Shown: positions 1-64,000 of the stretch, piece after piece
Layout of the letters: the number at the start of each line of letters is the position of its first letter
How positions within the stretch are numbered: the first letter of the stretch is position 1
From: a virus
Taxonomy: Duplodnaviria > Heunggongvirae > Uroviricota > Caudoviricetes
IMG/VR virus record: IMGVR_UViG_2563366977_000001
Location: 15,651 to 79,650 of that record
Direction: 5' to 3' (one strand)
DNA length: 64,000 nt
Made by a program: the position numbers and the translations under genes
The notes under the pieces: model-generated
Databases searched by the model: none
What the model was told of the DNA's origin: nothing
The model's input: only the letters and a program-made list of their open reading frames with translations

Positions 1-799
1 CGCCATCTGTACCGCCTTCAAACGCTACATCTTCGAAAGTCAGCAAGTGAGCGGAGTCTTCGGCACCATCAGCCAGTACAGCTCCAAGCCTGGTGGACTG
101 ACTTTCTAACAACGCAGGAATCCATGCTGGCTGGCCCATATCGTTCGTTGCATCCGGATCGAAAGAAACCTGGTAGCTTTCCAAAGTTTCTACAGAACCA
201 TCGGTCTGTGTCTCTTTCAGTTCCAGAGTGAACAGGTCATTTTCTTCATCCTCACGGATCAGTGATAACGTGCGGTTGGTCGAAGCATCACCGTCCTTAA
301 TGTAAAAAATAGCCAGTTCATCCCCGGAAATTTCAGGTGTTTCGCTTGCAGCGAAAGTTACCGGAGAAGTGGCACCAGAAACGGCACGAACGGTCAGTGT
401 ATCGCCGATGTTTACCGTTGCTTCGGTCGGAGCAATTTGCAGAGTTTTTGCAGACTTAGTGCTTTTCGACCTGGCCTGAACAGAAACGGCAATGCCCGGT
501 ACTTTCATGTCTTTTGCGCATACGCGAACCACATAACCGGTGCCGCCTTTTACTGCGCGTTCAACGTGGCGATATGGTTCAAATGCGGCCCCAGTGCGCG
601 GGTGAAGAGGTGAACCTAACACGCTCTGATAGTTGGCTGCTGTAACCTGCAAAACCTTGCCTGGTGCCCCTCTGCGGGAAATAACCAACCCGGCAAAGAC
701 GGAAGCACCGCCAGATGTGTTGGACAGACTAGCATCGGCATTTACGTCCGCTACCGCAACGCCCGCCGCCTGACCAACAGAAAAACCAATTTTATTCAT
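1..799 (-). CDS. Phage structural protein, partial (runs off window start); Ig-like region
   Basis: Minus-strand ATG near 799 with AGGAAA RBS; open to position 1; translated by hand (MNKIGFSVGQAAG...); not in ORF track because incomplete. Confidence 0.4.
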   Translation of the reverse strand, partial: MNKIGFSVGQAAGVAVADVNADASLSNTSGGASVFAGLVISRRGAPGKVLQVTAANYQSVLGSPLHPRTGAAFEPYRHVERAVKGGTGYVVRVCAKDMKVPGIAVSVQARSKSTKSAKTLQIAPTEATVNIGDTLTVRAVSGATSPVTFAASETPEISGDELAIFYIKDGDASTNRTLSLIREDEENDLFTLELKETQTDGSVETLESYQVSFDPDATNDMGQPAWIPALLESQSTRLGAVLADGAEDSAHLLTFEDVAFEGGTDG

Positions 800-864
800 G
801 CTGCTCTTTTCCTCTTTATCGAGCGGATTAGAGAAGCCTCCCCATTTGCATGGGGAGACTTTTA

Positions 865-1155
865 TCAGGCTTCGCCGACCGTGAAGCTGTCACCTACCGT
901 CACTTCTTTGGTTGACGGTTCAACGCTGACGGCGCTTACGCTCTTTGGGGCTTCATTAACCGTTACGGTGCATGTTGCCGTTTTATTGCCATCGGTGGTC
1001 TTGATAGTGAGCACAGCCTGACCTGCTTTAAGTGCGGTACAGGTTTTGCCATCTACGCTCACAATTTCCGGATGATCTGACTCGATAGTGAAAGATTTAT
1101 CTGTCGCATCGGAAGGTGTAATAGTTACCTGAATATCAGCCATTTTTTCCTCCAT
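865..1155 (-). CDS. Small Ig-like (Big_2-type) protein next to capsid gene
   Basis: 96-aa ORF, Thr/Val-rich beta-strand pattern typical of bacterial Ig-like domains; directly downstream of capsid candidate. Confidence 0.4.
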   Translation of the reverse strand: MEEKMADIQVTITPSDATDKSFTIESDHPEIVSVDGKTCTALKAGQAVLTIKTTDGNKTATCTVTVNEAPKSVSAVSVEPSTKEVTVGDSFTVGEA

Positions 1156-1284
1156 ATAGCCCCCTATTCAGGGGCTGGTCTTACTTCTTTTTGGGTGTTT
1201 TTCGTGTCTTTGAAGTGCTCGCGGCGATAGTTTCACCTTCGTTTACTTCAATTGCCGTTGGTGAAACTGACACGTTCGCCACTG

Positions 1285-2982
1285 CTACTTTTTTTCGTTG
1301 ATTTGCCCGCTCAACATGTCAATCGCACCTTCTTTCGAACGTGTCAGGCGAAGGCGAGTGAAATAGTTCTCACCGTTGCGCGGATGCACATCGTTGATTG
1401 CTGTACCCCAAAGAGTGGTGCGGTTTACCAGGGCTGGATTTGTTTCGTGGACATACGGAATAGCAGGCACAGCATCACCAGCGACCAGGCCAGCTTTACC
1501 AATGCCTTCGCCACGACCATAGAAGTAGATGTCGTCCAGGCCAAAGTCGTAGCCATGTTCCTGGAATTGTTTGCAGATAGGCTTCGGCACTTCGTAGATA
1601 CGAATGGAACCAAACAGGGTGCCGATGTATTGAATGTACGGCGACTGTACATAGCCCGGTGCCAACTGGAAGTGCTGCGGCGGTAAGGAACGCAGGAAGT
1701 TAGCAGCATCGCCACCAGCAAAGCCACCACGGATACCGGTGGTCAGGGTGCGGTCAGCCATATCCTGTGACAGCGCGTTCACAACATGGCGAATTAAACC
1801 AACCCACGACTCGTAGTTCTGCGCTTCTGGCAGTGCCACATCAAATTCACGACCGTAAACTGTGTGGAATACCAGAGTGCGTAGGCGCATCATATCGATT
1901 TCGTGGGAAATCCAGTTGCGCATTGCGGAAAATTGCAATGCTGCCAGTTCGAGTCCGTGTTCACGGCTCAGGTCAGATGCTGTCATAACCGTATGTTCGG
2001 ATGCGATCACGTACTGCGACGGGCGCAGGGCGTAATTGCGCATGGACTGGTTAATGACTGGTATCAGGTTCGGATTGCGTTCAATGTTGATTTCAACCTG
2101 AACAGCGATTTCTGTACCCTCTGCTGGTGCTGTACCAAATGTGATATCGATAACGCCGGTATCGTATTTAACTTTTGCTGTAACAGAGAAAGAGTTGCCG
2201 TTGACGTCTTTGTCGTTGAAATACAGGTTGCCGTCACCATCATCTACTTTGGACGGTTTGCGGTTAATCAGCAGTTTGTTGTAGCCCTGGCGTAGCGGGC
2301 AGGCCTGGCCTTCGAAGTTCTGGATATCAAACTGGAAGGTGGTTTTGCTGCCATCGCCTTTTTCGGTCAGGATGTACAGGCGTTTCATCTGCGAATACAC
2401 GCCAGCAGACTGCATGTTCAGTTCATCGCCCTGCTCGAATGTACCGAATTTTGTACCAGCAACGTTGGTCAGCTCGTAAATATTGGTTTCATCACGATCA
2501 CAAGGGATAAACGTACATGCGTCGCTGGTGGCTGCACCGAGAGAAGCAGGCAGGATCAGTGCGGCATATTGTGCAACCTTCATTACACCATCGGAGGTGC
2601 GCATGTCCTTGGCTACTGATTCAAACATGGCTTTGCCAGCGCCTTCATGCGTCTCTTTAGCGGACTCCATCATCAGGCGCTCAAGTGCTACATGGGCGTT
2701 GGCTAATACATCGCTTGCCGGATAATGCCCATGCTGGCGTTTGTATTCATGAATAGACATGGCCCAGCTACCAATGATCTGGCGAGCTGCTTCTGGTCCA
2801 ACGCCTTCAAACATTGGCTCTTTCTGGATAGCTTTTTCCAGGTTAGCCATCATCACTTCGTTGTCGGTAATCATGTTACCGGCAGCATCAGTGGTTGGAT
2901 CGACGGTCATAGCCATGACGCTTGCCGCCCGATTCATAATCTCGCGCTCGCGCTTACGAGCTGGCTCAATGTTCTTGTTCAC
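1285..2982 (-). CDS. Major capsid protein candidate (P1 gp23-like)
   Basis: 565-aa ORF; size matches unprocessed P1 major head protein; lies beside the partition region as in P1; no motif proof. Confidence 0.5.
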   Translation of the reverse strand: MNKNIEPARKREREIMNRAASVMAMTVDPTTDAAGNMITDNEVMMANLEKAIQKEPMFEGVGPEAARQIIGSWAMSIHEYKRQHGHYPASDVLANAHVALERLMMESAKETHEGAGKAMFESVAKDMRTSDGVMKVAQYAALILPASLGAATSDACTFIPCDRDETNIYELTNVAGTKFGTFEQGDELNMQSAGVYSQMKRLYILTEKGDGSKTTFQFDIQNFEGQACPLRQGYNKLLINRKPSKVDDGDGNLYFNDKDVNGNSFSVTAKVKYDTGVIDITFGTAPAEGTEIAVQVEINIERNPNLIPVINQSMRNYALRPSQYVIASEHTVMTASDLSREHGLELAALQFSAMRNWISHEIDMMRLRTLVFHTVYGREFDVALPEAQNYESWVGLIRHVVNALSQDMADRTLTTGIRGGFAGGDAANFLRSLPPQHFQLAPGYVQSPYIQYIGTLFGSIRIYEVPKPICKQFQEHGYDFGLDDIYFYGRGEGIGKAGLVAGDAVPAIPYVHETNPALVNRTTLWGTAINDVHPRNGENYFTRLRLTRSKEGAIDMLSGQINEKK

Positions 2983-3113
2983 GGTTAAACCCTAAATTCG
3001 GGCGCGGCGTGAAGATTCTTTTGACGAGGTGACAATACTCACTTTGTTATTTAGTCAATAGCATTAGAAAAATAATTTTCGTTAACAATCTTGTGTTAGT
3101 ATGGTTTAATCTT

Positions 3114-3126
3114 AATTTTCTAACAT
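3114..3126 (+). promoter_or_regulatory. Recurrent operator-like motif AATTTTCTAACAT, 16 bp upstream of ORF 3142
   Basis: One instance of a motif found at 12 or more promoter-proximal sites in the window; variant copy in opposite orientation at about 3062-3074. Confidence 0.45.
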
Positions 3127-3141
3127 AAAGCATTAGAACAA

Positions 3142-3534
3142 ATGGCGTACAAGATCTTCGTTTCATACAAAAATGGTGCTAAAAGCCATTCTCTGAATAC
3201 AAGCAGCAGATGCCTTGTAGAAGCTCAACTGTCATCAATCCTTACTGAAAGAGACATTCTTTCCCTGGCTGAACGGATCGTGATTCTCCATTCAGGAAAG
3301 GCTATTCTTAATGTTCCCGCGCTTACCCCGCCTTCTGACGTTTTGGCATCTGTTAAGTGGCCTCAAATTGGCACGCCTGTAAGAGTGGAAGATCCTGTAA
3401 CGACCACTCTTTATATGCCGAAGTCAGTAAGGGATTGGCTTGCTGCGGTTGGTAATGGGAAGGTCAGCGCGGGGCTTAGGAAGCTGGTTGAAATGGCTGA
3501 TATTCCGGAGCTGAAAAATGCATGGAGACAGTGA
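3142..3534 (+). CDS. Hypothetical protein
   Basis: 130-aa ORF preceded by operator-like motif; no recognisable domain. Confidence 0.35.
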   Translation: MAYKIFVSYKNGAKSHSLNTSSRCLVEAQLSSILTERDILSLAERIVILHSGKAILNVPALTPPSDVLASVKWPQIGTPVRVEDPVTTTLYMPKSVRDWLAAVGNGKVSAGLRKLVEMADIPELKNAWRQ

Positions 3535-4004
3535 GTAGAGGAAACATGAGTCACGCGAACCCATCGAAAACACAATATCGTTTAATGCTGGCTATCGCGT
3601 CAGCTATACCAACCAGCCTGAATCCACCCGCTGGCTATCCCGCTATTGTTGATGATTGTTTTCAGTATTACGGTGAAGACATCCTGAGTCAGTCTAAGGC
3701 ACTCAAACAGTTATGCAAGGCAGGCATTCTTCACTGCATAGGCGATCCAGATGATTTTGTAGTCATGCTGGCAGATCGTGACTCTTTTCTGCTGTCCTGG
3801 AAAGCCGGGGCGCGCGAAGCGCGTTTGGGTAATGGTATTGGCTACATCGACTATAGCGATTGTCCGCTGGCATTTGCTGGTGGATATATGCATTGGCATG
3901 AGCGAAATAGAGGCCGTCAGCGCCAGTATCGCTTGAGTGACTTTAACGTCTGTCACGGTTTCGAAGAAGCTGACAGCCAGGACATCTGGCTTCAGGAGCC
4001 TTAA
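3522..4004 (+). CDS. Hypothetical protein
   Basis: 160-aa ORF overlapping the previous ORF by 13 nt. Confidence 0.35.
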   Translation: METVSRGNMSHANPSKTQYRLMLAIASAIPTSLNPPAGYPAIVDDCFQYYGEDILSQSKALKQLCKAGILHCIGDPDDFVVMLADRDSFLLSWKAGAREARLGNGIGYIDYSDCPLAFAGGYMHWHERNRGRQRQYRLSDFNVCHGFEEADSQDIWLQEP

Positions 4005-4324
4005 CCCCCCTTCCCTTCCCAAATCTCCCTATTCCTTTGGTTATTCAGTGCGTTTCGTTGGTTGCATTCATCGATAGTGCTGAATAACTGTTCAGCGTAT
4101 GCCGGATACTTGTTTAACAGCACAGGCGTGTCCTCTGGCACTATGCAAGGGGTATAATCAATCAGATTTCCCTGCGGTTTGCTGGTGGCTTCTACGGTAA
4201 TTTGCATTGGCACGCTGATTGATTTCTTTTGCCCGTTCCCGCTGCATCCTGATAACGTCATCAGGCACACGCACATCATTAACCCCGGCATTGCGTAACG
4301 CAGTTTCAAGACGATTGATTTCAT
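4001..4324 (-). CDS. Rz1-like outer-membrane lipoprotein spanin, overlapping Rz in another frame
   Basis: Lipobox LSGC after a hydrophobic signal, Pro-rich mature part; embedded in and extending past the Rz 3' end. Confidence 0.55.
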   Translation of the reverse strand: MKSIVLKLRYAMPGLMMCVCLMTLSGCSGNGQKKSISVPMQITVEATSKPQGNLIDYTPCIVPEDTPVLLNKYPAYAEQLFSTIDECNQRNALNNQRNREIWEGKGG

Positions 4325-4616
4325 TCTGGCTTTCCTCCCGTTGTTTGATCAGGCTGGTATTCAGTTCTGCTGTTTTGCGCTGGTACTCCTTCTCCAGTGT
4401 TTTAATTCTTTCGTTTTCAGCCATCATGGCAGATCGCGATTTTTCACTTAACTGCAATGCGGTAGAAAGCGTGTTGTTCTCGCTTTCAAGTTGTGATTTT
4501 GAGTCTTCCAGGGAACGGATATACCTGATGTGATCGATAACTGCCGCCGTAGTACGGTAAATTCCATAAATGGCTAAAAGCGCAACTACTATCAAAATTA
4601 TCTTTTTCAAAACCAT
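4158..4616 (-). CDS. Rz-like inner-membrane spanin
   Basis: 152 aa; N-terminal TM helix (IILIVVALLAIYGIY) followed by long coiled coil. Confidence 0.6.
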   Translation of the reverse strand: MVLKKIILIVVALLAIYGIYRTTAAVIDHIRYIRSLEDSKSQLESENNTLSTALQLSEKSRSAMMAENERIKTLEKEYQRKTAELNTSLIKQREESQNEINRLETALRNAGVNDVRVPDDVIRMQRERAKEINQRANANYRRSHQQTAGKSD

Positions 4617-4686
4617 CCTCTTCAGATTTTTTGTTGGTGTGATATGTGTACCAATTTGTAACCATTTATGGGCTTAAATGGTGTGT

Positions 4687-5481
4687 TTATGGTTCCTTTT
4701 TAGTGTTGCTTTGGAGCGCATCGATCACACCTTGTGGCATGATCAAACTGATTGCCGGACTCATTACTTCATCGCCCAGTAGAGAACCGGTTAACGTAAT
4801 AGCTACAGCATTCTCCAGTCCCTGTTTGGCTTTTCCGGTAGAGTCCTTAACTTGCTGTACAAGTGTTGAGAGACTACTGCTCGTGTTGTTTATTGCATTT
4901 ATTTGTTCTGTTGCTGCTTCCACAGCGTCTTTTAGTGCTTTGATCTCTTCTTCTGTTAGTGCTGGTTGCTGTGTTGTTCCGGTGGAACTTCCGTTGCCTG
5001 AAGCCTCCCCGCTTGACGCCTGAACTTTTGCATTTATAGCGGTCATGGCTGAAGTGATTGGCACCAGTTCAAATGCTGCCAACGCGTCAATAAGCGATTG
5101 CGGATGCAGGGTATCTCCCATAACTGTTACGAGAGCAAATTCTGGCGCAGGAGATAACTCATTACCTTTGACGTAACATTCCCAGCCAATTTTCATCTGA
5201 AGTAATTCAGTTGGCGAAGTATACGGAGACAGCGAGTCGGCTAAATTGGTTGCTTCTGCACTGACAGTTTTCAGTTGTTCTGAAAAGACAGAAAGCTGAT
5301 TGACCCATGAAACCACCGACGCCGGGTATGCTTTATCCTTCAGGATAAGAGCCTGGATATTCTCTTCCAGAGAACTGGCATTGGATGACGCTGTTTTACT
5401 TAGCGTGATAGATGCAGGCGTAGTTGTGCCTGATGCATTTAGAATTTTGAATGCATTAACTTCAGCGATTGAATCAAGCAT
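4687..5481 (-). CDS. Hypothetical protein (possibly virion-associated)
   Basis: 264-aa ORF abutting PAAR-like gene stop; Ser/Thr/Ala-rich. Confidence 0.35.
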   Translation of the reverse strand: MLDSIAEVNAFKILNASGTTTPASITLSKTASSNASSLEENIQALILKDKAYPASVVSWVNQLSVFSEQLKTVSAEATNLADSLSPYTSPTELLQMKIGWECYVKGNELSPAPEFALVTVMGDTLHPQSLIDALAAFELVPITSAMTAINAKVQASSGEASGNGSSTGTTQQPALTEEEIKALKDAVEAATEQINAINNTSSSLSTLVQQVKDSTGKAKQGLENAVAITLTGSLLGDEVMSPAISLIMPQGVIDALQSNTKKEP

Positions 5482-5765
5482 TATGACACCTGAAAAATTG
5501 CCTCACCATTGGCGATGACTGAGCCACAAGAAAGGGGATCTCCCACACAAACAACTCCTTTCCCGCCTATTGCAAACCATGAGCGTGTCGATACGGCTGA
5601 TCCGGGGTGCGCGCTATTTCCGTCTGTATGGCTGGGGAACGCTCCCCCATCTACAACCACTGGCTTTCCATTTACGGTAAACCAGGAAACTGTTTCTGCT
5701 ACAGGTCGCGGAGGGAATCCTCCATGACCAGAACAAACTGTGTCACTGGTCGCTATTGCACTCAT
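5481..5765 (-). CDS. PAAR-like spike-tip protein
   Basis: 94 aa, Gly/Pro-rich with CSGHGG and repeated G-x-P / NGKPVV motifs resembling PAAR/DUF4150. Confidence 0.4.
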   Translation of the reverse strand: MSAIATSDTVCSGHGGFPPRPVAETVSWFTVNGKPVVVDGGAFPSHTDGNSAHPGSAVSTRSWFAIGGKGVVCVGDPLSCGSVIANGEAIFQVS

Positions 5766-5829
5766 CTAACACCTCCTTTTTCTTAAATCTTCTCCACTTT
5801 GTGATTTTCACTCTTCAGATTTCTTACTT

Positions 5830-6000
5830 CTCATATTTGTCTCTGATTTGTCTCAAACTGGTATCGTGGGCACATCATGTATCATCTAAGTCTCTTTTGT
5901 GTCTCTCTTGCGTCTCTAGTTTGATGCTTTTTACGCTATCTAACTTCTGGTCTTATTTTGTTTTCTCATATAAAATTCAATTCTTTCTCAAATGTGTCTC
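5830..6000. repeat. parC-like centromere: at least 6 GTCTC-containing iterons upstream of parM
   Basis: Repeated TTGTCTC / TGTGTCTC / GCGTCTC in AT-rich leader before ParM start. Confidence 0.45.
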
Positions 6001-6014
6001 AGAAGTGGAGCAAT

Positions 6015-6974
6015 ATGATGCGCATTTTTATCGACGATGGTTCTACCAATATCAAAATGCTGTGGGAACAAGACGGGGAAACTCGAACCCATATCTGTCC
6101 GAACAGTTTTAAACGTGGATGGTCCGCCACATTTGGCGCAGGAAAGCCGTTTAACTACATCATTGATGACGAAAAATATTCATATGACTTGATCTCGCCG
6201 GATGTGCTGCCGACGAATAACGTTGAATGGCAATACAGCCCGCTTAATGTGCTTGCTGTTCATCATGCCCTGCTTACAAGTGGCATTGAGCCTCAAGAAG
6301 TGGAAATAGTTGTCACGTTGCCACTGGCAGAGTTTTATGACGACGACGCACAATACAACATGAAAAATATTGAGCGGAAAAAGGCCAGCCTGATGCGACC
6401 AGTCACCCTTAACAAAGGTCAGGTTTTTACTATCAAAAAAGTGACTGTGCGCCCGGAGTCAATACCCGCAGGGATCGGTCTGTGCGACAGCCTTGTGCCA
6501 GCGCATTCTGTGCTTATTGTTGATCTTGGTGGGACTACTCTGGATGTGTCGATGGTCGCCGGGCAAATGACCGCCGTTTCTCGCGTATTTGGCGATTCTA
6601 ATCTCGGCGTTTCGCTGGTAACTAAAGAGGTCAGACAGGCACTTGCAAAAGCGAATACCGAAACCTCTAATTATAATGTCGATCAATTAATCATTAATCG
6701 TGATGATGAGGATTATTTGACCGACAATATTAACGATCCGTCTGCTATTGATGATGTTAAGAAAGCCATTTCGTCAAGCATAGAACGACTCCGTACACGC
6801 GTACTGGATGTGATCAGTGATTTCAAAGGATACACGCATGTTATGGTCATTGGTGGCGGCGCGCCGCTTGTTGCTGATGCTATCCGTGAGCAGGTAAACA
6901 TTCGTGACGATAGGTTTTTCGTTGCTGATGATCCACAACTTGCTCTTGTCTATGGTCTAAAATCTATCGGTTGA
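6015..6974 (+). CDS. parM: ParM/StbA actin-like plasmid segregation ATPase
   Basis: ORF trimmed to ATG 6015 with GTGGAG RBS; N-terminal IDDGSTNIK motif and DLGGTTLD phosphate-2 motif. Confidence 0.8.
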   Translation: MMRIFIDDGSTNIKMLWEQDGETRTHICPNSFKRGWSATFGAGKPFNYIIDDEKYSYDLISPDVLPTNNVEWQYSPLNVLAVHHALLTSGIEPQEVEIVVTLPLAEFYDDDAQYNMKNIERKKASLMRPVTLNKGQVFTIKKVTVRPESIPAGIGLCDSLVPAHSVLIVDLGGTTLDVSMVAGQMTAVSRVFGDSNLGVSLVTKEVRQALAKANTETSNYNVDQLIINRDDEDYLTDNINDPSAIDDVKKAISSSIERLRTRVLDVISDFKGYTHVMVIGGGAPLVADAIREQVNIRDDRFFVADDPQLALVYGLKSIG

Positions 6975-6984
6975 TGAGGTTGCC

Positions 6985-7350
6985 ATGTCTCAGGAACGTC
7001 GAAAAGTATTGTTTTATCTTCGTCCTGGTCTTAACGCCAGTGAGCAATATGCTGATGCAAAACTTGAGGGCCATCCATTAAGAGATCGCAATGATATGGC
7101 GCGCACAGCGATGCTTGCAGGTATCGCTCTTGGCGAGGTTGATAGCAGATTACCTCCCATGTTGGCATCGCTTTTATCCGGTGATAATAGCCCTGAAGTG
7201 ATCAGAAAAATGCTGGTTTCATTTCTTGAAATTTCGCCTGAAGTTCGGGAAAACCCTGAAGGAAACCCCTCTGCCTCAGCGGATGTTAAAAAACCTGGCG
7301 TTTCGAAAAGCCGCTCTGCACAGAATTTGGCAAACTCACTCCCTGATTAA
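6985..7350 (+). CDS. parR: ParR/StbB-like centromere-binding adaptor
   Basis: 121-aa ORF 10 nt after parM; size and position fit type II partition operon. Confidence 0.5.
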   Translation: MSQERRKVLFYLRPGLNASEQYADAKLEGHPLRDRNDMARTAMLAGIALGEVDSRLPPMLASLLSGDNSPEVIRKMLVSFLEISPEVRENPEGNPSASADVKKPGVSKSRSAQNLANSLPD

Positions 7351-7365
7351 CAAATCTACATCTTC

Positions 7366-7391
7366 AAAGGCTGCAATTTGCAGCCTTTTTT
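7366..7391 (+). terminator. Rho-independent terminator after parR
   Basis: AAAGGCTGCAAATTTGCAGCCTTTTTT-type hairpin followed by T-run. Confidence 0.6.
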
Positions 7392-7404
7392 ATACTGTTA
7401 TGGT

Positions 7405-7475
7405 TCTAATTTGGTGCTGTTTTAGTACCAAAACGGTGTTGTTGTGGTGCTGTTTTGTGTCTGGTTCCACTTTGA
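7405..7475. repeat. Centromere-like repeats upstream of parA (GGTGCTGTTTT x2, TAGTACCAAAACGGTGTTGTTG)
   Basis: Direct repeats; related copy TAGTACCAGAATGGTGTTGTTAG downstream of the operon at about 8618-8640. Confidence 0.4.
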
Positions 7476-7635
7476 GGCTGATTTCGTGTTAAACAGGATG
7501 CAACAGAGGGCAAATTTCGAGTGTTTAGTGTTATACTTTTGCAAAGCATAGTGACTCCACTATAGAGCCAAAACCGCATCAATAAGGCTTCTGTTTGGAG
7601 CCATTTTGATACCAAAATAACACCGAGGGACGGAT

Positions 7636-8277
7636 ATGATTATATTGGTAGCCAGCCAAAAAGGTGGCTGTGGCAAATCAACCACCAGCGTAAACATTTG
7701 TGCGGAGCTTGCCCGCGCAAATAAGGACGTAGTTCTACTTGATGCAGATAAGCAAGGAACATCTGCCCGTTGGGCATCGGACCGTAATGCGGCAGAGGTT
7801 TCTCCAGTAATTCATTGCGTCCAGAAGTTTGGGAATATTCGTGAAACACTTCTTGATCTGGACAAGCGTTATGAATTTGTGGTTGTTGATACCGCTGGTC
7901 GTGATAGCAAAGAGATGCGCACCGGTATTACTGCGGCGGATGTTTTGCTTGTTCCATTCAGGCCATCTCAGCCAGATTTAGACACGCTGGCGCATTTTGT
8001 TGAAGTCTTTGAAGAGGCTTTGGATCTGATGCCTAATCCTAGCATTAAGGCGTGCGCAGTTTTAACAATGGCCCCATCCAATCCGGTTGTGAATGAAGCC
8101 AATGAGGCCAAAGAGTACCTGGCTGAATATCCGCAACTGAAGTTGCTGAAAACCATCATTCGCGATCGCAAGGTTTACCGCGATTGTATGGCTGAAGGGA
8201 AGGGCGTTGTTGAGATGGACAACGGGAAAGCTAAAGGTGAAATCCAGATGTTGGTTAAGGAGTTATTAAGTGATTAA
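7636..8277 (+). CDS. parA: ParA/ParF-type small partition ATPase
   Basis: 213 aa; deviant Walker A KGGCGKST at N-terminus; DTAG motif. Confidence 0.8.
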   Translation: MIILVASQKGGCGKSTTSVNICAELARANKDVVLLDADKQGTSARWASDRNAAEVSPVIHCVQKFGNIRETLLDLDKRYEFVVVDTAGRDSKEMRTGITAADVLLVPFRPSQPDLDTLAHFVEVFEEALDLMPNPSIKACAVLTMAPSNPVVNEANEAKEYLAEYPQLKLLKTIIRDRKVYRDCMAEGKGVVEMDNGKAKGEIQMLVKELLSD

Positions 8278-8557
8278 GCCTCGTAAATCGGTAAAAGCCC
8301 CCGAAGTAAAAGACCTCGATCTTGAACGCCGAATTGAGGCTTTTGCCAGCAAAGCTGATTTGGTGCCGGGTGAGCAACCAGAAGACAACAAAGTGCTCGA
8401 TAAGGACGCCCCACGTGATTTTAAATCCATTCGTGTTGGCTTCAATGAATACGAGTACCAGGTACTTGATGCGTTAAGCAAAAAGCATAATCGCAGCAAA
8501 TTGAATATGATCCGCCATGCTATCCTCATGCTTGCAGAGTCTGAGGATACAAAATGA
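8270..8557 (+). CDS. ParG/ParB-like small partition DNA-binding protein
   Basis: 95-aa ORF overlapping parA stop by 8 nt; C-terminal ribbon-helix-helix-like segment. Confidence 0.45.
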   Translation: MIKPRKSVKAPEVKDLDLERRIEAFASKADLVPGEQPEDNKVLDKDAPRDFKSIRVGFNEYEYQVLDALSKKHNRSKLNMIRHAILMLAESEDTK

Positions 8558-8670
8558 CGCCGGAATGACACCGTTTTGGTTCCATGTGTTATTTTGAGGC
8601 TACTTTGATTCCTTTTTAGTACCAGAATGGTGTTGTTAGTGTACCGTAACGGTGCTTGTTTGATGTTATA

Positions 8671-8691
8671 AAAGCCCCATATGGGGCTTTT
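8671..8691. terminator. Bidirectional hairpin terminator (AAAGCCCCATATGGGGCTTTT)
   Basis: Perfect stem with flanking A/T runs between ParG-like gene and Dam gene end. Confidence 0.6.
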
Positions 8692-8692
8692 C

Positions 8693-9727
8693 TTAATTAA
8701 GTGTGGCTATAATGTCGTTAGCTATCATTCGCGTTGATGCTTTACAGGATACAGAGCGACGGGATGGCATAGGATACACCTTGAAGCCATTGCCAACGTA
8801 AAGTTCGCGAATGTTAGGCGCACCACTGTTTGTTATCACAATTTTCGCTCCGCGTCTGTGGGCATCCACCAGCAGTGACACCAGCCGTTGTTGATCTTCA
8901 AACCTAAAGCTATGCCCTGAGTAATTTGTAAATCCGGTAGTGTCGGGCAATGGTTCATAGGGGGGATCGCAGAAAATCACATCATCATTCCCGGCAGCCT
9001 CAATTACACCAGCAAAATCGCCGGACACAAATTCCGAATACTTTGAAATATCGTCAGCCAGGAACGCCTCCATTTCCGCGAGAGGGAAGTGGGGTGATTT
9101 CTGCTTTCCATATCCGACGTTGAACTCTCCTTTACGGTTATAGCGAGTGACGCCATTAAAACAATGACGATTGAGATACAGGAACGCCGCTGCATGGTGA
9201 AGGGAATCATAAGCACCATTGTTGAATGCATTGCGAACATTCAAAAATGCATCAGCAGAGTTGTAATCCTGAAAAAAACGATATGCCAGTGTGATAAGAG
9301 AATGCCCTTCACGCTGCAATGTCTGATAGAAGTTAATCAGGTCATTATTGATATCGTTCAGCAGGTTGCTTTTAAATCCGGCATTAGTGAAAACAGCGCC
9401 ACCTCCAACGAAAGGTTCTATCAACCGTTTTCCGTGGGGCAGGTGTTCGAAGATAATGGGCAGTGCAGAAAATTTGCCGCCGACCCACTTAAAGACTGGG
9501 CGATCAAATTCGTCCTCCGAGCGAATACGTCGCATATGGCTGATAGTGGCTTCCGCCGCAGGACGATGATTGTCGCTATAAGAAATAAATTTAGCACCAA
9601 TATCAGCCACGGATTCCCTCCTTATTTGCTTCAAATACAGCTCTTGCAAAACCGTAAGGTGTCGCGCTACGAAAATTCGCTCTTTCAGGCCCTGGCGGTG
9701 CCTTGTGTATTCGGTTATCTGGATCAC
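8693..9727 (-). CDS. dam: Dam-type N6-adenine DNA methyltransferase
   Basis: FKWVGGK N-terminal motif, FVGGGAV SAM-binding motif, DPPY catalytic motif; alternative ATG at about 9535 would remove overlap with upstream ORF. Confidence 0.8.
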   Translation of the reverse strand: MIQITEYTRHRQGLKERIFVARHLTVLQELYLKQIRRESVADIGAKFISYSDNHRPAAEATISHMRRIRSEDEFDRPVFKWVGGKFSALPIIFEHLPHGKRLIEPFVGGGAVFTNAGFKSNLLNDINNDLINFYQTLQREGHSLITLAYRFFQDYNSADAFLNVRNAFNNGAYDSLHHAAAFLYLNRHCFNGVTRYNRKGEFNVGYGKQKSPHFPLAEMEAFLADDISKYSEFVSGDFAGVIEAAGNDDVIFCDPPYEPLPDTTGFTNYSGHSFRFEDQQRLVSLLVDAHRRGAKIVITNSGAPNIRELYVGNGFKVYPMPSRRSVSCKASTRMIANDIIATLN

Positions 9728-10409
9728 CTAACGACTTGTCGATTCGCGGAGTTGGCATGATGAATCCTTGTCCGCTCCACAGGCATGTTTTTTTGGTGTA
9801 ATTGTCTTCCTTGCAATATGCAGTGAAGTGATAAGGATGGAATATGTGATCAGGTTTACGCCAGAATGTCGATATTTGGCTGACCGGGTTTTCAATCATG
9901 TACGGGCAACCAATCATCTTTGCAATGTCGTAACACTGCCAGACAACCTGCATTGCTTTGAACTGGAAAACCGGATCTTTTTTTGCTTTATCTGCGAACC
10001 AGCGTGCGCCAGATACAGCCAGGTCAGTACATGGAGGGAAACCGGCTAAAAATACAACTCTGTGCAAATTTTTCCGAAGGAAATTGTAGACCTCATCACT
10101 GTCAATAATTGCGCTGATACGTGTGAGTACAGCACCTGACTCCATCAATTGGCTGCCGGACTCCTGGTGTTGCGGATCGACAATGACTGCATCAATGCCG
10201 TGTTCCAGCCAGGGGGAAACCATATTCCCTGTATAATCACAAAGACTCACCGCCAGCGGTCGGTTATTAATGCTCTGCTTCACCGCCAATGGCCTCCACC
10301 AGCGAGCTAAACATCGCGGATAATTCGCTTGTGAACAGAATGAAGTCAGCATCAAATCGCTGGGCAACATCTTCACGGTCGATGTCATCGTTCTGGTCAT
10401 AGAGATCAT
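9603..10409 (-). CDS. dcm: C5-cytosine DNA methyltransferase (short Dcm-like)
   Basis: GFPPCTDLAVSG (PC motif IV) and YMIENPV (ENV motif VI); overlaps Dam ORF by 125 nt in a different frame. Confidence 0.65.
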   Translation of the reverse strand: MISMTRTMTSTVKMLPSDLMLTSFCSQANYPRCLARWWRPLAVKQSINNRPLAVSLCDYTGNMVSPWLEHGIDAVIVDPQHQESGSQLMESGAVLTRISAIIDSDEVYNFLRKNLHRVVFLAGFPPCTDLAVSGARWFADKAKKDPVFQFKAMQVVWQCYDIAKMIGCPYMIENPVSQISTFWRKPDHIFHPYHFTAYCKEDNYTKKTCLWSGQGFIMPTPRIDKSLGDPDNRIHKAPPGPERANFRSATPYGFARAVFEANKEGIRG

Positions 10410-11172
10410 CGCAAAACGTCAGTGCTTTGATGCTCATATCATCGTTTAACCTGAAGGTCGCGCGGTCCTGCCAGTTGATTGCAACTGTTGTTGCAACTTT
10501 TCCGGCTTCAATATGAGTCATTATTTCCTCTGACTGTAGGTCTACTTTCTTGCAACGAACTGCGCTGCCGTCATCGAACAGAGATTTCAATATGGCTTCT
10601 TCACCTGCTTTAAAGCCTTGAGGAAATGTTGACTTGAACCATTCGGTCATAGTCATTTCGAGCGGTTCTATCGGCGTGAATGGAATCACCGGAAGGCTGC
10701 CAAGTGATTTACGTAAGAGCGCCAGCATTTCTTCTGCTTTTCTGGCGCTGGAAGCTTCCACGAAGACCAGATAGTTGTCGCGATCAATAAGGATTCGCGA
10801 CAATGATTTGCGAGTGAATGCGCGAGGTAACAAAGAGTGGAGAACTTCATCCTTCAGGGTGTTTTTTTCCGACTTCTTCAGCTTACGAGATTGCTCATTT
10901 TCGAGCTTTTCCACTTTTTTCTGCACTTCCTCCTTAATGACATGAGAGGGCAGGAGCTTAATTTCTCGCTGTTGCTGGAGAAGTAGAAAACCGTGGTATT
11001 CATGGATCAGGTTGTCAGCCAGAACCGGCACCCATCCGACTTTTGCCATTTCTTGTGATGCGCATGGAGTGAATGTGAATTGGCTTAAGGCATCACTAAC
11101 GGTGGTTGAGTCCAGTTTAATTTCGCGGGCAAGGCGATAGACGTATATGTTTTTAAAGGCGACTAATCTCAT
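10267..11172 (-). CDS. rdgC: RdgC recombination-associated protein
   Basis: ORF trimmed to ATG at 11172 (MRLVAFKNIYVYRL, cf. RdgC N-terminus). Confidence 0.7.
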   Translation of the reverse strand: MRLVAFKNIYVYRLAREIKLDSTTVSDALSQFTFTPCASQEMAKVGWVPVLADNLIHEYHGFLLLQQQREIKLLPSHVIKEEVQKKVEKLENEQSRKLKKSEKNTLKDEVLHSLLPRAFTRKSLSRILIDRDNYLVFVEASSARKAEEMLALLRKSLGSLPVIPFTPIEPLEMTMTEWFKSTFPQGFKAGEEAILKSLFDDGSAVRCKKVDLQSEEIMTHIEAGKVATTVAINWQDRATFRLNDDMSIKALTFCDDLYDQNDDIDREDVAQRFDADFILFTSELSAMFSSLVEAIGGEAEH

Positions 11173-11182
11173 GTTTCGCAAA

Positions 11183-11220
11183 ACTGTGTTAGAAAATGAA
11201 ACTAAATTATCTAACACAGT
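11183..11220. promoter_or_regulatory. Operator-like inverted repeat ACTGTGTTAGA-N16-TCTAACACAGT upstream of rdgC
   Basis: Perfect 11-bp inverted repeat carrying the recurrent TGTTAGA / TCTAACA motif. Confidence 0.45.
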
Positions 11221-11231
11221 TTTGCATTTTG

Positions 11232-11909
11232 CTATCCCTTCACAAAGGAGAAATTGCTCGCTGTTGCTTTTAGCGCGCCACCAGCTTTCAGGGCTATATC
11301 ACCATCAGCGGCGACGGTTACATTGCTGCCTTTTACATTAACGTCTCCATCAGAGGATACATTGGTTTTGCTGCTTGATTTGACGTTAACCTCACCTCCA
11401 GCATTAAGCACTATATTCGCCGGGCCGATTATGTAAATCTGGCCGGATTCGTTCATCCCTATCCTTGATCCTGCGGCGGTGTTTGCTATTTCATAGCCAC
11501 CGCCAGCCGTTCTTACCTCAAGGATATTGTTTCGGTGAATAACAAAATCTTCAGTCGCCGAAAACTGGGGGCGGGCAGGAGCACCATCAACTTCTTCTGG
11601 CGACCATCCACTTCCTTGTCCGGAGGCTTCCGGAGGCACATTTGGTACGCCTCCTGGGGCATCCTGCGCCGCGCCAACGATTAAAGGTCGGCGCGTGTCT
11701 ATCCTGCCTTTAGCATCCAGATAAGGAAATTCGACCCAGACTAAATCGCCGCTGACTGTAGGTGTAAAGGCGTTACCGATAGGCATTTGATACTCTGCCC
11801 ATGGGAGGTCTTCATCCGGTACACCGTTCCAGTCAGGCAGTATGCGGACCTGCGCTCGCATAAGTCCGGCAGGGTGTTTGGTCCCTACGATTTGCGCTCT
11901 GCGTTTCAC
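11232..11909 (-). CDS. Baseplate central spike protein (gpV-like)
   Basis: N-terminal OB-fold-like pattern (RILPDW...PxGDxVWVEF) and C-terminal repeated NVKxS / VxVxGD beta-helix-like repeats. Confidence 0.45.
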   Translation of the reverse strand: MKRRAQIVGTKHPAGLMRAQVRILPDWNGVPDEDLPWAEYQMPIGNAFTPTVSGDLVWVEFPYLDAKGRIDTRRPLIVGAAQDAPGGVPNVPPEASGQGSGWSPEEVDGAPARPQFSATEDFVIHRNNILEVRTAGGGYEIANTAAGSRIGMNESGQIYIIGPANIVLNAGGEVNVKSSSKTNVSSDGDVNVKGSNVTVAADGDIALKAGGALKATASNFSFVKG

Positions 11910-12886
11910 TGGTTGGGTACTCCTAATATCATTCGTGTTGTATAGCCGATCCGGTCTTCAAAATGGGCTACGTTTTTCACCAGCAGCTTACGAGGCAACG
12001 ATTCGTCCAGCTTATTTTCCTGGTCGTAACGATACACGAGGATCTCAATAACCATTCCCGGCGTGATGTCGGGATTACCCGCGACCTCAATATCCATTTT
12101 GGGTACGAGCGACAATTGCATATTGCGCAGAGTTTCCATATCCGGATCGGATATATAGCGTATTGGAAGTGAGCTATCGCCATATTCGACATAGCCTTCA
12201 GTCATTGAATAGCCGGTAAATCGATACTGAGTATTTGCCGTAACGGCATACTCTTGCTGTATAAGCCTCATTTTTGAAATCGTGTATTCCGCCCTGGGGT
12301 TGTTCCCTTCATAGGTGAATGATGGTTTGGCTTTCATAAGGTCAGCTAATGTATAAAAGTTAAACTGACCACGGCAGGCCCAGCATAAAGCGCCTTTGTC
12401 GCGGGCCATTTCAGATAGCATTTTGGAGGGTTTTTCCCCGGCGGAAAGATGGTACGTACAGCTTCGTTTCAATGCGCTGGAGGCGATTTTCAGTGTACCG
12501 GTATACGTCTTGAAGATGGTATCAGGCGTTTTATTTGTATGCAGGTTAGCCCGTAGAGCGGGGATCTTAAATATCCGAACGTCTTCACTGACTGCAATGA
12601 CCGTAATGACATCACCAGCCAGCACCGCAGATGTTACGAAAAAAGTTGTTTTAAACGTACCTGAATTGCCTTGTGGATCACCCATCTCTGCAACCAGTGC
12701 TGCGCCGTATTTTGTTTTCCAGTCATCAATTATGGTGCCGGTAATGTCGTGAATTTCCAGTTTCAGCAATGGTGCACGCAGGTTTGCCTTTTCCACATAT
12801 ACGGCAGTGAATATCCACTCCCTGGGCACTTTGTTTCCGTTGATGGTAATGGACTGTAGAAAGTATTGCTGTAGCTCCTGGGACAT
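11906..12886 (-). CDS. Putative baseplate/tail protein
   Basis: 326-aa ORF translationally coupled upstream of spike gene. Confidence 0.3.
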   Translation of the reverse strand: MSQELQQYFLQSITINGNKVPREWIFTAVYVEKANLRAPLLKLEIHDITGTIIDDWKTKYGAALVAEMGDPQGNSGTFKTTFFVTSAVLAGDVITVIAVSEDVRIFKIPALRANLHTNKTPDTIFKTYTGTLKIASSALKRSCTYHLSAGEKPSKMLSEMARDKGALCWACRGQFNFYTLADLMKAKPSFTYEGNNPRAEYTISKMRLIQQEYAVTANTQYRFTGYSMTEGYVEYGDSSLPIRYISDPDMETLRNMQLSLVPKMDIEVAGNPDITPGMVIEILVYRYDQENKLDESLPRKLLVKNVAHFEDRIGYTTRMILGVPNQ

Positions 12887-12889
12887 GGC

Positions 12890-13657
12890 TTACCCCATTC
12901 TCAGAGAGGTTTCAGTAATAATTCGTTTCGCGTCCAGCTCCCAGGCGGTGATCACGTCTGCTATAACACTAATTGCCGTTTGTGCAGCATAAATACGCTC
13001 TTCCCCAATTGGGGCTGAAACATCAGTAAAACTGATGTCTTTAGCATCCTGAATCGCGCAGATTAGCGGGACGGGTACTCGTACCAGCGGGGTTGTTGCT
13101 TCAAACTGCGTTCCTGCCATCAAGCGAAGACGTGCTCCTAGCGAATTACACATCAGACTCATGGTCGCCTTATCCGTCGCCATTAACGTAACGTCATACG
13201 TCAGATTTGCCTGGGTGTATTCCAGGGCTACTAAAGGCATACCGCTGCCAGGTTCGCAGAAGTGATCACAGCTTTTGCGGTCTATCTGCTGGTCATTGTT
13301 GATATAGCTGATATCCATTGAGCGCGAGATATTAATCAGAGGGAGCGCATCGCGATTAATGTTCGGATTCTCTGGCTTTCTCCCTTGCCCGGCATTAGCA
13401 CGGCGAACCGCTTTAAGGAACTCGACCGCGTTATCAAAACGGGCAACATAAACACGCTCCGCTGGTGGGCGACTCAGGAATGATGCAAAGCGCCTTTCTT
13501 CTTTTGCTGGTTCCACCAGCGTTACGTCAGAAAAAATGTCGCTGATTAGCGTAGCAAAAGCGTTATCCACTCTTTCCAGACCAGTTGTCTGGAATTTTCC
13601 GGTACGCGTTGTCTGCCACTCGCCAATGCGGGACAGGAGAGTTTTGTTGGGTGTCAT
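12890..13657 (-). CDS. Putative tail/baseplate protein
   Basis: 255-aa ORF in same minus-strand cluster. Confidence 0.3.
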   Translation of the reverse strand: MTPNKTLLSRIGEWQTTRTGKFQTTGLERVDNAFATLISDIFSDVTLVEPAKEERRFASFLSRPPAERVYVARFDNAVEFLKAVRRANAGQGRKPENPNINRDALPLINISRSMDISYINNDQQIDRKSCDHFCEPGSGMPLVALEYTQANLTYDVTLMATDKATMSLMCNSLGARLRLMAGTQFEATTPLVRVPVPLICAIQDAKDISFTDVSAPIGEERIYAAQTAISVIADVITAWELDAKRIITETSLRMG

Positions 13658-14457
13658 TCGATCACTCCGTTTTGAGTGGTATCAAAGTTCCTGGCCGGGA
13701 TGCAGTAATACAGGGAGCCGACGTGTTGTGTTCCGTAGCTGAAGATTCGATGCACGTACCACCAGCGGCGGGCGAGGCCATTCGCCATTTCTTCGTTCCA
13801 TTCCAGGATTGAACCAACAGGTACGTTGTTTGCAGCAATACGCAGGATTAGCACTTCATCAGCAAGACCATCCTGTTCTCCATCGGCATCAATGGCATGA
13901 AACGAATCCCTTCCGTCCGGGTTATCCAGGACGTATACGATTTCCGGTTCCAGATAGGTAAGCTCACGCTGGTTGTTGTCCAGTTGCGTGAAAGACTCTT
14001 CACCTGTTTCATCGTTTACGACGCCATAGGTGCCATCAGCCGGGCGGTATAAAAGCGCCTCGAACGCGTCAGGGCTTGATTCAATAATGAGCATCCAATC
14101 GGCGCGGATCTGGTCGTTGAACGCTTTATGTCCGTTATATCGGGTTTTAAGCTGCTGGTTTGGTTCTCTGTTAGCGAGCGATGCCGGTAGGGGAGCGATG
14201 TCAGGTTCAATCACTTCCGTAACAGAGTCACCAGCATTATCAGGCCAATTATCATGGCTATTAGATTGGGTGGCGGCGTGCTCTTCCAGAATACTGAATG
14301 GCCCTGCACTGACATTCCCATTTTCCGTTGTGCTTCCTTCATTCGCTTCAACCGTCGTTGTCTCTTCTCTCTGCGTGCTGTCATGTTCTGTTCCCTTTCT
14401 CATCAGGCTTGCATCATCAGCAAGCCATTCATCAAAACGGCCCATAAGCGTCCTCAA
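13654..14457 (-). CDS. Hypothetical acidic protein, first gene of minus-strand cluster
   Basis: 267-aa ORF overlapping next gene by 4 nt. Confidence 0.3.
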   Translation of the reverse strand: MRTLMGRFDEWLADDASLMRKGTEHDSTQREETTTVEANEGSTTENGNVSAGPFSILEEHAATQSNSHDNWPDNAGDSVTEVIEPDIAPLPASLANREPNQQLKTRYNGHKAFNDQIRADWMLIIESSPDAFEALLYRPADGTYGVVNDETGEESFTQLDNNQRELTYLEPEIVYVLDNPDGRDSFHAIDADGEQDGLADEVLILRIAANNVPVGSILEWNEEMANGLARRWWYVHRIFSYGTQHVGSLYYCIPARNFDTTQNGVIE

Positions 14458-14608
14458 AGGTCGATTTATCAGGTATCGAAAGGAAGATTTTCGGGAGATT
14501 GTGATTTTGGATGGAGGAGGGGAATTGTTGCAATATGCACTTGCGCACGGTGCAACGGTGCGCTATCATTATGACATTCATTAATAATCATGGAGGATAA
14601 GATGATCG

Positions 14609-14911
14609 ATGAGCAAAAAGATTAACATAAAGAATTTCAGGGATGAGTGGCTTGATGATTTTTTTGAATTTTCAATACCACACAAAAAGATACCTTCTGA
14701 TATTCAGATTACATTGTTGCGGAAGCTGGATATTATCAATGCTGCAACTACTTGGAAGGACTTGAGATCACCACCAGGTAATCGGTATGAGGAATTGTCA
14801 GGGAAGCTAAACGGCTATTCATCAATAAGGGTGAATAAGCAATACAGGTTAATTTTTAAGTGGGTTAACGGAAAGGCCGAGGACTTGTATCTCGACCCTC
14901 ACAAATACTAA
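14609..14911 (+). CDS. higB: HigB-family toxin (plasmid maintenance killer protein)
   Basis: 100 aa; toxin-first arrangement with HTH antitoxin directly downstream. Confidence 0.7.
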   Translation: MSKKINIKNFRDEWLDDFFEFSIPHKKIPSDIQITLLRKLDIINAATTWKDLRSPPGNRYEELSGKLNGYSSIRVNKQYRLIFKWVNGKAEDLYLDPHKY

Positions 14912-14982
14912 AACAAATACCCGGCGGATGGGCCGGGTACTGACCAGAGTCCACTTAATACGCACGCTAGTAAGGGCAAAAA

Positions 14983-15321
14983 ATGAAACAGGCAACCAGA
15001 AAACCGACGACTGTAGGTGATATCCTGCTGTACGAATACCTGGAGCCGTTAGAGCTTAAGATCAACGAGTTAGCAGAAATACTTCATGTTCATCGTAACA
15101 CCGTAAGTGCTCTTGTTAATAATAATCGTAAGCTAACGATGGATATGGCATATCGCCTGGCAAAAGCATTCGATACTTCTGTAGATTTTTGGATTAATCT
15201 TCAGACCGCAGTAGACCTGTGGGAAGTCGAAAATGATATGCGCGTTCAGGAAGAGTTAAGTCGTATCAATACTGCTGAAAAATTTATTTCTCAGCGGAAC
15301 CTGAATAAAAAAGCAGCCTGA
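14983..15321 (+). CDS. higA: HigA-family antitoxin (XRE-type HTH)
   Basis: 112 aa with HTH (ELAEILHVHRNTVSALVNN) and HigA-like C-terminus. Confidence 0.7.
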   Translation: MKQATRKPTTVGDILLYEYLEPLELKINELAEILHVHRNTVSALVNNNRKLTMDMAYRLAKAFDTSVDFWINLQTAVDLWEVENDMRVQEELSRINTAEKFISQRNLNKKAA

Positions 15322-15340
15322 TATAGTAAAACACATACAA

Positions 15341-15366
15341 AAAGCCCACTTAACAAGTGGGCTTTC
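15341..15366 (+). terminator. Hairpin terminator after higA
   Basis: AAGCCCACT-TAACA-AGTGGGCTT stem-loop followed by T-rich tract. Confidence 0.5.
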
Positions 15367-15377
15367 CTTTGGAATTA

Positions 15378-15738
15378 ATGAACATTAAACCTATCCGTAC
15401 AGAACAAGATTATGAGGCCGCACTGCGTGAAGTCGAACCGATGTTCGATAACGAACCGGAAATGAATACCCCGGAAGGTGATTTCTTTGAGGTCATGTGT
15501 CTTCTCATTGAGGAGTACGAGAAAAAACATTATTCCAATTGAGCCACCATCACCTATTGAAGCCATTAAGTTCCGTATGGAACAGCAAGGGCTGACCGTG
15601 AAGGATCTGGAACCGGCTATTGGTAAATCAAATCGTGTTTACGAGGTGCTAAATGGGACACGAAATTTGACGTTACCTATGATTCGCCGTTTACATTCCC
15701 AGTTTGGCATTCCTCTTGAAAGCCTAGTTGGTGTTTAA
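15378..15738 (+). pseudogene. Second HigA-like HTH antitoxin gene split by a 1-nt frameshift in an A6 tract
   Basis: ORFs 15357..15542 and 15478..15738 together resemble one HTH antitoxin; they differ by +1 frame at GAGAAAAAACATT (about 15521-15533). Confidence 0.45.
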
Positions 15739-15799
15739 GTTTGGCGGTCTGGATGACCGCTTTTACCAAAAGTAAAGTTAAGAAGGTTTGATTGTTTAT

Positions 15800-16537
15800 A
15801 TGAGCAAAGATTCATCATTAGAAAATAAAGATGAAAATATCACTGTCAAGAATACAATCGAAGAAGCCATTAGAGACAAGTTATTTAATAAGTTGTTTGC
15901 ATATGTTGTGGTTTCTTTTTTTGTCGTTAACTGGCAGGATATTTTCATTTTATTTAAATCAAAGTACGATATATATACGACATTATCTATAGTATGGGTA
16001 GGTGATGAGTATAATATCCCCTTTTTGCCATCATTCATTTTGCCACCATTTGTAGCTCATTTTGTCATGCCATTTATATATGGCACTGTTGCGTCTGTTA
16101 TTATACCTTATGTTACGTTGTTTATATCGAAAGCCACAGGTAGAAATTATGCAAGGATACGATATCTTGATTATGAATTTGATTTGAAAGAGAAAGCCAA
16201 AATAGAAGATTTAATGTTTGATCTGCGTAGCAAAGAAAGCGCCAGATTAGATTTGGATGCAGCAATAGAGGAGAGAATAAAATCATTAAGTGCAATCGAC
16301 TCTAAGAACAAAGAGCTTCTGGACGACAGAGTTGCTTTGTTCGAAGGCATAAAAGCGATAGTGGATGTATATACAGAAAAAAATAAAAGAATCTCCTCGC
16401 CTGAAGATTTTGTTGATTTATTAAAGGCTGTGGAAAGAACTGATTTTTATAAGGATATTGGTTTGTCTGGCATAAATGATTTAATAGCTGATTTAAAGAA
16501 TACTTACGAAGACATACTTAAACCCATGTCCGACTAA
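15800..16537 (+). CDS. AT-rich two-TM membrane protein with cytoplasmic coiled-coil domain (defence/exclusion candidate)
   Basis: Two hydrophobic helices then charged helical C-terminal half; very low GC relative to flanks; own terminator. Confidence 0.5.
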   Translation: MSKDSSLENKDENITVKNTIEEAIRDKLFNKLFAYVVVSFFVVNWQDIFILFKSKYDIYTTLSIVWVGDEYNIPFLPSFILPPFVAHFVMPFIYGTVASVIIPYVTLFISKATGRNYARIRYLDYEFDLKEKAKIEDLMFDLRSKESARLDLDAAIEERIKSLSAIDSKNKELLDDRVALFEGIKAIVDVYTEKNKRISSPEDFVDLLKAVERTDFYKDIGLSGINDLIADLKNTYEDILKPMSD

Positions 16538-16545
16538 CGCTTAAA

Positions 16546-16563
16546 AGGCGGATTTTCCGCCTT
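16546..16563 (+). terminator. Hairpin terminator (GGCGGATTTTCCGCC)
   Basis: Stem-loop immediately after stop of the membrane protein gene. Confidence 0.5.
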
Positions 16564-16630
16564 GCTTTGATGACTTTGATGTAAAACATTTTTTCAGCTA
16601 TTTGAACACCATGATGGTGTTATTCGTGAT

Positions 16631-17110
16631 TTGTCATTTCTTGATGCTCATCAGGCTGTGTTTGTTCAGCAACAAGAAGGAAAGCAACCGATAGAGTATC
16701 GCTTTTGGGTTACGTACTCTTTTCACTGCTTCACAAAAGACTATGCACACCAGACTGAGGAAGAGAAACTGGCGTTAATGTACCACGCCCCTAAAGAGTC
16801 TCGTCCATTTTGTGAGCGTCGCTATAATCTTGCCAAACTTCACTTAAAAGAGGCAATTCTGTCATTGTCGGAAGGTAAGGTGATCCATGCCGGATACGGA
16901 AGCTATGCCGTTATTGAGGTAAATATTGGGGAGGGTAACAAGGAGTATTATTTTGTTGCGTTTAAGGCTTTCAGGGAAAAGAAAAAGTTGCGGTTACACA
17001 TCACTAGCGCCTACCCGGTATCAGAAAAACCAAATGGCAGGTCAGTGAAGTTTTTCGCAATCGCATACAATCTGTTAAGGAACAAACCGCTTCCTAAGCC
17101 ACCAAAATAA
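16631..17110 (+). CDS. Hypothetical protein, independent cargo unit
   Basis: 159-aa ORF followed by hairpin AAAGCCCACCTTAAGGTGGGCTT at about 17111-17133. Confidence 0.4.
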   Translation: MSFLDAHQAVFVQQQEGKQPIEYRFWVTYSFHCFTKDYAHQTEEEKLALMYHAPKESRPFCERRYNLAKLHLKEAILSLSEGKVIHAGYGSYAVIEVNIGEGNKEYYFVAFKAFREKKKLRLHITSAYPVSEKPNGRSVKFFAIAYNLLRNKPLPKPPK

Positions 17111-17335
17111 CAAAGCCCACCTTAAGGTGGGCTTCGCCAGAAATTATTTTCTGGTATTCAGAACGCCATTACCGGACTTTGCCTTGACCAAGTATCACAA
17201 CAGGCTTGACCTGTTATGATAGCTGGTTGCGGGATGTCTGAATTTCTTCAGTCTGCTGCATCCTCGAAGGTTTGGTTCAACATGTACCATTCCTTCACCG
17301 TCATAATAGTGAACTATTCACGTCCTTACAAACAC

Positions 17336-18541
17336 TTATACATTTTTTACGTTGTTCTTCACATACGCCATGAACATCTTTTCGGCTTGTGCTGGTGGTG
17401 TTCCTGCCATAACAAGCGCGTCAATGAACGCCTGCTTCTTCAGTGCGAACTGGTCAGCAAGACGTTGCTGAAGTTCCTTGTTTTTCTGCTTCTCCCGTTG
17501 CAAAGCAGCTTCTTTTGCCGCTGCCCGTTTTTTCTGTGCGTCGGATAACTTTCTGGCCCTCGTCAGTTGGTCGCGCAGCTTGTCGATCTTACCGTTGTCC
17601 TTTGCCAGTTTTGAGCTTAAAGCGGCCTGGCGTTTCTGATAGAGCTTCCATTCACGTTTAGCTGCCTCAACATTCGTTTTGCTGCTACGGTTTCGATTGA
17701 ACGCCTTCTCGTCTTCTTTTGTGAAGTGTTTTGTCGTGCGGCGGCGATCGTCACCAAAGGCAACTTGCGTTGCAGCTTTTTGCAGGGCGCGAGCAATACT
17801 CATCTGCCAACTGGCAGACTGTAGTCGTGTCATTGAGTGGATCACATGTTTACAGGCGACGCCTTGCAGCTTAGGGTTGCGAACTTTTGGATAGGCGTAT
17901 TCTTTTGGCGGGGCCAGGGCAAAGTTACCCGCAGTGGCGATGTAGCGATACCAGTATTGATGGCGACCGCAGTCACAATCGAAAGACACTCGCCCGGCAC
18001 ACAGTGATTTTGTGACTTTCAGGGCTGATTTATCGTCTTCTGCGATGTCATCGACCATCTGATCCCATTCTTCAAAACGTACCCGGACAATGTGGTGCTG
18101 GTGAACGGATATATCGGACGCTTCCACGCGGATATTAATCACATTGTGACGAAGAGATACGGGCGTAGCTCTTTTGATACCAGAACCGTCGTCTACGGCG
18201 TTATTTGCTCGCTTAATATCGATAGCCTGGCTGGACGCTACCAGTTGTGCGTATGTAATGCCAGCCGTCTTGCTGTCGTATTTTTCGCGTGCTTTGCTTC
18301 GCAGCTTTTCGAAGCCTTTCAGATCGTCACGCGTAAAGAACGTGCCGCCTTTCTTTTTCCCCAGCTTAAGAATGTCTTCGGCTGATTTATTCCTAAGCCT
18401 GCCCGGCGTGAGTGTCCTGTGCGCCTGGCGGCGTTTGCGGTTTTGCTCTTTCCTGATGAGTTCAAATACGCGTGTGAAATCCTTAGAGGACAGGCCGTCA
18501 GTGATATATCGCCCGTCCTGATTTTTCAGGAAGTCAGGCAT
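17336..18541 (-). CDS. SWIM zinc-finger protein with lysine/arginine-rich coiled-coil tail
   Basis: C-x-C-x(n)-C-x-H pattern (FDCDCGRHQYW ... CKHVIH); C-terminal K/R/Q/A-rich helical region. Confidence 0.5.
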   Translation of the reverse strand: MPDFLKNQDGRYITDGLSSKDFTRVFELIRKEQNRKRRQAHRTLTPGRLRNKSAEDILKLGKKKGGTFFTRDDLKGFEKLRSKAREKYDSKTAGITYAQLVASSQAIDIKRANNAVDDGSGIKRATPVSLRHNVINIRVEASDISVHQHHIVRVRFEEWDQMVDDIAEDDKSALKVTKSLCAGRVSFDCDCGRHQYWYRYIATAGNFALAPPKEYAYPKVRNPKLQGVACKHVIHSMTRLQSASWQMSIARALQKAATQVAFGDDRRRTTKHFTKEDEKAFNRNRSSKTNVEAAKREWKLYQKRQAALSSKLAKDNGKIDKLRDQLTRARKLSDAQKKRAAAKEAALQREKQKNKELQQRLADQFALKKQAFIDALVMAGTPPAQAEKMFMAYVKNNVKNV

Positions 18542-18863
18542 TTTCTATCTCCGGTGCCGAGCCAGCGTAATCGCGAATCTTGTTTCTTAGCCATGCTGCG
18601 TCAGGAAGAGTTAACGTTGTCCCTACCGGCATTTCTTCCATTTCTGACTCATGGCCCACCAGCACGCGAAATACCCAGCGCAAATCAGCGTTGCCATAGG
18701 CGCGATAGGCCGCCAGGTCTGAGCGATAAACCTCATCAATTTTTATCGTGTACTGGAAATTATCGGAGTGATACTCCGATACCCGCTTGATCATCTCCTG
18801 ATGGAATAGTGCGCGCAGCACATCGTCTTCAATGCATCGATCGTCGAGCCTGCTGTAACTCAT
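18534..18863 (-). CDS. Hypothetical protein co-transcribed with SWIM protein
   Basis: 109-aa ORF overlapping SWIM gene start by 8 nt. Confidence 0.4.
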   Translation of the reverse strand: MSYSRLDDRCIEDDVLRALFHQEMIKRVSEYHSDNFQYTIKIDEVYRSDLAAYRAYGNADLRWVFRVLVGHESEMEEMPVGTTLTLPDAAWLRNKIRDYAGSAPEIENA

Positions 18864-18955
18864 AACAGTTCCTCACAGTCATAACCTGGGGGGAACTGTA
18901 TGCAGGGTGTGAAATGCGAGAAAGCAGCGTCACCTTGCCTGGTGACGCTGTGAAA

Positions 18956-19237
18956 TTATGCGTGTGAAAATAATGGACGGATGTTTGGGCGAGCGGTTTG
19001 CGAAGCAACCCAAAGCTCATACTGGGATTGCATACCGGTCCACATTTCGGCACTGGTTCCAAGAGCGGACTCCAGACGAAGTGCCATATCAGCGGAAATA
19101 CCTGTTTTTTCGTTCAAAATTCGGGAAAGTGCCGTGCGAGTAATGCCTAATGCAGCAGCGGTGTCTGTGACTGATATGTCTCCCAAATATTCACGAAGAA
19201 CCGCGCCTGGATGCGCGGGATTATGCATACGACTCAT
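18956..19237 (-). CDS. HigA-family HTH antitoxin-like protein (third gene of a TA operon)
   Basis: 93 aa; [21 protein letters not shown]; start overlaps upstream antitoxin stop (ATGA). Confidence 0.6.
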
Positions 19238-19533
19238 ATGTGGAAAGCAACCCGTTTACCGGTTGGCAATTCAACGTCCAGACTCAACTTCCCACCCATA
19301 GCCTCAACGTAACGTTTAAGCGTTGCCACTTTCAAGTCATTGCCTCGTTGTTCAAGTTTTGTGATGGCTGGTTGACTAATTCCCATCGCATCGGCAACTG
19401 TTTTTTGTGATAACTGAAGCTCCTCTCTCAACATCTGCAATCCGACTTCCAGAATCATTTCATCAGCCTGCTCTTTGATACGAGCTTGGCTTTCAGGGGA
19501 TTGCGCAGCAATAACTTCTCTTAGAGTTCTCAT
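19234..19533 (-). CDS. XRE-family HTH antitoxin
   Basis: 99 aa; [24 protein letters not shown]; overlaps toxin stop. Confidence 0.65.
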
Positions 19534-19880
19534 TATTTTTTCTCAAGTTCTGCAAGATGGTTGGAAAATTCGTCGTCTGCAATCCGTATCATTCTTTCGT
19601 AGAACTTTTTATCGTTACTTTTATCTCCGGCGCACAGGATTATGGCTTGCCTTACCGGATCAAATGCGAAGAATGCTCTGATAGGGCGACCAGCGTACTG
19701 AATCCGTAACTCCTTCATGTTTTTATGGCGTGAGCCTTTAACTGTGTCGGCATATGGCCTTGATAATGAAGGGCCATATGTTTCCAGATTGATCAGGTCA
19801 ACCAGGATTTTTTCTTTTAATGCAGGTTCCTGTTCCTGGAACCATTCATCAAAAATTTTTCCAAAATAAATTTGCCACAT
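19533..19880 (-). CDS. RelE/ParE-superfamily toxin (phage Gp49-like / HigB-like)
   Basis: 115 aa; conserved KELRIQYAGRPIRAFFAF...IILCAGDK pattern typical of Gp49-like toxins. Confidence 0.7.
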   Translation of the reverse strand: MWQIYFGKIFDEWFQEQEPALKEKILVDLINLETYGPSLSRPYADTVKGSRHKNMKELRIQYAGRPIRAFFAFDPVRQAIILCAGDKSNDKKFYERMIRIADDEFSNHLAELEKK

Positions 19881-19916
19881 AGTTATTCAAAATCCTTTTT
19901 AATAAACTACATGTTA

Positions 19917-19951
19917 TAAACTACAGGTTATAGCATATAACCTGTAGTTTA
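19917..19951. promoter_or_regulatory. Palindromic operator upstream of the toxin-antitoxin operon
   Basis: TAAACTACAGGTTATA-GC-ATATAACCTGTAGTTTA perfect palindrome plus a direct half-repeat AAACTACATGTTATA. Confidence 0.55.
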
Positions 19952-19985
19952 TATTTTCAAGACCGTTTTTTATTCGATTTAGCAT

Positions 19986-20639
19986 TTAAAGTATCACGGT
20001 ATCCTCATCAACTTCTGTCCCTGCCAGTGACTTTGGCTGGGAGGCGGCTGCTTTAACCTTCTCATGCCCAATAATGGACAGGAACGAGGCCATTATCCCT
20101 GCTTTGTTTTCTTTCTCTACCGATCCAGTCATTTGCTTCAGGTAATCCGCGCTGGCAACATTGTGGTATACCGTTGCATAGCAGCACAGAATCATCAGGA
20201 TGTGCTCTGGTCGGATATCTTGCCAGTTAACTCGATAAACCTCTTCACCGTTGCCGTTGTATTCGGTATCGACGATAGAGTCGGGGATCTCGAATGCCCC
20301 TTTGTTCTTGTCAGGCAGGGATAGCAGCCTTTGTAGTTTCAGCTCTCGGTATCTCTCCATGCCGACAATGATCGCCGCTCTGCCGTCGGCGTGCCGTGTT
20401 TTTAATGTTACCTGGCTGGCACCTGTACCGGCTGAAATGGTTGGCGTGATTTCGTCAACCAGCACCTTAAATTCACTTTTACGCAGCTCGGCAATTGCTG
20501 GTGGAATTTTTCGTTTTTGTTCAATAGCAGATGCTGGGAGGGGCTTTACTTTGTCAATTACAAGCGCACCGTCTTTCAGGACTGCCGTAGCCATCAGCGG
20601 CTTGTTAGTCGAAAGGCTGAATATTGCGATCTTTTGCAT
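19986..20639 (-). CDS. Hypothetical protein
   Basis: 217-aa ORF, no recognisable motif. Confidence 0.4.
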   Translation of the reverse strand: MQKIAIFSLSTNKPLMATAVLKDGALVIDKVKPLPASAIEQKRKIPPAIAELRKSEFKVLVDEITPTISAGTGASQVTLKTRHADGRAAIIVGMERYRELKLQRLLSLPDKNKGAFEIPDSIVDTEYNGNGEEVYRVNWQDIRPEHILMILCCYATVYHNVASADYLKQMTGSVEKENKAGIMASFLSIIGHEKVKAAASQPKSLAGTEVDEDTVIL

Positions 20640-20667
20640 GGCTTTTACTCCACGATAGCAGGCACAA

Positions 20668-20692
20668 AAAAAGGCCGCACATGGCGGCCTGC
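20668..20692 (-). terminator. Strong minus-strand rho-independent terminator
   Basis: AGGCCGCCATGTGCGGCCT hairpin followed by TTTTTTT on the minus strand. Confidence 0.55.
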
Positions 20693-20904
20693 TTTGGCGT
20701 TATGACTCCCTACCGCGCATCGGCTGAAAGTTAGTCGTCAAAAGAACCTTCAACGGGAGCCGTTTGCGCAATGGATTTTGTCCAGATTGTGATTTCCAGA
20801 ATAGTGTCAACAATTTTTTTGAATTTTTTATTCGCGCTGAATTTGGCCTAAGTCATTTTGGCGTAGATGTTTGCTTTTGTAACATAAAACTTCAGTTTGT
20901 TTAC

Positions 20905-21534
20905 ATGAAGGATGGTTTTGTGAAGTTAAGGGTTTTGGGAGCAGTGCTCGCGGTTATATTGGGGGGAGTTTCTCTTAATGCTGCCTATGCAGGCGCGTTA
21001 CCTGCAAAGTATGAGGCTGGGCTGAAGGTGTTGCGAAACGCCAAAACAAACTATACGCCTGATGAAGTTTCAAACTATTGCCAGAAAGAAAATATCCCGC
21101 TGAAACCTGTAGAGCCATTCTTTAAAAGCAACATTGAGTTCTGTGTATTTGCATATGCAGCAGATGAAACAGGCAAAGCCATACAAAAGACAGGGTATTC
21201 CACCAAAGACACAATGTCGGTGTTAAGTAACGGCGTGTTGCAGTTTGAGCTTTATCGTCAGCAAGGAATGGGAGATCTATTGCAGCCTTTGTATATGCTG
21301 GCTTGGGTGCCTGAAGGGCAGCAGTTTCTTATCCGGAAAGGGATGCTTCGGCAAAGTGATGTGGCAGGATTCAATAACATGATGGAACTTGAACGAGCCG
21401 CGAAGCAAAAACAAGCACCTAAGCAACCTACAGCGGAATGCATTCGTAGTGAGATCCAAAAGATATTAAGTGAGCAGCCTTACATTGATCGTGGGGTAGC
21501 CGAAGTCGCTGCAAAAATGAAATGTACTAATTAA
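20905..21534 (+). CDS. Secreted protein (signal peptide), AT-rich cargo
   Basis: Trimmed to ATG 20905; N-terminal signal LRVLGAVLAVILGGVSLNAAYA. Confidence 0.5.
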   Translation: MKDGFVKLRVLGAVLAVILGGVSLNAAYAGALPAKYEAGLKVLRNAKTNYTPDEVSNYCQKENIPLKPVEPFFKSNIEFCVFAYAADETGKAIQKTGYSTKDTMSVLSNGVLQFELYRQQGMGDLLQPLYMLAWVPEGQQFLIRKGMLRQSDVAGFNNMMELERAAKQKQAPKQPTAECIRSEIQKILSEQPYIDRGVAEVAAKMKCTN

Positions 21535-21577
21535 AGTCAAATAGAATAACAAAATGGTAACATCTGGAGTTTGTGAA

Positions 21578-22399
21578 ATGTTTTTAAAGAAATGCGGAAA
21601 CATATTTTGTTCAACAGCGTTTACTGCTGTTATTGCTCTTTCGGTTCCCAGCATATCTTTTGCTGAAGATTTTAGCAAAATTGACTGTAACGCCACAAAA
21701 ACAAGGCAGATGTTGATCGATGATTATAACGAACTTTTAAAAGATGAACCGGAAAAAGTAACAGTAATTGATGCTTACGATCAGGTTAATGAAATAAGCG
21801 AAAAAAATAAACTCCAATGCTTGGGAACGTATGAGTTCTCTGATGGAAGCACGCTTAGAGTTAGGTATAATTTATACCTAAACAGCCTAGGTACACCTAT
21901 ATATAAATTTGTCCCAGTTGAGGATTTAACGCAATATGACGTAAGCGCATCTATTCATAATGCTCCTGCAACCATTACGAGTGCGCCTGAAAATAATGGA
22001 AAAACATACGCCTGTAAGGTCGCTGTAACCTACAATGGAAAACGCTCTAACTACATGGGGGATTCTGGTACATGGGATCGTGTGATTACTGATTATGGAT
22101 CTTACTTCTCATGGGATTTGCCACGCGGAAACAGAGGTAACAGCACTGGGCAGGATGCTTTTAGTGGTATAGACGAATCAAAGCCTGTATTAGAAAATCA
22201 GTTGGTGAGAAAGGAAGTCGAAAAAGATGGTAGTGTGGTTGATGAGTTCAGGACTGAAGTAAGCTATGGTGAGAGACAATCAGCACATAAGTTTGTATAT
22301 GCCCGTAGAATAAAACCTACAGGGACGAGAGAATATTATGTCACAGATCTGACTGATAAACGGGCATTTATGTTTCTGAATTGTCAGCAAGATTCGTAG
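21578..22399 (+). CDS. Secreted protein (signal peptide), AT-rich cargo
   Basis: Trimmed to ATG 21578; signal peptide ending SISFA; low GC. Confidence 0.5.
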   Translation: MFLKKCGNIFCSTAFTAVIALSVPSISFAEDFSKIDCNATKTRQMLIDDYNELLKDEPEKVTVIDAYDQVNEISEKNKLQCLGTYEFSDGSTLRVRYNLYLNSLGTPIYKFVPVEDLTQYDVSASIHNAPATITSAPENNGKTYACKVAVTYNGKRSNYMGDSGTWDRVITDYGSYFSWDLPRGNRGNSTGQDAFSGIDESKPVLENQLVRKEVEKDGSVVDEFRTEVSYGERQSAHKFVYARRIKPTGTREYYVTDLTDKRAFMFLNCQQDS

Positions 22400-22407
22400 T
22401 TGATATA

Positions 22408-22432
22408 GCAGGCTTAAAGATTAAGCCTGCTA
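22408..22432 (+). terminator. Hairpin terminator (AGCAGGCTTAAAGATTAAGCCTGCT)
   Basis: Perfect stem followed by ATTTGTTTT. Confidence 0.55.
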
Positions 22433-22438
22433 TTTGTT

Positions 22439-22789
22439 TTACTCGGTAATTGTTTTACAGTTGTTTTTATTTAAGGCCAACCCAAGTTTACTTGAGGCCA
22501 ACTCATTTTCGGTGTGAGTGCCAGCAAACACAAAGCCTTGTTTTATCTTGTTTATGGTGAAATATTTGTTGTACATGAAAGCCCAAATAAAAGAGGCGAT
22601 CCAGGGGCCAATTCCGGCAGTGAGGAATGCCAGTATCAGCATCACCACGAACACCCCAATGAAGGTTATAAAGTCTTTCCTGAACAAAGCAGGAAAAGCA
22701 CCAAACAAGAATGTAGTCCAAGAAAAACCATAAAAACCGGTTATTGACTCGCCAGTTTGAGGATTTTCAAGTTTAATTTTAGTAGCCAA
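22439..22789 (-). CDS. DUF2628-like small membrane protein
   Basis: 116 aa; GFYGFSWTTFLFGAFPALFRKDF motif and two TM helices. Confidence 0.5.
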   Translation of the reverse strand: MATKIKLENPQTGESITGFYGFSWTTFLFGAFPALFRKDFITFIGVFVVMLILAFLTAGIGPWIASFIWAFMYNKYFTINKIKQGFVFAGTHTENELASSKLGLALNKNNCKTITE

Positions 22790-22920
22790 AACTATTCATC
22801 CTTTAACATAAAAAACAAATACTTATAAAGCTGTGTGAGTCCGCAATACTACTAATTTACACTTTGTAATGCAATGAGTTGATGTATGTCTTGTGACGCT
22901 GTTATTCATATCTGTAGGAG

Positions 22921-23259
22921 TTAAGATTTTTCGGTAATGGTGATTTCATCTCCTAGCCGATAACGGCGGGGAACGGAATTCTCCATCAGGTCGCGAATTG
23001 CTCCCGCCTCACGCAGTTCCTCTGTCTCCCAGTATCTGTTTGTCACCAGGTCAAGGCTGGCAATGACTTTATGCCGGTCATTCGGCATGGCTTCTTTTTC
23101 AGCCATTATCATCAGTGAGAACTCTTCATCCAGTAGAATTTGATACCAGACTTTTGACAGTTCCAACTCTCTAATGAGGGTGAAGCGCCGCTCAATTGTG
23201 GCGGAAGAATAAGTGAAATCAATTTTTTTCGTGGCATACATTTTGCTGTGTCCGGTCAC
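22921..23259 (-). CDS. Hypothetical protein
   Basis: 112-aa ORF downstream of ant. Confidence 0.35.
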   Translation of the reverse strand: MTGHSKMYATKKIDFTYSSATIERRFTLIRELELSKVWYQILLDEEFSLMIMAEKEAMPNDRHKVIASLDLVTNRYWETEELREAGAIRDLMENSVPRRYRLGDEITITEKS

Positions 23260-23297
23260 TTAGTAGTTAAAGCCCCGGCATGACCGGGGCAAATCTA

Positions 23298-24239
23298 TTA
23301 ACTAACAATCCAGTCGGTCGCTGCTACATCTTCTGGCTGTAAATCAATCGCATAGATCTTGCCGTCGCGAATGGTGCGCCAGTTTTTCCGTGAGCCTCTT
23401 TCGGGCCATACCCAGACACTTTCAGGCCAGGATGCTCGACGGCATACGGTTGCATACCCTGTTTTAATCTTCTCTCTGGCGGTATGCAACGACAGGTTTG
23501 CCTTTGGACTTTCAGGCACAGGATGGTGAATGGCCTGAAATAGCCCCATCTTGGGATGATACCAGCGTTTGTTGCGTGGTTCTGCCTCCGACATAACCTG
23601 CTTAAAGGCTTTCCGGAAGGGGGCCAGGGCCACAATGGAGCGCCGCGCAAGCAAACCGTCGGGAGTTAAAAACTCATGCGTATCAGTGGGTATCCGGTAA
23701 GCGTTGACCAGGTTACGGCATTTGGCTTCAGTCAGGCCACATTTCGCCGCCAACTGGCGGTAGCCAATGTAGCCTTCCGGAATATTACCTTTCTTGATCT
23801 GCTCGACGGTTTCAGCGACTTTGGACACTTGTGCCGATACTTCGGCTACCTGGGCATTAACGGCGTTGATCCGGCGTTCATGCTCAAGATGCATTTGCGC
23901 CATTTCAGCCAGAATTTCGGCTTTTGATTTTAACTGTACCCGGGCATTCTCCAGTTCGCGCCAGCGGTCCACCAGCCGGGCGGTGAATTCGGGAGAGAGC
24001 TGCGCGACGACGACAATACTATCGCGCTTGCCTTGCTCGCCTTCGAAGACATAGACCGGATCTTTGACAACCTTCCCTAAGTTATTGATTCTTTCGACGA
24101 ACTCATTTTGAGTTTCTCGGATGACACCGCTAGCCATCATATTGCGAATGGTACGTAAAACATTGCCGTGACGACTACCAACTAACTCTGCAATATCTAG
24201 GCTACTCATTGTCGCTTTTTGAGAGATGGACAGATTCAT
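23298..24239 (-). CDS. ant: Antirepressor (Rha-family N-terminal domain), P1 ant-like
   Basis: 313 aa; N-terminal SSLDIAELVGSRHGNV Rha-like motif; follows icd-like ORF with ATGA overlap. Confidence 0.65.
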   Translation of the reverse strand: MNLSISQKATMSSLDIAELVGSRHGNVLRTIRNMMASGVIRETQNEFVERINNLGKVVKDPVYVFEGEQGKRDSIVVVAQLSPEFTARLVDRWRELENARVQLKSKAEILAEMAQMHLEHERRINAVNAQVAEVSAQVSKVAETVEQIKKGNIPEGYIGYRQLAAKCGLTEAKCRNLVNAYRIPTDTHEFLTPDGLLARRSIVALAPFRKAFKQVMSEAEPRNKRWYHPKMGLFQAIHHPVPESPKANLSLHTAREKIKTGYATVCRRASWPESVWVWPERGSRKNWRTIRDGKIYAIDLQPEDVAATDWIVS

Positions 24240-24454
24240 CAGTGCACCTCCACGCAGTTCATCGGCAGATTCCAGTAATTGAGGATCTCCATCGCATCAA
24301 GAGTGAAGCGAGCAGCAAAAATGCAGGGTTCTTCGGGAAGGTATGAGCGCGCTTCTGCTTCGGTTGCAGCCATGACGCAGATATACAGGTGTTTTTGGCA
24401 GGAATAGAAACGCCAGATAAATTCAGAATGAGTTGGGGTAGGGATAGTAGCCAT
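24239..24454 (-). CDS. icd: Icd-like small protein (immI operon, cell-division interference)
   Basis: 71-aa ORF upstream of and overlapping ant, as in P1 c4-icd-ant. Confidence 0.45.
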   Translation of the reverse strand: MATIPTPTHSEFIWRFYSCQKHLYICVMAATEAEARSYLPEEPCIFAARFTLDAMEILNYWNLPMNCVEVH

Positions 24455-24455
24455 A

Positions 24456-24560
24456 TTGGCAGCCTCCTTTTGCTAATTTAAGGAGCTACCGCGTGAGGTC
24501 TCAATCTCAATGGCGGTAGCACTGGCTGGGTTGAGACTACCGGCGCAAAAGGGAACCGGC
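24456..24560 (-). ncRNA. Candidate c4-like antisense RNA region
   Basis: Noncoding leader before icd with complementary stems (GCTACCGC / GCGGTAGC, GGTCTCAA / TTGAGAC); by position only. Confidence 0.3.
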
Positions 24561-25256
24561 CTGCCTTTCGGCAGCCCAGCCAGCACTACCATTGATCTTG
24601 GAGCTATACGCTACGTATGGCTGTGCGATGGCATGACACAAAAAAAGACGCTTTCGGCGTCTGTGTCGCCTTTTGCATTATCCGGGGTCTCAATCCCGGC
24701 ACCCGTTTTTCTAAGGTGCCGTAGAAATATACCTCACGATAATGCCAGGGCGCAACAGTCAGTATTTTATGCTTTGGCGGATTTCTTCCGGGCTTGCTTG
24801 CAGGCGTAGGCCATTGCTTTAGCTTTCACTTCATCCAGCTTTCCGGTGATCACTTCTTTTCCGAGAGTGACAAACCAGTCATAGCAACCGCCAGTGATGT
24901 TCTGGATTTGAAAGTTGAGGTAGCGAACGGTCATTTTGACACCCCCAGCGCGAGTAAAGAATGCAGATTATCGCGTGAGTGGCGGACAACGAGTGATGGG
25001 AAAGGACAGTAGCTGTTCATAGTGTAGTGACTCCTTGCTTTCGGAGCCGCCATCGACTGTTCCACGGTCTGGTGGCGGCGCAATAAAGGTTGGAACACCG
25101 TGAGTCAACGGGGGCTTTTCAGCCACCTATATTGCACCGCCATTGGTATGGCGGCGGCAATCATACGAAAAACCAAACGGTTTGTCTCAAAAAGTTGACC
25201 GGTGTACCAATCGGTTGTGAATGTACAACGGCGAATCTCACAATTCAACTTAAAAT

Positions 25257-25268
25257 GTTAGAAAATTA
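25257..25268 (-). promoter_or_regulatory. Operator-like motif (TGTTAGAAAATT) at head of the immI leader
   Basis: Recurrent motif about 800 bp upstream of icd. Confidence 0.4.
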
Positions 25269-25841
25269 ATTCATTAATTCAGTCACCATCTGATACAACG
25301 TCATTTCATCAGCATTGTGCCGCCTGAAATCTGCTTTGCCGCCTATTTTTCCATCAGCATGAACAGGAACCAACCAGGGGTATTGCTCGCGGATCTCTGC
25401 TGGCGCTGCGTGTTGATGGTGCCATTTACACAAAGGGAGGACGTATTTATGCGCGTTCTCTGCTGTTCTCCCAAAGATGTGGTGCAGGGATACCACAGGG
25501 CTATGCTGTCCGTGCATATGGCAGGCAATGCAGGGGAGAGCACCGATGGCAGTTTGTATCCGGCGCTCATCTGCTGTGAGTGTTCTGCCTTTCAGGCCGC
25601 GTGACGCGCGCGTTTTTTTGACAGGAGCAGAAGCGGCCTTCTCTTTTCTTCGCTGTTCATATTGCTTCGCTTTTTCAATTTTCTTTTGCCGATATTCAGG
25701 CGATGCGGCTTTTTCTCGCGCACGCTGCTGCTGGCGTTGAGCTTGCTGAAGACGCTTTGCCCTTTGTTCCTCCCGCCATTTCGGATCAGCCAGTTTTTGC
25801 AGGGCTTTTTGTGTCTGTTTCTCCCAATAGCTTTGCTTCAT
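25266..25841 (-). CDS. ref: Ref-like HNH endonuclease (recombination enhancement function)
   Basis: Trimmed to ATG 25841; K/R/Q-rich N-terminal region then Cys/His-rich HNH-like C-terminus (CIACHMHGQH ... CKWHH). Confidence 0.65.
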   Translation of the reverse strand: MKQSYWEKQTQKALQKLADPKWREEQRAKRLQQAQRQQQRAREKAASPEYRQKKIEKAKQYEQRRKEKAASAPVKKTRASRGLKGRTLTADERRIQTAIGALPCIACHMHGQHSPVVSLHHIFGRTAENAHKYVLPLCKWHHQHAAPAEIREQYPWLVPVHADGKIGGKADFRRHNADEMTLYQMVTELMN

Positions 25842-25886
25842 AGAAATACCCGGTTTGTCTACATAGCCGCTATGGTTGATCAAACG

Positions 25887-25918
25887 TGTTAGAAAATCAA
25901 AATTGATTTTCTAACACA
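25887..25918. promoter_or_regulatory. Palindromic operator pair GTGTTAGAAAATCAA / TTGATTTTCTAACAC between ref and DUF4406 gene
   Basis: Perfect inverted repeat of the recurrent motif in a divergent promoter region. Confidence 0.5.
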
Positions 25919-26113
25919 AAATGAAGATACTTTTTTTCAGACGCTATATCAGGAGGTCATGATGCTTGTCGCAATAAGTGCAATCCACCAGCAATCCGGT
26001 ACAGAAATTGGGTTGCTATATGCCCTGTTTTTCACTGTCCTGGCGTTGTTTGAGCTGGGCATTGAACTCTTTGCTCTCATCAACTTTTGCGTAACGTTCC
26101 TGGGGAAACTTTG

Positions 26114-26725
26114 ATGTCAAAACGCATTATGAAAATTTACATCGCGGGTCCGATGACTGGTTATCCCGACTACAACCGCACAGCGTTTTTTTCGAAAGCA
26201 AAAGAGCTGATGGAGGTAGGGCATATTGTTCTGAATCCGGCGCTGTTACCTGCTGGCCTCTGCCAGAGCGAATACATGGATATTTGCCTTGCAATGGTGC
26301 GTTCGGCTAATGCGGTCTATTTGCTCAAGGGGTGGGAGGAATCAGTTGGCGCTCGTGCAGAGCACGAGCTGGCTCAAAAGCTGGGGCTGAATGTAATTTA
26401 TGAGTCACCAACCAACATTGAATGCCAGGTTGCTCCGCATATTTACCGGGAACTGGTCAATGCACTGCGTGATATCGCTGCTGTATATCACGGCACAGAA
26501 CAGCTTCGTGAGCGTTTAGCCCATACCATTTCCTATTACCTGTCTGCATCTCATGAGCACAAGCTCCGTCAGAAGGTAATGATCAAATTTATCATGAGGT
26601 TATCGAAATCCCTGGCAAACGCCGATCCAAAGAATCCATTACCGAAAGTGGCAATGAATTACCTGAAGTCCTGCAACATTGTTTCTGAAGATGGCGTTCT
26701 TTTGGTTAGAAGGAGTTCTGCGTGA
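26114..26725 (+). CDS. DUF4406 / nucleoside 2-deoxyribosyltransferase-like protein with C-terminal extension
   Basis: N-terminal MKIYIAGPMTGYPDYNR motif; ORF trimmed to ATG 26114. Confidence 0.5.
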   Translation: MSKRIMKIYIAGPMTGYPDYNRTAFFSKAKELMEVGHIVLNPALLPAGLCQSEYMDICLAMVRSANAVYLLKGWEESVGARAEHELAQKLGLNVIYESPTNIECQVAPHIYRELVNALRDIAAVYHGTEQLRERLAHTISYYLSASHEHKLRQKVMIKFIMRLSKSLANADPKNPLPKVAMNYLKSCNIVSEDGVLLVRRSSA

Positions 26726-27039
26726 GCTGGCGGGGATGGGGAAGGGCAGAAATCATGATACTCCGCCAGTGCGCCGGGACTATGACAGTCGAGGGTATTG
26801 GGAGACTGATCGGGCGTACCGGTGGTGCTGTCAGGACTAAAGCGCGGCAATTGCGGATCAGCATGATTCTGAAAGGTGACTTTCACCAGTCAGCCAAATA
26901 CCGGCAGAGCGATATAGAGCTGGCGCGGCAGCTTCATCAGTGTGGCGTTCCCCGCCGTGAGATCGCAGAAAAACTCGAAATGCCCCTGGGAATGATTAAT
27001 CAGTACGTTTATTTCGAAAGGAGAGTGCATGAAGTCTGA
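26722..27039 (+). CDS. Small HTH-like protein
   Basis: 105-aa ORF overlapping previous stop; VPRREIAEKLEMP helix-turn-helix-like segment. Confidence 0.35.
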   Translation: MSWRGWGRAEIMILRQCAGTMTVEGIGRLIGRTGGAVRTKARQLRISMILKGDFHQSAKYRQSDIELARQLHQCGVPRREIAEKLEMPLGMINQYVYFERRVHEV

Positions 27040-27595
27040 AGGTTTAACGCCCGCACAACTGGCAGAGCGTAACGCTGAGTATGTAACGGAAATTTCCCGA
27101 CTTGAGAAAGAGCGCGCGGCGCTGGCGGCGGAGAATGCAAGACTGAAGGCCGGGGCTATGTATTTCTCATATGGCTCTGAATTTAGTTTCGAGTGTCACA
27201 AAACTGCTGAGGAGGCTATCGCTGCTGCTGAGGCTGCAATTGACGACTATAGAGGCGATGCTTGCGATGGATGGAGCGAAGAGGTCGAAAGCATTTGCTG
27301 GGGGGTAATTATTCAGCAGGCAACCAAGGTCGGTGAACGCAAGAAGAGGAAATGCGACAGAGTATCACCATGGATTGAAAGAGTTTGTGATTATGAGCTT
27401 CGACCTAATGTCGAAACCCCAGCCACCGACGCTTTCCTGGCTGAAGTCCGGGCGCAGGGATTGGAGATGTTTGCACAGAAATGTAACTCAAAATCCGAAC
27501 AGTCGCTTGCATCTGATATACGCGATAACTGGAAACTACTCGGTGAACATGCAACTGACTTTGCCGATGAGCTTCGAAGAGGAATCAGCAAGTGA
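27029..27595 (+). CDS. Hypothetical protein
   Basis: 188-aa ORF in same-strand operon. Confidence 0.35.
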   Translation: MKSEGLTPAQLAERNAEYVTEISRLEKERAALAAENARLKAGAMYFSYGSEFSFECHKTAEEAIAAAEAAIDDYRGDACDGWSEEVESICWGVIIQQATKVGERKKRKCDRVSPWIERVCDYELRPNVETPATDAFLAEVRAQGLEMFAQKCNSKSEQSLASDIRDNWKLLGEHATDFADELRRGISK

Positions 27596-27867
27596 ATATC
27601 GACACGACAATAACGATCGATACGCTCCTAAATACCGGTCTGGCACTTCTCGGTTGGCTTTACATCATGTCCCGTACATGGCGATGGCTGGGTTCCATTT
27701 TCCTGAAACAGTGGAAAAAACGGCGCAAACAGGAACTACGCCAGAAGGCATTAGAAGCGTTCTATGACGCATTTGAGCTTAGCCGCATTGAACCAGGTAC
27801 AACAGCCAGGATAGCGACAAAAGGCGACCTGATGATAGTGATGTTCAGACAGGAGAAAACAAAATGA
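27592..27867 (+). CDS. Small membrane protein
   Basis: 91-aa ORF with one hydrophobic helix. Confidence 0.3.
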   Translation: MNIDTTITIDTLLNTGLALLGWLYIMSRTWRWLGSIFLKQWKKRRKQELRQKALEAFYDAFELSRIEPGTTARIATKGDLMIVMFRQEKTK

Positions 27868-28088
27868 CAGAACAGACGATGACAAATCGCGAACTTGTTG
27901 ATGCCGCGATTGAACTTGCTGGCGATTTTTATTCCATGTTGGGTTACGAGCATCGACCTGGTTTTAAGTATTGGGAGTCACCGCATCCGCAAGAACAACA
28001 GGTGTTTGAAATGGCCTGCCGTGCTTTTGAGGTTATTCGCGGTTCTGATGTGATGGAGGCCGTTGCCGACTTGGAGGATGAAGAGTGA
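27864..28088 (+). CDS. Hypothetical protein
   Basis: 74-aa ORF, overlapping stops and starts in operon. Confidence 0.3.
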   Translation: MTEQTMTNRELVDAAIELAGDFYSMLGYEHRPGFKYWESPHPQEQQVFEMACRAFEVIRGSDVMEAVADLEDEE

Positions 28089-28396
28089 GCATCATTAAAG
28101 AAATGCCGGTAGAACGTGATGAATATGGCTGCTGGACACATCCGGAGTATGAAAAGTTTTGCGCAGGTCGTGAATATATATCCACTGAGGAATTTGACGC
28201 CTGGATGAAGGAAAATAATCTTCAGTGGACTATTCGCAGTATGGATGAAGATCATTTTAATCTGGACGCAGATGGTCCCGATATTGCCGCCTGGGAACCA
28301 GAGCGACCAGAGGGCGAAGGATGGTTTGTTGGCTCTATTCATGACACTGAAGATGGCCCGGTTTGTATCTGGCTGCGGGAGAAGGTTGCCGCATGA
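28085..28396 (+). CDS. Hypothetical protein
   Basis: 103-aa ORF. Confidence 0.3.
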
Positions 28397-29079
28397 CCCA
28401 GGCGCTGCATGAAGTGAATTTATATAGCCGTATTGATGGTTCAGGCTACAGAAACATATGGGTTGTTGGTGATCTGCATGGTTGCTACACCAGATTGATG
28501 TCTGAACTTCATCGTGTGGACTTTGACCCGACACAGGATTTACTGATATCGGTTGGCGACCTTATCGATCGCGGCACCGAAAATGTTGAATGCCTGGAGC
28601 TATTGCAGATGCCCTGGTTTCGGTCGGTTATGGGAAACCACGAGCGATTAATGATCGATGCGTTAAGCCCCGCAGGCAACGTGAATAACTGGCTAATGAA
28701 TGGCGGCCAATGGTTCTTCATGCTGGACGCTGATCGGGAAATATTAGCCAGGGCGCTGGTGGAACTGGTAAGACGTTTACCCTATATCATTGAGTTGAAC
28801 ACCGGGCATGAAACTATCGTTATAGCCCATGCCGACTATCCTGATAACGAATACCAGTTTGGTAAACCTGTTAGCGATCTCAATGTTACCTGGCGGCGTG
28901 AGCGATTTTATGACGCGGTTGATGGTGTTGGTGGAATGATCACTGGTGCAGATAGCTTTATTTTCGGGCATACGCCAGTAAACAGCCCGAAATCTTTCTG
29001 GAACCAGCACTACATAGACACTGGCGCGGTTTTTTGCGGAAATCTGACGCTAAAGCAGGTGAAGGGAGGACAGCCGTAA
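28393..29079 (+). CDS. ppp: Ser/Thr protein phosphatase (lambda-PPase family), P1 Ppp-like
   Basis: GDLHG, GDLIDRG and GNHE metallophosphatase motifs; trimmed to ATG 28393. Confidence 0.8.
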
Positions 29080-29110
29080 TCCTGAACACATCGTTTATGC
29101 ACTCAAAACC

Positions 29111-29142
29111 GTGTTAGAATATTGATTTTAATTTTCTAACAT
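29111..29142. promoter_or_regulatory. Operator pair GTGTTAGAATATTGA / AATTTTCTAACAT upstream of ORF 29184
   Basis: Inverted pair of the recurrent motif about 40 bp before start codon. Confidence 0.5.
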
Positions 29143-29183
29143 ATTATTTTACCGCTCGGAACAAAACAGAGTCGGTATACATT

Positions 29184-30179
29184 ATGAGTGCAATAATCAC
29201 ACCTCATTTCGTAAACGGAGCTGGTGTGGCTGTCTTTCCGGTAGACAAGCCCACCAGCAACTACATTGGCGCAGGTCGCCGTTTCATTATCTCTCCACTT
29301 CCGCGCGAACAGGCTGAAAACACGCCAGATGGCGTAGTGGATCTGAACTATTCGCTGGTTGCCAACCAGTCTCTGAAAGCATTTTTTCAAAGCGAGCGCG
29401 TATTTAACGCATTAGGCGGTGAAGATTCGCTTGTTCATTGGGTAAGTTCCAATATCCACGATTGCCAGGCGCACGATAAGCGCGATTGCAGCCACCAGCT
29501 AACCACTCATTTCTATAACGGCTCTGCCGTTCGCCTGTGCTGGAAGCATGATGCGGAATACATGATGAAGGGGTACGGCAAGCTGGATGACCAGTTATCC
29601 CTGAATCGTGCCAACTGGGTTATGAACTGGGCTGCGAGCGAGTTAAAACTACCGCCAGAACGCGATCTGAGCATGGTTGAACTCACTTTTTGGGCCATTC
29701 GCCGGAATCTGAAAGACGAGCTGCCAGATGAAGCCGGTCGCATTGCATTTTGTCAGCCAAAACAGGAAATCCCTACCGGCACACTGAAAGAATCGGATAT
29801 CACCTGGGAGCACAGCACCCGTGAGCTGGTGGACATAACCGCAGAGCAGATCGTCAACCTGTCTGTAGATGAGGATTCCGGCCTGCTGTATATGCGCCGA
29901 CCAAAAGCGGTTCTCGGTAAAAGCCCGGCTTATCTCCGGTTTGTGATTTCTCGTCCGTGCATCGGATGCGGAGGCAAAGTTAATCACCCGTTCATGTACC
30001 GCGCCCGCTCGTTAAACGAACACGATCGCTGGGCCGTTCCTCTTTGCGATGAATGCGCCAGAAGCGCAGAAAACGATGTCCGGGCATGGGAAAAAACACA
30101 TGGCATACGCCTTTACGTAGCCGCCAACCAGCTTTTCGACTTCGCCATCGAGCGCGGAGTGATCACGTTCAATAACTGA
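29184..30179 (+). CDS. Hypothetical protein with C-terminal Cys-rich (zinc-binding-like) region
   Basis: 331 aa; CIGCGG ... CDEC cysteine pairs near C-terminus. Confidence 0.4.
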   Translation: MSAIITPHFVNGAGVAVFPVDKPTSNYIGAGRRFIISPLPREQAENTPDGVVDLNYSLVANQSLKAFFQSERVFNALGGEDSLVHWVSSNIHDCQAHDKRDCSHQLTTHFYNGSAVRLCWKHDAEYMMKGYGKLDDQLSLNRANWVMNWAASELKLPPERDLSMVELTFWAIRRNLKDELPDEAGRIAFCQPKQEIPTGTLKESDITWEHSTRELVDITAEQIVNLSVDEDSGLLYMRRPKAVLGKSPAYLRFVISRPCIGCGGKVNHPFMYRARSLNEHDRWAVPLCDECARSAENDVRAWEKTHGIRLYVAANQLFDFAIERGVITFNN

Positions 30180-30183
30180 TGGA

Positions 30184-30762
30184 GTGGATCAAAAAATGAA
30201 AGAACGCGGGATGATTTTTAACGATGAGATGGTCCGGGCAATTCTTGGCGGGAATAAAACACAGACTCGCAGGATTGTTGAAGAAAAATTCTATGGACGA
30301 GCAGTTGCCGCAGAGTTGCTTGCTAAGCATTGTCCATATGGTCAACCGGGCGATCGTATTTGGGTTCGCGAAACCTACCGGGTACATGGCAAAGCGACGG
30401 ACGTCGCAACGCTGGTTTATCGCGCAAGCGTGCGTAACTCCTGGACAGAACAAACGCACCGGGTTCCGGTCGAGGTTTGTAATAAACCAGTATCAGAAAA
30501 GTGGACGCCATCAATTCACATGCCGCGCTGGGCATCGCGCATTCTTCTGGAAATTACCGACGTGCGTGTGGAACGGCTGCATGACATGAGCGAGGCGGAT
30601 GCTAAAGCAGAAGGCGCAGCTCCGGCGACGTACAAGATTACGCCACCTGAAGCTGTTTATCGCGTTGGTTTTGGTGATATCTGGCGCAGTATTTACGGGC
30701 AGGATAACTGGCTATCTAACCCGTGGGTATGGGTAATCGAGTTTAAGCGCATTCAGGAATAA
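30184..30762 (+). CDS. ASCH/PUA-like domain protein
   Basis: N-terminal FNDEMVRAILGGNKTQTRR and IWVRETY resemble ASCH fold signature. Confidence 0.4.
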   Translation: MDQKMKERGMIFNDEMVRAILGGNKTQTRRIVEEKFYGRAVAAELLAKHCPYGQPGDRIWVRETYRVHGKATDVATLVYRASVRNSWTEQTHRVPVEVCNKPVSEKWTPSIHMPRWASRILLEITDVRVERLHDMSEADAKAEGAAPATYKITPPEAVYRVGFGDIWRSIYGQDNWLSNPWVWVIEFKRIQE

Positions 30763-30765
30763 ACC

Positions 30766-31644
30766 GTGAGTATGCATCAAGTCGTCAGCTTTTCAGGTGG
30801 ACGAACATCGGCTTATCTCGTTCATCTGATGGAAGCACAGCGAAAAGCTGGCGCTAGCGTCCATTTCATTTTTATGGATACCGGCTGTGAACATCCTCTG
30901 ACGTATCGCTTTATTCGTGAGGTTGTGAAGTTCTGGAACGTACCGCTAACGGTGTTGCAGGTCGATATAAATCCAGAACTTGGGCAGCCAAATGGTTATA
31001 CGGTATGGGAACCAAAGGATATTCAGACTCGACTGCCGGTGCTTAAACCGTTTATGGACATGGTTAAAAAGTACGGTACGCCATACATCGGCGGCGCGTT
31101 CTGTACCGACAGGCTAAAACTCACCCCTTTCACGAAATATTGCGATGACCATTTTGGGCGAGGGAACTACATCACGTGGCTGGGTATTCGTGCAGACGAA
31201 CCCCGTAGGCTGAAACCGAAACCGGGCGTCCGGTATCTTGCCGAGCTGTCAGATTTTGATAAGTCGGATGTTATCCGGTGGTGGCGAAAACAACCTTTTG
31301 ATTTGCAAATCCCGGAGCACCTCGGGAACTGTGTTTTTTGCATCAAAAAGTCAACGCAAAAGCTGGGGCTTGCATGTAAAGACGAACCAGGTCTGATGCG
31401 GGTTTTTAATGAACTGGTTACAGGCAAACACGTCAGGGATGGTCATCGCAGAACAGGTAAAGACGTTATGTACCGTGGTCACCTGACGCTTGACGGGATT
31501 ACCAGAATGTATGCCGACAGCGACTACAGAAATTTGTATCAGGCGATGGTGCAGGCCAAGCGGTTTGATACTGGTTCGTGTTCCGAATCATGTGAAATCT
31601 GGGGTGACCAATTGGAGTTGAAATTCGAAGAGGTAGTGGAATGA
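30766..31644 (+). CDS. pap: PAPS reductase-family (PP-loop) protein, P1 Pap-like
   Basis: SFSGGRTS PP-loop motif near N-terminus; 292 aa. Confidence 0.7.
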   Translation: MSMHQVVSFSGGRTSAYLVHLMEAQRKAGASVHFIFMDTGCEHPLTYRFIREVVKFWNVPLTVLQVDINPELGQPNGYTVWEPKDIQTRLPVLKPFMDMVKKYGTPYIGGAFCTDRLKLTPFTKYCDDHFGRGNYITWLGIRADEPRRLKPKPGVRYLAELSDFDKSDVIRWWRKQPFDLQIPEHLGNCVFCIKKSTQKLGLACKDEPGLMRVFNELVTGKHVRDGHRRTGKDVMYRGHLTLDGITRMYADSDYRNLYQAMVQAKRFDTGSCSESCEIWGDQLELKFEEVVE

Positions 31645-31844
31645 CAATCGTAAAAACCCATACCGGTACCGTGATCACCAAAGATGGCCCGCAGGTAAAA
31701 AAACTGCACCAAACAGAGCGGATGTGGGGCGTTGGCAAAAACGAGTTTTACCACAAAGAAACTGGACGCCGCCATTTTGCAGAAAATACGCGCCGCCGAC
31801 TGCTGTTAGACACCATCAAGCCTATCGAGGTGAAGCATGTTTAA
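31641..31844 (+). CDS. Hypothetical protein
   Basis: 67-aa ORF overlapping pap stop. Confidence 0.3.
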   Translation: MTIVKTHTGTVITKDGPQVKKLHQTERMWGVGKNEFYHKETGRRHFAENTRRRLLLDTIKPIEVKHV

Positions 31845-32076
31845 ACAGAACGAAAAAGCTATCGCTCAAATTGCTGATTATATCCCGCGTGCGTGCCGGG
31901 GTATGCAGTTGCAGGAAGCCAAAGCGCGCCTGGAGAAAAAAATTGCGCTCTATATTGATGACGGCTGTGATGCCGCCGTTCTTAACGCGGCGTTCGCACC
32001 AGCTCTTAACTGTCATACTCGGGAGTCTTTTTTTTCGTGCATCGCAGCGCAACTCCGCAAAGGAGGCAACCAGTGA
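31837..32076 (+). CDS. Hypothetical protein
   Basis: 79-aa ORF. Confidence 0.3.
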   Translation: MFKQNEKAIAQIADYIPRACRGMQLQEAKARLEKKIALYIDDGCDAAVLNAAFAPALNCHTRESFFSCIAAQLRKGGNQ

Positions 32077-32339
32077 GTGAGTCAAAATGCCAAATTAATG
32101 GCAACAAGATAGAACCGTGCGCGGCGTTGACGCAATCCCTGGAACATGACGCTGAATACACGACGCGAAAAGGTCTGCTGAAATACAAAATCTATAACCA
32201 TGCATTAATTCATTCACAAGACCTGATCATGCTGCGGTCAGGCGAGTTTTCTAAATCGCCGATTCGAATTTCATTTTGCCCGTTCTGTGGTGAAAGTCTG
32301 AAAACGTGGGAAGCGGAGGCAACCAGTGATCAAAATTAA
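32037..32339 (+). CDS. Hypothetical protein (start uncertain)
   Basis: 100-aa ORF overlapping neighbours; C-terminal CPFCG motif. Confidence 0.3.
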   Translation: MHRSATPQRRQPVSESKCQINGNKIEPCAALTQSLEHDAEYTTRKGLLKYKIYNHALIHSQDLIMLRSGEFSKSPIRISFCPFCGESLKTWEAEATSDQN

Positions 32340-33057
32340 CTATCAAGAACTGCGCGAGGCGGCGGAACAGGCAACGCAAGATGAATGGGTAGCATATATT
32401 TTGCCGGGTCATAACGGCATTTATCCTGCGCGCACGTCTGAGGGTAGGCATTGCGGATACTTTATTGACTGGCCTGGCATTGATGGGCAAAGGAATGCTG
32501 GTGCTAATGCCCGTTATATCGCGGCTATCCCACCAAAAGTTGCGCTGGCACTACTGGATGAGATCAACGCATTAGAGGAAACGCGTATCAACGATGTTTG
32601 CCGTATTGTGGAACTAACAAAACAACTGGAGTCGGCAAAATCAAAACTCAACGAGCAGCGCGAGCATTACGAGGGAGTAATCGCGGATGGAGGTAAGCGC
32701 ATAGCAGAACTGGAAAAACAATGCGCTGAATCGGAGCGAAAAGCATTAAGCAACTTTGAAGAGTGTGCTGCGATGGCTGAACGTATCGAAGAGTTGGAGC
32801 AGGCCAACACAAGACAGGACGCCAATATAAACCACCAGCAGGAGGGCGTGACTCAATCAGTCACCCGATACATATATCACTACAACGCAGTGAATGGTTC
32901 TGACTCTATGTCTGGAATTGCGCGGTTAACTTTCATGATCAAATCACAATCTGACCTTGACGCACTTAAAAGCGCACTTAGCAAGGTTGGTGGTTTCCGT
33001 GCAAAAGCAATTACATCTCTTTCATATCTTGGGTGTGAGGAAGATAGCAAACGATGA
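32326..33057 (+). CDS. Ead/Ea22-like protein
   Basis: N-terminal INYQELREAAEQATQDEWVAY ... ARYIAAIPPKVALALLDE typical of Ea22-like prophage proteins. Confidence 0.5.
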   Translation: MIKINYQELREAAEQATQDEWVAYILPGHNGIYPARTSEGRHCGYFIDWPGIDGQRNAGANARYIAAIPPKVALALLDEINALEETRINDVCRIVELTKQLESAKSKLNEQREHYEGVIADGGKRIAELEKQCAESERKALSNFEECAAMAERIEELEQANTRQDANINHQQEGVTQSVTRYIYHYNAVNGSDSMSGIARLTFMIKSQSDLDALKSALSKVGGFRAKAITSLSYLGCEEDSKR

Positions 33058-33587
33058 AAGAAGGATTTAAAGATAATTCAGGTGCAGCGCAAAACACTGG
33101 AGAAATCATTGAGGCATTTAATGGGGAGGAAATGCCCACTTTATTCAGAAAAGAATATCCGCGAAAGAGTAGAGCAATAGAATTGCTGTTTATCATTCTG
33201 TTTTTCGTGTTGCTGATACCAATAGCCTCAATATTAGTGACTGTTCTAATGGGGAAAGTATTTGAACCGTTAGTTGAACTGTATATCGATATAGTGTGGA
33301 CCCCATTCAGGAAGCTACACAATAAAATTAACCCACATAAGGAAACAGATATGGCAACTTTGAAAAAAGAAGATCGTTTTACCAAAAAACAAATCGCCGA
33401 GGCAAAAATCCTCGATAACAACGGAACCTACTTCATCAACGGTTCCATTCTTCCAGTTTATATCAATGAGGATGGAGACACTTACCTTATTGAAGAGTAC
33501 GAAAAAGGCGAGCCGAGCGAACACCTCATTAAAGATTTGTTCGCGGATGGCGTTATTGTTGCGGTTAATCCAATCGGATACAACTGA
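33054..33587 (+). CDS. AT-rich membrane protein
   Basis: 177-aa ORF with hydrophobic helix LLFIILFFVLLIPIASILV; low GC. Confidence 0.35.
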   Translation: MKEGFKDNSGAAQNTGEIIEAFNGEEMPTLFRKEYPRKSRAIELLFIILFFVLLIPIASILVTVLMGKVFEPLVELYIDIVWTPFRKLHNKINPHKETDMATLKKEDRFTKKQIAEAKILDNNGTYFINGSILPVYINEDGDTYLIEEYEKGEPSEHLIKDLFADGVIVAVNPIGYN

Positions 33588-33597
33588 GGCATAATTT

Positions 33598-34344
33598 ATG
33601 ACCACTTTAACCGACAAAGAACTGATTAAAGAAATCAAAGAGCGCATAGGCAGTCTGGACGTGCGAGACAATATTGAGCGCCGTGCTTATGAAATTGCGC
33701 TGGCATCTCTGGAAGCAGAGCCAGTTGGTGATTTTTATGAATACAAACCGGGTGACTGGTATCAGCGTTCGGTCGGGGATAAAGCACCAAAGTGGGTGCC
33801 GTTATATGCCACTCCGCCAGTTCCGGAATTGCAGGCTGATGTCGCACAAGCAATTGAAAATCTCAAGCAGAAGTTAGTGGAATGCAATCGCTATAACTAC
33901 TGCGCAGATGCAGTTAAAGGCGTAGAGGATGCCTGCCGTGCTGTTAGCTATAGCCAAGCCGACAATCAACCAGCATCTGGCAACCAGGCTGCCGAATCCA
34001 ATCGCGGTAATGAGTGGACCGGCAATCCTGATATTGATAACGCCATCATCATGCTCGACCGCATAGATACGCTGGAAAATTGCGATGATGACCGTATTGA
34101 GGGTGTTAAGGCTGTTTTGCGCAGACTGGCTGTCAACTATCCGGTAACTCCGGATGGTTGGATAAGCTGTAGTGAGCGAATGCCAGCTCAAGATGATTGG
34201 ATTTTAATTTATTCAAAGCACGGTGAGTATATGGCAGGCCAGGTGCAAGGGGAATACGTGGAGTTGAGCGACGGCACTTTATCGTGGTTAGGGAACGCCT
34301 TGTTCTGGATGCTGCTACCAGAACCGCCCCAGGAGGCTGGTTAA
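33598..34344 (+). CDS. Ead-like protein with C-terminal DUF551-like domain
   Basis: C-terminal WISCSERMP ... DWILIY ... FWMLLPEPP pattern. Confidence 0.45.
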   Translation: MTTLTDKELIKEIKERIGSLDVRDNIERRAYEIALASLEAEPVGDFYEYKPGDWYQRSVGDKAPKWVPLYATPPVPELQADVAQAIENLKQKLVECNRYNYCADAVKGVEDACRAVSYSQADNQPASGNQAAESNRGNEWTGNPDIDNAIIMLDRIDTLENCDDDRIEGVKAVLRRLAVNYPVTPDGWISCSERMPAQDDWILIYSKHGEYMAGQVQGEYVELSDGTLSWLGNALFWMLLPEPPQEAG

Positions 34345-34439
34345 TGAGCTGGCCTGAAGCATTCGCAACGGTAGGAATTGCAATGGCGGTAGCACTGGTG
34401 GTGTATTCAATTTGCCGTTGGGGGTGATAAGTGAAATAG

Positions 34440-34461
34440 TGCGGGGTATCGTGCAGCCCCG
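34440..34461 (+). terminator. Hairpin terminator (GCGGGG-N10-CCCCGC) with T-rich tail
   Basis: Stem-loop after ORF 33598..34344. Confidence 0.45.
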
Positions 34462-34555
34462 CTGATTTGATTATTTTGTAGAGTTGCATAACAGCATCTG
34501 GCTTGAGTTTCTCCTCCATCTTGGATTATTATTACCGCCCCTATACTTAACTGTA

Positions 34556-34591
34556 ATAATAACTATCTGTTAAACCTGATAGTTATTATTT
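34556..34591. promoter_or_regulatory. Palindromic operator AATAATAACTATC-N10-GATAGTTATTATT upstream of perC-like gene
   Basis: Perfect 13-bp inverted repeat about 25 bp before start codon. Confidence 0.45.
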
Positions 34592-34616
34592 AATATTTAG
34601 TGTGATAGGAGGTTGT

Positions 34617-34916
34617 ATGGTTAAAGATAAAAAAGCTGAAGAACTTGAAAATAAAGGGCTTTGGCGCAGAGCCGCGGCTCGCTGGCAAGATGTGCTGATG
34701 GATTATCTCCAGGATAATCAGACAGACCAGCGGATGTATATTCAGAGGCAAATTCAACGTTGCATTAAATCAGCCACATCAAAAAATGTAAGTTCAAGAG
34801 AAGTCACGACCTCAAGAGCATTACGCAATTCAGCAATACGCGTAGAGAAAGAAATGGGAATACATCGCAATCGCAAGGCTGCACATGATGAATTATATAC
34901 CTATCGGGGTAGGTGA
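34617..34916 (+). CDS. PerC-family transcriptional activator-like protein
   Basis: MVKDKKAEELENKGLWRRAAARW N-terminus resembles PerC/Pch family. Confidence 0.55.
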   Translation: MVKDKKAEELENKGLWRRAAARWQDVLMDYLQDNQTDQRMYIQRQIQRCIKSATSKNVSSREVTTSRALRNSAIRVEKEMGIHRNRKAAHDELYTYRGR

Positions 34917-35162
34917 TTTAAATAATGTGATAGCGTTAAGAGAAATTTTATAAATTGTTTATATGTGACGGGTTAATAGGGGTATTACAGACACTCTTGA
35001 TAAGATAATAAATATTTAAAAGTCATTAACATCACCTATCAAAAATATGCACGTTTTATTTCTACATCGTAATAGTGTACAGGTATATGATTCACCCATG
35101 CTGATGGAGCTTACCGTGGTGACTACACCTTGCAGCCAAAGGTGAATAAGATATAAGGATTC

Positions 35163-35576
35163 TTGATGCACTGGCTGCGAGTAGCCTATAAGGCCGATAC
35201 TAAGCCGGTAATTAACACCATCCTTGAAAAATATCATCTTGAAGCGGCATTGATGACTAAGTCTGGCGATACTCTAGGCATGGTGAGCACAACGTTAGTT
35301 CATGAAATGGCTAAGGCTTTATTGCTGCTGGTGGCTGACAACATGAGGCGGACCATGCCAACGAAAGCTGAGTTACAGGCGCGCGTAGAGATTCTTGAAA
35401 AAGAGAATGCTAGCCTCAAAGGAATGCTGGCGCGGGCGGAAAGGGAAATTATCAGGCAAATTATTGCCAGAGGAGCGACCACCAGCAGATATACCCGACC
35501 GAGTGTCCCGGTGGATGAAGTCTTTTTGTTTGTCGTGGGAGACTTTTTGGTGCTACGACCATCGCAGATGGTGTGA
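35163..35576 (+). CDS. Hypothetical protein
   Basis: 137-aa ORF with central coiled coil. Confidence 0.35.
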   Translation: MMHWLRVAYKADTKPVINTILEKYHLEAALMTKSGDTLGMVSTTLVHEMAKALLLLVADNMRRTMPTKAELQARVEILEKENASLKGMLARAEREIIRQIIARGATTSRYTRPSVPVDEVFLFVVGDFLVLRPSQMV

Positions 35577-35624
35577 TGAACTTGATAGCAGTTTCCCCTA
35601 CTTTGCGGAAGGTAACACCTGCCC

Positions 35625-35975
35625 TCAATGCAGGGGATGAGATTTAACGAAATCGATCACCCTATCTTGAACTTCAGAAAGAAGGTCTTTTTCACGCGCC
35701 AGGACGTCCGGATATTGACGTTCTGGCCTCACCAGATGCCGAAGCTTCCCATTAAGCAGGATGGCCTCAGAAAACACTTTTACGCTGTGCTTTATCCCCT
35801 CTGTTTCACTTTTCAGCGTCAAAATAAAGCGCAATTGCTTATTAGCCTGATTCAGATTCAATACACGAATTTGCAGTTCGTCTATGCTGTTTCGCAATGG
35901 GATTGATGCCACCACACTGGTGCAGTCTCTGATTGTCTGAATTGAACGGCTAACATTGAGAACGTTATTGTGCAT
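35625..35975 (-). CDS. Hypothetical protein
   Basis: 116-aa minus-strand ORF among plus-strand genes. Confidence 0.35.
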   Translation of the reverse strand: MHNNVLNVSRSIQTIRDCTSVVASIPLRNSIDELQIRVLNLNQANKQLRFILTLKSETEGIKHSVKVFSEAILLNGKLRHLVRPERQYPDVLAREKDLLSEVQDRVIDFVKSHPLH

Positions 35976-36007
35976 GTGCCTGATCCACTAACTCCGGGAG
36001 GTTTCTT

Positions 36008-36259
36008 GTGTCAGATCGAAATATAGCAGCTAAAAGCCAGGAAGAGCGAGACAAGGTGAACGTAGACCTTGCCGCCAGCGGCGTTGCTTACAAAGAACGA
36101 CTGAATATACCTGTGATTGCAGAGCAGGTGGCCCGTGAGCAACCGGAAAACCTGCGCGCCTATTTCATGGAACGGCTACGGCACTACCGGCAGTTAAGCC
36201 TCCAGTTGCCAAAAGGGAGCGATCCGGTGTATCAGAACGAGGATGCACCAAAAAAATAA
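36008..36259 (+). CDS. hot: Hot, homologue of DNA polymerase III theta subunit
   Basis: [39 protein letters not shown] closely parallels E. coli HolE. Confidence 0.75.
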
Positions 36260-36635
36260 CGGCAAGATGGGGGAGACATTAAACATGCTTAACTATCACG
36301 ACAACACGCGTTCTATGCAGACAATCCGCACCAATACAGCGGTGGTCGATAGCTTTCCTGTACATACTCAAGGCCGTGAAGATACCGTGGAAGTGCGACG
36401 CATGTTGTGTCGCCGGTCACCGGGCCACCAGCACTTCATCGTAACGTTTAAAAGCGATGTAGAGCGCGCCGAGAAAATCTCTAACTCCACATCTCTGGTT
36501 AAGCCGTTAGCGGAGGTTATTGTGCGCAACAATAAGGCGCGCTTTGTCCTTGAGGAGCATCATTCTGATTTTAATGAAAAAATCGAGTCAAGCATTTTGC
36601 AATATATGAATGGCACGTTCACGCCACCAATGTGA
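36243..36635 (+). CDS. Hypothetical protein at the P1 lxr position
   Basis: 130-aa ORF between hot and humD; start uncertain. Confidence 0.35.
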
Positions 36636-36698
36636 TTAGCCCCCAGCGTGGCGCGCGTACAAACCCCGCTTTCACAAACTATGCCTTTTCAATGTATA

Positions 36699-36714
36699 CT
36701 GTATGAATAAACAG
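36699..36714. promoter_or_regulatory. LexA (SOS) box CTGTATGAATAAACAG upstream of humD
   Basis: Exact CTGT-N8-ACAG consensus 20 bp before humD start. Confidence 0.7.
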
Positions 36715-36734
36715 TATTATTGAGGTAAAACGCT

Positions 36735-37124
36735 ATGGGCTTCCCTTCTCCTGCGGCGGATTATGCAGAGAGCCGTATTTCTCTTGATCAGCAACTAATC
36801 AGACATCCTTCTGCGACCTACTTCATGCGGGCGGCAGACAGCCATCACCGTGAGGGAATATTGCAAGGTGCTTTGCTGGTGGTTGATTCCTCACTTACTC
36901 CGGTTGATGGTTCACTGCTTATATGCGCTATGGAGGGTGAATATCGCATAAAGAGATACAGGAAGTATCCGCGCCAGCACATGGAGGATTTAAGCACCGG
37001 GAAGAAAGAGGCGTTACCAGTGGATGACGATGGATACACGGGCAGTAATGCTGTTTTTGGTGTGATCACCCACATTATCAATGACGCCAGGGGCGGTGAA
37101 TTTGATGATAGTCCTGCTATATGA
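36735..37124 (+). CDS. humD: HumD, UmuD-like S24 peptidase
   Basis: 129 aa; LexA/UmuD-like C-terminal domain; SOS box upstream. Confidence 0.8.
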   Translation: MGFPSPAADYAESRISLDQQLIRHPSATYFMRAADSHHREGILQGALLVVDSSLTPVDGSLLICAMEGEYRIKRYRKYPRQHMEDLSTGKKEALPVDDDGYTGSNAVFGVITHIINDARGGEFDDSPAI

Positions 37125-37258
37125 TTTGTTTTCAGAGAAACCATAGAGAGGCATGACTGGACCTATATCGCCCTGGCCATTTAAATGATTCCTCCCATTA
37201 GACGCGGTTACTCACTTGAAGATAAGATGAGGTTATAATTCTCTTTTTAGGTACGCGA

Positions 37259-37681
37259 ATGAGTTCGTCTGCTTTTGTCACTGTTGTCACTGGAGTAAGC
37301 GTTTTTGTCCTAGGTCGACTCATCATCAAGGGGGTTGAGTCTTACATTTCATTCAAGGAACAGTTGGGGGAAATATCGCATCTGTTATTGTCTAACCAAG
37401 CAAAGCTATCGAATCCCCGCTCTGACTTAAAACAAGAAATCATCCATGATTTGAAAGATGCGGCAGCACAGTTACGGGTGAAGTACGAACTATTACCTTT
37501 CTATATCAAAATGTTACCCATCGGTTTTCGCCTTGTTCCATCAGAAACTGAAATTCGTAAAGCGGCGCAAGAATTGAATCTGATAGCCTCGATACATGAT
37601 GGTAAAACCGGAGAGCTGCCATATGAGCACATAGCCAAGATTGGATTACTGCTCAGAATTCCAACCACTTATTCTGCTTAA
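37259..37681 (+). CDS. Membrane-anchored hypothetical protein (insertion between humD and phd)
   Basis: 140 aa with N-terminal TM helix FVTVVTGVSVFVLGRLII. Confidence 0.4.
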   Translation: MSSSAFVTVVTGVSVFVLGRLIIKGVESYISFKEQLGEISHLLLSNQAKLSNPRSDLKQEIIHDLKDAAAQLRVKYELLPFYIKMLPIGFRLVPSETEIRKAAQELNLIASIHDGKTGELPYEHIAKIGLLLRIPTTYSA

Positions 37682-37789
37682 TCCCAGCAATTGCAAGACT
37701 GCATCTCGAGGATTTAAGGCACCAAGAAGTGGTATTCAGCATCATTAAAACCTATAATTGCGTACACATAACGAGTACACGAGGTGTTT

Positions 37790-38011
37790 ATGCAATCCAT
37801 TAACTTCCGTACCGCGCGCGGCAACCTTTCTGAAGTGCTCAACAATGTTGAAGCCGGGGAAGAGGTTGAAATCACCCGCAGAGGCCGTGAGCCAGCAGTA
37901 ATTGTCAGCAAGGCTACTTTCGAAGCCTACAAAAAAGCGGCGCTGGATGCTGAATTTGCATCCCTGTTTGACACCCTGGACTCCACCAACAAGGAACTGG
38001 TTAACCGATAA
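37790..38011 (+). CDS. phd: Phd antitoxin
   Basis: [39 protein letters not shown] ... matches my recollection of P1 Phd essentially residue for residue. Confidence 0.9.
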
Positions 38012-38391
38012 TGAGGCATATATCACCGGAAGAACTTATTGCGCTTCATGATGCGAATATAAACCGCTACGGCGGCCTGCCGGGAATGTCAGATCCGGGT
38101 AGGGCAGAGGCCATTATCGGGAGAGTTCAGGCCAGAGTTGCCTACGAAGAGATCACCGACCTTTTCGAAGTCTCCGCCACCTACCTGGTGGCTACAGCGA
38201 GAGGGCATATATTCAATGATGCCAATAAGCGTACCGCGCTAAACAGTGCGCTGCTATTTCTACGCCGTAACGGTATACAGGTATATGATTCTCCCGTGCT
38301 GGTGGAACTTGCGGTGGGGGCTGCAACTGGTGAAATCCCCGTATCTTCAGTAGCGGAAAAACTACGTGAACTATATGGTTCCAATATTTGA
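38011..38391 (+). CDS. doc: Doc toxin (Fic-fold kinase)
   Basis: 126 aa immediately after phd with overlapping stop/start; matches my recollection of P1 Doc. Confidence 0.9.
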
Positions 38392-38393
38392 AA

Positions 38394-38419
38394 AGAAGCC
38401 CGCTCAACCAAGCGGGCTT
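38394..38419. terminator. Bidirectional hairpin terminator (GAAGCCCGCT-N6-AGCGGGCTTC)
   Basis: Perfect 10-bp stem between convergent doc and ORF 38472..39269. Confidence 0.6.
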
Positions 38420-38471
38420 CCTACTATCACTCAATGATTTTTTCTGCTGTCAGCCAGCTAATTTCTTGCTT

Positions 38472-39269
38472 TTAGGCGTCAGCATCAGCATCCTCTGCTT
38501 CCACATCTGCCGCGACTTCATCGGACTGTTCTTCTTTGGCCTGTTCTGCAATCGCCGCACGGCATTTCGCCCTGGCTGTAGCGATGGCCTCAACTTTCAC
38601 GTCATTAGGAATACTTGAGGTGACATACATATCCAGTTCTTCAGCACGGAATACTGTTTTGTCCAGGAATTCATCAAGCATCCAGGTTAAGGAAAAGTCG
38701 CAGGAAATCAGCTCTACTTCGCCTTCCGCGCCGTTTGGGAAATGGATAAACATCTGCTTGCCCAGGCCAAGCACGCGACAAGCAGCCATCATTACTGCAA
38801 GTTCCAGGTCTTTGTTTTCACCTGCTACTGGTTGATCCACACCAGTAATAGTGCCGTTCAAATGGATATTATATGGCTGATATTTAGAGATGCGTTCTAC
38901 ACGCCATGTGCCGGTTAAGGTTCCCTGGCGGAAGATTATTGGCGTGACCGAAAGCGACAGCTCTCGAATGAGTTGTTGCGCTATGGCTGGGTCATACAGG
39001 GGATCTAACGCGATGCATCCATAAGATTGCGCCAGTTCAAACAATTCTTCCTGTGTGCACTGAATGCCTCTTGCCGTAATAAAACGTCTGACTCCCGTTT
39101 TCCCATCACGCCAGATAGCAATGCCATTCTCACTATCTAACTCTTCGTCTAAGCCCAGGTATGTAAGGATGGTTCGCTCAATGGTAGCAAAGGGCAGGGA
39201 CATATCATCGTTTACATCCACCAGCAGGCCATTACGCAGGCGATATTGAATGTTTTTGGTATTTTCCAC
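38472..39269 (-). CDS. Hypothetical protein with acidic C-terminal tail
   Basis: 265-aa ORF ending in a D/E/A-rich tail. Confidence 0.4.
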   Translation of the reverse strand: MENTKNIQYRLRNGLLVDVNDDMSLPFATIERTILTYLGLDEELDSENGIAIWRDGKTGVRRFITARGIQCTQEELFELAQSYGCIALDPLYDPAIAQQLIRELSLSVTPIIFRQGTLTGTWRVERISKYQPYNIHLNGTITGVDQPVAGENKDLELAVMMAACRVLGLGKQMFIHFPNGAEGEVELISCDFSLTWMLDEFLDKTVFRAEELDMYVTSSIPNDVKVEAIATARAKCRAAIAEQAKEEQSDEVAADVEAEDADADA

Positions 39270-39275
39270 GTTAAA

Positions 39276-39911
39276 TCACTCCACAACAAACCAGTCACAG
39301 GCCAGTAAATCATCCACAGACGGCAACCAAACGCTGTCCATATTTTGTGCATCTTTCAATACAAAATGGTCACCATAAGGAACGTGAATGCCGTGTAAAT
39401 TGACGCTTCCAGCGAGAACTAACCAGCAGAATTGCTTTTCGCCTTTCCACTCGCGTCGGGCAACTTTCTTGCCTTCCTTCAACCACATTAGCGCGTCAGA
39501 GAAGTCGGCTGCTTCAAGGTCGATTTCTTCTTGTGTGGTAATGATGCCACCGGCAGCAATAGTTACGTCCCTGGCTGTAATGAATGTCACCCCATTGTGA
39601 CCTTCAATGCTGAGCGATACCCCATTTTCGGAGGCGTCGTTAACCCGGCTATAGCATTTTTCAAATGCTTTCTCTGGCACATAGACCAGATAGCCATTTT
39701 CAGCAGTGACGAGATATCCTCCTATTTGCGGTCGGAATTTTTCCAAGAACACACCATCAACACGAAGCGTCATTCCTTTTGGCTCAACGACTTCGATACT
39801 GCCAAAAATGGGCGCATAAGCTTCGCCGACAATAACAATATCTTTGATTTTCGATGCCCGAATGATGCTGTGGCATTTGTATTTGGGGAACACCTGAAAA
39901 GTGCTGACCAT
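39276..39911 (-). CDS. DUF2829 (Tad2-like) domain protein with 135-aa N-terminal extension
   Basis: C-terminal ALMWLKEGKKVARREWKGEK ... VWLPSVDDLLACDWFVVE matches DUF2829 signature. Confidence 0.55.
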   Translation of the reverse strand: MVSTFQVFPKYKCHSIIRASKIKDIVIVGEAYAPIFGSIEVVEPKGMTLRVDGVFLEKFRPQIGGYLVTAENGYLVYVPEKAFEKCYSRVNDASENGVSLSIEGHNGVTFITARDVTIAAGGIITTQEEIDLEAADFSDALMWLKEGKKVARREWKGEKQFCWLVLAGSVNLHGIHVPYGDHFVLKDAQNMDSVWLPSVDDLLACDWFVVE

Positions 39912-39925
39912 AATCCTTCCTCTAC

Positions 39926-40420
39926 TTAAAACTTTGCGTACTGAAGCGGTGTACGCTTGATTTCAACGCGGTCTTCCGATGTGCTACCAAAGCCACCAGC
40001 GCCTCGCTCTGTTTCATCGAGTTCATCAACTTCTACCAGCGATACCGGTTCAACACGCTCAAAAATGCCTTGCATGACCGCCATTCCTGGCTTGAGGCAA
40101 ACGCCTTCACCACCGGGATCTGTAATCAGTTTTGCCATGATTTCACCGCGATAATCGGAGTCGATAATTCCTACGCAGTTAGCCAGGCGCGTATGCTTTT
40201 TGCAGCCCAATCCGGAACGAGGATAAAGTTTCAGACACCAGCCAGGAGGGATCGCCATAGCGAGGCCGGTATGCACCCACCAGCTTGAGGAAATAGCGCC
40301 GTTGCTATCGATACCCGGCGTTATTTCAACAGCAACAAAATCCATCGCCGCCGATCCGGCGGTGGCGTAAACGGGGAGTTTTGCCGCCGGATGAAGGCGT
40401 TTCACTTTCACGTTAATCAT
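39926..40420 (-). CDS. dut: dUTP diphosphatase (trimeric dUTPase)
   Basis: Motifs AGSAAMD, PRSGLG, GIIDSDYRGE and C-terminal RGAGGFGSTS. Confidence 0.8.
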   Translation of the reverse strand: MINVKVKRLHPAAKLPVYATAGSAAMDFVAVEITPGIDSNGAISSSWWVHTGLAMAIPPGWCLKLYPRSGLGCKKHTRLANCVGIIDSDYRGEIMAKLITDPGGEGVCLKPGMAVMQGIFERVEPVSLVEVDELDETERGAGGFGSTSEDRVEIKRTPLQYAKF

Positions 40421-40905
40421 TGCTTTTTAGCTCTCCGGGTAAATGTATAAATCCGGCGTTTGATATGCGGAGCGGTCGGAACGGAGACGCAGGTATTCTC
40501 GATAACACCTTGTTCCTCCAGCGATCGCACAGCACGCAAGAACTGTGATGCATCACCACCGCCAGACAGCCAGAATTTGCGGGCATAGACGCTGCCATTA
40601 CGGATAATTTCTGCGATCACCCGCGCTTGCGTCTGGCTTTCTCGATAGCCAAAGAGTTCTCTTGCCTCTCCTTGTGGGATAGCCAACTGATAGCCTTTCC
40701 CGCTACGGTGACGAACAAAACCGTGAGCAATGAGGTTCTTCAGCTCATTTCTGGTGCGGATACACCCGTACTCAGGGAACTGTGTGTTGATATCACCAGG
40801 CTTATGCCATTCATCAGGACTATCAGCCAGGAGGGACAGAAGTTTCCCTGACAGCTCAGGATTAGTGGTTGGATAACAGTTCAGGGATGGGTAGTAAGTT
40901 TTCAT
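40417..40905 (-). CDS. Hypothetical protein
   Basis: 162-aa ORF overlapping dut start by 4 nt. Confidence 0.4.
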   Translation of the reverse strand: MKTYYPSLNCYPTTNPELSGKLLSLLADSPDEWHKPGDINTQFPEYGCIRTRNELKNLIAHGFVRHRSGKGYQLAIPQGEARELFGYRESQTQARVIAEIIRNGSVYARKFWLSGGGDASQFLRAVRSLEEQGVIENTCVSVPTAPHIKRRIYTFTRRAKKQ

Positions 40906-41246
40906 TTGCGCCCCCTTGCCGGATAGCGCCCGGCATTCGCATCAGGGGCAATGAAGCCGCTGGTGGGGCGAGTGAAAACATGGTTAATTTTCTCGGTCAT
41001 AGCGCGATAATTTTCCTGATAGTGGGCCAGGAGTTTTTCAGCAGCAATGACGGTTACTTTCCGGACGTAGCGTTCAGCTTCCTCCAGATTTCGCCAGTTT
41101 TTTTCGAGGGTAAATACGGGAACGGCATCAAGTCCGGTCATAACACCGAACACCACGACCGCCTGGTCGCGCTTAACGCCCGCAGTGAAGGTTATGGTGT
41201 AACCGTCAACAGTGAAGCGTTTTGATTCCGTAATACGATTGTGCAA
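40902..41246 (-). CDS. Hypothetical protein downstream of recombinase (P1 cra position)
   Basis: 114-aa ORF; listed start is TTG inside a hairpin, true start uncertain. Confidence 0.3.
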   Translation of the reverse strand: MHNRITESKRFTVDGYTITFTAGVKRDQAVVVFGVMTGLDAVPVFTLEKNWRNLEEAERYVRKVTVIAAEKLLAHYQENYRAMTEKINHVFTRPTSGFIAPDANAGRYPARGRK

Positions 41247-41303
41247 AGTACCCTCCGCAATAGGCGAGGGTACTTTACATTAAAATGCACTGTCTAAAAA
41301 GAT

Positions 41304-41317
41304 TGTTAGAAAATTAA
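41304..41317 (-). promoter_or_regulatory. Operator-like motif TGTTAGAAAATTAA just after recombinase stop
   Basis: Recurrent motif instance. Confidence 0.4.
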
Positions 41318-41318
41318 T

Positions 41319-42347
41319 TTATGAATCCATCAGGCGACTATTTGCACCAACGGATGCCCCGCTACGGCGCAAATATCGCATAAGTGTTTCGGGCTTTTTC
41401 CATGTGCCTTCCTGCATGATCTCGACCATTGACACCTGTTTCTCAGCCATATCAATTGCCGCACCAACACGCGCACTATGGCCTGTCCACGTCCGGTATC
41501 TTCCCTTGTTCGGCGTGGCATCTCGTTTGTTCAGCAACCCCCAGGCATCGCTGAATATTTTCTCCATTGCAGGTGCAGTAAGGGGCGTTGTCGTGATTCT
41601 GGCCTTATTACTGCGGTGTATTGGCGGGAATAGCACCGCGTCCGGATGTTCTCGAAGTCCGGACACCTCCAGCCAGTCGTTCAGTACGGCGGTAGTGTAA
41701 CGAGAAAGCACCTTATCAAGTCCGGCGGCGGTCGTGATGGTCTTCGTGTGTGAAATATGCAGCGTTACAGTGTCACCTGTTTGGTCCAGATCTCCGACGC
41801 GGATGCGCGAGATTTCTGACATACGCATCAGGGTATTGTATGCCACGAAGAGAAACGCCCGATTGCGCAGGTCCACCAGCCGCTCGGAACGGGAAAGCAA
41901 CACGTCGAGCAATTTCAGATCATCCCACCGCAACGGTATAGCCTGGCCTGTTCGCTCACCTTTTTCCGTTGCCGCTTCGCGCCGGATGCGCCGCATGGCC
42001 AGAGACACACTTTTATCGTCCGACAGCGGCGGGAGGCCACATTGCGAAAGCAGCATGTTAAGCATGGCATAGTGCTTATCAATGGTGGTCGAGGCCAGAT
42101 CGGCCTCATGCAACTGGAGAAGATACTCGCGGGCCATTTCCGGCGTAATCGGGAACCAGGGGTGCTGGCGCGAATTACACCACCGCGCCCAGGAATGAAA
42201 CACCAGACGGAGATCTCGAAGCGTATTTGGGGCATAAGCTCCCTGGTCGTTCATGAACTGCATAAAGTTTTTTGCAGCTTCCTGGTATTCGGTGCCTATA
42301 TCGCGCAGAAAACCACCAGAACCGCCGGAGATAACTAGTTCACCCAT
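41319..42347 (-). CDS. cre: Cre-family tyrosine site-specific recombinase (Dre-like)
   Basis: 342 aa; colinear with P1 Cre (SWARWC, LNML, RN.AFL..AYNTL, TKT, GHSARVGAA, C-terminal Tyr in RYLRR). Confidence 0.9.
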   Translation of the reverse strand: MGELVISGGSGGFLRDIGTEYQEAAKNFMQFMNDQGAYAPNTLRDLRLVFHSWARWCNSRQHPWFPITPEMAREYLLQLHEADLASTTIDKHYAMLNMLLSQCGLPPLSDDKSVSLAMRRIRREAATEKGERTGQAIPLRWDDLKLLDVLLSRSERLVDLRNRAFLFVAYNTLMRMSEISRIRVGDLDQTGDTVTLHISHTKTITTAAGLDKVLSRYTTAVLNDWLEVSGLREHPDAVLFPPIHRSNKARITTTPLTAPAMEKIFSDAWGLLNKRDATPNKGRYRTWTGHSARVGAAIDMAEKQVSMVEIMQEGTWKKPETLMRYLRRSGASVGANSRLMDS

Positions 42348-42499
42348 GAAACTATTAAACCTCTATATACAGATAACGCTACGTGAAAAATAGAAAACTG
42401 ACAGGGTAGTTATAAGTTAATTTTCAAAATTCAAGCCTTTGATTCGAGGCATGATTTTTCATCCTTGTCAATACTACCTGTTTACTGGAGATTATAGCC

Positions 42500-42531
42500 T
42501 AACTTTAAATAATGCCAATTATTTAAAGTTA
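42500..42531. other. lox-type recombination site (rox-like)
   Basis: TAACTTTAAATAATGCCAATTATTTAAAGTTA perfect palindrome; readable as 13-8-13 (arm CTAACTTTAAATA vs loxP ATAACTTCGTATA, 9/13); 150 bp upstream of recombinase. Confidence 0.8.
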
Positions 42532-42612
42532 GAAATCAGGACTTTTTTCCCAAAAAAAACACCGACCAGATCACTTCGCAAATCCGTCAGCCATGCGGTA
42601 GCTGTTCCTGGT

Positions 42613-42714
42613 TACATTTTCTAATAGGAACAATCAAAAAAAAGCGGTTTTATCCTTTACTCACCTTGTTATTCAGCATAAATTTGTCACAGGACTTTTA
42701 TGTTAGAAAACTAA
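42613..42714 (+). promoter_or_regulatory. Two operator-like motifs (ATTTTCTAATA at about 42616, TGTTAGAAAAC at about 42701) upstream of ORF 42729
   Basis: Recurrent motif in both orientations in the leader of the gene at the c1 position. Confidence 0.45.
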
Positions 42715-42728
42715 ATCGAGTAGGAATA

Positions 42729-43766
42729 ATGAGTAAGAAGTCGATCGAGAATGAGTACAAACGGTTCCTGCAAACCGCTGAACGGTGGAAAGAGCTGGTG
42801 GTCGCAAACTCTGTTTTCCATGATACCAGTTATGTTGGCGAGGAATTTCGCCATGTTGCATTAACACATGATCCGGCTGTATTAGAAGAAGCTGAAAAAT
42901 GCATAGCCGAATGGAAAGCCTTTGTTGATCTGTGTCGCAAGGATGATGACAAAGCCTCAAACATTGTTGAGTCGGTTTATTTACCGATCCCATTCATTGT
43001 TGAGGATACTAATCAGAGTACGCATATCGTTATGCAAAGCGCAACCACAACGAGAACATTTACGCGCGAAGACCTGCTGAAAAAATACGATAAAACTATA
43101 AAGAAAAGCATGAAAAACAGGATATTTTCACAGGTTGTCGGTGCGCTTGAAGAAGAACGCAGATTCTTCGCCGCTGAACGTGAGGGCGAGGTATACCGCG
43201 CAAGAAAAGAAGGTTATACCGATGTGGTGATTACCACCAATATCGAGGGCAACAATGGACTTTCACGCTTCCGAGTGGGTGCGCACGGTGCGCTGATCTT
43301 TGCAAGAAAAGCAAACACAGAGATTCCCGTTGTTAACAACGTTGGTGAGCGCCGTACCCTTACCATTTACACTGGCATTAAACCGCTTCCGTGCGGACTT
43401 CTCGGCGAATTTGACCTTTATCGGGTTCGTGATCTGGAAAAGCAGCAGCCAAGCTATGTCGTGAAGTCATATATCCTGAGAAACATTGATATCCGCAATC
43501 AGAGTTTAAAAAACAAATCAGATAAAATGCTGGCCGAAGCCGATCCAGCCATACACCAGATCGTTAGCCGGAAAATTCAAGAGGCTAAAGATGCAATGGC
43601 AAGGCTGGATAAAATGGACCTGGAACTACTGGAAGTTATGATTGCCTCCGGCGATGACCTGACAGGCATCCGCCTTACTGAAGCCAGGAAAAAATACGGT
43701 AAAAGCGTTGAAGAACGCTATGGGTACACATTCACACAAACGATGTACGCGGCAAAACTCTGGTAA
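42729..43766 (+). CDS. Hypothetical protein at the position P1 uses for c1 repressor
   Basis: Trimmed to ATG 42729 (AGGAA RBS); no similarity to P1 C1 that I can recognise. Confidence 0.4.
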   Translation: MSKKSIENEYKRFLQTAERWKELVVANSVFHDTSYVGEEFRHVALTHDPAVLEEAEKCIAEWKAFVDLCRKDDDKASNIVESVYLPIPFIVEDTNQSTHIVMQSATTTRTFTREDLLKKYDKTIKKSMKNRIFSQVVGALEEERRFFAAEREGEVYRARKEGYTDVVITTNIEGNNGLSRFRVGAHGALIFARKANTEIPVVNNVGERRTLTIYTGIKPLPCGLLGEFDLYRVRDLEKQQPSYVVKSYILRNIDIRNQSLKNKSDKMLAEADPAIHQIVSRKIQEAKDAMARLDKMDLELLEVMIASGDDLTGIRLTEARKKYGKSVEERYGYTFTQTMYAAKLW

Positions 43767-43781
43767 TCGCAAACCACCCAC

Positions 43782-43805
43782 AAGCCCCGAATCGCCGGGG
43801 CTTTT
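43782..43805. terminator. Bidirectional hairpin (GCCCCGAATCGCCGGGGC) between convergent genes
   Basis: Stem-loop followed by TTTTAAAT. Confidence 0.5.
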
Positions 43806-45312
43806 AAATGTCAATATCAGGAATATCCACTTCTGCCAACACCTGATCGCGGAATGTTGCGAGTTCTGCGCCAATGTCTTCATTAGCAGGCACGTAATCC
43901 ACCAGCATAGTGAAGCAGTAGGTATCCCATCTGTCCGGCGACTTGATGTTTAACTTCTGCCGCATGTGCTCCTTGCGCATCATCGCTACCTTCCCTTCTT
44001 CGTTAAGCATATACGGGATTTTTGATGCCTGATCTGCGGTTTTGGGGTCACTATCGATACGCATACGCCCTGATTTAATGGCATCCCCTGCCATAATATT
44101 GGCGTAAGCACGCTGATTGACAAAGCGTTCTCTGTCTCTTAGCGCAAACATAGGCTTACCCCAACGGATGCGAACGGGATTAGCACCACGGCGGACAAGC
44201 TGCGCACACGTATCTGAACCAAAGCCATCAGCATCCACAGCAATGGTGATGTTCGGGTATTTATCAGGAGTGCATTCGTTATAGATAAAGTCGGCAAAAG
44301 CCAACGGGTCCATAGTGCCTGGCATCTCCAGTATCTTAAAGTTCACAACGCGTCGTTTCTCACGATAACCGGATACTTTGCATATATTGAGCACCGATTT
44401 GTCGCGACCATTACCGACGTCAGCGGTCGCTACCCAGCCCCAATCTTTCTCCAGCAACACTTTACGCCGTGCGGCGCGGTCGCACTCATCACGACCAAGC
44501 AAATACCCGTTAATTGCACGCGGGAACTGGCCCAGCACCTTAACCATGTACTCCAGCGAATCCCTGCCGCCGTACTCCAGCAATTTCTCACGAATAAAGC
44601 TCGGTTCAACGAATGGAGATTCTTCAGAGTTAAGGACTATTGCCGTCCAGACTCCTTCCGGATTGCCTTCTGCCTTTGCCCTTGAATGGTGGGATTCATA
44701 AAAGTAACCGCTTGGACGCGTAGGCTGGGAAAGCATGAGCATACGGTTATCTTTCTGCGTTAACGCCCCCGTCATGACGTTAATCGCCTTATCGGATATG
44801 CCCGATGCTTCATCAAGGATTAGCAGTAAATGCTCCGCGTGCTCCCCCGCCAGTGCCTCTTCGTTACCGAGTCGATAACCTTTACAGAGCACTTCCCATA
44901 TCCCTTTACGGGAACGCTCATAAAACATGGTGTCAGACAGGACAAAATAGGTCTGTAACCAGCCGTGGCGCTTAACAGCATTCGCCCAAAACTGTTTCAC
45001 GTATTTGAATACGCCTGTTTTTACCTGGCCTATTTTGTTCGCAACAATAATGACGCGGGCGTCGGGGAACAGGATCATAAAAATTAGTAGCAACATCGCG
45101 GTAAGGGATGACTTACCCGTTCCGTGTCCGGACGTAACGGTCGTCCTGCTCCCCGTCTCCTGCACTGACTGAATGATCTGCTGCTGCTGATGGGAGGGGA
45201 ACATCCCAAAAATATCGACAACCGCCTGGGTAAAGTTGTATCGATACCTGATAACCATATCGCGCCAACGTGGATCACTGGTGACGCACTTAATCTTACG
45301 ACCACCAGCCAT
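43804..45312 (-). CDS. pacB: Terminase large subunit PacB
   Basis: 502 aa; Walker A TSGHGTGKS; directly downstream of pacA with 1-nt overlap. Confidence 0.85.
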   Translation of the reverse strand: MAGGRKIKCVTSDPRWRDMVIRYRYNFTQAVVDIFGMFPSHQQQQIIQSVQETGSRTTVTSGHGTGKSSLTAMLLLIFMILFPDARVIIVANKIGQVKTGVFKYVKQFWANAVKRHGWLQTYFVLSDTMFYERSRKGIWEVLCKGYRLGNEEALAGEHAEHLLLILDEASGISDKAINVMTGALTQKDNRMLMLSQPTRPSGYFYESHHSRAKAEGNPEGVWTAIVLNSEESPFVEPSFIREKLLEYGGRDSLEYMVKVLGQFPRAINGYLLGRDECDRAARRKVLLEKDWGWVATADVGNGRDKSVLNICKVSGYREKRRVVNFKILEMPGTMDPLAFADFIYNECTPDKYPNITIAVDADGFGSDTCAQLVRRGANPVRIRWGKPMFALRDRERFVNQRAYANIMAGDAIKSGRMRIDSDPKTADQASKIPYMLNEEGKVAMMRKEHMRQKLNIKSPDRWDTYCFTMLVDYVPANEDIGAELATFRDQVLAEVDIPDIDI

Positions 45313-46676
45313 TAGTCATCCTCCGGCTGGTCTATCACAATCTCGTCATCTACAGCATCAAAACCGGTATCCCCCGCGTCATAATCACCGTAGATATCAG
45401 CCGTGGCGGAAGGGTCTATATTCAGGTCTTCATCATTGGCCTCAAATTCACCGGCTTTACGTTCTCCGTTCCGGTCGTAATCCCCCATCCCAAGCCTATC
45501 AACGATTTTCGCTACTTCAGCCCGGCGTTGTGCAAGCCATTGTGGGAGTCCAGCTTGTTGCTCGGCAAACTGCTTCGCCTCTTTATCCAGTTGCTCATCA
45601 TCAACATCGTTAACGTCAGAAACCGGAGGCTCCAGAAGTGAGATCGCTTTTGCCGCTCGTGCCGCCAGGATAGCTGGGACACTGACGCCCTGCCGCTCGA
45701 TATATTCAGCTACGCCTATATCGTCCAGCTCCTCGCGCTCACGCATACGTATAGCGGCGGCGATAACCCTGGCGGCGCGTGCGTCAGCGCCAATGCGATA
45801 CTCAATCTCCTTGCCACGCTGCTCGGCCTGCAGGCGGGCAATCGCCAGTTTTTCTCTGGCCTCAGCCTCCCTGAATGCCTGCTGACGCGCGCCCTGCGCA
45901 AGTTTTTCATCCCCCTGGCGTAGCTTCTGCTCGGTCTGGTAGATGGCTGCCAACCTACTGATAAAGTCATTCATGTAGTAGGCCGCATCGCTTATTAGGC
46001 CGAGAAGACGCTGCCCTGGGTGCATCCCCTCTGGCTGTGTATCGCCGAGGGCGTCAATCTCTTCCTGTAGTCGCTCCGCTTCCTGGTCAACGATGGCCTG
46101 ATACTGAATTGCTCGTTCCTGCGCCATCTGTATCGCAAGTCGTAAATGTTCAGTCGCGCCGTTCTTCATCATCTCACGGGCGACGTTGGTGGCAGGCAAA
46201 GTGGCGCTTTGAGCTGATGAGTCAGGGATCATTTGCAATGATCCCTTGTTTCGTTGGGCTTTTTCGCTGCTTTTAGGGATCATTTCTCCCATTTCATCAC
46301 AAAATGATCCCTTCACATCCTTGTGTATCCTGTTGTTATTACTTGGTTTTTCTTTGTGATCCGCATTTTGTTTTTGCGGCATGGCGCGGAACTGTCCACC
46401 AGCTAACGATTTGTCAGTTTTTGTAAATTCTGTGCTTTTATCAGCCTTTTTTTGCTCTTTTTTTGAGCCGGTGGCGCTGCTTTTTGCGCGCTGTTTTGTA
46501 CTTTTCCCGGCAGCCTTAGCTTTCGCCTTAACCTCATTTTTTTTCATATTGAGATGCTTTCTGGCGGTGTTAAAGCTGAGGTCATGCTGCTCGCAATATT
46601 CTTTTATGGTGATCCCGGTTTCTTCTCTTAACTCCAGGAACTTAGCTCGATGCGCCTCCCAGTTAATTAACGTCAT
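45312..46676 (-). CDS. pacA: Terminase small subunit PacA (contains pac site)
   Basis: 454 aa; N-terminal HTH-like segment, K-rich linker, acidic C-terminus; GATC-rich pac repeats inside 5' part. Confidence 0.7.
   Translation of the reverse strand: MTLINWEAHRAKFLELREETGITIKEYCEQHDLSFNTARKHLNMKKNEVKAKAKAAGKSTKQRAKSSATGSKKEQKKADKSTEFTKTDKSLAGGQFRAMPQKQNADHKEKPSNNNRIHKDVKGSFCDEMGEMIPKSSEKAQRNKGSLQMIPDSSAQSATLPATNVAREMMKNGATEHLRLAIQMAQERAIQYQAIVDQEAERLQEEIDALGDTQPEGMHPGQRLLGLISDAAYYMNDFISRLAAIYQTEQKLRQGDEKLAQGARQQAFREAEAREKLAIARLQAEQRGKEIEYRIGADARAARVIAAAIRMREREELDDIGVAEYIERQGVSVPAILAARAAKAISLLEPPVSDVNDVDDEQLDKEAKQFAEQQAGLPQWLAQRRAEVAKIVDRLGMGDYDRNGERKAGEFEANDEDLNIDPSATADIYGDYDAGDTGFDAVDDEIVIDQPEDD
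46225..46373. other. Candidate pac packaging site: clustered GATC-containing octamers
   Basis: GGGATCAT / ATGATCCC at about 46225, 46238, 46276, 46304 plus GTGATCCG at 46366, inside the pacA 5' region. Confidence 0.55.
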
Positions 46677-47065
46677 AGGGAAGCCTCACGTTTTTTCACA
46701 GCGGCGTTCCATAGCTGGTTAGTCATCGCCACCAACTGACGCTGCTCCTTTCGTAATTGAGCTTCTATCTTTCGGTTGGTGTTTTTCACCAACAGCCGAC
46801 CGAATTCAGGAGTGCGCCCGCGCACCTTGAACTGGTATCCATTCAGGCCATGTAACCAATATTTCCGGGGGTATACGCGGTCGTCTATTTCGCAAATGGC
46901 ACGACTGGAACGAACAAAAAAACGTATGATGTTATTTACGTTTACGCGCGACACATGAAGGTGAGGATATTGTGCTTTTGCACGGCTGGTGATTTCGGTG
47001 ACCGTCAGATAGCAGTCAGCCCTGATCATGATATCCGCTATTTCGGCGCTACTGATTTGCTCCAT
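46673..47065 (-). CDS. Putative late promoter activator (P1 lpa / gene 10 position)
   Basis: 130-aa ORF immediately upstream of pacA, overlapping its start; called by synteny only. Confidence 0.4.
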   Translation of the reverse strand: MEQISSAEIADIMIRADCYLTVTEITSRAKAQYPHLHVSRVNVNNIIRFFVRSSRAICEIDDRVYPRKYWLHGLNGYQFKVRGRTPEFGRLLVKNTNRKIEAQLRKEQRQLVAMTNQLWNAAVKKREASL

Positions 47066-47140
47066 TTATCCCCCGGATAGAAAAAGACCGAGGGGATGAT
47101 AATCAGCTTGTTAATACTGAGAAGACTGTCAAAAACATGA

Positions 47141-47172
47141 TGTATTAGAAAATTAATATTAATTTACTAACG
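47141..47172. promoter_or_regulatory. Operator pair TATTAGAAAATTAA / TTAATTTACTAACG upstream of lpa-position gene
   Basis: Inverted pair of recurrent motif about 75 bp before the start codon. Confidence 0.5.
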
Positions 47173-47556
47173 CTACCAGCGGGATAAACGAACAACATGC
47201 TTAACTTTTGCCTCCCACTTCCCTTTATGTTTGTTGATCACCGCCTGCGCCATCTTCAGACTGGCTTCAAAATCGGCTTTTCGACCACTATTGCCCACCA
47301 GCAACGCTCCGTCTATTTCGGGTAAGCATAAGTAATCCTGCTCGACGGTAAGCGGCATTGATGATGTAACCTGGCAGGCTTTCCATCTGAAGCGTATGCG
47401 CACACTCCTGACTGACATCACGACATAACCTGATATTGTGCTCTTGTGTCCGGCGTCTGTGCGTGTAGCCTTGCATGATGTTATCTTGCAGGTGATGATG
47501 TCCCAACCAATGTGCATCGCATCCTCAATGCGTAATTTAGTAGCCTCGTACATCAA
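47173..47556 (-). CDS. Hypothetical protein
   Basis: 127-aa ORF. Confidence 0.35.
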   Translation of the reverse strand: MMYEATKLRIEDAMHIGWDIITCKITSCKATRTDAGHKSTISGYVVMSVRSVRIRFRWKACQVTSSMPLTVEQDYLCLPEIDGALLVGNSGRKADFEASLKMAQAVINKHKGKWEAKVKHVVRLSRW

Positions 47557-48128
47557 AAAACCTCCCAGTCAGTAGCGATAATATCAACACCAGTTGCAAA
47601 CCAGTCTGTCTGCGCCTGTAAATCCCCATTCATCATTACCAGGCGAGGCATAACCATCACATCACAACCTTCAACAATATCGAATGCCTCTTCCGGCAGG
47701 AATTCGACGAGCTTTTCTTTGCTACCAACACTGCCACGGAGCATCGATATATAGCTCCCTTTAGGCCATGATGTTCGCCGGGCATCAAGCCCCTTCATCA
47801 TCCAGTAAAAGGCCGATGAGAACGGGATGTTCTTTTTGGCGATGAGCACGTTATTCGCTTCTGTGTACTTCAGGAACTTAACTAACCTTACCATCGACTC
47901 GGATAACGCAATGTACGGCTCGTGATTGATTGCTGACACACTTACGCCGTGCAGTCCAACACTTACCACTGTCATATCACCGTTCTGTGCGGTTTCGATG
48001 TTGACGCCTTTACGAACTAACGCTGCATAAAGCTCCTCGCGCTTTTGCGTCCAGCATTCTCGTCGCCCTATAAAGTCACTCAAAACGAGATCATCTTCTG
48101 AATACGCGTTATCGTTCGCCGTTAACAT
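47553..48128 (-). CDS. Hypothetical protein
   Basis: 191-aa ORF overlapping next gene by 4 nt. Confidence 0.35.
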   Translation of the reverse strand: MLTANDNAYSEDDLVLSDFIGRRECWTQKREELYAALVRKGVNIETAQNGDMTVVSVGLHGVSVSAINHEPYIALSESMVRLVKFLKYTEANNVLIAKKNIPFSSAFYWMMKGLDARRTSWPKGSYISMLRGSVGSKEKLVEFLPEEAFDIVEGCDVMVMPRLVMMNGDLQAQTDWFATGVDIIATDWEVF

Positions 48129-48582
48129 AACGTCTCCTTTTTTACACGCGCGACTATCCCCCGGCTGAACCGGTAGTGACGTCGTAACTTCGTATTAATT
48201 AAGGGTTACAGCCTGAGCGGCTATATGATGAATTGAAAGGAGTTGTGGCGGTGGTGCCTCCACCTGCCAGGTTAGCCACGCCCGGCGACGACACTTATCA
48301 GAACGTAGTGAATGAAAATGGCTTCGTCACGAGCGCATAGCCGCAATTACCACAACGGAGAAGGCGCTCGTATTAATTAAACACCTTTTCCTGTTGTACG
48401 CCGTGCTATTCCGGCTGTCACACCGAATCGCCAGGATGGTGAGTCCCTGAGTCCGCTATCCTACCAACGGTGACTTGCACATTCCGGCTACCTGATGTGC
48501 CCATGCAGTGTTAGTAAGGCACCTAACAGCTACACCAGACCGCTAACGACGCATGTGCCATACGCCGTGTTACAACCAAATG

Positions 48583-48658
48583 TGGTGGCCCCTACCGGAC
48601 TTGAACCGGTGACCGTGCGATTATGAGTCGCCCGCTCTAACCACTGAGCTAAAGGGCC
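48583..48658 (-). tRNA. tRNA with CAU anticodon, most similar to tRNA-Ile2 (lysidine) rather than tRNA-Met
   Basis: Hand-folded cloverleaf: acceptor GGCCCTT/AGGGGCC, anticodon arm GGCGA-CTCATAA-TCGC, T-loop GGTTCAAGTCC, 3' CCA. Confidence 0.75.
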
Positions 48659-49087
48659 AGATTACTGTTAATTACGCTTACGCTTTTTGCCAGAACCGCG
48701 TAAGGCTTTTGCCGCTTGCTCTACCCCGTATGCAACCACCAGCAGAAACAATAATGTCCACTCCGGGTTTTTATCGGCAAACGCCCAAAAATCCATCACT
48801 TGCAGCCACCTTTTAAGACAAAACGCCATTGCTGTTAGGTTGCGGTGCCGGGTGCCTCCCGGTGACGTTAACCAGTTAACAATTAACGCCGGATCACTTA
48901 TGGATTCTCGTTACGCCAGTAAAAAGACCACCTTTACTGTTTTAACTGTTCCGCGTGCGCTTAGCCGCATTCACCGCAATGGTAAGAGCATTTGGCTGAC
49001 TGGGCGGCGATGACGCCTGTACGCATTTGGTGATCCGGTTCTGCTTCCGGCATTCGCTTAATTAGCCAAATACTCTTAACGTTGCGA

Positions 49088-49174
49088 TGGCGGAGAGTAA
49101 TGGAATCGAACCATCATCGCTTGCGCGACGGGACGGTTTTCAAGACCGCTTGAGCACCATGCTCCCTACTCTCC
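49088..49174 (-). tRNA. tRNA-Ser (UGA anticodon), long variable arm
   Basis: Acceptor GGAGAGT/ACTCTCC, discriminator G, anticodon loop CTTGAAA, 17-nt variable arm, T-loop TTCGATT, CCA. Confidence 0.6.
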
Positions 49175-49415
49175 AGTGATTGTGGTGGTCGGTACTGATC
49201 TCCGACTGCGCCTCTTTTTTTCATAGCCCATAAGGCCGGTCAGTGCGCTTGATGACTGAGGCATCGATATTTACTACGCCGCCTCGTTGCCATAGGGCGG
49301 ACTTGCGCGCCAGCAACGCGCATTCACCACAACGGAAAGAGCATTTATGGCTCGCATCGCGGGAAAAAGCCCACGGTAGAGAGTCGAACTCTACAAATGC
49401 TCTTACCTGTTGTGT

Positions 49416-49491
49416 TGGTGCCGGTTAACGGGATCGAACCGCTGACCATTCGCTTACAAAGCGACTGCTCTACCAACTGAGCTAAACCGGC
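49416..49491 (-). tRNA. tRNA-Thr (UGU anticodon)
   Basis: Acceptor GCCGGTT/AACCGGC, D-arm AGCTCAGTTGGTAGAGC, anticodon loop TTTGTAA, T-loop GGTTCGATCC, CCA. Confidence 0.8.
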
Positions 49492-49495
49492 AATT

Positions 49496-49582
49496 TGGTG
49501 GGGAGTGATGGAGTCGAACCACCCGAGTCGCAATGACAGTAGATTTACAGTCTACACCGCTACCTCTACGGACTAACTCCCC
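49496..49582 (-). tRNA. tRNA-Tyr (GUA anticodon)
   Basis: Acceptor GGGGAGT/ACTCCCC, anticodon arm GTAGA-CTGTAAA-TCTAC, long variable arm, CCA. Confidence 0.8.
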
Positions 49583-49587
49583 TAAAT

Positions 49588-49662
49588 TGGCGATGGTGGG
49601 TGGATTCGAACCACCGACCAGTTGGTTAACAGCCAACTGCTCTACCGCTGAGCTACACCATC
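49588..49662 (-). tRNA. tRNA-Asn (GUU anticodon)
   Basis: Acceptor GATGGTG/CACCATC, anticodon arm GTTGG-CTGTTAA-CCAAC, T-loop GGTTCGAATCC, CCA. Confidence 0.85.
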
Positions 49663-50121
49663 ACTTGCCGGGTACGTCTCCGGCGAGGGCTTCCACCTCC
49701 GTATGCTTTTCGGCGCACCGCGCCCTGGCTGCAATTCGGTAACAGGGGATGCATAACCCTGGCTTCCAGCGTGATTAGCGCCTTCAGCATGACGGGATAT
49801 ACCCGTTACAAGACATTATTCCAGAAAGCCATTAACCAATGGCTGTTACGCGGGAAGGACGTAACAGGTAAGGGCGCTGACCAGAAAGACCTGACCCTTC
49901 TCATTCATCTGGTTAATCACACCAGCGCCCTTGCCTGTTATGCCTCCCCGTTCCCTAATACACAGACGGGGACACTCTGCGGTCGATTTTTTGACGGGGG
50001 ACGACTCATACCCCGTGGCGTCAGGCTTCTTAGGCCGCTACCATCATCAGATCATCGTTTGCATTTACTTTAATGGTCAGTTTCTAAACCGCCGCAAAGT
50101 CGCTAACCATGACGAAAACAC

Positions 50122-50148
50122 TGAAAAAACACCCACCCGAAGGTGGGC
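50122..50148 (-). terminator. Minus-strand rho-independent terminator
   Basis: GCCCACCTTCGGGTGGGTG hairpin followed by TTTTTT on minus strand. Confidence 0.5.
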
Positions 50149-50975
50149 AAATATCCCACTCGCGGTATTGCCACTTAGGCGTATGGTCAACCTGGCAACT
50201 CGGTGTCCTCAACGGGGAAGGAATAACCCCGCCATACTTACCGCCGCGCCTGTCGCGGTTATCGCTACGTATCAACATAAAAGCCGACTGCCTGAGCAAG
50301 ATTCACTTTCAAAGGCCCGCAGAAAGGAATCCATAGTCGGCTTTTATCTTGAAGCGGCTCTCTCTCCGCCCGTCACCGTCCTATCCCGGTTGTCGCGTTT
50401 GCCACGCCAGCCGTAACGAGGTTTAAAGTCTTTTCACGTTTTCATCACTCGACTGCCGTCTATGGCTGTTCGTTGCAGCGGGGGTGCCTCCCCCTGGGGA
50501 TATCCCCGGCCTTACCCCCATTCTTTCAAAACACAATGCAAGGCCACATCCGCATAGGTGCATTACCGCAACGTTAAGGAGACTCAGAGTCAGCAAAATA
50601 AGAGGAAAACCCAACTCTGCGCCTCCTTAACGTTGAGGATGTTCACTGATGATGACCCGATGCAGCCTGGCCCACTTAACATACTCACTGCCAGATCATC
50701 ATCAATGAACACCTTAAAAAGACCTTCCGTGGCTCAAGTCACTGTCGTTTACTCCGTAAAATGCTCTCGCTGAAACCACTTTACGCACTAAACCTGCCGG
50801 GCATGTATTTGCACGGTGCCGGAGCTTTCCCTTACCTTAAAATTTACTTTCTAACACTTAAATTTGTTTGATGCTGGTGGGGAAAGACAATGAAGTGACT
50901 ATCAAACCCGCAAGCGACATGGGAAGCTCCCCACCAGCACGAAAAATTCTATGTTAAGTTAACCCTATAATCAAT

Positions 50976-51008
50976 ATGTTAGAAAGACAATTTTAATTTT
51001 CTAACACA
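50976..51008. promoter_or_regulatory. Operator pair ATGTTAGAAAGACAA / AATTTTCTAACACA abutting stop of ORF 51009..52217; single copy at about 50841-50857
   Basis: Inverted pair of recurrent motif heading a 1.3-kb noncoding stretch upstream of the tRNA cluster. Confidence 0.45.
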
Positions 51009-52217
51009 TTATTTCCCGTAAAGATTTTCAACTCCACCGTTCTTCTTATCCCACTCGTTCGCCCATACCCGGCAAGCATCAATTATTTCCTGACGGCGAT
51101 CGCCCTGCATGAACGGAATGCTTTCATGAAAGCTGCTTGGAATGCAGGCCACACTGAACACTGTATCAAACTCAGTCTGCTTGATTGCCTCCAACGTCTC
51201 TGGACGCATTTTCAATTCGTCGATCGGTGCATCCTTAGAGTCCATAATCCGGCGATGCAAGCGTGGAAAATCCGTTTCAAGGTACGCCATAATTTTATCT
51301 GCCAGACATTCGTCTATGTCGGTATTCCAGTCAGTTTCGAAGCCAGGAATTCGGTAGTAAAGCGGCGTTCCCCATACTGATGGGATCACATCCATCGTCA
51401 GCAGGCGGCTGGTTCTGATTTGCTGATGGTAATTTGCCGTCAGCAACGCTTCGCCACGTTGCCCAGTCTCCGCGACCAGACCATGCGGAAACTCATGGAT
51501 ATAGGCAATAGCTTCTCTTCCGTCATACATTAGCGGGAATGTCTCTGGCCTTTGCCCCATGCCACAGGCGCGATTCAGATCATGACCAAGCTCTGAACAC
51601 TCTCGTTTCAATGTTTCAATAATGCTCTGCGCCGCTGCTAACTTTTTACGCAGTGTGACGAGTTCGCCTTGATACTCAACGCATTGCTGATTTAGCTTGG
51701 TTAAACGCTCTTTTAGTTCGCGACGCTCTCTTTTCAGCGTGCGGTTATCTTTCTCCGCAACATCCAGTCGTTTTGTCAGGCTTGGCGGATAGTCTTTTTT
51801 GTAACGACTCAAATCGACTTCAGCAGATTTGCGCAGTGTATTTGCCTGCTCAAGACGCGCCTCCAGATTGCCGATCTCATTACGCATATTCGCGGCAAAT
51901 TGATTAACTGCATCCCCCAGGCTTTCAACTGTCGCTGATACACCAGTGACTTGAGAAAAACGGATCAAGCCATCATTAACGGCTTGCTGATATTCCTCAA
52001 ACTGATCCACCAGCTTATTGTAATCAACTGCCCCATCATCAAGGAGCTGGTTGATTTCCGCCACCAGGTTATCTGTAGTGGCAATGACGCTCTCATGCAG
52101 TCGCTTTGACAGGTCATCGCCCGGATTTCGTTTCTGTATAAGCGCGATTTGTGTCCGCAGCGTTTCAATTGCGGTTGAGATGATCTCCAGGCTTGATGAT
52201 TCTACTTGCTGACTCAT
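51009..52217 (-). CDS. Hypothetical protein, N-terminal coiled coil
   Basis: 402-aa ORF; long heptad-like N-terminal half; operator motif 20-35 bp upstream. Confidence 0.45.
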   Translation of the reverse strand: MSQQVESSSLEIISTAIETLRTQIALIQKRNPGDDLSKRLHESVIATTDNLVAEINQLLDDGAVDYNKLVDQFEEYQQAVNDGLIRFSQVTGVSATVESLGDAVNQFAANMRNEIGNLEARLEQANTLRKSAEVDLSRYKKDYPPSLTKRLDVAEKDNRTLKRERRELKERLTKLNQQCVEYQGELVTLRKKLAAAQSIIETLKRECSELGHDLNRACGMGQRPETFPLMYDGREAIAYIHEFPHGLVAETGQRGEALLTANYHQQIRTSRLLTMDVIPSVWGTPLYYRIPGFETDWNTDIDECLADKIMAYLETDFPRLHRRIMDSKDAPIDELKMRPETLEAIKQTEFDTVFSVACIPSSFHESIPFMQGDRRQEIIDACRVWANEWDKKNGGVENLYGK

Positions 52218-52235
52218 GTTTGTTCCCTTCCTTGA

Positions 52236-52254
52236 AATTAGTTTTCTAACACAT
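52236..52254. promoter_or_regulatory. Operator-like motif (AATTAGTTTTCTAACACAT) upstream of ORF 51009..52217
   Basis: Recurrent motif followed by GGAAGGG RBS and ATG. Confidence 0.45.
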
Positions 52255-52295
52255 TTTATTAGTATGCAATTTCAATAAAAAGACTCAGGCAACAA

Positions 52296-52320
52296 AAAAC
52301 CCGCCAACTGGCGGGTTTAT
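52296..52320 (-). terminator. Minus-strand terminator (AAACCCGCCAGTTGGCGGGTTT + T-run)
   Basis: Perfect hairpin followed by TTTTTTG on minus strand, after stop of ORF 52327..52653. Confidence 0.55.
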
Positions 52321-52326
52321 GACCGT

Positions 52327-52653
52327 TTAGACGTGTTGGAGTAGCATGTATGCCATATAAATCAAAGCTATCAGTACGACAACTACCTCTGAAATTCTAA
52401 ACGCGCGCTTTACTATCTGCCGCTCACCGTGGGGTATACCATCCGAGTATTCCTGATCCGTCATTTTCCCCAGCCAGCTTACCGATAACAGAGCTGCATT
52501 CTCACTCATATCAAGTTCACTTACGGCCTCTCGTATAAGTGGCGCGGTTACTTTCCTGGAAGCAACTTTCATGGTTATGCTTCTGGTTCTTCCGGCGTCA
52601 TCAGCAAACGTCAGATTTACGTGGTGTTTTCTGCTCAATGAACAAACTCCCAA
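52327..52653 (-). CDS. Hypothetical protein with C-terminal TM helix
   Basis: 108-aa ORF; C-terminal VVVVLIALIYMAYMLL. Confidence 0.3.
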   Translation of the reverse strand: MGVCSLSRKHHVNLTFADDAGRTRSITMKVASRKVTAPLIREAVSELDMSENAALLSVSWLGKMTDQEYSDGIPHGERQIVKRAFRISEVVVVLIALIYMAYMLLQHV

Positions 52654-52835
52654 TCATTGGCTTTCGCGCTTTCCGGGGTAATGCATACCTTGTCGCCGGT
52701 AACTATGTTTCGGGCTTCTAATGCCCCATCATCCATCTTTTTAAGCTCTATACAGAAAGAATGAGGCCATGAGCAGCGACGAGCAACAACGTTAGCACCG
52801 GCAGGGATAAGTTCAGCCACGTTAAGTAAACGCAA
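52635..52835 (-). CDS. Hypothetical small protein
   Basis: 66-aa ORF in operon. Confidence 0.25.
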   Translation of the reverse strand: MRLLNVAELIPAGANVVARRCSWPHSFCIELKKMDDGALEARNIVTGDKVCITPESAKANDWEFVH

Positions 52836-52849
52836 AACGATTTCTCCGT

Positions 52850-53293
52850 TTAATCAAGATTTACATATTCCGTGATAGCTTTTATGGCTTCATCGGCACT
52901 GCGCGCCTCAAAGCAGTAATAGCCTGCTTCCGTGAGGCGGGTCATCCAGACGAGCTGTTCGGGAGTCAGACGGTTTCTCCCGTGCTTCATCTCAATGCGC
53001 ATTCCGTGATACCCACCACGAGCAAGGTCAATAGAAAGGTCCGGATAGCCCTTCTTCTGACCTTCTGCCACCATCTTAATGGCTGTCCTTTTGCCTCTCA
53101 GGCCGCCGTTCGGTGTTGAGTGTGTGTGCTCATACACGTATCGCATGTTGCGATACAGCCAATCCAGAACGCGAACCTGTTCGTAATGTTCGTAATTCCG
53201 TTTTAATAAGTCAGGATTTCTTTCTAACTCTCTCAGTGCAGCAGCGTGCGGGGATATTTCAGAATACGCACTATGATGCCTGCGTCTTCGCAT
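52850..53293 (-). CDS. VRR-NUC-like (PD-(D/E)xK) nuclease domain protein
   Basis: Trimmed to ATG 53293; GYPDLSIDL ... EMKHGRNRLTPEQ pattern; operator motif AAATTTCTAACACAAA abuts start. Confidence 0.5.
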   Translation of the reverse strand: MRRRRHHSAYSEISPHAAALRELERNPDLLKRNYEHYEQVRVLDWLYRNMRYVYEHTHSTPNGGLRGKRTAIKMVAEGQKKGYPDLSIDLARGGYHGMRIEMKHGRNRLTPEQLVWMTRLTEAGYYCFEARSADEAIKAITEYVNLD

Positions 53294-53482
53294 TAAATTT
53301 CTAACACAAACTTCCTGAAATAATGAACACGATAATAACAAGAGCGTTAGTTTTATCAAAACCGAGGGAAATACTACTAAAGAGATAGGCGGATGCAACA
53401 GGTCGGACTTGTTTTTAGAGTAAATGGTGATGCGGGTCAACAAGCCGGGTAAATTGTATGTCATTTACCCAACTTGTTATTT

Positions 53483-53743
53483 TTAATGGTTTATTTTATC
53501 CGGTTCGTTAATTTCCGTAACCGACTTGTCGATAGCAATCATCCATCCTTCATAGGATAAATCATCAACAAGCCCCACCAGCTTATCGTCAGTGTGCGGA
53601 AAATAAATCCATCCCCATTTCGAAGGGTTTTCTATATGCCGCAGGGTAAATACCCGCTTATAACGGTGGTATTCAAGGGCGTATCCCTTCCCTTGTGAGT
53701 ACGCTTTTAAGTCGTCGATCGTAAACCTACGATTCTTTCGCAT
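53483..53743 (-). CDS. Hypothetical protein
   Basis: 86-aa ORF. Confidence 0.3.
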   Translation of the reverse strand: MRKNRRFTIDDLKAYSQGKGYALEYHRYKRVFTLRHIENPSKWGWIYFPHTDDKLVGLVDDLSYEGWMIAIDKSVTEINEPDKINH

Positions 53744-53745
53744 GG

Positions 53746-54180
53746 CTACCCCACGATTCGATATTTCTCTATAGACTCGTCGTAACTTGTGTATACGTAT
53801 GGCTCTGTATCATCAGCATAAGGCGCGACTTCCAGAGCATGAACGGGATTGTATACCGCGTCATTTTCCAGGCGATCGCTCGAATACAGATGCCCGGCTA
53901 AAACCGTAAGCGCCGGGCGACTCATTTTGTAGATCTCTGCCACATCACTATCTACAACTTGTCCAAATGATATGTCGCCGCGCTCCAGCAATAACGTTTT
54001 AAGCGCAGGCCACCACGGCCCATAAAGGTGATAAAGCTGTGGATCTCTTTTCAGCCTTTCCACCATGCCATCCAGATATGCATCCAGAAACGCCTCTTCA
54101 CTCCTGCCATTGAGCGCCTGCGGCAAAATGTCCTCAAGGTAGGATTCCGTCGGTTTTACAGTGTCAATTAATGTCGTCAT
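53746..54180 (-). CDS. Hypothetical protein immediately downstream of darB
   Basis: 144-aa ORF. Confidence 0.35.
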   Translation of the reverse strand: MTTLIDTVKPTESYLEDILPQALNGRSEEAFLDAYLDGMVERLKRDPQLYHLYGPWWPALKTLLLERGDISFGQVVDSDVAEIYKMSRPALTVLAGHLYSSDRLENDAVYNPVHALEVAPYADDTEPYVYTSYDESIEKYRIVG

Positions 54181-54216
54181 TCAAATTCGGCCCCGGATGG
54201 GGCCGCTCCTTATCTG

Positions 54217-57200
54217 TTAGGCCGCATCGGCGATTATTTTACGCAGTTCATCTACCGAGTAACGCGTAGATACCATCCATGCCGGACGGTCAAAGTTCAC
54301 ATCAGCAACCGGGTTTGCTTCAAAATTCCAGAAACGCCCGCCAATCTTCTTAATCGCGTCTTTGGCGTTCCGTATTGTCGAGGAACCTGGTTGGTCGGCA
54401 ATGAGATAAACCGCACCGACGTCCTCGCTGACGCTCCACCAGCGCCCGCGAACACGCGCCTTCGCGCGAATCGGCTTATCATTAACCACAATGATATAGT
54501 CATCATTCGCCGCTTCATCAGCTCTGGCTTCAGCCACTGCCGCCTGCTCTTCTCTTTTGCTTTCAGCCTGTTCAAGCCTTTCCGCGATCTCTGATTCGGT
54601 GGCCCCGCCGTTTTTCAGCGATACATAGTCTTGCCACGTTGCTGATTTGAGCGCATCCGGCAACTCATTCACATAGTCACCGTCTTTCAACTCACGGGCG
54701 CGGCGGGTAGCCATTTCTACCAGGCGATTAACAGAAACAGCATCAGCAAAATCGTCCTTACTAATGTGTTTTTCATCAAATGCATTGATGACAGCCCCCA
54801 CCTTAATCCACTGTGCTGCCGGTGATTCCAGGGGGTTATCAGCCTGGACAATGGCGAGTTTCGCTCCATCTACCCCATTATTCGCCAACTGTTCCAGTGC
54901 CGCCCATCCATCTGCATCACTGAGTGATTTATATTGCTCAAACAATGCATCGCGCCAGGCCGCCAGCGCAGAACGTGTTTTTTCGATCTTCGTCTTAATT
55001 TTCGCGATCTTGACCTGATTAAACATCCGTTCAATATCATCGATATTGCTAAAGGCTTTCATCCTGCCCTTGAATAAACGGTATGCCAGCACGGTCCTCC
55101 AGAATGATTCCAGACCTTCTCCGGACGGTTTGCGGAACAAGCTAAGAATATCTTCAGAAGTGACTTTATTAAGCGAACGACCTGACAGACCACGCCCAGC
55201 CATCCAGTTTTCGAACTCCTGGGCAACATCATCCATCGTTGCCTGTGCGCCCCATGCCTGCATTCCCTGGATGTAATCATACCCATACAATGCCTGGAGG
55301 AATCCCTCACCGTCCACGATATTCAGCGGGTTATCACTGGCTTGTATTTTTGCCACTTCACGCTTCAGCGCCTCATCGTTGCCATCTGGATATATCCATC
55401 GTTCAGGTACTATATCCGATGCTCGCCCGATTTTTTGGCCTATCACGCCATCATAGGCCGATGACAGCGCGATCTGACCATCATCTGTGCGATATGCCCA
55501 GTATTTAATAGCTGACCCACCGCCCCATGCATTACCAGGTTTACCAGCAATAACATTCATTACCCCATTGCGAATAGCATCATAGAACTGATCGCGAGTA
55601 AGTATTGTTGATAGCTGGTGGCACTGAACACCACGCGCAGCCGTTGCGCGCGATTCAGCTACCCCCTCTTCAAAAGTTACCGCTTCAATCACAGAGTCAA
55701 ACGGCAATGTAACGATTGACCCCGGTGATCGAGCGTAACGACTTGCTCTATCCAGCCAGGCGATACGGCAGAGGTATTGTGCTTTTTCACCGTCAATTTT
55801 TTCCACCCGGACAATCGCTGTTGTTTCGCGATCATCAATGACTGCACGGTAATAACTACCTTTATGCAACAGGATATTCTTGTCAGTGCGCATATATTCC
55901 TGTGGGTTCTGAATAACATCGATACTGATATCCAGCACACCAGACTTAATAGCGCGCTCCACATCACCACGAGAGCGTTTCATTATGGTATCCGCGTCTT
56001 TTGCCCTGGTGATCGCAAACCGCAGCACCCGCGCACGTTTTCTGTAGCTACTCAACTGCTCAAGCGCGAATTTTTGCCCATTCCTGTTCGTACCCGCTTT
56101 TATCAGGTCGTCAAGATTTCGCTGGTAATACTCTATCTGTTCCATCGCGCTTTTCAGTTCTGTCTCCATCATGCCGATATCTTTTCCAGCGGCGTTTGCC
56201 GCTTTCAGGTAGATATCGAGAGCATTGTTGGCCTCGCGCTGTGCTTTCAGTTTCAGACGTTCTTCACGCTCTTGCGCCTGGCGAGCCATGATTGCGCGGC
56301 GTTCTTCCGGGTTTGCCGCCAGCATAATGGCGCGTTCATCAGCATCATCCGCATCACCATTGGCGATCTCTGACATGTCGGAGGTCATCACCATCTTGAT
56401 CCAGTCTTTCTTACGTTTCAGCGTATCCAGACGGAAGTCGTCGAATGTGCCTTTGCCACAATAGTAGTGAACATTGACCTTCTCTTGCGGTGAACCTACG
56501 CGCGCACCGCGCCCATTTCGTTGGTCGATACTGGCTGGTGTCCAGGGTAGTGTCAGGTGGTGGATATCGGTTGTCCCGATATGCAGGTTAATACCTACTT
56601 CAGCCTTCTTGTTACAGATAATGATGCGCGTGCGCCCTTCGTTATAGTCGGCGGCAATGCCTTCCATACCCTCAAGGCCAGCATCATTTTTAGCTGAGAG
56701 ATAATCCTCATATTGGGCAAGTTTGCTGTAGTAGGTTTCCCATGCCCCTTCTTTGTATTCACCGTTTTTATTCGGAGTAGGTTCAGTCGGCTTATTCACC
56801 TTCTTCAGCTTGATGCCGCCAGCCTGGCTAACGGTCGTCGCATTGATAATGCCTATCTCCTGCTCCGGCATTTGCAGTGCACTGGCGATAATACGGCGCA
56901 GCTTCTGGTGCTGGGCTTTTTCATCAATGAAGACAATTTGTTTACCGTTCTTCAGACCTTCACGAAGGTTTTCGATCAGCGCGGCATACTTCGGCGGGAT
57001 GGGGTGTGATACCTGCTGCAGATCAATCCCGGCGGCAGCAATGGCCTTCAGTATTTCAGCTTCCAGTTCAATGCTGGCACGTATTTCAACATGCGCCGGA
57101 TGTTCACTAAAGGTGGTCTTCACTACCTTACTGGTGCGCGTACTAACCAGCCCACCAGCGCCGTCTTCTTCGGCCTCGTCTGCATCATCTGCCACTTTAC

Positions 57201-60200
57201 CGCCAGCTACTTTTGGCAGGGCATCAGCAATAGCTTTTACCTTGTCTGCAAGCTCAACGGGGAACTGGAATGTAATCGCACTGGCATACAGATCCGGATC
57301 TATAGCAACCTTATCCATGTCGCGGATGATGGAGAAGATGAAATCATCCGGTTTTTCGTTTGTGATATGCCCGTTTTCATCAACCGTCAGCGCATCTTTA
57401 CTACTTAACTCCTGTGCACGCTTACGAAGCTCTTCATAAGCAGCCTCCTGCTCCCCTGTCATCGGGATCTGCAAGGTATTCTCGACAATATCAGGGATTT
57501 TAACCGTCGCCCCGACGTCCGCAGCAGTCTTCAGAGTAGTCCAGCGATGGAAAATACCACGCAGGCCATCAAGGTTCTGGAAGCCAACCAGCCCCTGCTT
57601 CTCTTCCACTTCCCCGGAAATTTTCTGGACCTGAACTGTGGCTGTTTTACCAAACACACGAACGAAATCATCAGGCGTAATGATGCCCATGCGCATCCAC
57701 TCTTCCTGCGGAATGACAGTAGACAGCATGTTGAAGGCATCAATCGGACTGTTCACCAGCGGTGTTGCCGTCAGCATGACTACACCACGCCCGTTGTTGC
57801 GTTTCATCATGTACGCAGCTTTTACAGCCATGTCGCGGGCCATCTTGGATACTGCCGGGTTAGGCAAATATGCCAGTTGTCCCGCTTCACGCCCGGCATT
57901 AAAGGAGTTGCGGTAGTTATGCCCCTCGTCGGCAATCACGCTATCGAAGTTCATATCCTCAAAGTACGGGATATTCTGCTTCTTCGTTGTACCGGTATTC
58001 GCGGCCTGATCCTTAATCTTGTTCTTCTTCTGCGCATCACGGTGTTTACCAGACGCCAGGTCAAGACGCCCCATTTCCACAGCATTAAAGACAGCTTGCT
58101 GTGAGTTCTCCTCGATGGTTTTTTCTCGTAGCGGGATAGACGCGAATTGTTCTTTTGTCATGATGACCGTTCGCCAATTTGACGACGGGATCATGTTCAT
58201 GCGCTGAACGATAACGGCGCTGGCGGACTCTTTCACAACATTTCTGGTAAGAGGCTGCCCGTTACTGTCGAGGCGTGGTTCGCCATTTTCATCAAGCACC
58301 GGCGCGGTCAGAATATTTCCGCTGTCATCACGAACTTCATCCAAACCGATAAACATCATATTGGCGAAGGCATCAGCACTGTAGAAACTCTGTGCCTCGT
58401 GATACCAGTTCTGATAAACCGCCTTCGGAACAACAATACACGTGCGTTTAGTGCGACCTGTTTCGAAGTTATACGCCTCAAGCGCAAGCGCGGTCGTGGT
58501 TTTACCCAGCCCGGTACCAAATCCCATGATGCCGCGCCCATCTTCTGACAAGCGACGAACTTCTTCATTCTGATAAGTCAGAGGAATGCGCTTTCCACTA
58601 ATCCCTTCCAGGCCAAGCGGTGCGTTAGAGTGCGTGAACGGAATGAAGCCATTGAATGCGTCGTTATAGTCACGGGCTATCTGATCCGCCTGCGGGTGGG
58701 TGCGTAACCAGTCGTTAAAGCTAACTTCCAGTTGAGCAATTTTATCCAGGTACTCGTTAGCGTTCTGCCCACGCGGTTTAACACCGTTCAGGTAGTTTTC
58801 TAACTGGTTCAGGAAGCCGTCTTTATTGTTGGCCTTCTTGAACTCATTCCCGTTTTTGCCGTTTACGGTTCGTAGTTGATAGCCGGTAAATACCCCGTCC
58901 TTACCTTCGTAATCGTCCGGAGATACCAGAATGCCATCGACGACCTTCAGATCAGGTTCAGTGTACTTAAACTCGTCATAGCCCTGCTCTGCCAGGAACT
59001 CTTTTATCAAGCGGCGATCCAGCCAGCGGGCGTTCAGATTAACGGTGACTTTATTTAGTGGCGTGAAAATGCGTTTCTCTTCGATTTTCGCCAACTGACG
59101 CTCAAAGTTCGCTTTCTGTTCACCTGTTGACGCATCACGCCAGCCCACCAGCAATGTTGTTTTGGTTGCAATATCGCCGCTGGTGGCGCGGTCCATCGGC
59201 AGCAGGCAGCCATACCCATCAATAGCGATATCATCAAATTTCGCCAGGTATTCAAGGGCCGCGTCGTCGTCCTCTGGCAGTTCACCAGCAAACGCCTCAC
59301 GAAAGTCGCCCAGCGTTATAGGATTAAGGGCTACATCACTGAAAAGATGTGCTATCACTTGTTCCGGACGTGTAAAGTCAATACCGGCAGCACCATCCGT
59401 TACATCAAGTCGCCCTGCCAGAAGGTCAGAAGTGGAACCATCCTGTTTCACATTGCCAGTGAACGTCATCCAGTTTTTAGCGCCAGCTTCAGCAAGCCCA
59501 TTCAGCTTAATCGCGTGCGGTGGTCCATACTTCGCAACTTCTGCTGCCGCCAGGCGGGATGCATCTGCCAGTTTGTCATCAACGTTCACCCCCAGGTTAC
59601 GCAAATCAAGTGCCTTGTTGATCAACTGCCCTATCAACGCACCGCGCATAACGCGCTCCCTGTCTTTTTCTCGCTGTTTGCCAGCAAAGCGAATCATTGC
59701 TGCCACTTCATCACTGACAACCGATGGATAGTCGGACGCGATCGCCGATATCTGGTCCCATGACAAAGCCAGAATCCCGTTTGTTGACTGGAATGCGATC
59801 TGCAGATCGCCAAACGTCGAAACACCATATCGACTTACATCAAGCGCGGAGGATTTGGTTGTCGTGTCCTTAACCCATTTCAGGCCATCAAACTCATGCC
59901 AGATACCGCCTACAAGACGCTTATCCCCTACTTTTGCGCCCTGCCATGCCTGGGTAGTTACTCCGAGCAAATCCCAATTAATACGGCTTTCAAAGCGGCG
60001 TGATAACGCGGTTTTCATCGACTCATTGGATACACGACCGTCCTTTTTCACCACCAGGGTATTGCGGAAGCTGGTGCGTTCCATGTCGCCGTAAACAAAT
60101 CGCTTCCCTTCGGTTGTAAACCATTTCCCTTTGAGGAAGGTATCCCAAAGGACGTTTGCCGATTTGAGCGTTGCATCATCCGTGTCGGGGATCATCTCCA

Positions 60201-61068
60201 GGAAGGTTTCCGGGTGTTTACGCAATACCCATACGTCCACCACGGTATCTGTACCGGACTCGCTGAACGTACCAGAAGGCATACGATGCGCGCCCAAAAA
60301 TTCCGCTTTACGGCTGACTTTATCGCGCAATTTTTTGTATTTCGTACCATCGGTCATGCCATTCGGCACCACCAATACAATTAGTCCACCAGGCTTAACC
60401 TTGTCGATCGTGCGCAGCACAAAATAATTGCCAACGTTCTTCTCGTTTGCATATGCCGGATCAAGCCCGGCGACGCCGGAACGCCCTTCGCCAAACGGTA
60501 CGTTACCAACTGCGTGGTCATACATTGCATCTTTCGCCGCCAGCGCCTCAAACGCCCCGATATTCACATCATCTTCCGGGTGCAAAAGCTGGTTTATTCG
60601 ACCGGAGATCGGAGACAGTTCGGCGCTGGTCATTATCATGCCCTGCCGTTTTGTCTCCTGGAAAATACCTGTGCCTGCTGACGGTTCCAGTACGTGACCG
60701 CTATCAATACCGTAGTCGCCGAAGAGATCCCATATACCTTCTGCCATAAACTGTGGCGTATAGTATTCGTATTGGCTGCCCTCACCATCTGTCAGGCCGC
60801 CTTCACCGGTATACCCGGCAAGAATCTGGCGCTGTTCGTCAGTTAATTTCGCCCCATCGAAGCCAGGCGGAAGGGAATTAAGAAGATTTACTGCGGCGTT
60901 GTTTGCTGCCCGGCGTGTTTTCTGAATACTGACGCCATCGACTTTCTTAACGCCAAAGGTCACTACAGCTCGCGGTTTATGCAACCGACTAACAATTTCA
61001 ATCAGCGCCCCAATGCTGGTGGCCTGGCTAATTGAATCAATTATTTTGTCCAAAGGAAGCCCCCTCAA
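54217..61068 (-). CDS. darB: DarB-like giant methyltransferase-helicase (capsid-packaged anti-restriction protein in P1)
   Basis: 2283 aa; N-terminal MTase motifs (LEPSAGTGIF, NVPF), central helicase Walker A GFGTGLGKTT and DEGH box. Confidence 0.85.
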   Translation of the reverse strand: MRGLPLDKIIDSISQATSIGALIEIVSRLHKPRAVVTFGVKKVDGVSIQKTRRAANNAAVNLLNSLPPGFDGAKLTDEQRQILAGYTGEGGLTDGEGSQYEYYTPQFMAEGIWDLFGDYGIDSGHVLEPSAGTGIFQETKRQGMIMTSAELSPISGRINQLLHPEDDVNIGAFEALAAKDAMYDHAVGNVPFGEGRSGVAGLDPAYANEKNVGNYFVLRTIDKVKPGGLIVLVVPNGMTDGTKYKKLRDKVSRKAEFLGAHRMPSGTFSESGTDTVVDVWVLRKHPETFLEMIPDTDDATLKSANVLWDTFLKGKWFTTEGKRFVYGDMERTSFRNTLVVKKDGRVSNESMKTALSRRFESRINWDLLGVTTQAWQGAKVGDKRLVGGIWHEFDGLKWVKDTTTKSSALDVSRYGVSTFGDLQIAFQSTNGILALSWDQISAIASDYPSVVSDEVAAMIRFAGKQREKDRERVMRGALIGQLINKALDLRNLGVNVDDKLADASRLAAAEVAKYGPPHAIKLNGLAEAGAKNWMTFTGNVKQDGSTSDLLAGRLDVTDGAAGIDFTRPEQVIAHLFSDVALNPITLGDFREAFAGELPEDDDAALEYLAKFDDIAIDGYGCLLPMDRATSGDIATKTTLLVGWRDASTGEQKANFERQLAKIEEKRIFTPLNKVTVNLNARWLDRRLIKEFLAEQGYDEFKYTEPDLKVVDGILVSPDDYEGKDGVFTGYQLRTVNGKNGNEFKKANNKDGFLNQLENYLNGVKPRGQNANEYLDKIAQLEVSFNDWLRTHPQADQIARDYNDAFNGFIPFTHSNAPLGLEGISGKRIPLTYQNEEVRRLSEDGRGIMGFGTGLGKTTTALALEAYNFETGRTKRTCIVVPKAVYQNWYHEAQSFYSADAFANMMFIGLDEVRDDSGNILTAPVLDENGEPRLDSNGQPLTRNVVKESASAVIVQRMNMIPSSNWRTVIMTKEQFASIPLREKTIEENSQQAVFNAVEMGRLDLASGKHRDAQKKNKIKDQAANTGTTKKQNIPYFEDMNFDSVIADEGHNYRNSFNAGREAGQLAYLPNPAVSKMARDMAVKAAYMMKRNNGRGVVMLTATPLVNSPIDAFNMLSTVIPQEEWMRMGIITPDDFVRVFGKTATVQVQKISGEVEEKQGLVGFQNLDGLRGIFHRWTTLKTAADVGATVKIPDIVENTLQIPMTGEQEAAYEELRKRAQELSSKDALTVDENGHITNEKPDDFIFSIIRDMDKVAIDPDLYASAITFQFPVELADKVKAIADALPKVAGGKVADDADEAEEDGAGGLVSTRTSKVVKTTFSEHPAHVEIRASIELEAEILKAIAAAGIDLQQVSHPIPPKYAALIENLREGLKNGKQIVFIDEKAQHQKLRRIIASALQMPEQEIGIINATTVSQAGGIKLKKVNKPTEPTPNKNGEYKEGAWETYYSKLAQYEDYLSAKNDAGLEGMEGIAADYNEGRTRIIICNKKAEVGINLHIGTTDIHHLTLPWTPASIDQRNGRGARVGSPQEKVNVHYYCGKGTFDDFRLDTLKRKKDWIKMVMTSDMSEIANGDADDADERAIMLAANPEERRAIMARQAQEREERLKLKAQREANNALDIYLKAANAAGKDIGMMETELKSAMEQIEYYQRNLDDLIKAGTNRNGQKFALEQLSSYRKRARVLRFAITRAKDADTIMKRSRGDVERAIKSGVLDISIDVIQNPQEYMRTDKNILLHKGSYYRAVIDDRETTAIVRVEKIDGEKAQYLCRIAWLDRASRYARSPGSIVTLPFDSVIEAVTFEEGVAESRATAARGVQCHQLSTILTRDQFYDAIRNGVMNVIAGKPGNAWGGGSAIKYWAYRTDDGQIALSSAYDGVIGQKIGRASDIVPERWIYPDGNDEALKREVAKIQASDNPLNIVDGEGFLQALYGYDYIQGMQAWGAQATMDDVAQEFENWMAGRGLSGRSLNKVTSEDILSLFRKPSGEGLESFWRTVLAYRLFKGRMKAFSNIDDIERMFNQVKIAKIKTKIEKTRSALAAWRDALFEQYKSLSDADGWAALEQLANNGVDGAKLAIVQADNPLESPAAQWIKVGAVINAFDEKHISKDDFADAVSVNRLVEMATRRARELKDGDYVNELPDALKSATWQDYVSLKNGGATESEIAERLEQAESKREEQAAVAEARADEAANDDYIIVVNDKPIRAKARVRGRWWSVSEDVGAVYLIADQPGSSTIRNAKDAIKKIGGRFWNFEANPVADVNFDRPAWMVSTRYSVDELRKIIADAA

Positions 61069-61163
61069 AACCGTTAAATCCGCCTTAAGCGGTACGGTTT
61101 GAGAGGGTATGGAGTGTGTTAATTTCGCAGAATCACACCCCGAAGGTTCTTACTCAAAAGGGA

Positions 61164-61637
61164 TCATGGTTGTACCTGGATAACATCCCCGTTCTTAACG
61201 GTGATGATTTCATCCAGAATAATAACTTGCGGATAATTACCTGCATACCAACTGAACGAACCAAACACCTCATATTGGCCTGGTGGTACGTTTTCAAATT
61301 CAAATTTGCCTTGAGCATCTGTCAGGACAGTTTTGTCATATTCCACAGCCCGGCCATCGATTGTTTCCAAGATCTGCGTATTGTAATTAATTTGTGGGGT
61401 GTTTTTGATATACGTCGTATATGGGCGGAGAGTAATTTTAGAACCAGCCCCAATCTTCACATCGCCGCCACGCGTCATACCAAATAACTCCCCCTTAACC
61501 TTGCCAGTGCCTTCTTTCGGCAATGCCTGGTACTCTTCTACGGGAAATGCAGGGCGTTTTACGACTTGCTTTTGAATAGGCGCACATCCTGATAATGCAA
61601 ATGCACAAACAATAGCCGCTAATATTGTTTTTTTCAT
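61164..61637 (-). CDS. Lipoprotein
   Basis: Start placed at MKKTILAAIVCAFALSGC by codon arithmetic from the ORF track; lipobox LSGC. Confidence 0.5.
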   Translation of the reverse strand: MKKTILAAIVCAFALSGCAPIQKQVVKRPAFPVEEYQALPKEGTGKVKGELFGMTRGGDVKIGAGSKITLRPYTTYIKNTPQINYNTQILETIDGRAVEYDKTVLTDAQGKFEFENVPPGQYEVFGSFSWYAGNYPQVIILDEIITVKNGDVIQVQP

Positions 61638-61824
61638 GACAATCTCTTTACTCAAATAGATAACGCAAGCTAACAATAACCAATGTTATCACTAACTTAG
61701 CGCAGTTTAACTTTTCTGTTAGATAATACATTGAATAAAGTTAAAGATGAATGCCGTTTAATAATGTTTGGTGTAATAGAAATCACATTCTCAACATAGT
61801 TATTGCTCTTTTTTCATTCGGAGC

Positions 61825-62316
61825 ATGATTATGATCAATAATGAACCTCGCTGGCTTATTGAAGCCCGTAAAAATATTGGAGTCACCGAAATAAAAGGAG
61901 CGAAACACAATCCTGAGATCGTCCAGTTCTGGCGGGATATTAAGCGCAGCGGAATTAAAGACGACGAAACGCCGTGGTGCGCTGCATTTGTTGGTGCAAT
62001 GCTGGAACGTGTAGGCATCCGCTCAACAAGATTTGAGTCGGCAAAATCCTATCTGGATTGGGGCGAGAAATTAGATACACCGGCATATGGATGTATCGTT
62101 GTATTTACTCGCACAGGCGGTGGGCATGTAGGCTTTGTTGTCGGACGCCGCGCCAATGGCGATCTGCTTGTCTTGGGTGGGAACCAGGGGGATGCTGTTA
62201 ATATTCGCGCATTCCCCACATCAAGAGTGTCTGGCTATCGCTGGCCTACTGGAGAACCACGCAATACAGCTCTGTTACCAGTCGGAGACGCAGCGACCTC
62301 AACTAATGAGGTATGA
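61825..62316 (+). CDS. Putative cell-wall hydrolase (CHAP / NlpC-P60-like)
   Basis: 163 aa; conserved Cys (ETPWCAAFVG) and His (GGGHVGFVVG) spaced as in papain-fold amidases. Confidence 0.45.
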   Translation: MIMINNEPRWLIEARKNIGVTEIKGAKHNPEIVQFWRDIKRSGIKDDETPWCAAFVGAMLERVGIRSTRFESAKSYLDWGEKLDTPAYGCIVVFTRTGGGHVGFVVGRRANGDLLVLGGNQGDAVNIRAFPTSRVSGYRWPTGEPRNTALLPVGDAATSTNEV

Positions 62317-62347
62317 AAAAGCCCCGGCCAGGCCGGGGCATCACACT

Positions 62348-63252
62348 TCAAGTTACGATCCAATCATTACCGACTGCATCCGCCGTCGATAAATCGACTT
62401 CCCGGATCTGGCATCCATTAATACAAAACCATCCGGTAGTAGAGCAATTATCAGGCCAGACCCATACACCAACACTCCATGCTTCACGGCGGCACACTTC
62501 AGCCTGTCCTTCCCTGATTTTTTTTACCGCCTGCATGATGTCCATCACTCGCCTCCCCAACCGATCACCTGGAATTGCCCCATCCTTGGGTGATACCAGC
62601 GTTTTCCTCGGTGTTCAGCCTCCGACATCATCAGGGTAAAGGCATTCATGAAGGGAGATAAGGCCACAATAGTACGACGCGACAATACCCCCTCTGGCGT
62701 CAAAAACTCATGAGTATCTGTGGGGATCTGGTAAGCGTTGACCAGGTTGCGGCATTTGGCTTCAGTCAGGCCGCATTTCGCCGCTAACTGGCGATAGCCA
62801 ATGTAGCCTTCCGGAATATTGCCTTTCTTTATTTGCTCGACGGTTTCAGCAACCTGGCTAACCTTTGACTCAACAACATGAAGCCGCTTTTGCTGCTGAA
62901 CTGCATTTGCAGCCATTGCAGCGATCATCTCTATTTCGGTCAACGGCTGGCGTACTTGTTCTTCCAGTTCGCGCCAGCGGTCCACCAGCCGGGCGGTGAA
63001 TTCGGGAGAGAGCTGCGCGACGACGATAATACTATCGCGCTTGCCTTGCTCGCCTTCGAAGACGTAAGCCTCGACACTACGGCGTAGTCCTAAGTTATTG
63101 ATTTTTTCGAAAACCTGCAATGCAGGAAGTTGAATAACTCCAGATTTAGCCAGGCGCTCTATTGATATTTTTACGTTATCTGGACGACTTCCCACCAGCT
63201 CCGCGATCTCAATGCTGGTCATTGATGGCTTTTCGAGAATGCAGATATCCAT
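62348..63252 (-). pseudogene. Second ant-like antirepressor copy, split into two ORFs by a frameshift
   Basis: ORF 62545..63252 matches ant residues 1-about 235 and ORF 62348..62560 matches the ant C-terminus in another frame; long stretches over 90% nt identity to 23600-24060. Confidence 0.5.
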
Positions 63253-63476
63253 CAGTGAGCCTCCGCAATGCCGGGATTGGTAATATTGCGATACCAGGGA
63301 TTAGTGTTTGGTTGTGGGGAAGTAGAGAAACGACCAGTAAGAACACCATATTGATCAGGGATCAGAGAACGGGCTTCTTTTTCGGTTGCGGCAATTGCGA
63401 AGTGATCGCAGTGTTTTTGCAGGGAGTGGAAACGCCAGATGAATTCTGGACGTGAGCAAGGATTGGCATTAACCAT
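63252..63476 (-). CDS. Second icd-like small protein
   Basis: 74 aa; shares EFIWRF.S.QKH...AATE.EAR with ORF 24239..24454. Confidence 0.45.
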   Translation of the reverse strand: MVNANPCSRPEFIWRFHSLQKHCDHFAIAATEKEARSLIPDQYGVLTGRFSTSPQPNTNPWYRNITNPGIAEAH

Positions 63477-63804
63477 AGTTACGGCCTCACTAACAGGTTT
63501 AACAACCTGCTACCCGCTGTCAAACAGGTGGCAGGACGTGACAGGGTTGACAGACTGGCGTTAGTGAAACCAGCAGGCCGAAGCCTCCCCATCACGCCCC
63601 ACCATAATTCGGGCGTAACGCGGTTTACGGACACAAAAATACCGCAATATCGGAAATCTGCGGTTGTCCGCACTAACATTCAGGCTGTCAAACCTGGTCG
63701 CAGAATTTGCTACGACGGCATGAATATAAGCCTGAACATTAGAAAGATCAACAGAATTTTTATCAGATGCTGTTTTTTTGTGACGATGTAAATCATACAT
63801 TCTT

Positions 63805-63838
63805 GATTAGAAACATCAATTTAATTTTCTAACATACA
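63805..63838. promoter_or_regulatory. Operator pair TTGATTAGAAACATCAA / AATTTTCTAACATA upstream of second immI copy
   Basis: Inverted pair of recurrent motif. Confidence 0.45.
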
Positions 63839-63891
63839 TTTTCGAGCGATGAAATTCCCGCCGCACGGTTATTGTACAGTCAATCGCAACA

Positions 63892-64000
63892 TCATCCCCG
63901 AAAGCCCTCCGGAATTGACCAGTCTTCCCGGTCAAATTCAGACCTATAGCCACGCTGTTTCATCAGGTCAAATGCTTCATTGATGGTTGCACATCCCTGG
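63892..64000 (-). CDS. C-terminal fragment of a minus-strand gene running off the window end
   Basis: Open frame ending in TGA at about 63892 (..EAFDLMKQRGYRSEFDREDWSIPEGFRG). Confidence 0.3.
   Translation of the reverse strand, partial: QGCATINEAFDLMKQRGYRSEFDREDWSIPEGFRG

Follow-up and report, generated by a model that had tools for sequence, protein, structure and literature searches.

Does the fusion of a Tad2-family domain to a second module give a phage a signal sponge, and does the dUTPase gene next to it take part? We examined this question at one locus in a 64,000-nucleotide stretch of viral DNA (the window). A sequence-only reading had taken an ORF at 39276..39911 and the adjacent dUTPase gene for a candidate anti-defence pair. 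The ORF is real: it encodes 211 aa on the minus strand, and both peptide strings quoted in that reading lie within its translation. The gene and its parts are as follows.

39276..39911, minus strand: fusion gene, 211 aa, predicted to encode a Dec-like OB-fold, a spike-like linker and a Tad2 sponge domain; in the ORF listing it starts with ATG at 39911 and stops with TGA at 39276-39278
39636..39911, minus strand: residues 1-92, an OB-fold with homology to that of phage L Dec (PDB 6E3C)
39516..39635, minus strand: residues 93-132, β-rich linker, in collinear alignment with the C-terminal spike through which Dec forms trimers
39279..39515, minus strand: residues 133-211, Tad2/DUF2829 domain carrying the derived "WK" allele, in which the β2-β3 region is short

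Over the fusion-gene region, identity is 95-98% with E. coli plasmids of about 90 kb that are not mobilisable, and 79% with phage D6. These identities place the window among the phage-plasmids of the P1 family, as a D6-like member. The window also encodes humD, phd/doc, a Cre-like recombinase and a DarB-like giant ORF, all of which fit this assignment. Its pacase-like genes are putative: their identity comes from a syntenic plasmid, NZ_CP085065, in which one of them bears the annotation "DNA pacase A subunit", and a Pfam scan gave no match for either. No site matching the P1 C1-operator consensus ATTGCTCTAATAAATTT with three or fewer mismatches was found in the window.

The Tad2 domain and its pocket residues

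The DUF2829 signature that the earlier reading placed in the C-terminal 75 aa was recovered by Pfam PF11195 ("Tad2-like"), which covers residues 136-210. The match has an E-value of 2.9e-18 and a score of 66.6 bits, and it spans the full length of the model (positions 2-73 of 73). This score is so far above the cut-off of 25 that a chance match is ruled out. With phmmer, the closest PDB sequences were ModTad2 (9EIB, 7.8e-11), Tad2 8V3E (1e-10) and SPO1 Tad2 (8SME, 5e-6). We collected 94 homologues of the fusion protein, and DUF2829 is the annotation wherever the source gives a name; RefSeq likewise annotates the gene as encoding a DUF2829 protein.

An AlphaFold2 (AF2) model built from 33 homologues contains two confident domains with a low-confidence linker between them. 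Across residues 133-211 the pLDDT is approximately 77-92, and the model shows the N-terminal helix and antiparallel β-sheet of Tad2, superposable on the solved structures. Foldseek matched these residues to 9EIB (E=2e-7, TM 0.77 on the target, with 38-42% identity to ModTad2), to 8V3E (TM 0.89 on the target) and to SPO1 Tad2 (8WJE, E=1.5e-6). Judged by these matches and the predicted fold, the C-terminal domain is a genuine Tad2-family member in which one tested contact residue is changed.

Yirmiya et al. list six ligand contacts in SPO1 Tad2, which correspond to the following residues of the window protein.

SPO1 W25: W155 (codon 39447-39449), kept
SPO1 N26: K156 (codon 39444-39446), changed
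SPO1 W73: W195, kept
SPO1 S76: S198, kept
SPO1 T78: D200, changed
SPO1 D79: D201, kept

Four of the five main contact residues (W155, W195, S198 and D201) are kept, and their columns are invariant in the 33-sequence alignment. The Asn of the W-N-G motif, which contacts phosphate (N26 in SPO1 Tad2, N22 in HgmTad2), is absent and is replaced by Lys. In HgmTad2, mutating this Asn jointly with the Trp abolished binding.

This W-K state was found in at least 21 of the 94 relatives; nearly all others are W-N, and one is W-P. In the W-K relatives the β2-β3 region always spans 38 residues, and VDD or VAD always stands ahead of a conserved LL; spacings in the remaining relatives range from 32 to 55 residues. 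The 38 residues of the window protein compare with 46-47 in SPO1 Tad2, MoTad2 and Tad2_68, while HgmTad2 has about 64. The insert is shortened by 9 residues, to less than in every solved or tested Tad2 whose spacing was measured. The W-K allele is coupled with a 9-residue deletion, with a change of G to E at position -1 and with a change of G to D or A beside D201. Read from the alignment, W-K is a derived state, here confined to elements of Escherichia and Salmonella.

We then considered which ligand this domain might bind. Compared with the proteins in Table S2 of Hadary et al. 2025, the Tad2 domain is 41% identical to Tad2_68, which blocks Thoeris of types I and II, 39% identical to MoTad2, which blocks type II Thoeris and Pycsar, and 35% identical to SPO1 Tad2. 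Its closest clade is the one inhibiting type II Thoeris. Closely related plasmids carry a sister allele (allele b, with WNG) that is 68% identical to Tad2_68, and their OB region is 99% identical to that of the window. Three W-P homologues in the screen of Hadary et al. 2025 inhibited none of the systems testable for them, and one W-S homologue was active. Peptides of the window protein had no match in the supplements of that study, so the protein is absent from the tested proteins listed in them. Tad2 proteins bind at least six kinds of signal, including 3'cADPR, His-ADPR, N7-cADPR, cyclic dinucleotides and cUMP/cCMP. Given this range and the change of Asn to Lys at a contact position, gcADPR cannot be assumed as the ligand, and homology alone does not fix what the window protein binds. 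The short β2-β3 region of the WK allele makes it less likely that this allele has a second pocket, the one for cyclic dinucleotides or cUMP.

The Dec-like N-terminal region

The N-terminal 135 aa had been described as an unknown domain fused to the DUF2829 domain. The fusion holds; "unknown" does not, since sequence and fold matches identify a Dec-like OB-fold and a spike-like segment. Searches of the N-terminal domain against Pfam and NCBIfam returned nothing even at E≤10. By all methods used, the top match to the N-terminal part was Dec (6E3C): E=3.6e-3 for the OB domain with Foldseek, E=0.001 for the OB domain with phmmer, E=2e-4 for a profile of the OB family, and E=1e-8 in a pairwise BLASTP comparison with full-length Dec. 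Residues 1-90 modelled alone had a pLDDT of 90. Lockin was considered as an identity for the OB module and is unlikely: the structure that tops the PDB fold search is Dec rather than anything Lockin-like, and Lockin has been reported missing from complete phage genomes.

The BLASTP alignment carries on through residues 93-132 into the Dec spike. Within this segment TARDVTIAAGG of the window protein aligns with TARTITLTGAV of Dec, and the two have a TAR-x-(I/V)-T motif in common. In the monomer model residues 93-132 have a pLDDT below 50 and short predicted strands. The last ~40 residues of Dec are unfolded in the monomer and fold only in the trimer (PMC11398494), which fits the low single-chain confidence of this segment. 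In their aligned sequence, residues 93-132 resemble the Dec trimer spike.

A profile search with the OB domain retrieved 4,895 clusters (50% identity) at E≤1e-3, mostly of 80-200 aa. The family has no Pfam entry and consists mostly of stand-alone proteins of 80-120 aa (~90 aa) with a strongly conserved motif, CHK...KHxPxxGGYxVVYEDGYxSYSPAxAFExGY. The OB domain of the window deviates from it at several near-invariant positions, with S in place of K15, N in place of D71 and V in place of S75 and S77. Five giant adhesins at the top of this search (P0095-97, P0118 and P0135) were discarded as spurious. Of these, only P0095 was scanned, and it consists of Ig/cadherin repeats matching part of the profile; the other four share its pattern of many stretches that each match a partial profile.

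Among the 142 best non-giant representatives, the Pfam domains that recur as fusion partners are Sequestin PF21825 (14 proteins), Tad2 PF11195 (13) and Acb4 PF13876 (4), and no others recur. Experiments have validated all three as signal sponges, and it was fusions to Tad2 and Acb4 that led to the discovery of Sequestin (bioRxiv 2025.07.12.664507). Three relatives of the window protein (P0067, P0104 and P0127) have Sequestin at the C-terminus, and one (P0050) is fused to a tail-fibre N-terminus. At 46 distinct loci in IMG/VR, roughly three in four OB genes stand alone. Six of the 103 proteins examined there as neighbours or C-terminal extensions are Acb4 (3), Tad2, Sequestin or an Acb2/Tad1 hairpin. 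The OB genes of cultured phages lie amid small early or moron-type genes, away from capsid genes. A few OB homologues are annotated "capsid decoration protein", a label transferred by similarity only.

Neighbouring genes and module exchange

Six closely spaced genes form a leftward string here: first a cre-like gene, then two small ORFs, next dut followed by the fusion gene, and last an isaA-like gene. The features around the fusion gene are listed below.

41319..42347, minus strand: Cre-like tyrosine recombinase, first gene of the string (PF00589, PF02899; annotated in D6 as "similar to P1 gene cre")
40417..41246, minus strand: two small overlapping ORFs of 162 and 114 aa, like orf116 and orf117 of D6 (phrog_6669, phrog_1968), between the cre-like gene and dut
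39926..40420, minus strand: trimeric-type dUTPase, 164 aa (PF00692, NCBIfam dut equivalog, phrog_135)
38472..39269, minus strand: isaA-like gene, 265 aa, beginning 6 nt past the fusion-gene stop, 47% identical to IsaA of SJ46
42491..42518, minus strand: promoter-like site TTGGCA-16-TATAAT upstream of the cre-like gene, 11 of 12 positions matching, by consensus match only
38398..38413, minus strand: terminator-like hairpin after the isaA-like gene, by consensus match only

The fusion gene had been said to precede a trimeric dUTPase. The neighbour is indeed a dUTPase; the order is the reverse, since both genes lie on the minus strand, where transcription reaches dut before the fusion gene. The dUTPase matches PF00692 (E=3.5e-13), NF001862 (117.2 bits against a cut-off of 103) and TIGR00576 (116.1 against 102.55), and its translation holds motifs I-III and V (AGSAAMD, PRSGLG, GIIDSDYRGE and RGAGGFGST). 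Its motif IV, GMAVMQ, lacks the usual Arg when compared with E. coli Dut. The fusion gene begins 14 nt past the dut stop and has a Shine-Dalgarno sequence, GAGGAAGGA, ahead of it. Junctions within the string are 4-nt overlaps or gaps of 6-14 nt, with the exception of 72 nt after the cre-like gene. A scan for promoters and terminators gave no more sites than expected from shuffled sequence, so the operon boundaries are tentative, as is the single operon that may run from the cre-like to the isaA-like gene.

The isaA-like gene adjoins the fusion gene in D6, in D6-like plasmids and in the Punavirus genomes SJ46 and Ro157c2YLVW. Its product has only 11 close relatives; it matched nothing in Pfam or NCBIfam and nothing significant in PDB by sequence or profile (E≥0.2). 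In the two Punavirus genomes the order is ssb, fusion gene, isaA, with no dut nearby, and the fusion gene is 64% identical to that of the window. The SJ46 fusion gene lies beside hxr, and a neighbour annotated only as "hypothetical protein" is, by P1 gene order, presumably the anti-restriction gene ddrB. Because the Punavirus fusion gene lacks dut and retains isaA, the isaA-like gene is the conserved neighbour. Judged by gene order in these genomes, the conserved unit is the fusion gene plus isaA, and adjacency to dut is limited to the D6 lineage.

We compared the OB, spike and Tad2 core modules across five loci. Plasmid pMUB-MIN14-1 is 99.3% identical to the window in nucleotides over the OB module and 89% over the spike; it carries Tad2 allele b, which is 68% identical over the Tad2 core. 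NZ_CP085065 shows the opposite arrangement, with 100% identity over the Tad2 core, 73% over the OB module and 66% over the spike. The junction EEIDLEAADFSDALMWLK is nearly invariant, with dN/dS of 0-0.08. Between alleles, dN/dS is 0.27-0.49 in both the OB module and the Tad2 core, and allele b of pMUB-MIN14-1 differs from that of SJ46 by synonymous changes only (dN=0, dS=0.17). Thus, the OB, spike and Tad2 modules reassort independently among near-identical plasmids. The low dN/dS in both modules indicates that they are functional coding units under constraint, swapped by recombination. In D6 orf114, an in-frame deletion removes the OB core.

Function of the fusion protein and comparison with known systems

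We consider the fusion protein most probably an immune-signal sponge, a modular anti-defence protein of a D6-like phage-plasmid, and give this reading a probability of about 0.6 on its family membership and predicted fold. The C-terminal 80 residues would form a Tad2-family sponge that assembles as a tetramer and takes up a nucleotide-derived immune signal in pockets between subunits, such that the host effector would never be switched on. In the WK allele the pocket would be remodelled where Lys takes the place of the phosphate-contacting Asn. The N-terminal 130 residues are most likely a second, independently exchangeable module, which could serve as an oligomerising scaffold or carry an anti-signalling activity of its own. 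The gene would be transcribed together with the cre-like gene, the two small ORFs, dut and the isaA-like gene. The kept pocket residues, the kinship with Tad2_68 and MoTad2, and purifying selection on both domains support this explanation, as does the position of the Punavirus fusion gene next to Dar/Ddr anti-restriction genes. An N-terminal fusion to Tad2 is functional elsewhere, in Acb4-Tad2 of phage Pm86 (bioRxiv 2025.07.12.664507). An automated screening puts the share of phage-plasmids with Tad2 AcrIIA7, listed as anti-Thoeris, at 93% for the D6-like group and 56% for the P1-like group (bioRxiv 2025.09.12.675607). The Tad2-type sponge proposed by the earlier reading is therefore the most reasonable one. 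Several points weigh against it. The contact Asn is Lys in the window protein, and the W-P homologues that also depart from Asn at this site were inactive in the screen, though the W-S one was active. A trimerising spike ahead of a tetramerising domain would be a symmetry mismatch. Thoeris is uncommon in E. coli, and 93% retention of Tad2 would be puzzling if Thoeris were the sole target.

The pairing with dut fared differently. That the dUTPase and the fusion protein act as one anti-defence pair is very improbable, even though in D6 and about 100 D6-like plasmids the genes lie side by side and are probably co-transcribed, and a dut-Tad2 fusion protein (P0064) exists. In P0064, dut is joined directly to the Tad2 domain at an "AGG" encoded by both genes, and the protein loses the OB domain along with the FGST part of dUTPase motif V; we read it as a deletion product and not as a selected fusion. 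Together with the Punavirus fusion genes that stand without dut and the scores of an ordinary dut equivalog, this leads us to reject the dUTPase as a functional partner. The pairing is coincidental, and the dUTPase is an ordinary nucleotide-hygiene enzyme. A change of function in the Tad2 domain is a less remote idea, though still an unlikely one: the WK allele might bind another nucleotide, for example c-di-GMP or a host metabolite, and alter the host in the plasmid-prophage state with no role in Thoeris. Its derived state, its restriction to Escherichia and Salmonella elements and its coupling to a deletion and further changes are consistent with this, and Tad2 proteins can bind c-di-GMP from E. 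coli, cUMP, cGAMP and N7-cADPR. In P1, cre is expressed in lysogens, so that the cre-like gene at the head of the string, like the rarity of Thoeris in E. coli, would suit such a role. However, cyclic dinucleotides or cUMP bind in a second pocket that requires a long β2-β3 insert, where the WK allele has 38 residues, and the Trp, Trp, Ser and Asp of the canonical pocket are all kept.

The remaining alternatives concern the N-terminal region. In one, the whole protein is a Dec-like capsid decoration, with the OB domains as legs on the head of the phage-plasmid and the spike displaying the DUF2829 domain outside. The collinearity of the N-terminal 130 residues with all of Dec speaks for it, as do the tail-fibre N-terminus of P0050 and the few homologues labelled as decoration proteins; as noted above, those labels are transferred by similarity. 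But the fusion gene has no capsid-gene context of the kind that Dec has: it lies in the cre/dut/isaA string, or by ssb and isaA in Punavirus, with no head-gene module. Most OB family members also lack the spike that Dec needs to bind capsids, and both the OB-deleted copy in D6 and the fusion partners that are intracellular sponges count against decoration, which we regard as improbable. It is possible, although we think it has the odds against it, that the Dec-like OB module acts in its own right as a new sponge for immune signals or an inhibitor, and that the protein is a two-sponge fusion like Acb4-Tad2 or Sequestin-Tad2; this would extend the sponge explanation preferred above. By the same guilt-by-fusion reasoning that led to Sequestin, the restriction of recurrent partners to validated sponges points this way. 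So do the sponge families among the IMG/VR neighbours and extensions, the size of the family, the sponge-like length of its mostly stand-alone members, their conserved motif, their location among small early or moron-type genes, and the independent reassortment of OB alleles under purifying selection. On the other side, the window OB domain is off consensus at K15, D71, S75 and S77, D6 has lost the OB core, and the sole characterised homologue, Dec, binds capsids and no nucleotides. Hadary et al. 2025 removed from their screen Tad2 proteins that also carried "PF21825 or PDB 6E3C" domains. The OB-Tad2 architecture had therefore already been noticed and left out of testing, and a sponge-screening group aware of these fusions has reported no activity for them. 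We accordingly offer only as a tentative proposal that the Dec-like OB family, with its ~4,900 clusters, may be a large counter-defence family that is shuffled apart from Tad2 in P1/D6 phage-plasmids to give combinatorial anti-defence alleles.

Phage-plasmids of the P1/D6 type are a common find in clinical isolates of E. coli, Shigella and Salmonella, and the gene is retained by nearly every D6-like one. If the protein is an active sponge, its three exchangeable modules and the WK and WN alleles would form a natural series for the evolution of sponge specificity in a tractable host. If the OB module is active itself, a function could be assigned to phage genes that lack annotation and number in the thousands, and guilt-by-fusion would yield another family after Sequestin. 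The analysis also corrects an easy mis-annotation, in which relatives of the OB domain are labelled "capsid decoration protein" through their similarity to Dec.

The nearest known genes are D6 orf114 (YP_009914791) and SJ46 gp048, orthologues at the same locus upstream of isaA that are already annotated DUF2829 and counted as anti-Thoeris. Both carry allele b (WNG), in contrast to WK in the window, and D6 orf114 is without the OB core. What appears undescribed is the Dec-like build of these genes in particular, their mosaicism of three modules under purifying selection, the W-K allele with its shortened β2-β3 region, and the confinement of the recurrent OB fusion partners to Tad2, Sequestin and Acb4. 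The Tad2 domain is in the same Pfam family as SPO1 Tad2 (8SME/8SMF), ModTad2 (9EIB) and Tad2_68, at 35-41% identity, and it has the same α1 helix followed by an antiparallel sheet and the same Trp/Trp/Ser/Asp pocket. The classic Tad2 is a stand-alone protein of ~90 aa, whereas the window protein has 211 aa and a 130-residue N-terminal module. In its N-terminal 130 residues it resembles Dec in architecture, with an OB-fold followed by a spike-like segment. Dec, by contrast, ends after the spike, is encoded in the late phage region and binds P22-like capsids, whereas the window protein runs on into Tad2 and is encoded in the cre/dut/isaA string. Acb4-Tad2 of Pasteurella phage Pm86, Tad2-Sequestin and Sequestin-Acb4 likewise join small phage-specific sponge modules (bioRxiv 2025.07.12.664507). 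In those fusions both halves are sponges, whereas the partner of Tad2 in the window protein is a Dec-like OB module without known sponge activity.

The dUTPase and its fusion to Tad2

The window dUTPase (39926-40420, minus strand) contains a motif IV with the amino acid sequence GMAVMQ. In the Dut protein of E. coli this motif is GERIAQ, and its arginine is absent from the window protein. Despite this motif IV, the window dUTPase scored above the dut equivalog threshold. A 241-aa E. coli protein related to the products of window 39276-40420 (P0064) is a dUTPase joined to Tad2, with a junction at 'AGG', which is encoded by both parent genes. This protein has neither the OB module nor the spike module, and its dUTPase part is missing FGST of motif V. 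It is present on 4 contigs, the longest of which is 88.6 kb.

Variants of the OB-spike-Tad2 architecture

In the type phage D6, the OB core of orf114 (L001, the D6 locus, 5771-6211) was lost by an in-frame deletion. The protein still has residues 1-20 and the spike-like segment, as well as Tad2 allele b. We also found a 306-aa protein from E. coli (P0050) in which a tail-fibre N-terminus with a PF03406 repeat is joined at 'ASKIKN' to an OB-spike-Tad2 protein. This protein is known from one 10-kb contig only and may be the result of a rearrangement or of an error in assembly.

Gp55 of Klebsiella phage SopranoGao (L003, the SopranoGao locus, 2986-3582) is 198 aa long and has an OB-Tad2 architecture (Tad2 E=3e-23). 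The gene is surrounded by small genes and regulator genes. SopranoGao is a cultured lytic Klebsiella phage and could be a convenient experimental model. A0A384WK77, a 394-aa protein in BFVD from Vibrio phage vB_VpaS_KF6, contains a domain that shares this OB fold (Foldseek E=1.1e-3). This protein is annotated as a MazG pyrophosphatase and may represent one more fusion partner related to nucleotides.

A variable island and other features of the window

The plasmid NZ_CP085065, which is 95% identical to the window, carries hsdR, hsdS, and hsdM, which make up a complete type I restriction-modification system, immediately upstream of phd/doc (L002, the plasmid locus, 1-5208). The corresponding window site, upstream of 37784, contains humD and a 140-aa ORF in place of these genes. 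Thus, a variable island adjoins the anti-defence genes. Two other features were observed in the window:

48583-49662, minus strand: five clustered tRNA genes (Met, Ser, Thr, Tyr, Asn)
54217-61068, minus strand: an ORF of 2,283 aa that resembles the P1 anti-restriction protein DarB; its domains include those of a methyltransferase and of an SNF2/helicase

Follow-up and report, generated by a model that had tools for sequence, protein, structure and literature searches.

The stretch of phage DNA analyzed here (64,000 nucleotides, hereafter the window) very probably carries the site-specific recombination system Dre/rox, here encoded by a D6-like phage-plasmid and corresponding to Cre/loxP of P1. 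Judged from the sequence, this feature is already known, and what the window contributes is a natural variant of Dre encoded beside the exact published rox site (Table 1). The primary paper on Dre/rox of Escherichia phage D6 is reportedly that of Sauer and McDermott, 2004. When positions 41000-43000 were compared with phage records by megablast, only D6 was retrieved, and the matching region is annotated there with 'dre: tyrosine recombinase', 'c1', and rox.

Table 1. Features of the window and of related loci, with their positions.
Feature	Position	Strand	Basis or remark
dre allele, Cre-family tyrosine recombinase, 342 aa	41319-42347	minus	ORF; matches to D6 Dre and Cre
rox site, TAACTTTAAATAATGCCAATTATTTAAAGTTA	42500-42531	+	32/32 identity to annotated D6 rox
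Putative sigma-70 promoter of dre	42491-42518	minus	Predicted from an 11/12 consensus match
c1 prophage repressor homologue	42729-43766	+	81% to D6 C1; divergent from dre across rox
pacA ORF	45312-46676		Syntenic with D6 pacA
pac-like cluster	46227-46362		Five GGGATCAT/ATGATCCC-type repeats with GATC; 5' part of pacA
Segment without D6 counterpart	4816-5440
Segment without D6 counterpart	15992-17354
Segment without D6 counterpart	18924-19987
Segment without D6 counterpart	20957-21550
Segment without D6 counterpart	30183-32093
Segment without D6 counterpart	32358-33132
Segment without D6 counterpart	34160-35225
Segment without D6 counterpart	36095-36638
Segment without D6 counterpart	61127-61841
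Mosaic ORF	30772-31644		PAPS-reductase family
Mosaic ORF	19533-19880		Gp49-like (DUF891)
Mosaic ORF	33598-34344		DUF551
rox variants with T-to-C change	~152 bp upstream of dre		L085, L089, L092, L094, L100, L102, L103, L106, L108
rox centre variants			CCCC (L091), CTCCA (L107), GCTA (L110, recombinase 69% identical)

The identity of the recombination site was established by a database check. A previous reading of the DNA, made from the letters only (the sequence-only reading), had taken the 32-mer for the rox site of D6, and this was confirmed: the same 32 bases form the misc_recomb feature described in AY753669 (phage D6) as 'region of crossover (rox) site for Dre recombinase'. With up to three mismatches tolerated, TAACTTTAAATAATGCCAATTATTTAAAGTTA was found once in the 64-kb window and in none of 100 shuffled versions, and the window scan revealed no second rox copy or pseudo-site at the same threshold and no further half-site copies with up to two mismatches. 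Together with 10 bp on the side of dre, the 32-mer makes up 42 bp without a single difference from D6, surrounded by intergenic DNA of 52-80% identity (80% toward dre and 52% toward c1), and the chance of finding 32 identical bases, computed from the identity of the flanks, is ~8e-7. Between the ATG of dre and rox there are 152 bases, in line with the distance of about 150 bp given previously.

The site had also been described as a perfect palindrome, and this does not hold, as the four bases in its middle read GCCA on one strand and TGGC on the other. It is composed of the arm TAACTTTAAATAAT, the asymmetric GCCA, and the arm ATTATTTAAAGTTA, with perfect arms of 14 bp; in the window, the outer C...G pair is complementary too, extending the arms to 15 bp (42499-42532), and in D6 the outer pair flanking rox shows no complementarity. 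In the loxP register, positions 42499-42532 read CTAACTTTAAATA / ATGCCAAT / TATTTAAAGTTAG, and CTAACTTTAAATA indeed matches the loxP arm at 9/13 positions. The division into 13-bp arms and an 8-bp spacer, already put forward in the sequence-only reading, corresponds to the register in which spacers are counted in the published loxP/rox/pox comparison (PMC4957104), and is backed functionally by the rox mutagenesis of Chuang et al., which pointed to a loxP-like 8-bp region (PMC4777119). The observed symmetry is 14-4-14 in rox and 13-6-13 in its relatives. Since those relatives, i.e., the L112 and L113 loci and the Pantoea-type loci described below, are symmetric for 13 bp, comparison of the sites indicates that the 14-bp symmetry is peculiar to rox, and that the family register is probably a loxP-like 13-8-13 with a predicted exchanged core of 6 bp, in agreement with PMC4777119. 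The 13-8-13 parsing is therefore reasonable.

The adjacent gene encodes the expected enzyme. The 342-aa ORF was found with an ATG start on the minus strand, and its product is identical to D6 Dre (AAV84949) at 322 of 342 residues (94%), with no gaps, and 41% identical to Cre. The colinearity with Cre noted previously was borne out, as residues 22-341 align with Cre 21-340 (E = 2e-71), and this was the best hit of a phmmer search against PDB chains, where matches were limited to Cre and its engineered derivatives. Pfam assigned the catalytic domain PF00589 (Phage_integrase) and the N-terminal SAM-like domain PF02899, giving a two-domain, Cre-colinear protein. The signature GHSARVGAA lies at residues 289-297, and the tyrosine aligned to Cre Y324 is Y325. 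When the window protein was aligned with D6 Dre, Cre, and three remoter relatives, R175, K202, H290, R293, W316, and Y325 (R173, K201, H289, R292, W315, and Y324 in Cre) were invariant columns, so the catalytic tetrad R175, H290, R293, and Y325 is fully retained. Moreover, R44, P259, and K263 occupy the positions of Cre K43, R259, and G263; Karimova et al. found R/P/K at these positions in both Dre and Panto, and reported that they contribute to the discrimination of rox/pox from loxP (PMC4957104).

At the DNA level, dre is 86.5% identical to its D6 counterpart, with 128 codons affected, 108 of them by synonymous changes; by these codon comparisons the gene is under strong purifying selection (dS ~0.73, dN 0.031, dN/dS 0.04). 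The 20 substitutions relative to D6 Dre are S2G, I5V, S9G, N16D, K19T, E26K, R30Q, H58N, A59S, L62H, A63P, S68T, F76L, D81E, H102Q, R217Y, D227E, V270G, G329S, and V331A, and 15 of them fall within residues 1-102. The segments aligned to helices B, D, and J of Cre, through which it recognizes DNA, are unaltered, save for H102Q at the end of D. That the window allele departs at 20 positions from the Dre that has been assayed, with H102Q beside the helix D-aligned segment among them, could be read as a sign that it has drifted in specificity or lost activity, leaving the adjoining rox as a relic. We regard this as highly improbable, given that the ORF is intact, with the low dN/dS just mentioned, the catalytic and specificity residues are retained, the adjoining cognate rox is unaltered, relatives of 69% identity keep the same arms alongside, and recombination of rox is retained even by Panto, whose identity to Dre is just 52% (PMC4957104). 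The recombination of rox by Dre has been demonstrated (PMC4777119), and D6 Dre is active on rox and inactive on loxP (PMC4957104); on the evidence given here, the 94%-identical window allele probably recombines rox and spares loxP as well. As a separate observation, positions 41242-41279, just 3' of dre, hold an inverted repeat whose 14-bp arms are 93% complementary and enclose a 10-nt loop; it overlaps the TTG with which the following minus-strand ORF (40902-41246) starts.

Following the Cre paradigm, one Dre monomer would bind each rox arm, and two sites with four monomers would form the synapse. Tyr325, helped by R175, K202, H290, R293, and W316, would cleave the DNA through a 3'-phosphotyrosine intermediate, and the strand pairs would be exchanged one after the other via a Holliday junction. 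The predicted cleavage positions are probably 6 bp apart, around TGCCAA, and the asymmetric centre of rox would set the direction of the site. The Cre mechanism on which this model draws is established knowledge, reportedly from Guo et al., 1997, and other studies.

Next, the D6-like nature of the window, which the sequence-only reading had proposed, proved to be correct because of the colinearity with D6, the plasmid matches, and the predominance of plasmids among the occurrences of the gene. The window is colinear with D6 from ~51 kb through the origin at rox to ~21 kb (D6 coordinates), and the alignment covers 53.7 of 64 kb with a DNA identity of 73-96%. Window and D6 (AY753669, MF356679) have in common the same 32-bp site, its 152-bp distance and orientation, the 342-aa protein, and the neighborhood, in the order dut, two orfs, dre, rox, c1, pacB, and pacA. 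They differ in that the window C1 is just 81% identical to that of D6, and that ~10 kb of the window is non-D6 DNA, distributed in about ten segments of 0.3-1.9 kb each. These segments are mosaic accessory DNA; aside from the three ORFs listed in Table 1, none of the tested ORFs within them had a Pfam match. By sequence comparison, the window is a diverged relative of D6 and not D6 itself. The two elements also carry tRNA genes: in the window, a minus-strand cluster at 48583-49662 contains five (Met, Ser-UGA, Thr, Tyr, and Asn), while ARAGORN detected four on the minus strand of D6 (L003, 6084-7850), with no tRNA-Tyr, and the annotation of the D6 record has three, on the plus strand, and leaves out tRNA-Met.

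The closest records were plasmids of ~92-94 kb from E. coli and E. marmotae, with 99% identity around dre and 98% identity across as much as 93% of a query of 25 kb; in these plasmids, dre is annotated merely as 'tyrosine-type recombinase/integrase'. A dre-like gene was present in 155 of 5,426 complete E. coli genomes, at 158 places in all, 153 of them on ~90-kb plasmids; the other five lie on records labelled chromosome. These five records, along with the Pfam family name Phage_integrase, would fit a reading of the protein as a phage integrase inserting the element into a chromosomal att site, with the inverted repeat as attP. This is extremely unlikely, as nearly all occurrences are on ~90-kb plasmids, the site is of the simple symmetric Cre type and lacks arm-type sites, colinearity of the protein with Cre extends over its full length, and the D6 element has plasmid maintenance genes.

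The comparison with P1 underlined both the kinship and the distance of the two systems. Cre, colinear with the window Dre at 41% identity, shares its fold and catalytic set, and the map position of recombinase gene and site next to c1 and the pac region is common to the window, D6, and P1. Both rox and loxP have the ACTT...TATA arm pattern, and the 34-mers match at 20-21 of 34 positions, with 9/13 in each arm; they differ at arm positions 8-10, which are CGT in loxP and TAA in rox. In P1, lox and cre lie 434 bp apart with cra in between, and the three annotated cre promoters are 104-424 bp from lox, none overlapping it; the 152-bp gap of the window is free of ORFs. Cre is inactive on pox, and Dre/rox serves as an orthogonal partner to Cre/loxP (PMC4957104).

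The window was also searched for elements known from P1. The pac-like cluster within pacA is the densest GATC cluster in the window, spans 135 bp, and is ~3.7 kb from rox. It was found by a plain GATC density scan; a search of the window for P1-type pac hexamers (at least five TGATCA/G per 200 bp) gave no result. The cluster resembles P1 pac in its position and richness in Dam sites, and is likely the pac packaging site. The P1 C1-operator consensus ATTGCTCTAATAAATTT was absent from the window with up to three mismatches allowed. Another motif, GTGTTAGAAAAT, was present in 23 copies with up to two mismatches, against 6.4 expected, and none of 100 shuffles reached 23. It often occurs in inverted pairs 20 bp apart (11186/11206, 25886/25906, 29111/29131, and 47142/47162), and the copies at 41303, 42616, and 42700 surround dre, rox, and c1, with others elsewhere. 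These copies are probably operators of the D6-type C1 repressor.

By analogy with P1, dimer resolution and DNA cyclization are the likely biological functions of the module. With a single rox per plasmid copy, Dre would convert plasmid-prophage dimers to monomers before partition. Infecting, terminally redundant linear DNA would be circularized whenever rox falls in the redundancy, which the position of the pac-like cluster, 3.7 kb away, would allow. For P1, dimer resolution and cyclization by Cre/lox were reportedly described by Austin, Ziese and Sternberg, 1981, and Sternberg et al., 1986.

We then compared the window with other Dre-clade loci. In IMG/VR, 35 loci encode relatives of the window protein, with 99% to 55% identity, and the analysis of sites included 34 of them, L111 having no upstream sequence. 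A rox-type site was present 151-153 bp upstream of the ATG, with the orientation kept, in 32/32 Dre-clade loci (99%-69% protein identity), and in 20 IMG/VR loci it was the canonical 32-mer. A T-to-C change at rox position 24, in the arm on the c1 side, was found in 11 of the 34 loci and was the sole change in nine; it occurs even beside a Dre 100% identical to that of D6, next to an 87-88% allele in L106 and L108, and combined with an altered centre in L107. Variation of rox is otherwise mostly in the centre (Table 1), as expected, because the crossover region need match only its sister copy. The two most distant loci, L112 and L113 (~55% identity), have a 13-6-13 site, TAACTTTATATAA-CTGACA-TTATATAAAGTTA, ~151 bp upstream of the gene.

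A second group, referred to here as Pantoea-type (L005-L078, from Pantoea, Mixta, Rahnella, and Erwinia), encodes recombinases 42-47% identical to the window protein. Dre and Panto, the latter from Pantoea sp. aB, each act on both rox and pox (PMC4957104), and the arms of pox are one base off those of rox. Sites were not found in the Pantoea loci with a fixed-spacing pattern, and a general inverted-repeat search revealed them in 49 of the 74, at 190-330 bp upstream of the tblastn gene match, or ~980 bp in two cases. They consist of two 12-bp arms around an 8-mer, e.g., ATGGGACT, ATTGACCT, and ATTGGCAT. In the sense of the gene, the 8-mer follows AT....T in 48/49 sites, the exception being ACTCCTAT, and is symmetric at its first and last base only, unless it ends in AT like rox; these sites are thus symmetric for 13 bp, as opposed to 14 in rox. 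Many of the contigs are also of hundreds of kb to >1 Mb, in contrast to the ~90-kb P1-like phage-plasmids. Two further observations were made in this group: L042, L045, and L068 have arms that match the loxP core, TAACTTCGTATA, exactly, and many of the sites are followed at once by GGATCC.

The analysis of the DNA between rox and dre showed that the site overlaps a putative promoter. On the strand of dre, the -35 hexamer TTGGCA (42518-42513) consists of the rox centre and a single flanking base at either end, i.e., the predicted 6-bp crossover region; the 16-nt promoter spacer is the rox arm nearer dre plus 3 bp, and the -10 hexamer TATAAT (42496-42491) starts 3 bp past that arm. TATAAT is constant, at the same spacing, in 34/34 Dre-clade sequences (the window, D6, and 32 IMG/VR loci, with protein identity down to 69%), while the three bases that precede it vary by lineage (GGC, AGC, GTA, TCA, and GGT), and those following vary too. 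The conservation of the 10-bp flank on the dre side would be explained by this element, since the invariant TATAAT lies there. A divergent promoter-like match on the plus strand (42486-42513, 9/12) was dropped, as its -35 is not conserved in D6.

This finding bears on whether the inverted repeat is mainly a promoter/operator of dre, with recombination as a secondary role, or serves both as a recombination site and as a Dre-repressed promoter. Taken together, these two versions are possible, if on balance not probable. The 11/12 sigma-70 match toward dre, the invariant TATAAT at fixed spacing among variable neighbors, and a dre-side flank that is 100% identical to D6 though outside the minimal site are all consistent with them; however, a consensus match is no proof of function, and the three natural centre variants degrade the -35, leaving 3/6 matches in L091 and L107 and 4/6 in L110. 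Such a promoter is also missing from P1 and the Pantoea-type relatives. In agreement, a -10 box at the promoter spacing was found in none of the 49 Pantoea-type loci, and, with L112 and L113 (~55% identity) lacking the promoter as well, a rox-embedded promoter as a family-wide feature was rejected. The solely regulatory version is excluded because the 32-mer by itself is a recombination target in heterologous systems (PMC4777119, PMC4957104).

Our preferred reading of the site is, then, that of a recombination site in the first place. That in D6-type elements rox doubles as the dre promoter, and that Dre acting on rox shuts off its own transcription, is a tentative and rather unlikely extension of it. 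With Dre on the site, both the -35 and the promoter spacer would be occluded, leading to autorepression, and this would hold the recombinase at a low level in the lysogen. The Tn3 resolvase acting at res shows a comparable self-shutoff. Neither a promoter within rox nor autoregulation of Dre came up in the searchable literature, so the observation of a rox-embedded promoter may be new, and the original description of Dre might already mention one.

Collectively, since Dre/rox is already a standard genome-engineering tool alongside Cre/loxP, its rediscovery in a D6-like prophage brings no new biology. The natural Dre allele, with 20 substitutions and an unchanged rox, shows positions of the protein that tolerate change, and the natural rox variants, i.e., one arm change and three centres, are candidate heterospecific sites. 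If rox is indeed a promoter, this would explain why the GCCA centre and the 10-bp flank are conserved past the needs of recombination, and would call for caution with bacterial constructs that place rox beside AT-rich sequence. Such a promoter would, moreover, give a natural case in which a recombinase of the Cre type controls itself by way of the site that it recombines.

Follow-up and report, generated by a model that had tools for sequence, protein, structure and literature searches.

A divergent D6-type member of the P1 C1 repressor family, its putative 15-bp operators and its predicted Tus-like fold

P1-like phage-plasmids commonly carry resistance genes in Enterobacteriaceae. The C1 repressor of P1, a monomer according to the older biochemical literature, has the c4 operon among its targets. 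In P1 the gene order is pacA, pacB and then, on the opposite strand, c1, coi, imcB and imcA, followed by lox (P1 record). The operator recognised by C1 has an asymmetric consensus, ATTGCTCTAATAAATTT (PMC8546580), and control by C1 has been described for lpa, repL and c1/coi (PMC8546580; P1 record) as well as for ref, dmt and kilA (PMC4713147), while for one operator of the c1 region the annotation gives control of cra and cre as a possibility (P1 record).

A second form of this repressor is that of phage D6, a subtype of C1 that has been recognised since 2004. Its description is said to go back to Sauer & McDermott in 2004 and to Gilcrease & Casjens in 2018. The D6 gene carries the label 'c1, phage repressor protein; similar to the C1 repressor of phage P1' in AY753669 and 'prophage repressor, similar to P1 gene C1' in MF356679.

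Here we analyse the corresponding locus in a 64,000-nucleotide stretch of a tailed-phage record (the window, to which positions refer unless another genome is named), which is a P1-related phage-plasmid of D6 type. A preliminary description of this DNA had taken the gene in the c1 slot for an unrelated one, and our result is mostly corrective: the slot holds a C1 of the known D6 type and not a foreign gene. A map of putative operators and a predicted Tus-like fold of the repressor are the only parts of this work that may be new, and both are features of the family, not of this locus in particular.

The c1 locus and its homology to P1 C1

From left to right the locus comprises a Cre-family recombinase (-), rox, c1 (+), pacB (-), pacA (-) and lpa (-). 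The recombinase is a Dre-type tyrosine recombinase (41319-42347, minus strand) with 94% amino acid identity to D6 Dre, and rox, a lox-type site of 32 bp (42500-42531), is an exact match to the annotated rox of D6. The ORF of c1 (42729-43766, plus strand) is intact and encodes 345 amino acids followed by a stop codon; it had been reported as 346 residues long, a length that counts the stop, although the ORF itself is real. An AGGA ribosome-binding site (42722-42725) lies three bases 5' of its ATG. On the other side we find pacB, the terminase large subunit (43804-45312, minus strand; 92% identity to D6 PacB), and the ORFs of pacA (45312-46676, minus strand) and lpa (46673-47065, minus strand). 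The placement given in the preliminary description, between pacB and the lox-type site and opposite to pacAB, holds, and c1 is convergent with pacAB in the same way as c1 of P1. Between the stops of c1 and pacB there is a GC-rich, terminator-like hairpin (AAGCCCCG / CGGGGCUU; 43782-43803, plus strand), which abuts the pacB stop and has a fold energy of -17.7 kcal/mol (z -2.95).

The C1 protein of D6 (AAV84948 / ASR76322) is of equal length, 345 aa, and shares 81% amino acid identity with the window protein over 345/345 residues, gap-free, together with the position of its gene between rox and pacB and the same C-terminal extension. Comparison of the two genes indicates purifying selection, with a dN/dS of 0.10 overall, 0.11 in the core and 0.07 in the C-terminal extension. 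Since C1 is 19% diverged at the amino acid level while the neighbouring Dre and PacB remain 94% and 92% identical, the window gene can be regarded as an allele distinct from that of D6. In PLSDB this allele (at least 98%) is present in 7 plasmids and the D6 type (~80%) in about 130. Six E. coli / E. marmotae plasmids of 90-94 kb share 99-99.6% identity with the 1.6-kb c1 region and a seventh shares 98.3%; for phage D6 and ~130 D6-like plasmids the figure is ~80%. Near-identical copies in public plasmids are labelled 'phage repressor protein' by PGAP; the complete plasmid NZ_CP099353.1 encodes a C1 99.7% identical to that of the window. The window gene is of an already known type. Three relatives whose C1 is 44-50% identical (L007-L009) likewise have these genes arranged as recombinase (-), c1 (+), pacB (-), pacA (-), lpa (-).

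The preliminary description could not relate the ORF to P1 C1 and suggested that an unrelated protein had displaced c1, acting either as a replacement immunity repressor or as some other regulator. The failure is explained by the behaviour of the common searches: tblastn with the full protein against 50,697 phage records matched only D6 and did not retrieve P1, to which the eye does not lead either, and a Pfam-A scan with three queries, the ORF, P1 C1 and the C-terminal extension, gave nothing useful, the copy used having neither PF27008 nor a model for either protein. That the P1 operator is absent from the window also speaks for an unrelated protein. The homology to P1 C1 is, however, significant by four independent routes and colinear from the N terminus. 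BLASTP of the 345-aa protein against P1 C1 gives an E value of 2e-7 with ~21% identity, residues 7-237 being colinear with 8-242. PHROG 1678 is matched end to end by both proteins (E 1.7e-159 for the window protein and 2.6e-140 for P1 C1). NCBIfam NF041318, phage_rep_C1, is matched over residues 9-244 with E 2.5e-5 and 23.9 bits, a score so far under the equivalog cut-off of 500 bits that the sequence does not guarantee functional equivalence to P1 C1. Finally, the profile search that had been proposed as a check reached the P1 C1 cluster: a profile of nine D6-type sequences, run against 1.84 billion representative proteins, matched 106 clusters, among them (E 9.8e-13) P0069, which represents the cluster of P1 C1 (E 3e-99 against P1 C1 by phmmer). 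Together with the existing annotation of D6 C1 as similar to P1 C1, these homology results already refute the displacement of c1 by an unrelated protein, to which we leave practically no credit.

Relatives of the window protein also carry the precomputed Pfam assignment PF27008, Phage_P7_repressor_C1, and within the family short-form members (250-290 aa), to which P1 C1 belongs, can be told from long-form ones (~344-403 aa) such as that of the window. The protein shares with the P1/P7 C1 family the homologous core of about 235 aa, and its gene has the family's place in immC, flanked on one side by pacB, with which it converges, and on the other by the lox-type site; the dispersed asymmetric sites, single and paired, that go with such a repressor are present as well, but they are built on a different 15-bp motif, to which C1 would bind. 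A C1 homologue elsewhere on the replicon, with this ORF not binding DNA, had been named as the finding that would speak against a repressor in this slot; tblastn with P1 C1 retrieved a single homologue, the c1 gene itself, from each of three sequences, namely the window, the complete D6 genome and NZ_CP099353.1. Judged from its sequence, the window protein belongs to the known family of C1 repressors and is an orthologue of P1 C1 that has diverged very far.

A repeated 15-bp motif as the candidate operator

The 17-bp operator consensus of P1 has 0 matches in the 64 kb at up to 3 mismatches. De novo counting of approximate 15-mers singled out TGTTAGAAAATTAAT, and the same k-mer counting yielded no other comparably repeated motif in the window. 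Allowing at most 2 mismatches, TGTTAGAAAATTAAT occurs at 16 sites against 0.28 expected, a number reached in 0 of 100 shuffles, and a weight matrix finds about 20 sites of this type. The sites are non-palindromic and almost invariant at positions 1-14. At least 14 of the top 20 are non-coding by the ORF calls of this analysis, in a window that is 86% coding, and ~17 are so by the D6 annotation. Homologous positions in D6 carry corresponding sites, and NZ_CP099353.1 has 17 of them, while its late structural genes (24.8-61.8 kb), a stretch of 37 kb, contain none.

At five places two sites abut in inverted orientation and form 30-bp palindromes. These bivalent operator-like sites are located upstream of the hrdC (rdgC)-methylase (dmt) operon (11187-11216; also in D6), between ref and a divergent early operon (25887-25916; also in D6), between ppp and pdcB (29112-29141; also in D6), upstream of lpa (47143-47172, a near-palindrome found in D6 at 4632, with Olpa of P1 in the same place) and just past the 3' end of pmgS, upstream of a minus-strand tRNA cluster (50977-51006, from the motif search). 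The architecture differs from that of the bivalent Oc1ab of P1, in which two 17-mers overlap by 6 bp to give 28 bp in total, whereas the D6-type pairs consist of two abutting 15-mers joined at their TTAAT ends.

Single operator-like sites with the perfect consensus occur directly after the dre stop, upstream of the leftward orf117-dut operon (41304-41318, plus strand; also in D6, at 89948, and in L007, L008 and L009), and upstream of the second isrK/C4 RNA-icd-antirepressor module (25256-25270, plus strand, by motif search), whose C4 RNA is at 24509-24596. The first such module, c4-a1b1/C4 RNA-icd-antirepressor, with its C4 RNA at 63524-63609, is preceded by a site at 63820-63834 (minus strand; D6 at 21262). 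Further copies are situated between the major capsid gene and the divergent orf52 (3111-3125, minus strand, also in D6, accompanied by a weaker copy at 3062-3076 on the plus strand), near the pmgS 3' end (50842-50856, minus strand), upstream of pmgS (52237-52251, minus strand; also in D6) and near the 5' end of the pmgM homologue (53292-53306, minus strand, by motif search). The gene repL lies beyond the window end here, and in D6 and NZ_CP099353.1 it is preceded by the motif.

The preliminary description had noticed two operator-like motifs in the c1 leader, and both are confirmed, one strong and one weak. The proximal site TGTTAGAAAACTAAA (42701-42715, plus strand) ends 13 nt 5' of the c1 ATG and would be autoregulatory; it is identical in D6, at 199-213, and conserved in L007 and L008. 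The distal site TATTAGAAAATGTAA (42612-42626, minus strand) is a weak match to the weight matrix, with 4 mismatches both in the window and in D6, and its position explains why the region had been described as starting at 42613. The two sites are inverted relative to each other and 89 bp apart, and the same spacing is found in L007 and L008, whose C1 is 49-50% identical to that of the window. In an alignment of five sequences that includes L009 (C1 44% identical) the distal site has an invariant TTTTCTAA core, and the TGTTAGAAAA core is conserved, along with the leader geometry, across L007-L009. Between the two sites we can point to a candidate c1 promoter on the plus strand (42656-42684), composed of a -35 hexamer TTTACT (42656-42661), a 17-nt spacer and a -10 hexamer TAAATT (42679-42684); it matches the consensus in 8/12 positions and both hexamers fall within conserved blocks of the leader alignment. 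Such a promoter would place the proximal site at about +10 to +24 and have the distal one upstream of it. Scans for sigma-70 promoters around the sites gave only weak matches of 8-9/12 in AT-rich DNA, and we do not rely on them.

The map of these sites parallels the C1 regulon of P1, and this is the main argument for TGTTAGAAAATTAAT being the D6-type C1 operator. From the distribution and conservation of the motif we infer that it is the site bound by the window C1. It might be argued instead that the protein is a C1-homologous repressor with a different true operator and that TGTTAGAAAATTAAT serves a host protein or a second regulator encoded by the plasmid. The motif is indeed AT-rich and resembles a promoter, and further DNA-binding proteins are predicted on the replicon (HTH regulators, a 'DNA-binding protein' and Rha-family proteins). 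We nevertheless consider such an assignment improbable. The sites stand where P1 has its C1 operators (lpa, ref, dmt, repL, c4 and c1), they recur in the c1 leader at a spacing conserved across relatives, they exist in monovalent and bivalent forms as in P1, and no second motif of comparable repetition emerged from the k-mer counting. A TTAGA core is, moreover, common to TGTTAGAAAATTAAT and the reverse complement of the P1 operator, which we mention as an observation and not as a test. C1 binding to TGTTAGAAAATTAAT stays the preferred assignment. The operator consensus of D6 looks the same as that of the window, so a change of immunity specificity between the two alleles is not indicated. In the searchable literature, which left out key D6 papers, we did not find a consensus for the D6-type operator, and it may be published there. 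Given an explicit consensus of the operator and a map of the regulon, immunity groups and inducibility within the D6 group would become predictable from sequence.

Predicted fold and C-terminal extension

An AlphaFold2 model of the protein, obtained with a 98-sequence alignment, has a pLDDT of 95.4 and a pTM of 0.83. The model consists of an alpha/beta core (residues 1-232), in which two strands are very long (99-112 and 155-171), a long helical hairpin (233-307) and three short helices (316-342). Residues R41, P88, R157, R159 and G187 are conserved. The Pfam scan brought no HTH family for the window protein at E values up to 10, and the structural neighbours of the predicted model are non-HTH proteins. 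When the model was compared with the PDB by Foldseek, only Tus was significant (E 1.4e-7, probability 1.0), which places the predicted model within the Tus fold.

At the sequence level the picture is different: a PDB sequence search with the protein and with the 98-sequence profile gave low-complexity noise only and no Tus, hhalign of the family profile against Tus returned a probability of 1.9%, which is not significant, and the Tus family, PF05472, was not matched by the window protein in the Pfam scan. In view of this missing sequence signal we claim for the core a predicted resemblance to the Tus fold, not membership in the Tus family, and common ancestry is not established by it. Tus is a monomer that sits on an asymmetric site and reads it by inter-domain beta-strands. 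The predicted fold would explain in structural terms why the operators of C1 are, as has long been known, asymmetric and why C1 is reported to bind as a monomer, and it would tie a transcription repressor to the fold of a replication terminator. We found no paper naming both Tus and the C1 repressor in the searchable literature, without the key D6 papers.

The same resemblance allows one to ask whether the protein is mainly a polar roadblock on DNA or a factor of replication and maintenance, arresting forks or controlling plasmid or lytic replication, with the C1/Tus-like fold serving that purpose. Tus is indeed the sole structural neighbour, and replication genes are flanked by sites, repL being preceded by the motif in D6 and NZ_CP099353.1. 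Such a role appears highly improbable to us, given that the P1 homologue is a proven transcriptional repressor, that the sites are concentrated at 5' regulatory regions of many unrelated early operons and not around origins or termini, and that sequence similarity to Tus was not found. Repression of transcription remains the probable function of the protein. One may go further and suggest that the whole family of P1-like C1 proteins is built on the Tus fold and reads its operators through a beta-strand cleft instead of an HTH, the D6 type having a helical C-terminal module in place of Coi and Lxc and a re-specified 15-bp operator, TGTTAGAAAATTAAT; this combined proposal is tentative, and we would give it slightly less than even chances.

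The helical C-terminal extension of the window protein covers residues ~233-345 (~110 aa); in P1 C1 its place is taken by a short tail rich in Lys. It is kept in all long-form members, down to 44% identity. Relatives of the extension outside the family were not found in Pfam, and tblastn of 50,697 phage records with it matched only D6. We also considered the extension as a fused Lxc or Coi and rejected this, there being no similarity. Our guess is that it contributes oligomerisation on paired sites or a built-in corepressor-like role in a system that has no Lxc.

Proposed mode of action and comparison with P1, D6 and Tus

Taking together the homology to C1, the conserved position and the presence of the motif at C1-type targets, we conclude that the window protein is probably an immunity repressor that occupies the c1 slot and has operators in its own leader. 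More precisely, we propose that the product of the ORF is a divergent orthologue of P1 C1 and serves a D6-like phage-plasmid, itself related to P1, as its primary prophage (immunity) repressor, a reading to which we assign a probability of roughly 0.8. The earlier suggestion of a replacement immunity repressor is right with respect to the repressor function, which is well supported, if indirectly, and wrong as far as a non-homologous replacement was meant.

In the mechanism that we propose, C1 would bind the asymmetric 15-bp operator TGTTAGAAAATTAAT in place of the 17-mer of P1. The ~20 copies over the genome, single or as abutting inverted pairs forming the 30-bp palindromes, would act ahead of early and lytic functions, namely lpa, ref, hrdC-dmt, both c4-icd-antirepressor modules and pdcB, with repL added in D6 and in the near-identical plasmid; the late structural block is without operator copies. 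With operators placed before early and lytic genes, binding of C1 would hold the prophage in the plasmid state. The two inverted leader sites, 89 bp apart, are consistent with autoregulation of c1, and looping as in P1 would be possible. A Tus-like two-domain core with long beta-strands may account for recognition of a non-palindromic site without a helix-turn-helix, and the extension of residues 233-345 may, as a matter of speculation, supply oligomerisation or corepressor-like stabilisation.

As to how repression would be relieved, the partners known from P1 do not seem to be available. For Coi, ImcA, ImcB and Lxc there was no tblastn match with E < 0.1 in the window, in D6 or in NZ_CP099353.1, and the distance from rox to the c1 start codon is only ~200 bp, which leaves no room for a coi-imc leader. 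With Coi, Lxc and ImcAB absent, repression would have to be lifted by the two antirepressor modules that are under c4 control. Where P1 has lxc, after ulx, there is an ORF of 86 aa; we rejected it as a divergent Lxc, as it has no similarity and belongs to a different PHROG. LexA boxes, considered as an induction input, number 2 against 0.68 expected, which is not significant, and none is near c1.

P1 has many dispersed asymmetric operators, monovalent and bivalent, under a single master repressor, and the D6 type would be alike in this, with C1 acting on its own 15-bp motif. One difference from P1 lies in the partners, for P1 has the antirepressor Coi, encoded upstream of c1, the corepressor Lxc, ImcA and ImcB, and the D6 type is without all four, so that the D6 group runs its C1 switch without Coi or Lxc and with a conserved C-terminal extension. 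The likeness to D6 itself is far closer, since there the proximal leader site is identical and the genome-wide motif is found at homologous places. The likeness to E. coli Tus (PDB 1ECR, 4XR0) is one of predicted fold and not of function, as Tus arrests replication forks at Ter sites and C1 represses transcription.

Divergence of the repressor and a sigma-70-like promoter within rox

According to our comparison with D6, the repressor C1 (42729-43766) shares only 81% identity with its D6 counterpart, while the flanking products, the recombinase Dre and PacB, share 94% and 92%, respectively. Among the three, the repressor is the fastest evolving one, though its dN/dS is still 0.10. Of the plasmids in PLSDB, only 7 have the C1 allele of the window, as opposed to about 130 with the D6 allele. 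The Dre-like recombinase is encoded at 41319-42347, and its lox-type site, rox (32 bp, 42500-42531), matches D6 rox exactly. Inside rox we found a strong sigma-70-like promoter (TTGGCA and TATAAT with 16 nt between them, 11/12 match), which runs from 42518 to 42491 and is directed at the recombinase gene.

Two immI-like modules and the slot of lxc

The window carries two separate immI-like modules, at 24509-24719 (-) and 63524-63729 (-), and in both (2/2) a C4 antisense RNA is followed by icd and an antirepressor gene. Before the C4 RNA comes isrK in one module and the c4-a1b1 target element in the other. A consensus operator-like site, TGTTAGAAAATTAAT, lies upstream of the C4 RNA in each case (25256-25270 and 63820-63834). 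These two modules are the likely route by which repression is relieved without Coi, the antirepressor of P1.

In P1 the gene of the corepressor Lxc occupies the slot after ulx, whereas in the window an 86-aa ORF (53483-53743, minus strand) stands there, directly 3' of the ulx homologue (53767-54180). A search for Lxc similarity in this ORF gave none (PHROG 6844 versus 2160; BLASTP E 19), and the ORF could be either an unrelated occupant of the slot or an analogue.

Palindromes, repeats and RNA genes

Two LexA-box-like palindromes (CTGT-N8-ACAG) occur in the window, a non-significant excess over the 0.68 expected; the one at 18853-18868 lies upstream of two tiny ORFs (orf76 and orf77 in the D6 annotation), and the other, at 36699-36714, adjoins the hot/humD homologues. 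A GC-rich inverted repeat at 50858-50960, with Chi-like arms (GCTGGTGG and CCACCAGC), is flanked by operator-like sites at 50842-50856 and 50977-51006, and the corresponding stretch of D6 bears no annotation. At the related locus L009 the most repeated words are 13-mers containing Chi. An sroH sRNA match was given by Rfam at 17112-17297 (minus strand, 113 bits). Five tRNA genes, for Met, Ser, Thr, Tyr and Asn, are clustered on the minus strand at 48583-49662, as ARAGORN and Rfam agree, whereas the GenBank record of D6 lists only three (Ser, Thr and Asn), on the plus strand.

Follow-up and report, generated by a model that had tools for sequence, protein, structure and literature searches.

A cluster of GATC-containing sites inside pacA as the candidate pac site of a D6-like phage-plasmid

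Introduction

Whether a group of five GATC-containing sites inside the pacA gene of a D6-like phage-plasmid is the signal at which packaging of its DNA begins is the question raised by this locus. P1 pac is the textbook methylation-gated packaging signal and is the basis of P1 transduction, PAC cloning vectors and P1 phagemids; the work on this site is reportedly that of Sternberg and Coulby and of Skorupski et al. In the headful phages P22, SPP1 and Sf6 the pac recognition site is found inside the gene of the recognition (small-terminase) subunit, as here, and these sites are not known to be GATC arrays or to depend on adenine methylation for gating. A survey of phage-plasmids reported the D6-like subgroup with pacB homologs only (PMC7969092). 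Full-text literature searches returned no description of a D6-type pac, and an earlier description may exist.

The window analysed here is a stretch of viral DNA of 64,000 nucleotides (64 kb), and coordinates refer to it unless nucleotides of pacA are named. An earlier note on this DNA had proposed the cluster as a candidate pac cleavage site, and this reading is supported: all of the computed evidence (gene context, position within the gene, TGATC core, conservation, GATC enrichment and a Dam-family methylase of the element's own) agrees with a pac site analogous to that of P1. As judged from sequence, the cluster is probably the pac site of a D6-like phage-plasmid, being the start signal for headful packaging by PacA and PacB.

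The pacA gene and its neighbourhood

The genes and sites that define the context of the cluster are the following.

46673..47065, minus strand: lpa, late promoter activator; Pfam BPP1_LPA, E=3.7e-50; adjoins pacA on the upstream side, with overlap
45312..46676, minus strand: pacA, pacase recognition (small-terminase-like) subunit; 454 aa; phrog_1711, E=1.9e-167
43804..45312, minus strand: pacB, large terminase/nuclease subunit; 56% identical to P1 PacB over 488 aa
42499..42532, no strand: rox-like recombination site, CTAACTTTAAATAAT-N4-ATTATTTAAAGTTAG; 3.8 kb beyond the cluster, reading along pacA
41319-42347, minus strand: recombinase adjoining the rox-like site; 94% identical to Dre

Beyond pacB there is a c1-sized open reading frame on the other strand, which is followed by the rox-like site and the Dre-like recombinase. 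The gene order is lpa-pacA-pacB-c1-rox-dre and its P1 counterpart is lpa-pacA-pacB-c1-lox-cre, so that gene content and order identify the window as part of a D6-like phage-plasmid. Relatives of its pacA are present in 110 plasmid records, seven of them at 95-99% identity and 103, of the D6 type, at about 77%. Plasmid NZ_CP099353.1, for example, is 98% identical to the window.

The PacA protein matches phrog_1711 over its full length (residues 4-448) and P1 PacA is placed in the same family (E=4.2e-202). The window belongs to a sub-lineage whose PacA is 74% identical to D6 PacA, and the identity to P1 PacA is 20% (pairwise BLASTP, E=3e-8). A tblastn search of the phage collection with PacA does not recover P1 at E<=1e-5, and the homology to P1 PacA is drawn from the pairwise BLAST and PHROG results. 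PacB also matches the phrog_2 terminase large subunit family (E=4e-41), and its match to Pfam Terminase_6N is weak. The single-sequence AlphaFold2 model of PacA, which is of low overall confidence (pTM 0.27), has a helical N-terminal domain at residues 6-63, followed by residues 65-166, which have no secondary structure and a pLDDT below 50. The linker that carries the cluster is predicted by this model to be unstructured.

Repeats and GATC sites of the cluster

The candidate pac region comprises five GATC-containing sites, arranged as 1+2+2 in 140 bp and numbered here in the direction of pacA; the letters first given for each site are those of the plus strand.

46224..46363, no strand: whole candidate pac region; pacA nt 314-453, codons 106-150
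46356..46363, plus strand: site 1, GTGATCCG; pacA sense CGGATCAC; GATC at pacA nt 316; codon phase 0, Asp-His
46302..46312, plus strand: site 2, AAATGATCCCT; pacA sense AGGGATCATTT; GATC at pacA nt 368; codon phase 1, Gly/Arg-Ser
46275..46285, plus strand: site 3, AGGGATCATTT; pacA sense AAATGATCCCT; GATC at pacA nt 396; codon phase 2, Met-Ile-Pro
46237..46246, plus strand: site 4, AATGATCCCT; pacA sense AGGGATCATT; GATC at pacA nt 434; codon phase 1
46224..46233, plus strand: site 5, AGGGATCATT; pacA sense AATGATCCCT; GATC at pacA nt 447; codon phase 2, Met-Ile-Pro

The earlier note had described four copies of an octamer in two inverted pairs, with one further site. This arrangement and its coordinates are confirmed, with GGGATCAT at 46225(+), 46238(-), 46276(+) and 46304(-), and the copies are exact, but the true repeat is longer than the octamer. 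It is a 10-11-mer, AGGGATCATT(T) / (A)AATGATCCCT, whose four exact copies form two perfect inverted repeats, one at 46224-46233/46237-46246 with a spacer of 3 nt and the other at 46275-46285/46302-46312 with a spacer of 16 nt. At a distance of 45 bp from the 10-mer copies is the fifth GATC site, GTGATCCG (46356-46363, plus strand). The note had also placed the cluster in the 5' coding region of pacA, which holds in that nt 314-453, out of the 1365 of the gene, belong to its first third, and does not hold if the extreme 5' end is meant; pacB follows pacA directly.

In the direction of pacA, successive GATC are 52, 28, 38 and 13 bp apart and the sites are oriented reverse, reverse, forward, reverse and forward. 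All five have a TGATC core on one strand or the other, and the sixth base is C at each of them; since TGATCC is not palindromic, the orientation of a site matters.

The cluster is the densest of the window, which has 226 GATC in total, with five per 150 bp and at most three in every other 150-bp interval. Random placement of 226 GATC yields at least five in some 150-bp interval in 33% of trials. The bare count or density of GATC is not significant alone, and the case for the cluster therefore rests on other evidence. The exact 10-mer AATGATCCCT has four copies in the 64 kb, all of them in the cluster, against 0.12 expected.

Conservation of the cluster in the D6 clade

GATC is found at pacA nt 316, 368, 396, 434 and 447 not only in the window, but also in D6 and in two plasmids, one from Shigella dysenteriae and one from Escherichia fergusonii. 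These lineages, which keep the sites, differ at 33-40% of nucleotides, and PacA of the window and PacA of D6 share only 39% of amino acids in the linker (residues 49-165), while the domains on either side of it are 79-89% identical. In pacA nt 145-480 of the four lineages, 44% of the alignment columns are invariant, yet all 20 of the GATC columns are. Wholly invariant 4-mers make up 11% of this segment, which gives an estimated chance of 1.7e-5 for five. Invariant runs of at least 6 nt number seven, four of which are the site motifs CGGATCA, GATCATT, AAATGATCCC and AATGATCCC.

The individual sites are kept in different ways. At site 1, CGGATCA is invariant across the four lineages. Site 2 retains its GATC in 30 of the 31 D6-clade sequences (from IMG/VR, from plasmids and from D6 itself), despite the codon change GGA to AGA that replaces Gly by Arg. 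At site 3, AAATGATCCC is invariant in the four lineages and is lost in one of the 31 sequences. Site 4 has an invariant GATC with variable flanks, such as GGGATCTT in D6 and AGATCATC in Shigella, while AATGATCCC of site 5 is invariant in 31/31 sequences and in the Enterobacter homolog. All five GATC are intact in 29 of the 31, and each of the other two has lost one, by a change of GATC to GACC.

Translation reads the motif in each of the three codon phases, giving Asp-His, Gly/Arg-Ser and Met-Ile-Pro, and a shuffle of synonymous codons of the window pacA gives P=0.004 for at least five GATC in the zone. Taken together, the invariance of GATC, the codon phases and the synonymous shuffle argue against a purely peptide-level explanation, and the comparison of sequences indicates that the constraint on the cluster acts at the DNA level.

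D6 itself (MF356679 / AY753669) has the same five GATC positions, the same gene order and the same rox arms, and its Dre is the one to which the recombinase of the window is 94% identical. It differs in that its flanks are degenerate (GAGATCATT, GGGATCTT), whereas four sites of the window are perfect copies of the 10-11-mer. In the complete D6 genome, which has 325 GATC, the cluster in pacA (3715-3849) is the densest, the next one having four in 142 bp. The three GenBank records of D6 have rox and cix annotated by homology with P1 and no pac feature.

Comparison with P1 pac

The pac site of P1 is a 161-bp segment inside pacA with seven Dam-site TGATCA/G hexamers in groups of four (HEX4) and three (HEX3); between the two groups are the cut and an IHF site, and methylation promotes cleavage (PMC10028697). 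The same study made use of synonymous recoding in P1. In the GenBank record of P1, pac cleavage is annotated inside pacA at nt 276-285, with the IHF site adjoining. The P1 hexamers are at pacA nt 195-229 and 325-348, and the sites of the window are at nt 316-450.

Both clusters fall within the first third of pacA, with lpa on the upstream side and pacB on the downstream side, and both consist of several Dam sites with a TGATC core inside the coding sequence of the variable PacA linker. The two elements also share a tyrosine-recombinase site about 4 kb downstream (lox in P1 and rox here) and a phage-encoded adenine methylase.

The remark of the earlier note that motif and symmetry differ from those of P1 is correct. 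The hexamer of the window is TGATCC, which is non-palindromic and extends to AATGATCC(CT), so the TGATC pentamer core is present and the strict TGATCA/G hexamer is not. Sites of either orientation are present in the window, two inverted pairs and a single one, and together they form one 140-bp cluster of 1+2+2, in contrast to the bipartite 4|3 hexamers around a spacer of about 90 bp in P1. The IHF consensus WATCAANNNNTTR has no occurrence with one mismatch or none in 46200-46450, so that an IHF site of the kind that stands beside the P1 cleavage point is not found here. Owing to these differences in hexamer, layout and IHF site, the cluster is not filed as a P1 pac in the strict sense. It appears to be a variant of P1 pac, most likely working as P1 pac does.

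The interval between sites 1 and 2 is of interest as a possible place of cleavage.

46313..46355, no strand: A-rich spacer between sites 1 and 2, 43 bp; speculative cleavage interval

It holds an ATAACA that is invariant in the clade (pacA nt 338-343) and, by inspection only, an IHF-like TAACAACAGGATA with two mismatches. A D6-type plasmid in the isolate assembly IMG 2537562191 breaks at pacA nt 320-329 (window 46348-46357), just after site 1, one contig ending in ...CGGATCATGAAAATAA and the next starting with ATGAAAATAATGC..., which is one case in about 29 assemblies, a single anecdote too few to count as evidence. None of nine metagenome contigs ends in the cluster.

pacA genes of related elements

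The pacA genes upstream of PacB homologs were collected from plasmids and, for each species, from one genome, giving 17 genes from P1, the D6 clade, Enterobacter, Citrobacter, Leclercia, Pantoea, Serratia and Xenorhabdus, all of Enterobacterales. In these genes GATC occurs at 19.5/kb in nt 140-480 and at 3.4/kb in the remainder, the latter being about the genome background. The linkers of different lineages cannot be aligned with one another.

The layouts vary, and most of them are bipartite in the manner of P1 (4|3). Pantoea and Enterobacter BRE11 have six TGATCA at an exact period of 12 bp and one more, and then one or two (two in Pantoea), and the numbers are 5|3 in Serratia, 3|2 in Xenorhabdus and 2-3|1-2 in Citrobacter and Leclercia. 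In the homolog of Enterobacter JBIWA008, at 53% identity, three P1-like sites (nt 157-181) are combined with five D6-like ones (nt 380-471), and one of the latter is in a reading phase different from that of the D6 clade. P1, Pantoea, Serratia, Xenorhabdus and Enterobacter JBIWA008 all have a left-hand cluster (nt 145-260), which the D6 clade, the window included, lacks. The other plasmid prophages related to P1 and D6 thus resemble the window in their GATC-rich zone at pacA nt 140-480 and in a well-conserved PacB, and are unlike it in being bipartite, with P1-like TGATCA.

Among D6-like, Citrobacter, Leclercia and Pantoea elements the identity is 78-92% for PacB and only 31-34% for PacA. A conserved PacB beside diverged PacA and GATC layouts is the pattern expected from a recognition subunit that co-evolves with its site.

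Alternative explanations

The cluster could be a functional DNA element other than the start of packaging, for example a Dam- and SeqA-sensitive regulatory site that times the expression of pacA and pacB or sequesters new copies, with pac lying elsewhere. GATC clusters have regulatory and sequestration roles in enterobacteria, and such a role would be in keeping with the lack of the P1-type bipartite layout and IHF site and with D6 records that carry no pac annotation here. We nevertheless consider it unlikely, given that a scan of both strands for sigma-70-like promoters found none within the cluster or close to it, that the position corresponds to P1 pac in a homologous gene, that the enrichment in GATC is specific to the pacA zone in every lineage examined and that the D6 genome is without a denser GATC cluster elsewhere. 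It is quite improbable, on the other hand, that the sites are conserved for a peptide repeat needed by PacA (Gly-Ser...Met-Ile-Pro, twice), with the DNA motif as its by-product. Met-Ile-Pro is indeed conserved twice, with Gly or Arg and Ser before each copy, in the D6 clade and in the Enterobacter homolog; however, one GATC core is used in three reading phases for unrelated amino acids, and the replacements of Gly by Arg keep the GA needed for GATC through the rare codons GGA and AGA. Synonymous third positions (ATC, TCA) are fixed in a surrounding linker of about 60% nucleotide identity, the result of the synonymous shuffle points the same way, and the model of PacA predicts no structure for this region. 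In other lineages the GATC fall in quite unlike peptides, among them DH repeats that follow the 12-bp period.

The inverted repeats could also be thought to act as RNA or DNA hairpins, either as an antisense intrinsic terminator or as a cruciform, and not as methylation sites recognised by a protein. A terminator-like stem-loop with a T-rich tail is called on the plus strand at 46224-46246, and folding of the single-stranded DNA gives two hairpins (z=-3.9). The stems are, though, only 6-7 bp in D6 and in the Shigella and E. fergusonii lineages, GATC being conserved and the pairing not, and there is no plus-strand gene that would need a terminator here, which makes this explanation very unlikely indeed. 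The palindromy arises because copies of one motif lie in opposite orientations, and the antisense terminator-like hit, which is the inverted repeat itself and is not conserved, was rejected. That the cluster is due to chance, or to a recent local duplication without function, has a barely appreciable probability: five GATC in 150 bp are expected by chance in about one third of 64-kb sequences, but four exact 10-mers are not, the sites persist across lineages as diverged as those described above, and the enrichment is family-wide.

Methylation and proposed packaging mechanism

The element encodes a methylase of its own.

8693..9727, minus strand: Dam-family N6-adenine DNA methyltransferase; DPPY motif; PF02086, E=2e-53

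This enzyme scores 231 bits against TIGR00571 (dam), for which the cut-off is 115, and among PDB structures it is best matched by two GATC enzymes, E. coli Dam and DpnM. A dmt-like adenine methylase is annotated in D6. All lineages in which a related pacA was found lie in Enterobacterales, which have Dam. A methylase of the Dam family encoded by the element fits a P1-like gating by methylation, and gating of the candidate pac site by methylation is suggested with less confidence than its identity as a pac site.

Under the pac-site reading, PacA would bind the TGATC-containing sites late in infection through its N-terminal helical domain, which would act as the DNA-binding domain, and PacB would be the nuclease and ATPase of the pacase. 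Methylation of GATC by the host Dam and by the Dam-family enzyme of the element may decide if a bound site is cut. The cut may fall within the cluster or next to it, possibly in the 43-bp A-rich spacer between sites 1 and 2. From there packaging would proceed by way of pacB and c1 in the direction of rox. The first headful would then have rox in its terminal redundancy, which could allow circularisation by Dre.

A further and more tentative proposal is that PacA and the GATC array are a rapidly co-evolving pair on a conserved PacB motor. In the D6 clade, asymmetric AATGATCC sites set out as inverted pairs in one array may have taken the place of the bipartite palindromic TGATCA of P1, and the requirement for IHF may have been lost, a possibility to which we give somewhat less than even weight.

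Significance

E. coli and Salmonella commonly carry D6-like phage-plasmids, as the 110 plasmid records that match pacA indicate. A defined D6-type pac would permit the mapping of their packaging and transduction potential and the construction of D6-based phagemids orthogonal to those of P1, as well as a comparative test of a small-terminase-like protein that co-evolves with a methylated site. The finding is unsurprising in kind and its value is in the comparative series. If PacA and its array do co-evolve as proposed, the methylation-gated packaging specificity of the D6 type would be orthogonal to that of P1, and the layouts of Pantoea, Serratia, Xenorhabdus and Enterobacter would represent a natural series of orthogonal pairs of pac site and pacase.

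Gene content of the window

The window carries, besides the packaging genes, the following features:

Features of the window
5958-6974, plus strand: ParM/StbA-type partition ATPase
8693-9727, minus strand: Dam-family N6-adenine methyltransferase with a DPPY motif (PF02086, TIGR00571)
41319-42347, minus strand: tyrosine recombinase, 94% identical to Dre
47553-48128, minus strand: protein of 191 aa whose C-terminal domain is Tad2-like (Thoeris anti-defence 2; Pfam PF11195, E=4e-10)
48583-49662, minus strand: five tRNA genes (Met, Ser-UGA, Thr, Tyr, Asn)
54217-61068, minus strand: 2283-aa ORF of DarB size

The DarB-sized ORF and the ParM/StbA-type ATPase are consistent with a D6-like plasmid-prophage backbone, and D6 itself has an annotated darB-like gene, D6_15, of similar size. 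At the place that corresponds to the tRNA genes, D6 is annotated with only three (Ser, Thr, and Asn). Homologs of the Tad2-like protein in related plasmids carry the annotation “MW1434 family type I TA system toxin”. Among proteins with solved structure, the nearest relatives of the methyltransferase are E. coli Dam and DpnM.

The recombinase gene adjoins a perfect 15-bp inverted repeat, CTAACTTTAAATAAT/ATTATTTAAAGTTAG, with a spacer of 4 nt (window 42499-42532), whose arms match those of rox. This rox-like repeat is located 3.8 kb from the candidate pac, which mirrors the pac-lox distance of P1.

GATC layouts in other elements

The pacA genes of the Pantoea and Enterobacter BRE11 elements (L008, L010-L013) contain six TGATCA copies at nt 154-214 with an exact period of 12 bp, which code for (S/G/H/N)-D-H peptide repeats; after them come additional sites at nt 237, 363, and 379. 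The array is a highly regular left arm of the P1-like type. In the Xenorhabdus szentirmaii locus (L020), the region upstream of pacB yielded no pacA ORF of full length; the longest ORF found has 242 codons and spans only the C-terminal part of pacA, so this pacA may be interrupted or wrongly assembled.

Paired palindromic GATC-containing motifs, GTGATCATTAATGTGATCAC, precede the start codon of pacA by about 70 bp (columns 645-690 of A5, the alignment that includes the upstream regions) in loci of Pantoea, Enterobacter BRE11, and Citrobacter NCU1, which are elements without an adjacent lpa. These pairs are possibly a methylation-sensitive promoter or operator.

Assembly break and natural variants of the D6-type cluster

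In the IMG/VR assembly 2537562191, from one isolate, two contigs end or begin within the D6-type cluster, at nt 1 of L053 and nt 7843 of L077. They overlap by 10 nt, ATGAAAATAA, which lies directly on the 3’ side of the first GATC, at pacA nt 320-329. The break may be coincidental, or it may mark a physical end of the DNA.

A change of GATC to GACC has removed one of the five sites in each of two natural D6-type variants, at pacA nt 368 in L051 and at nt 396 in L054. With these variants, nature may offer a test of the number of GATC sites required.
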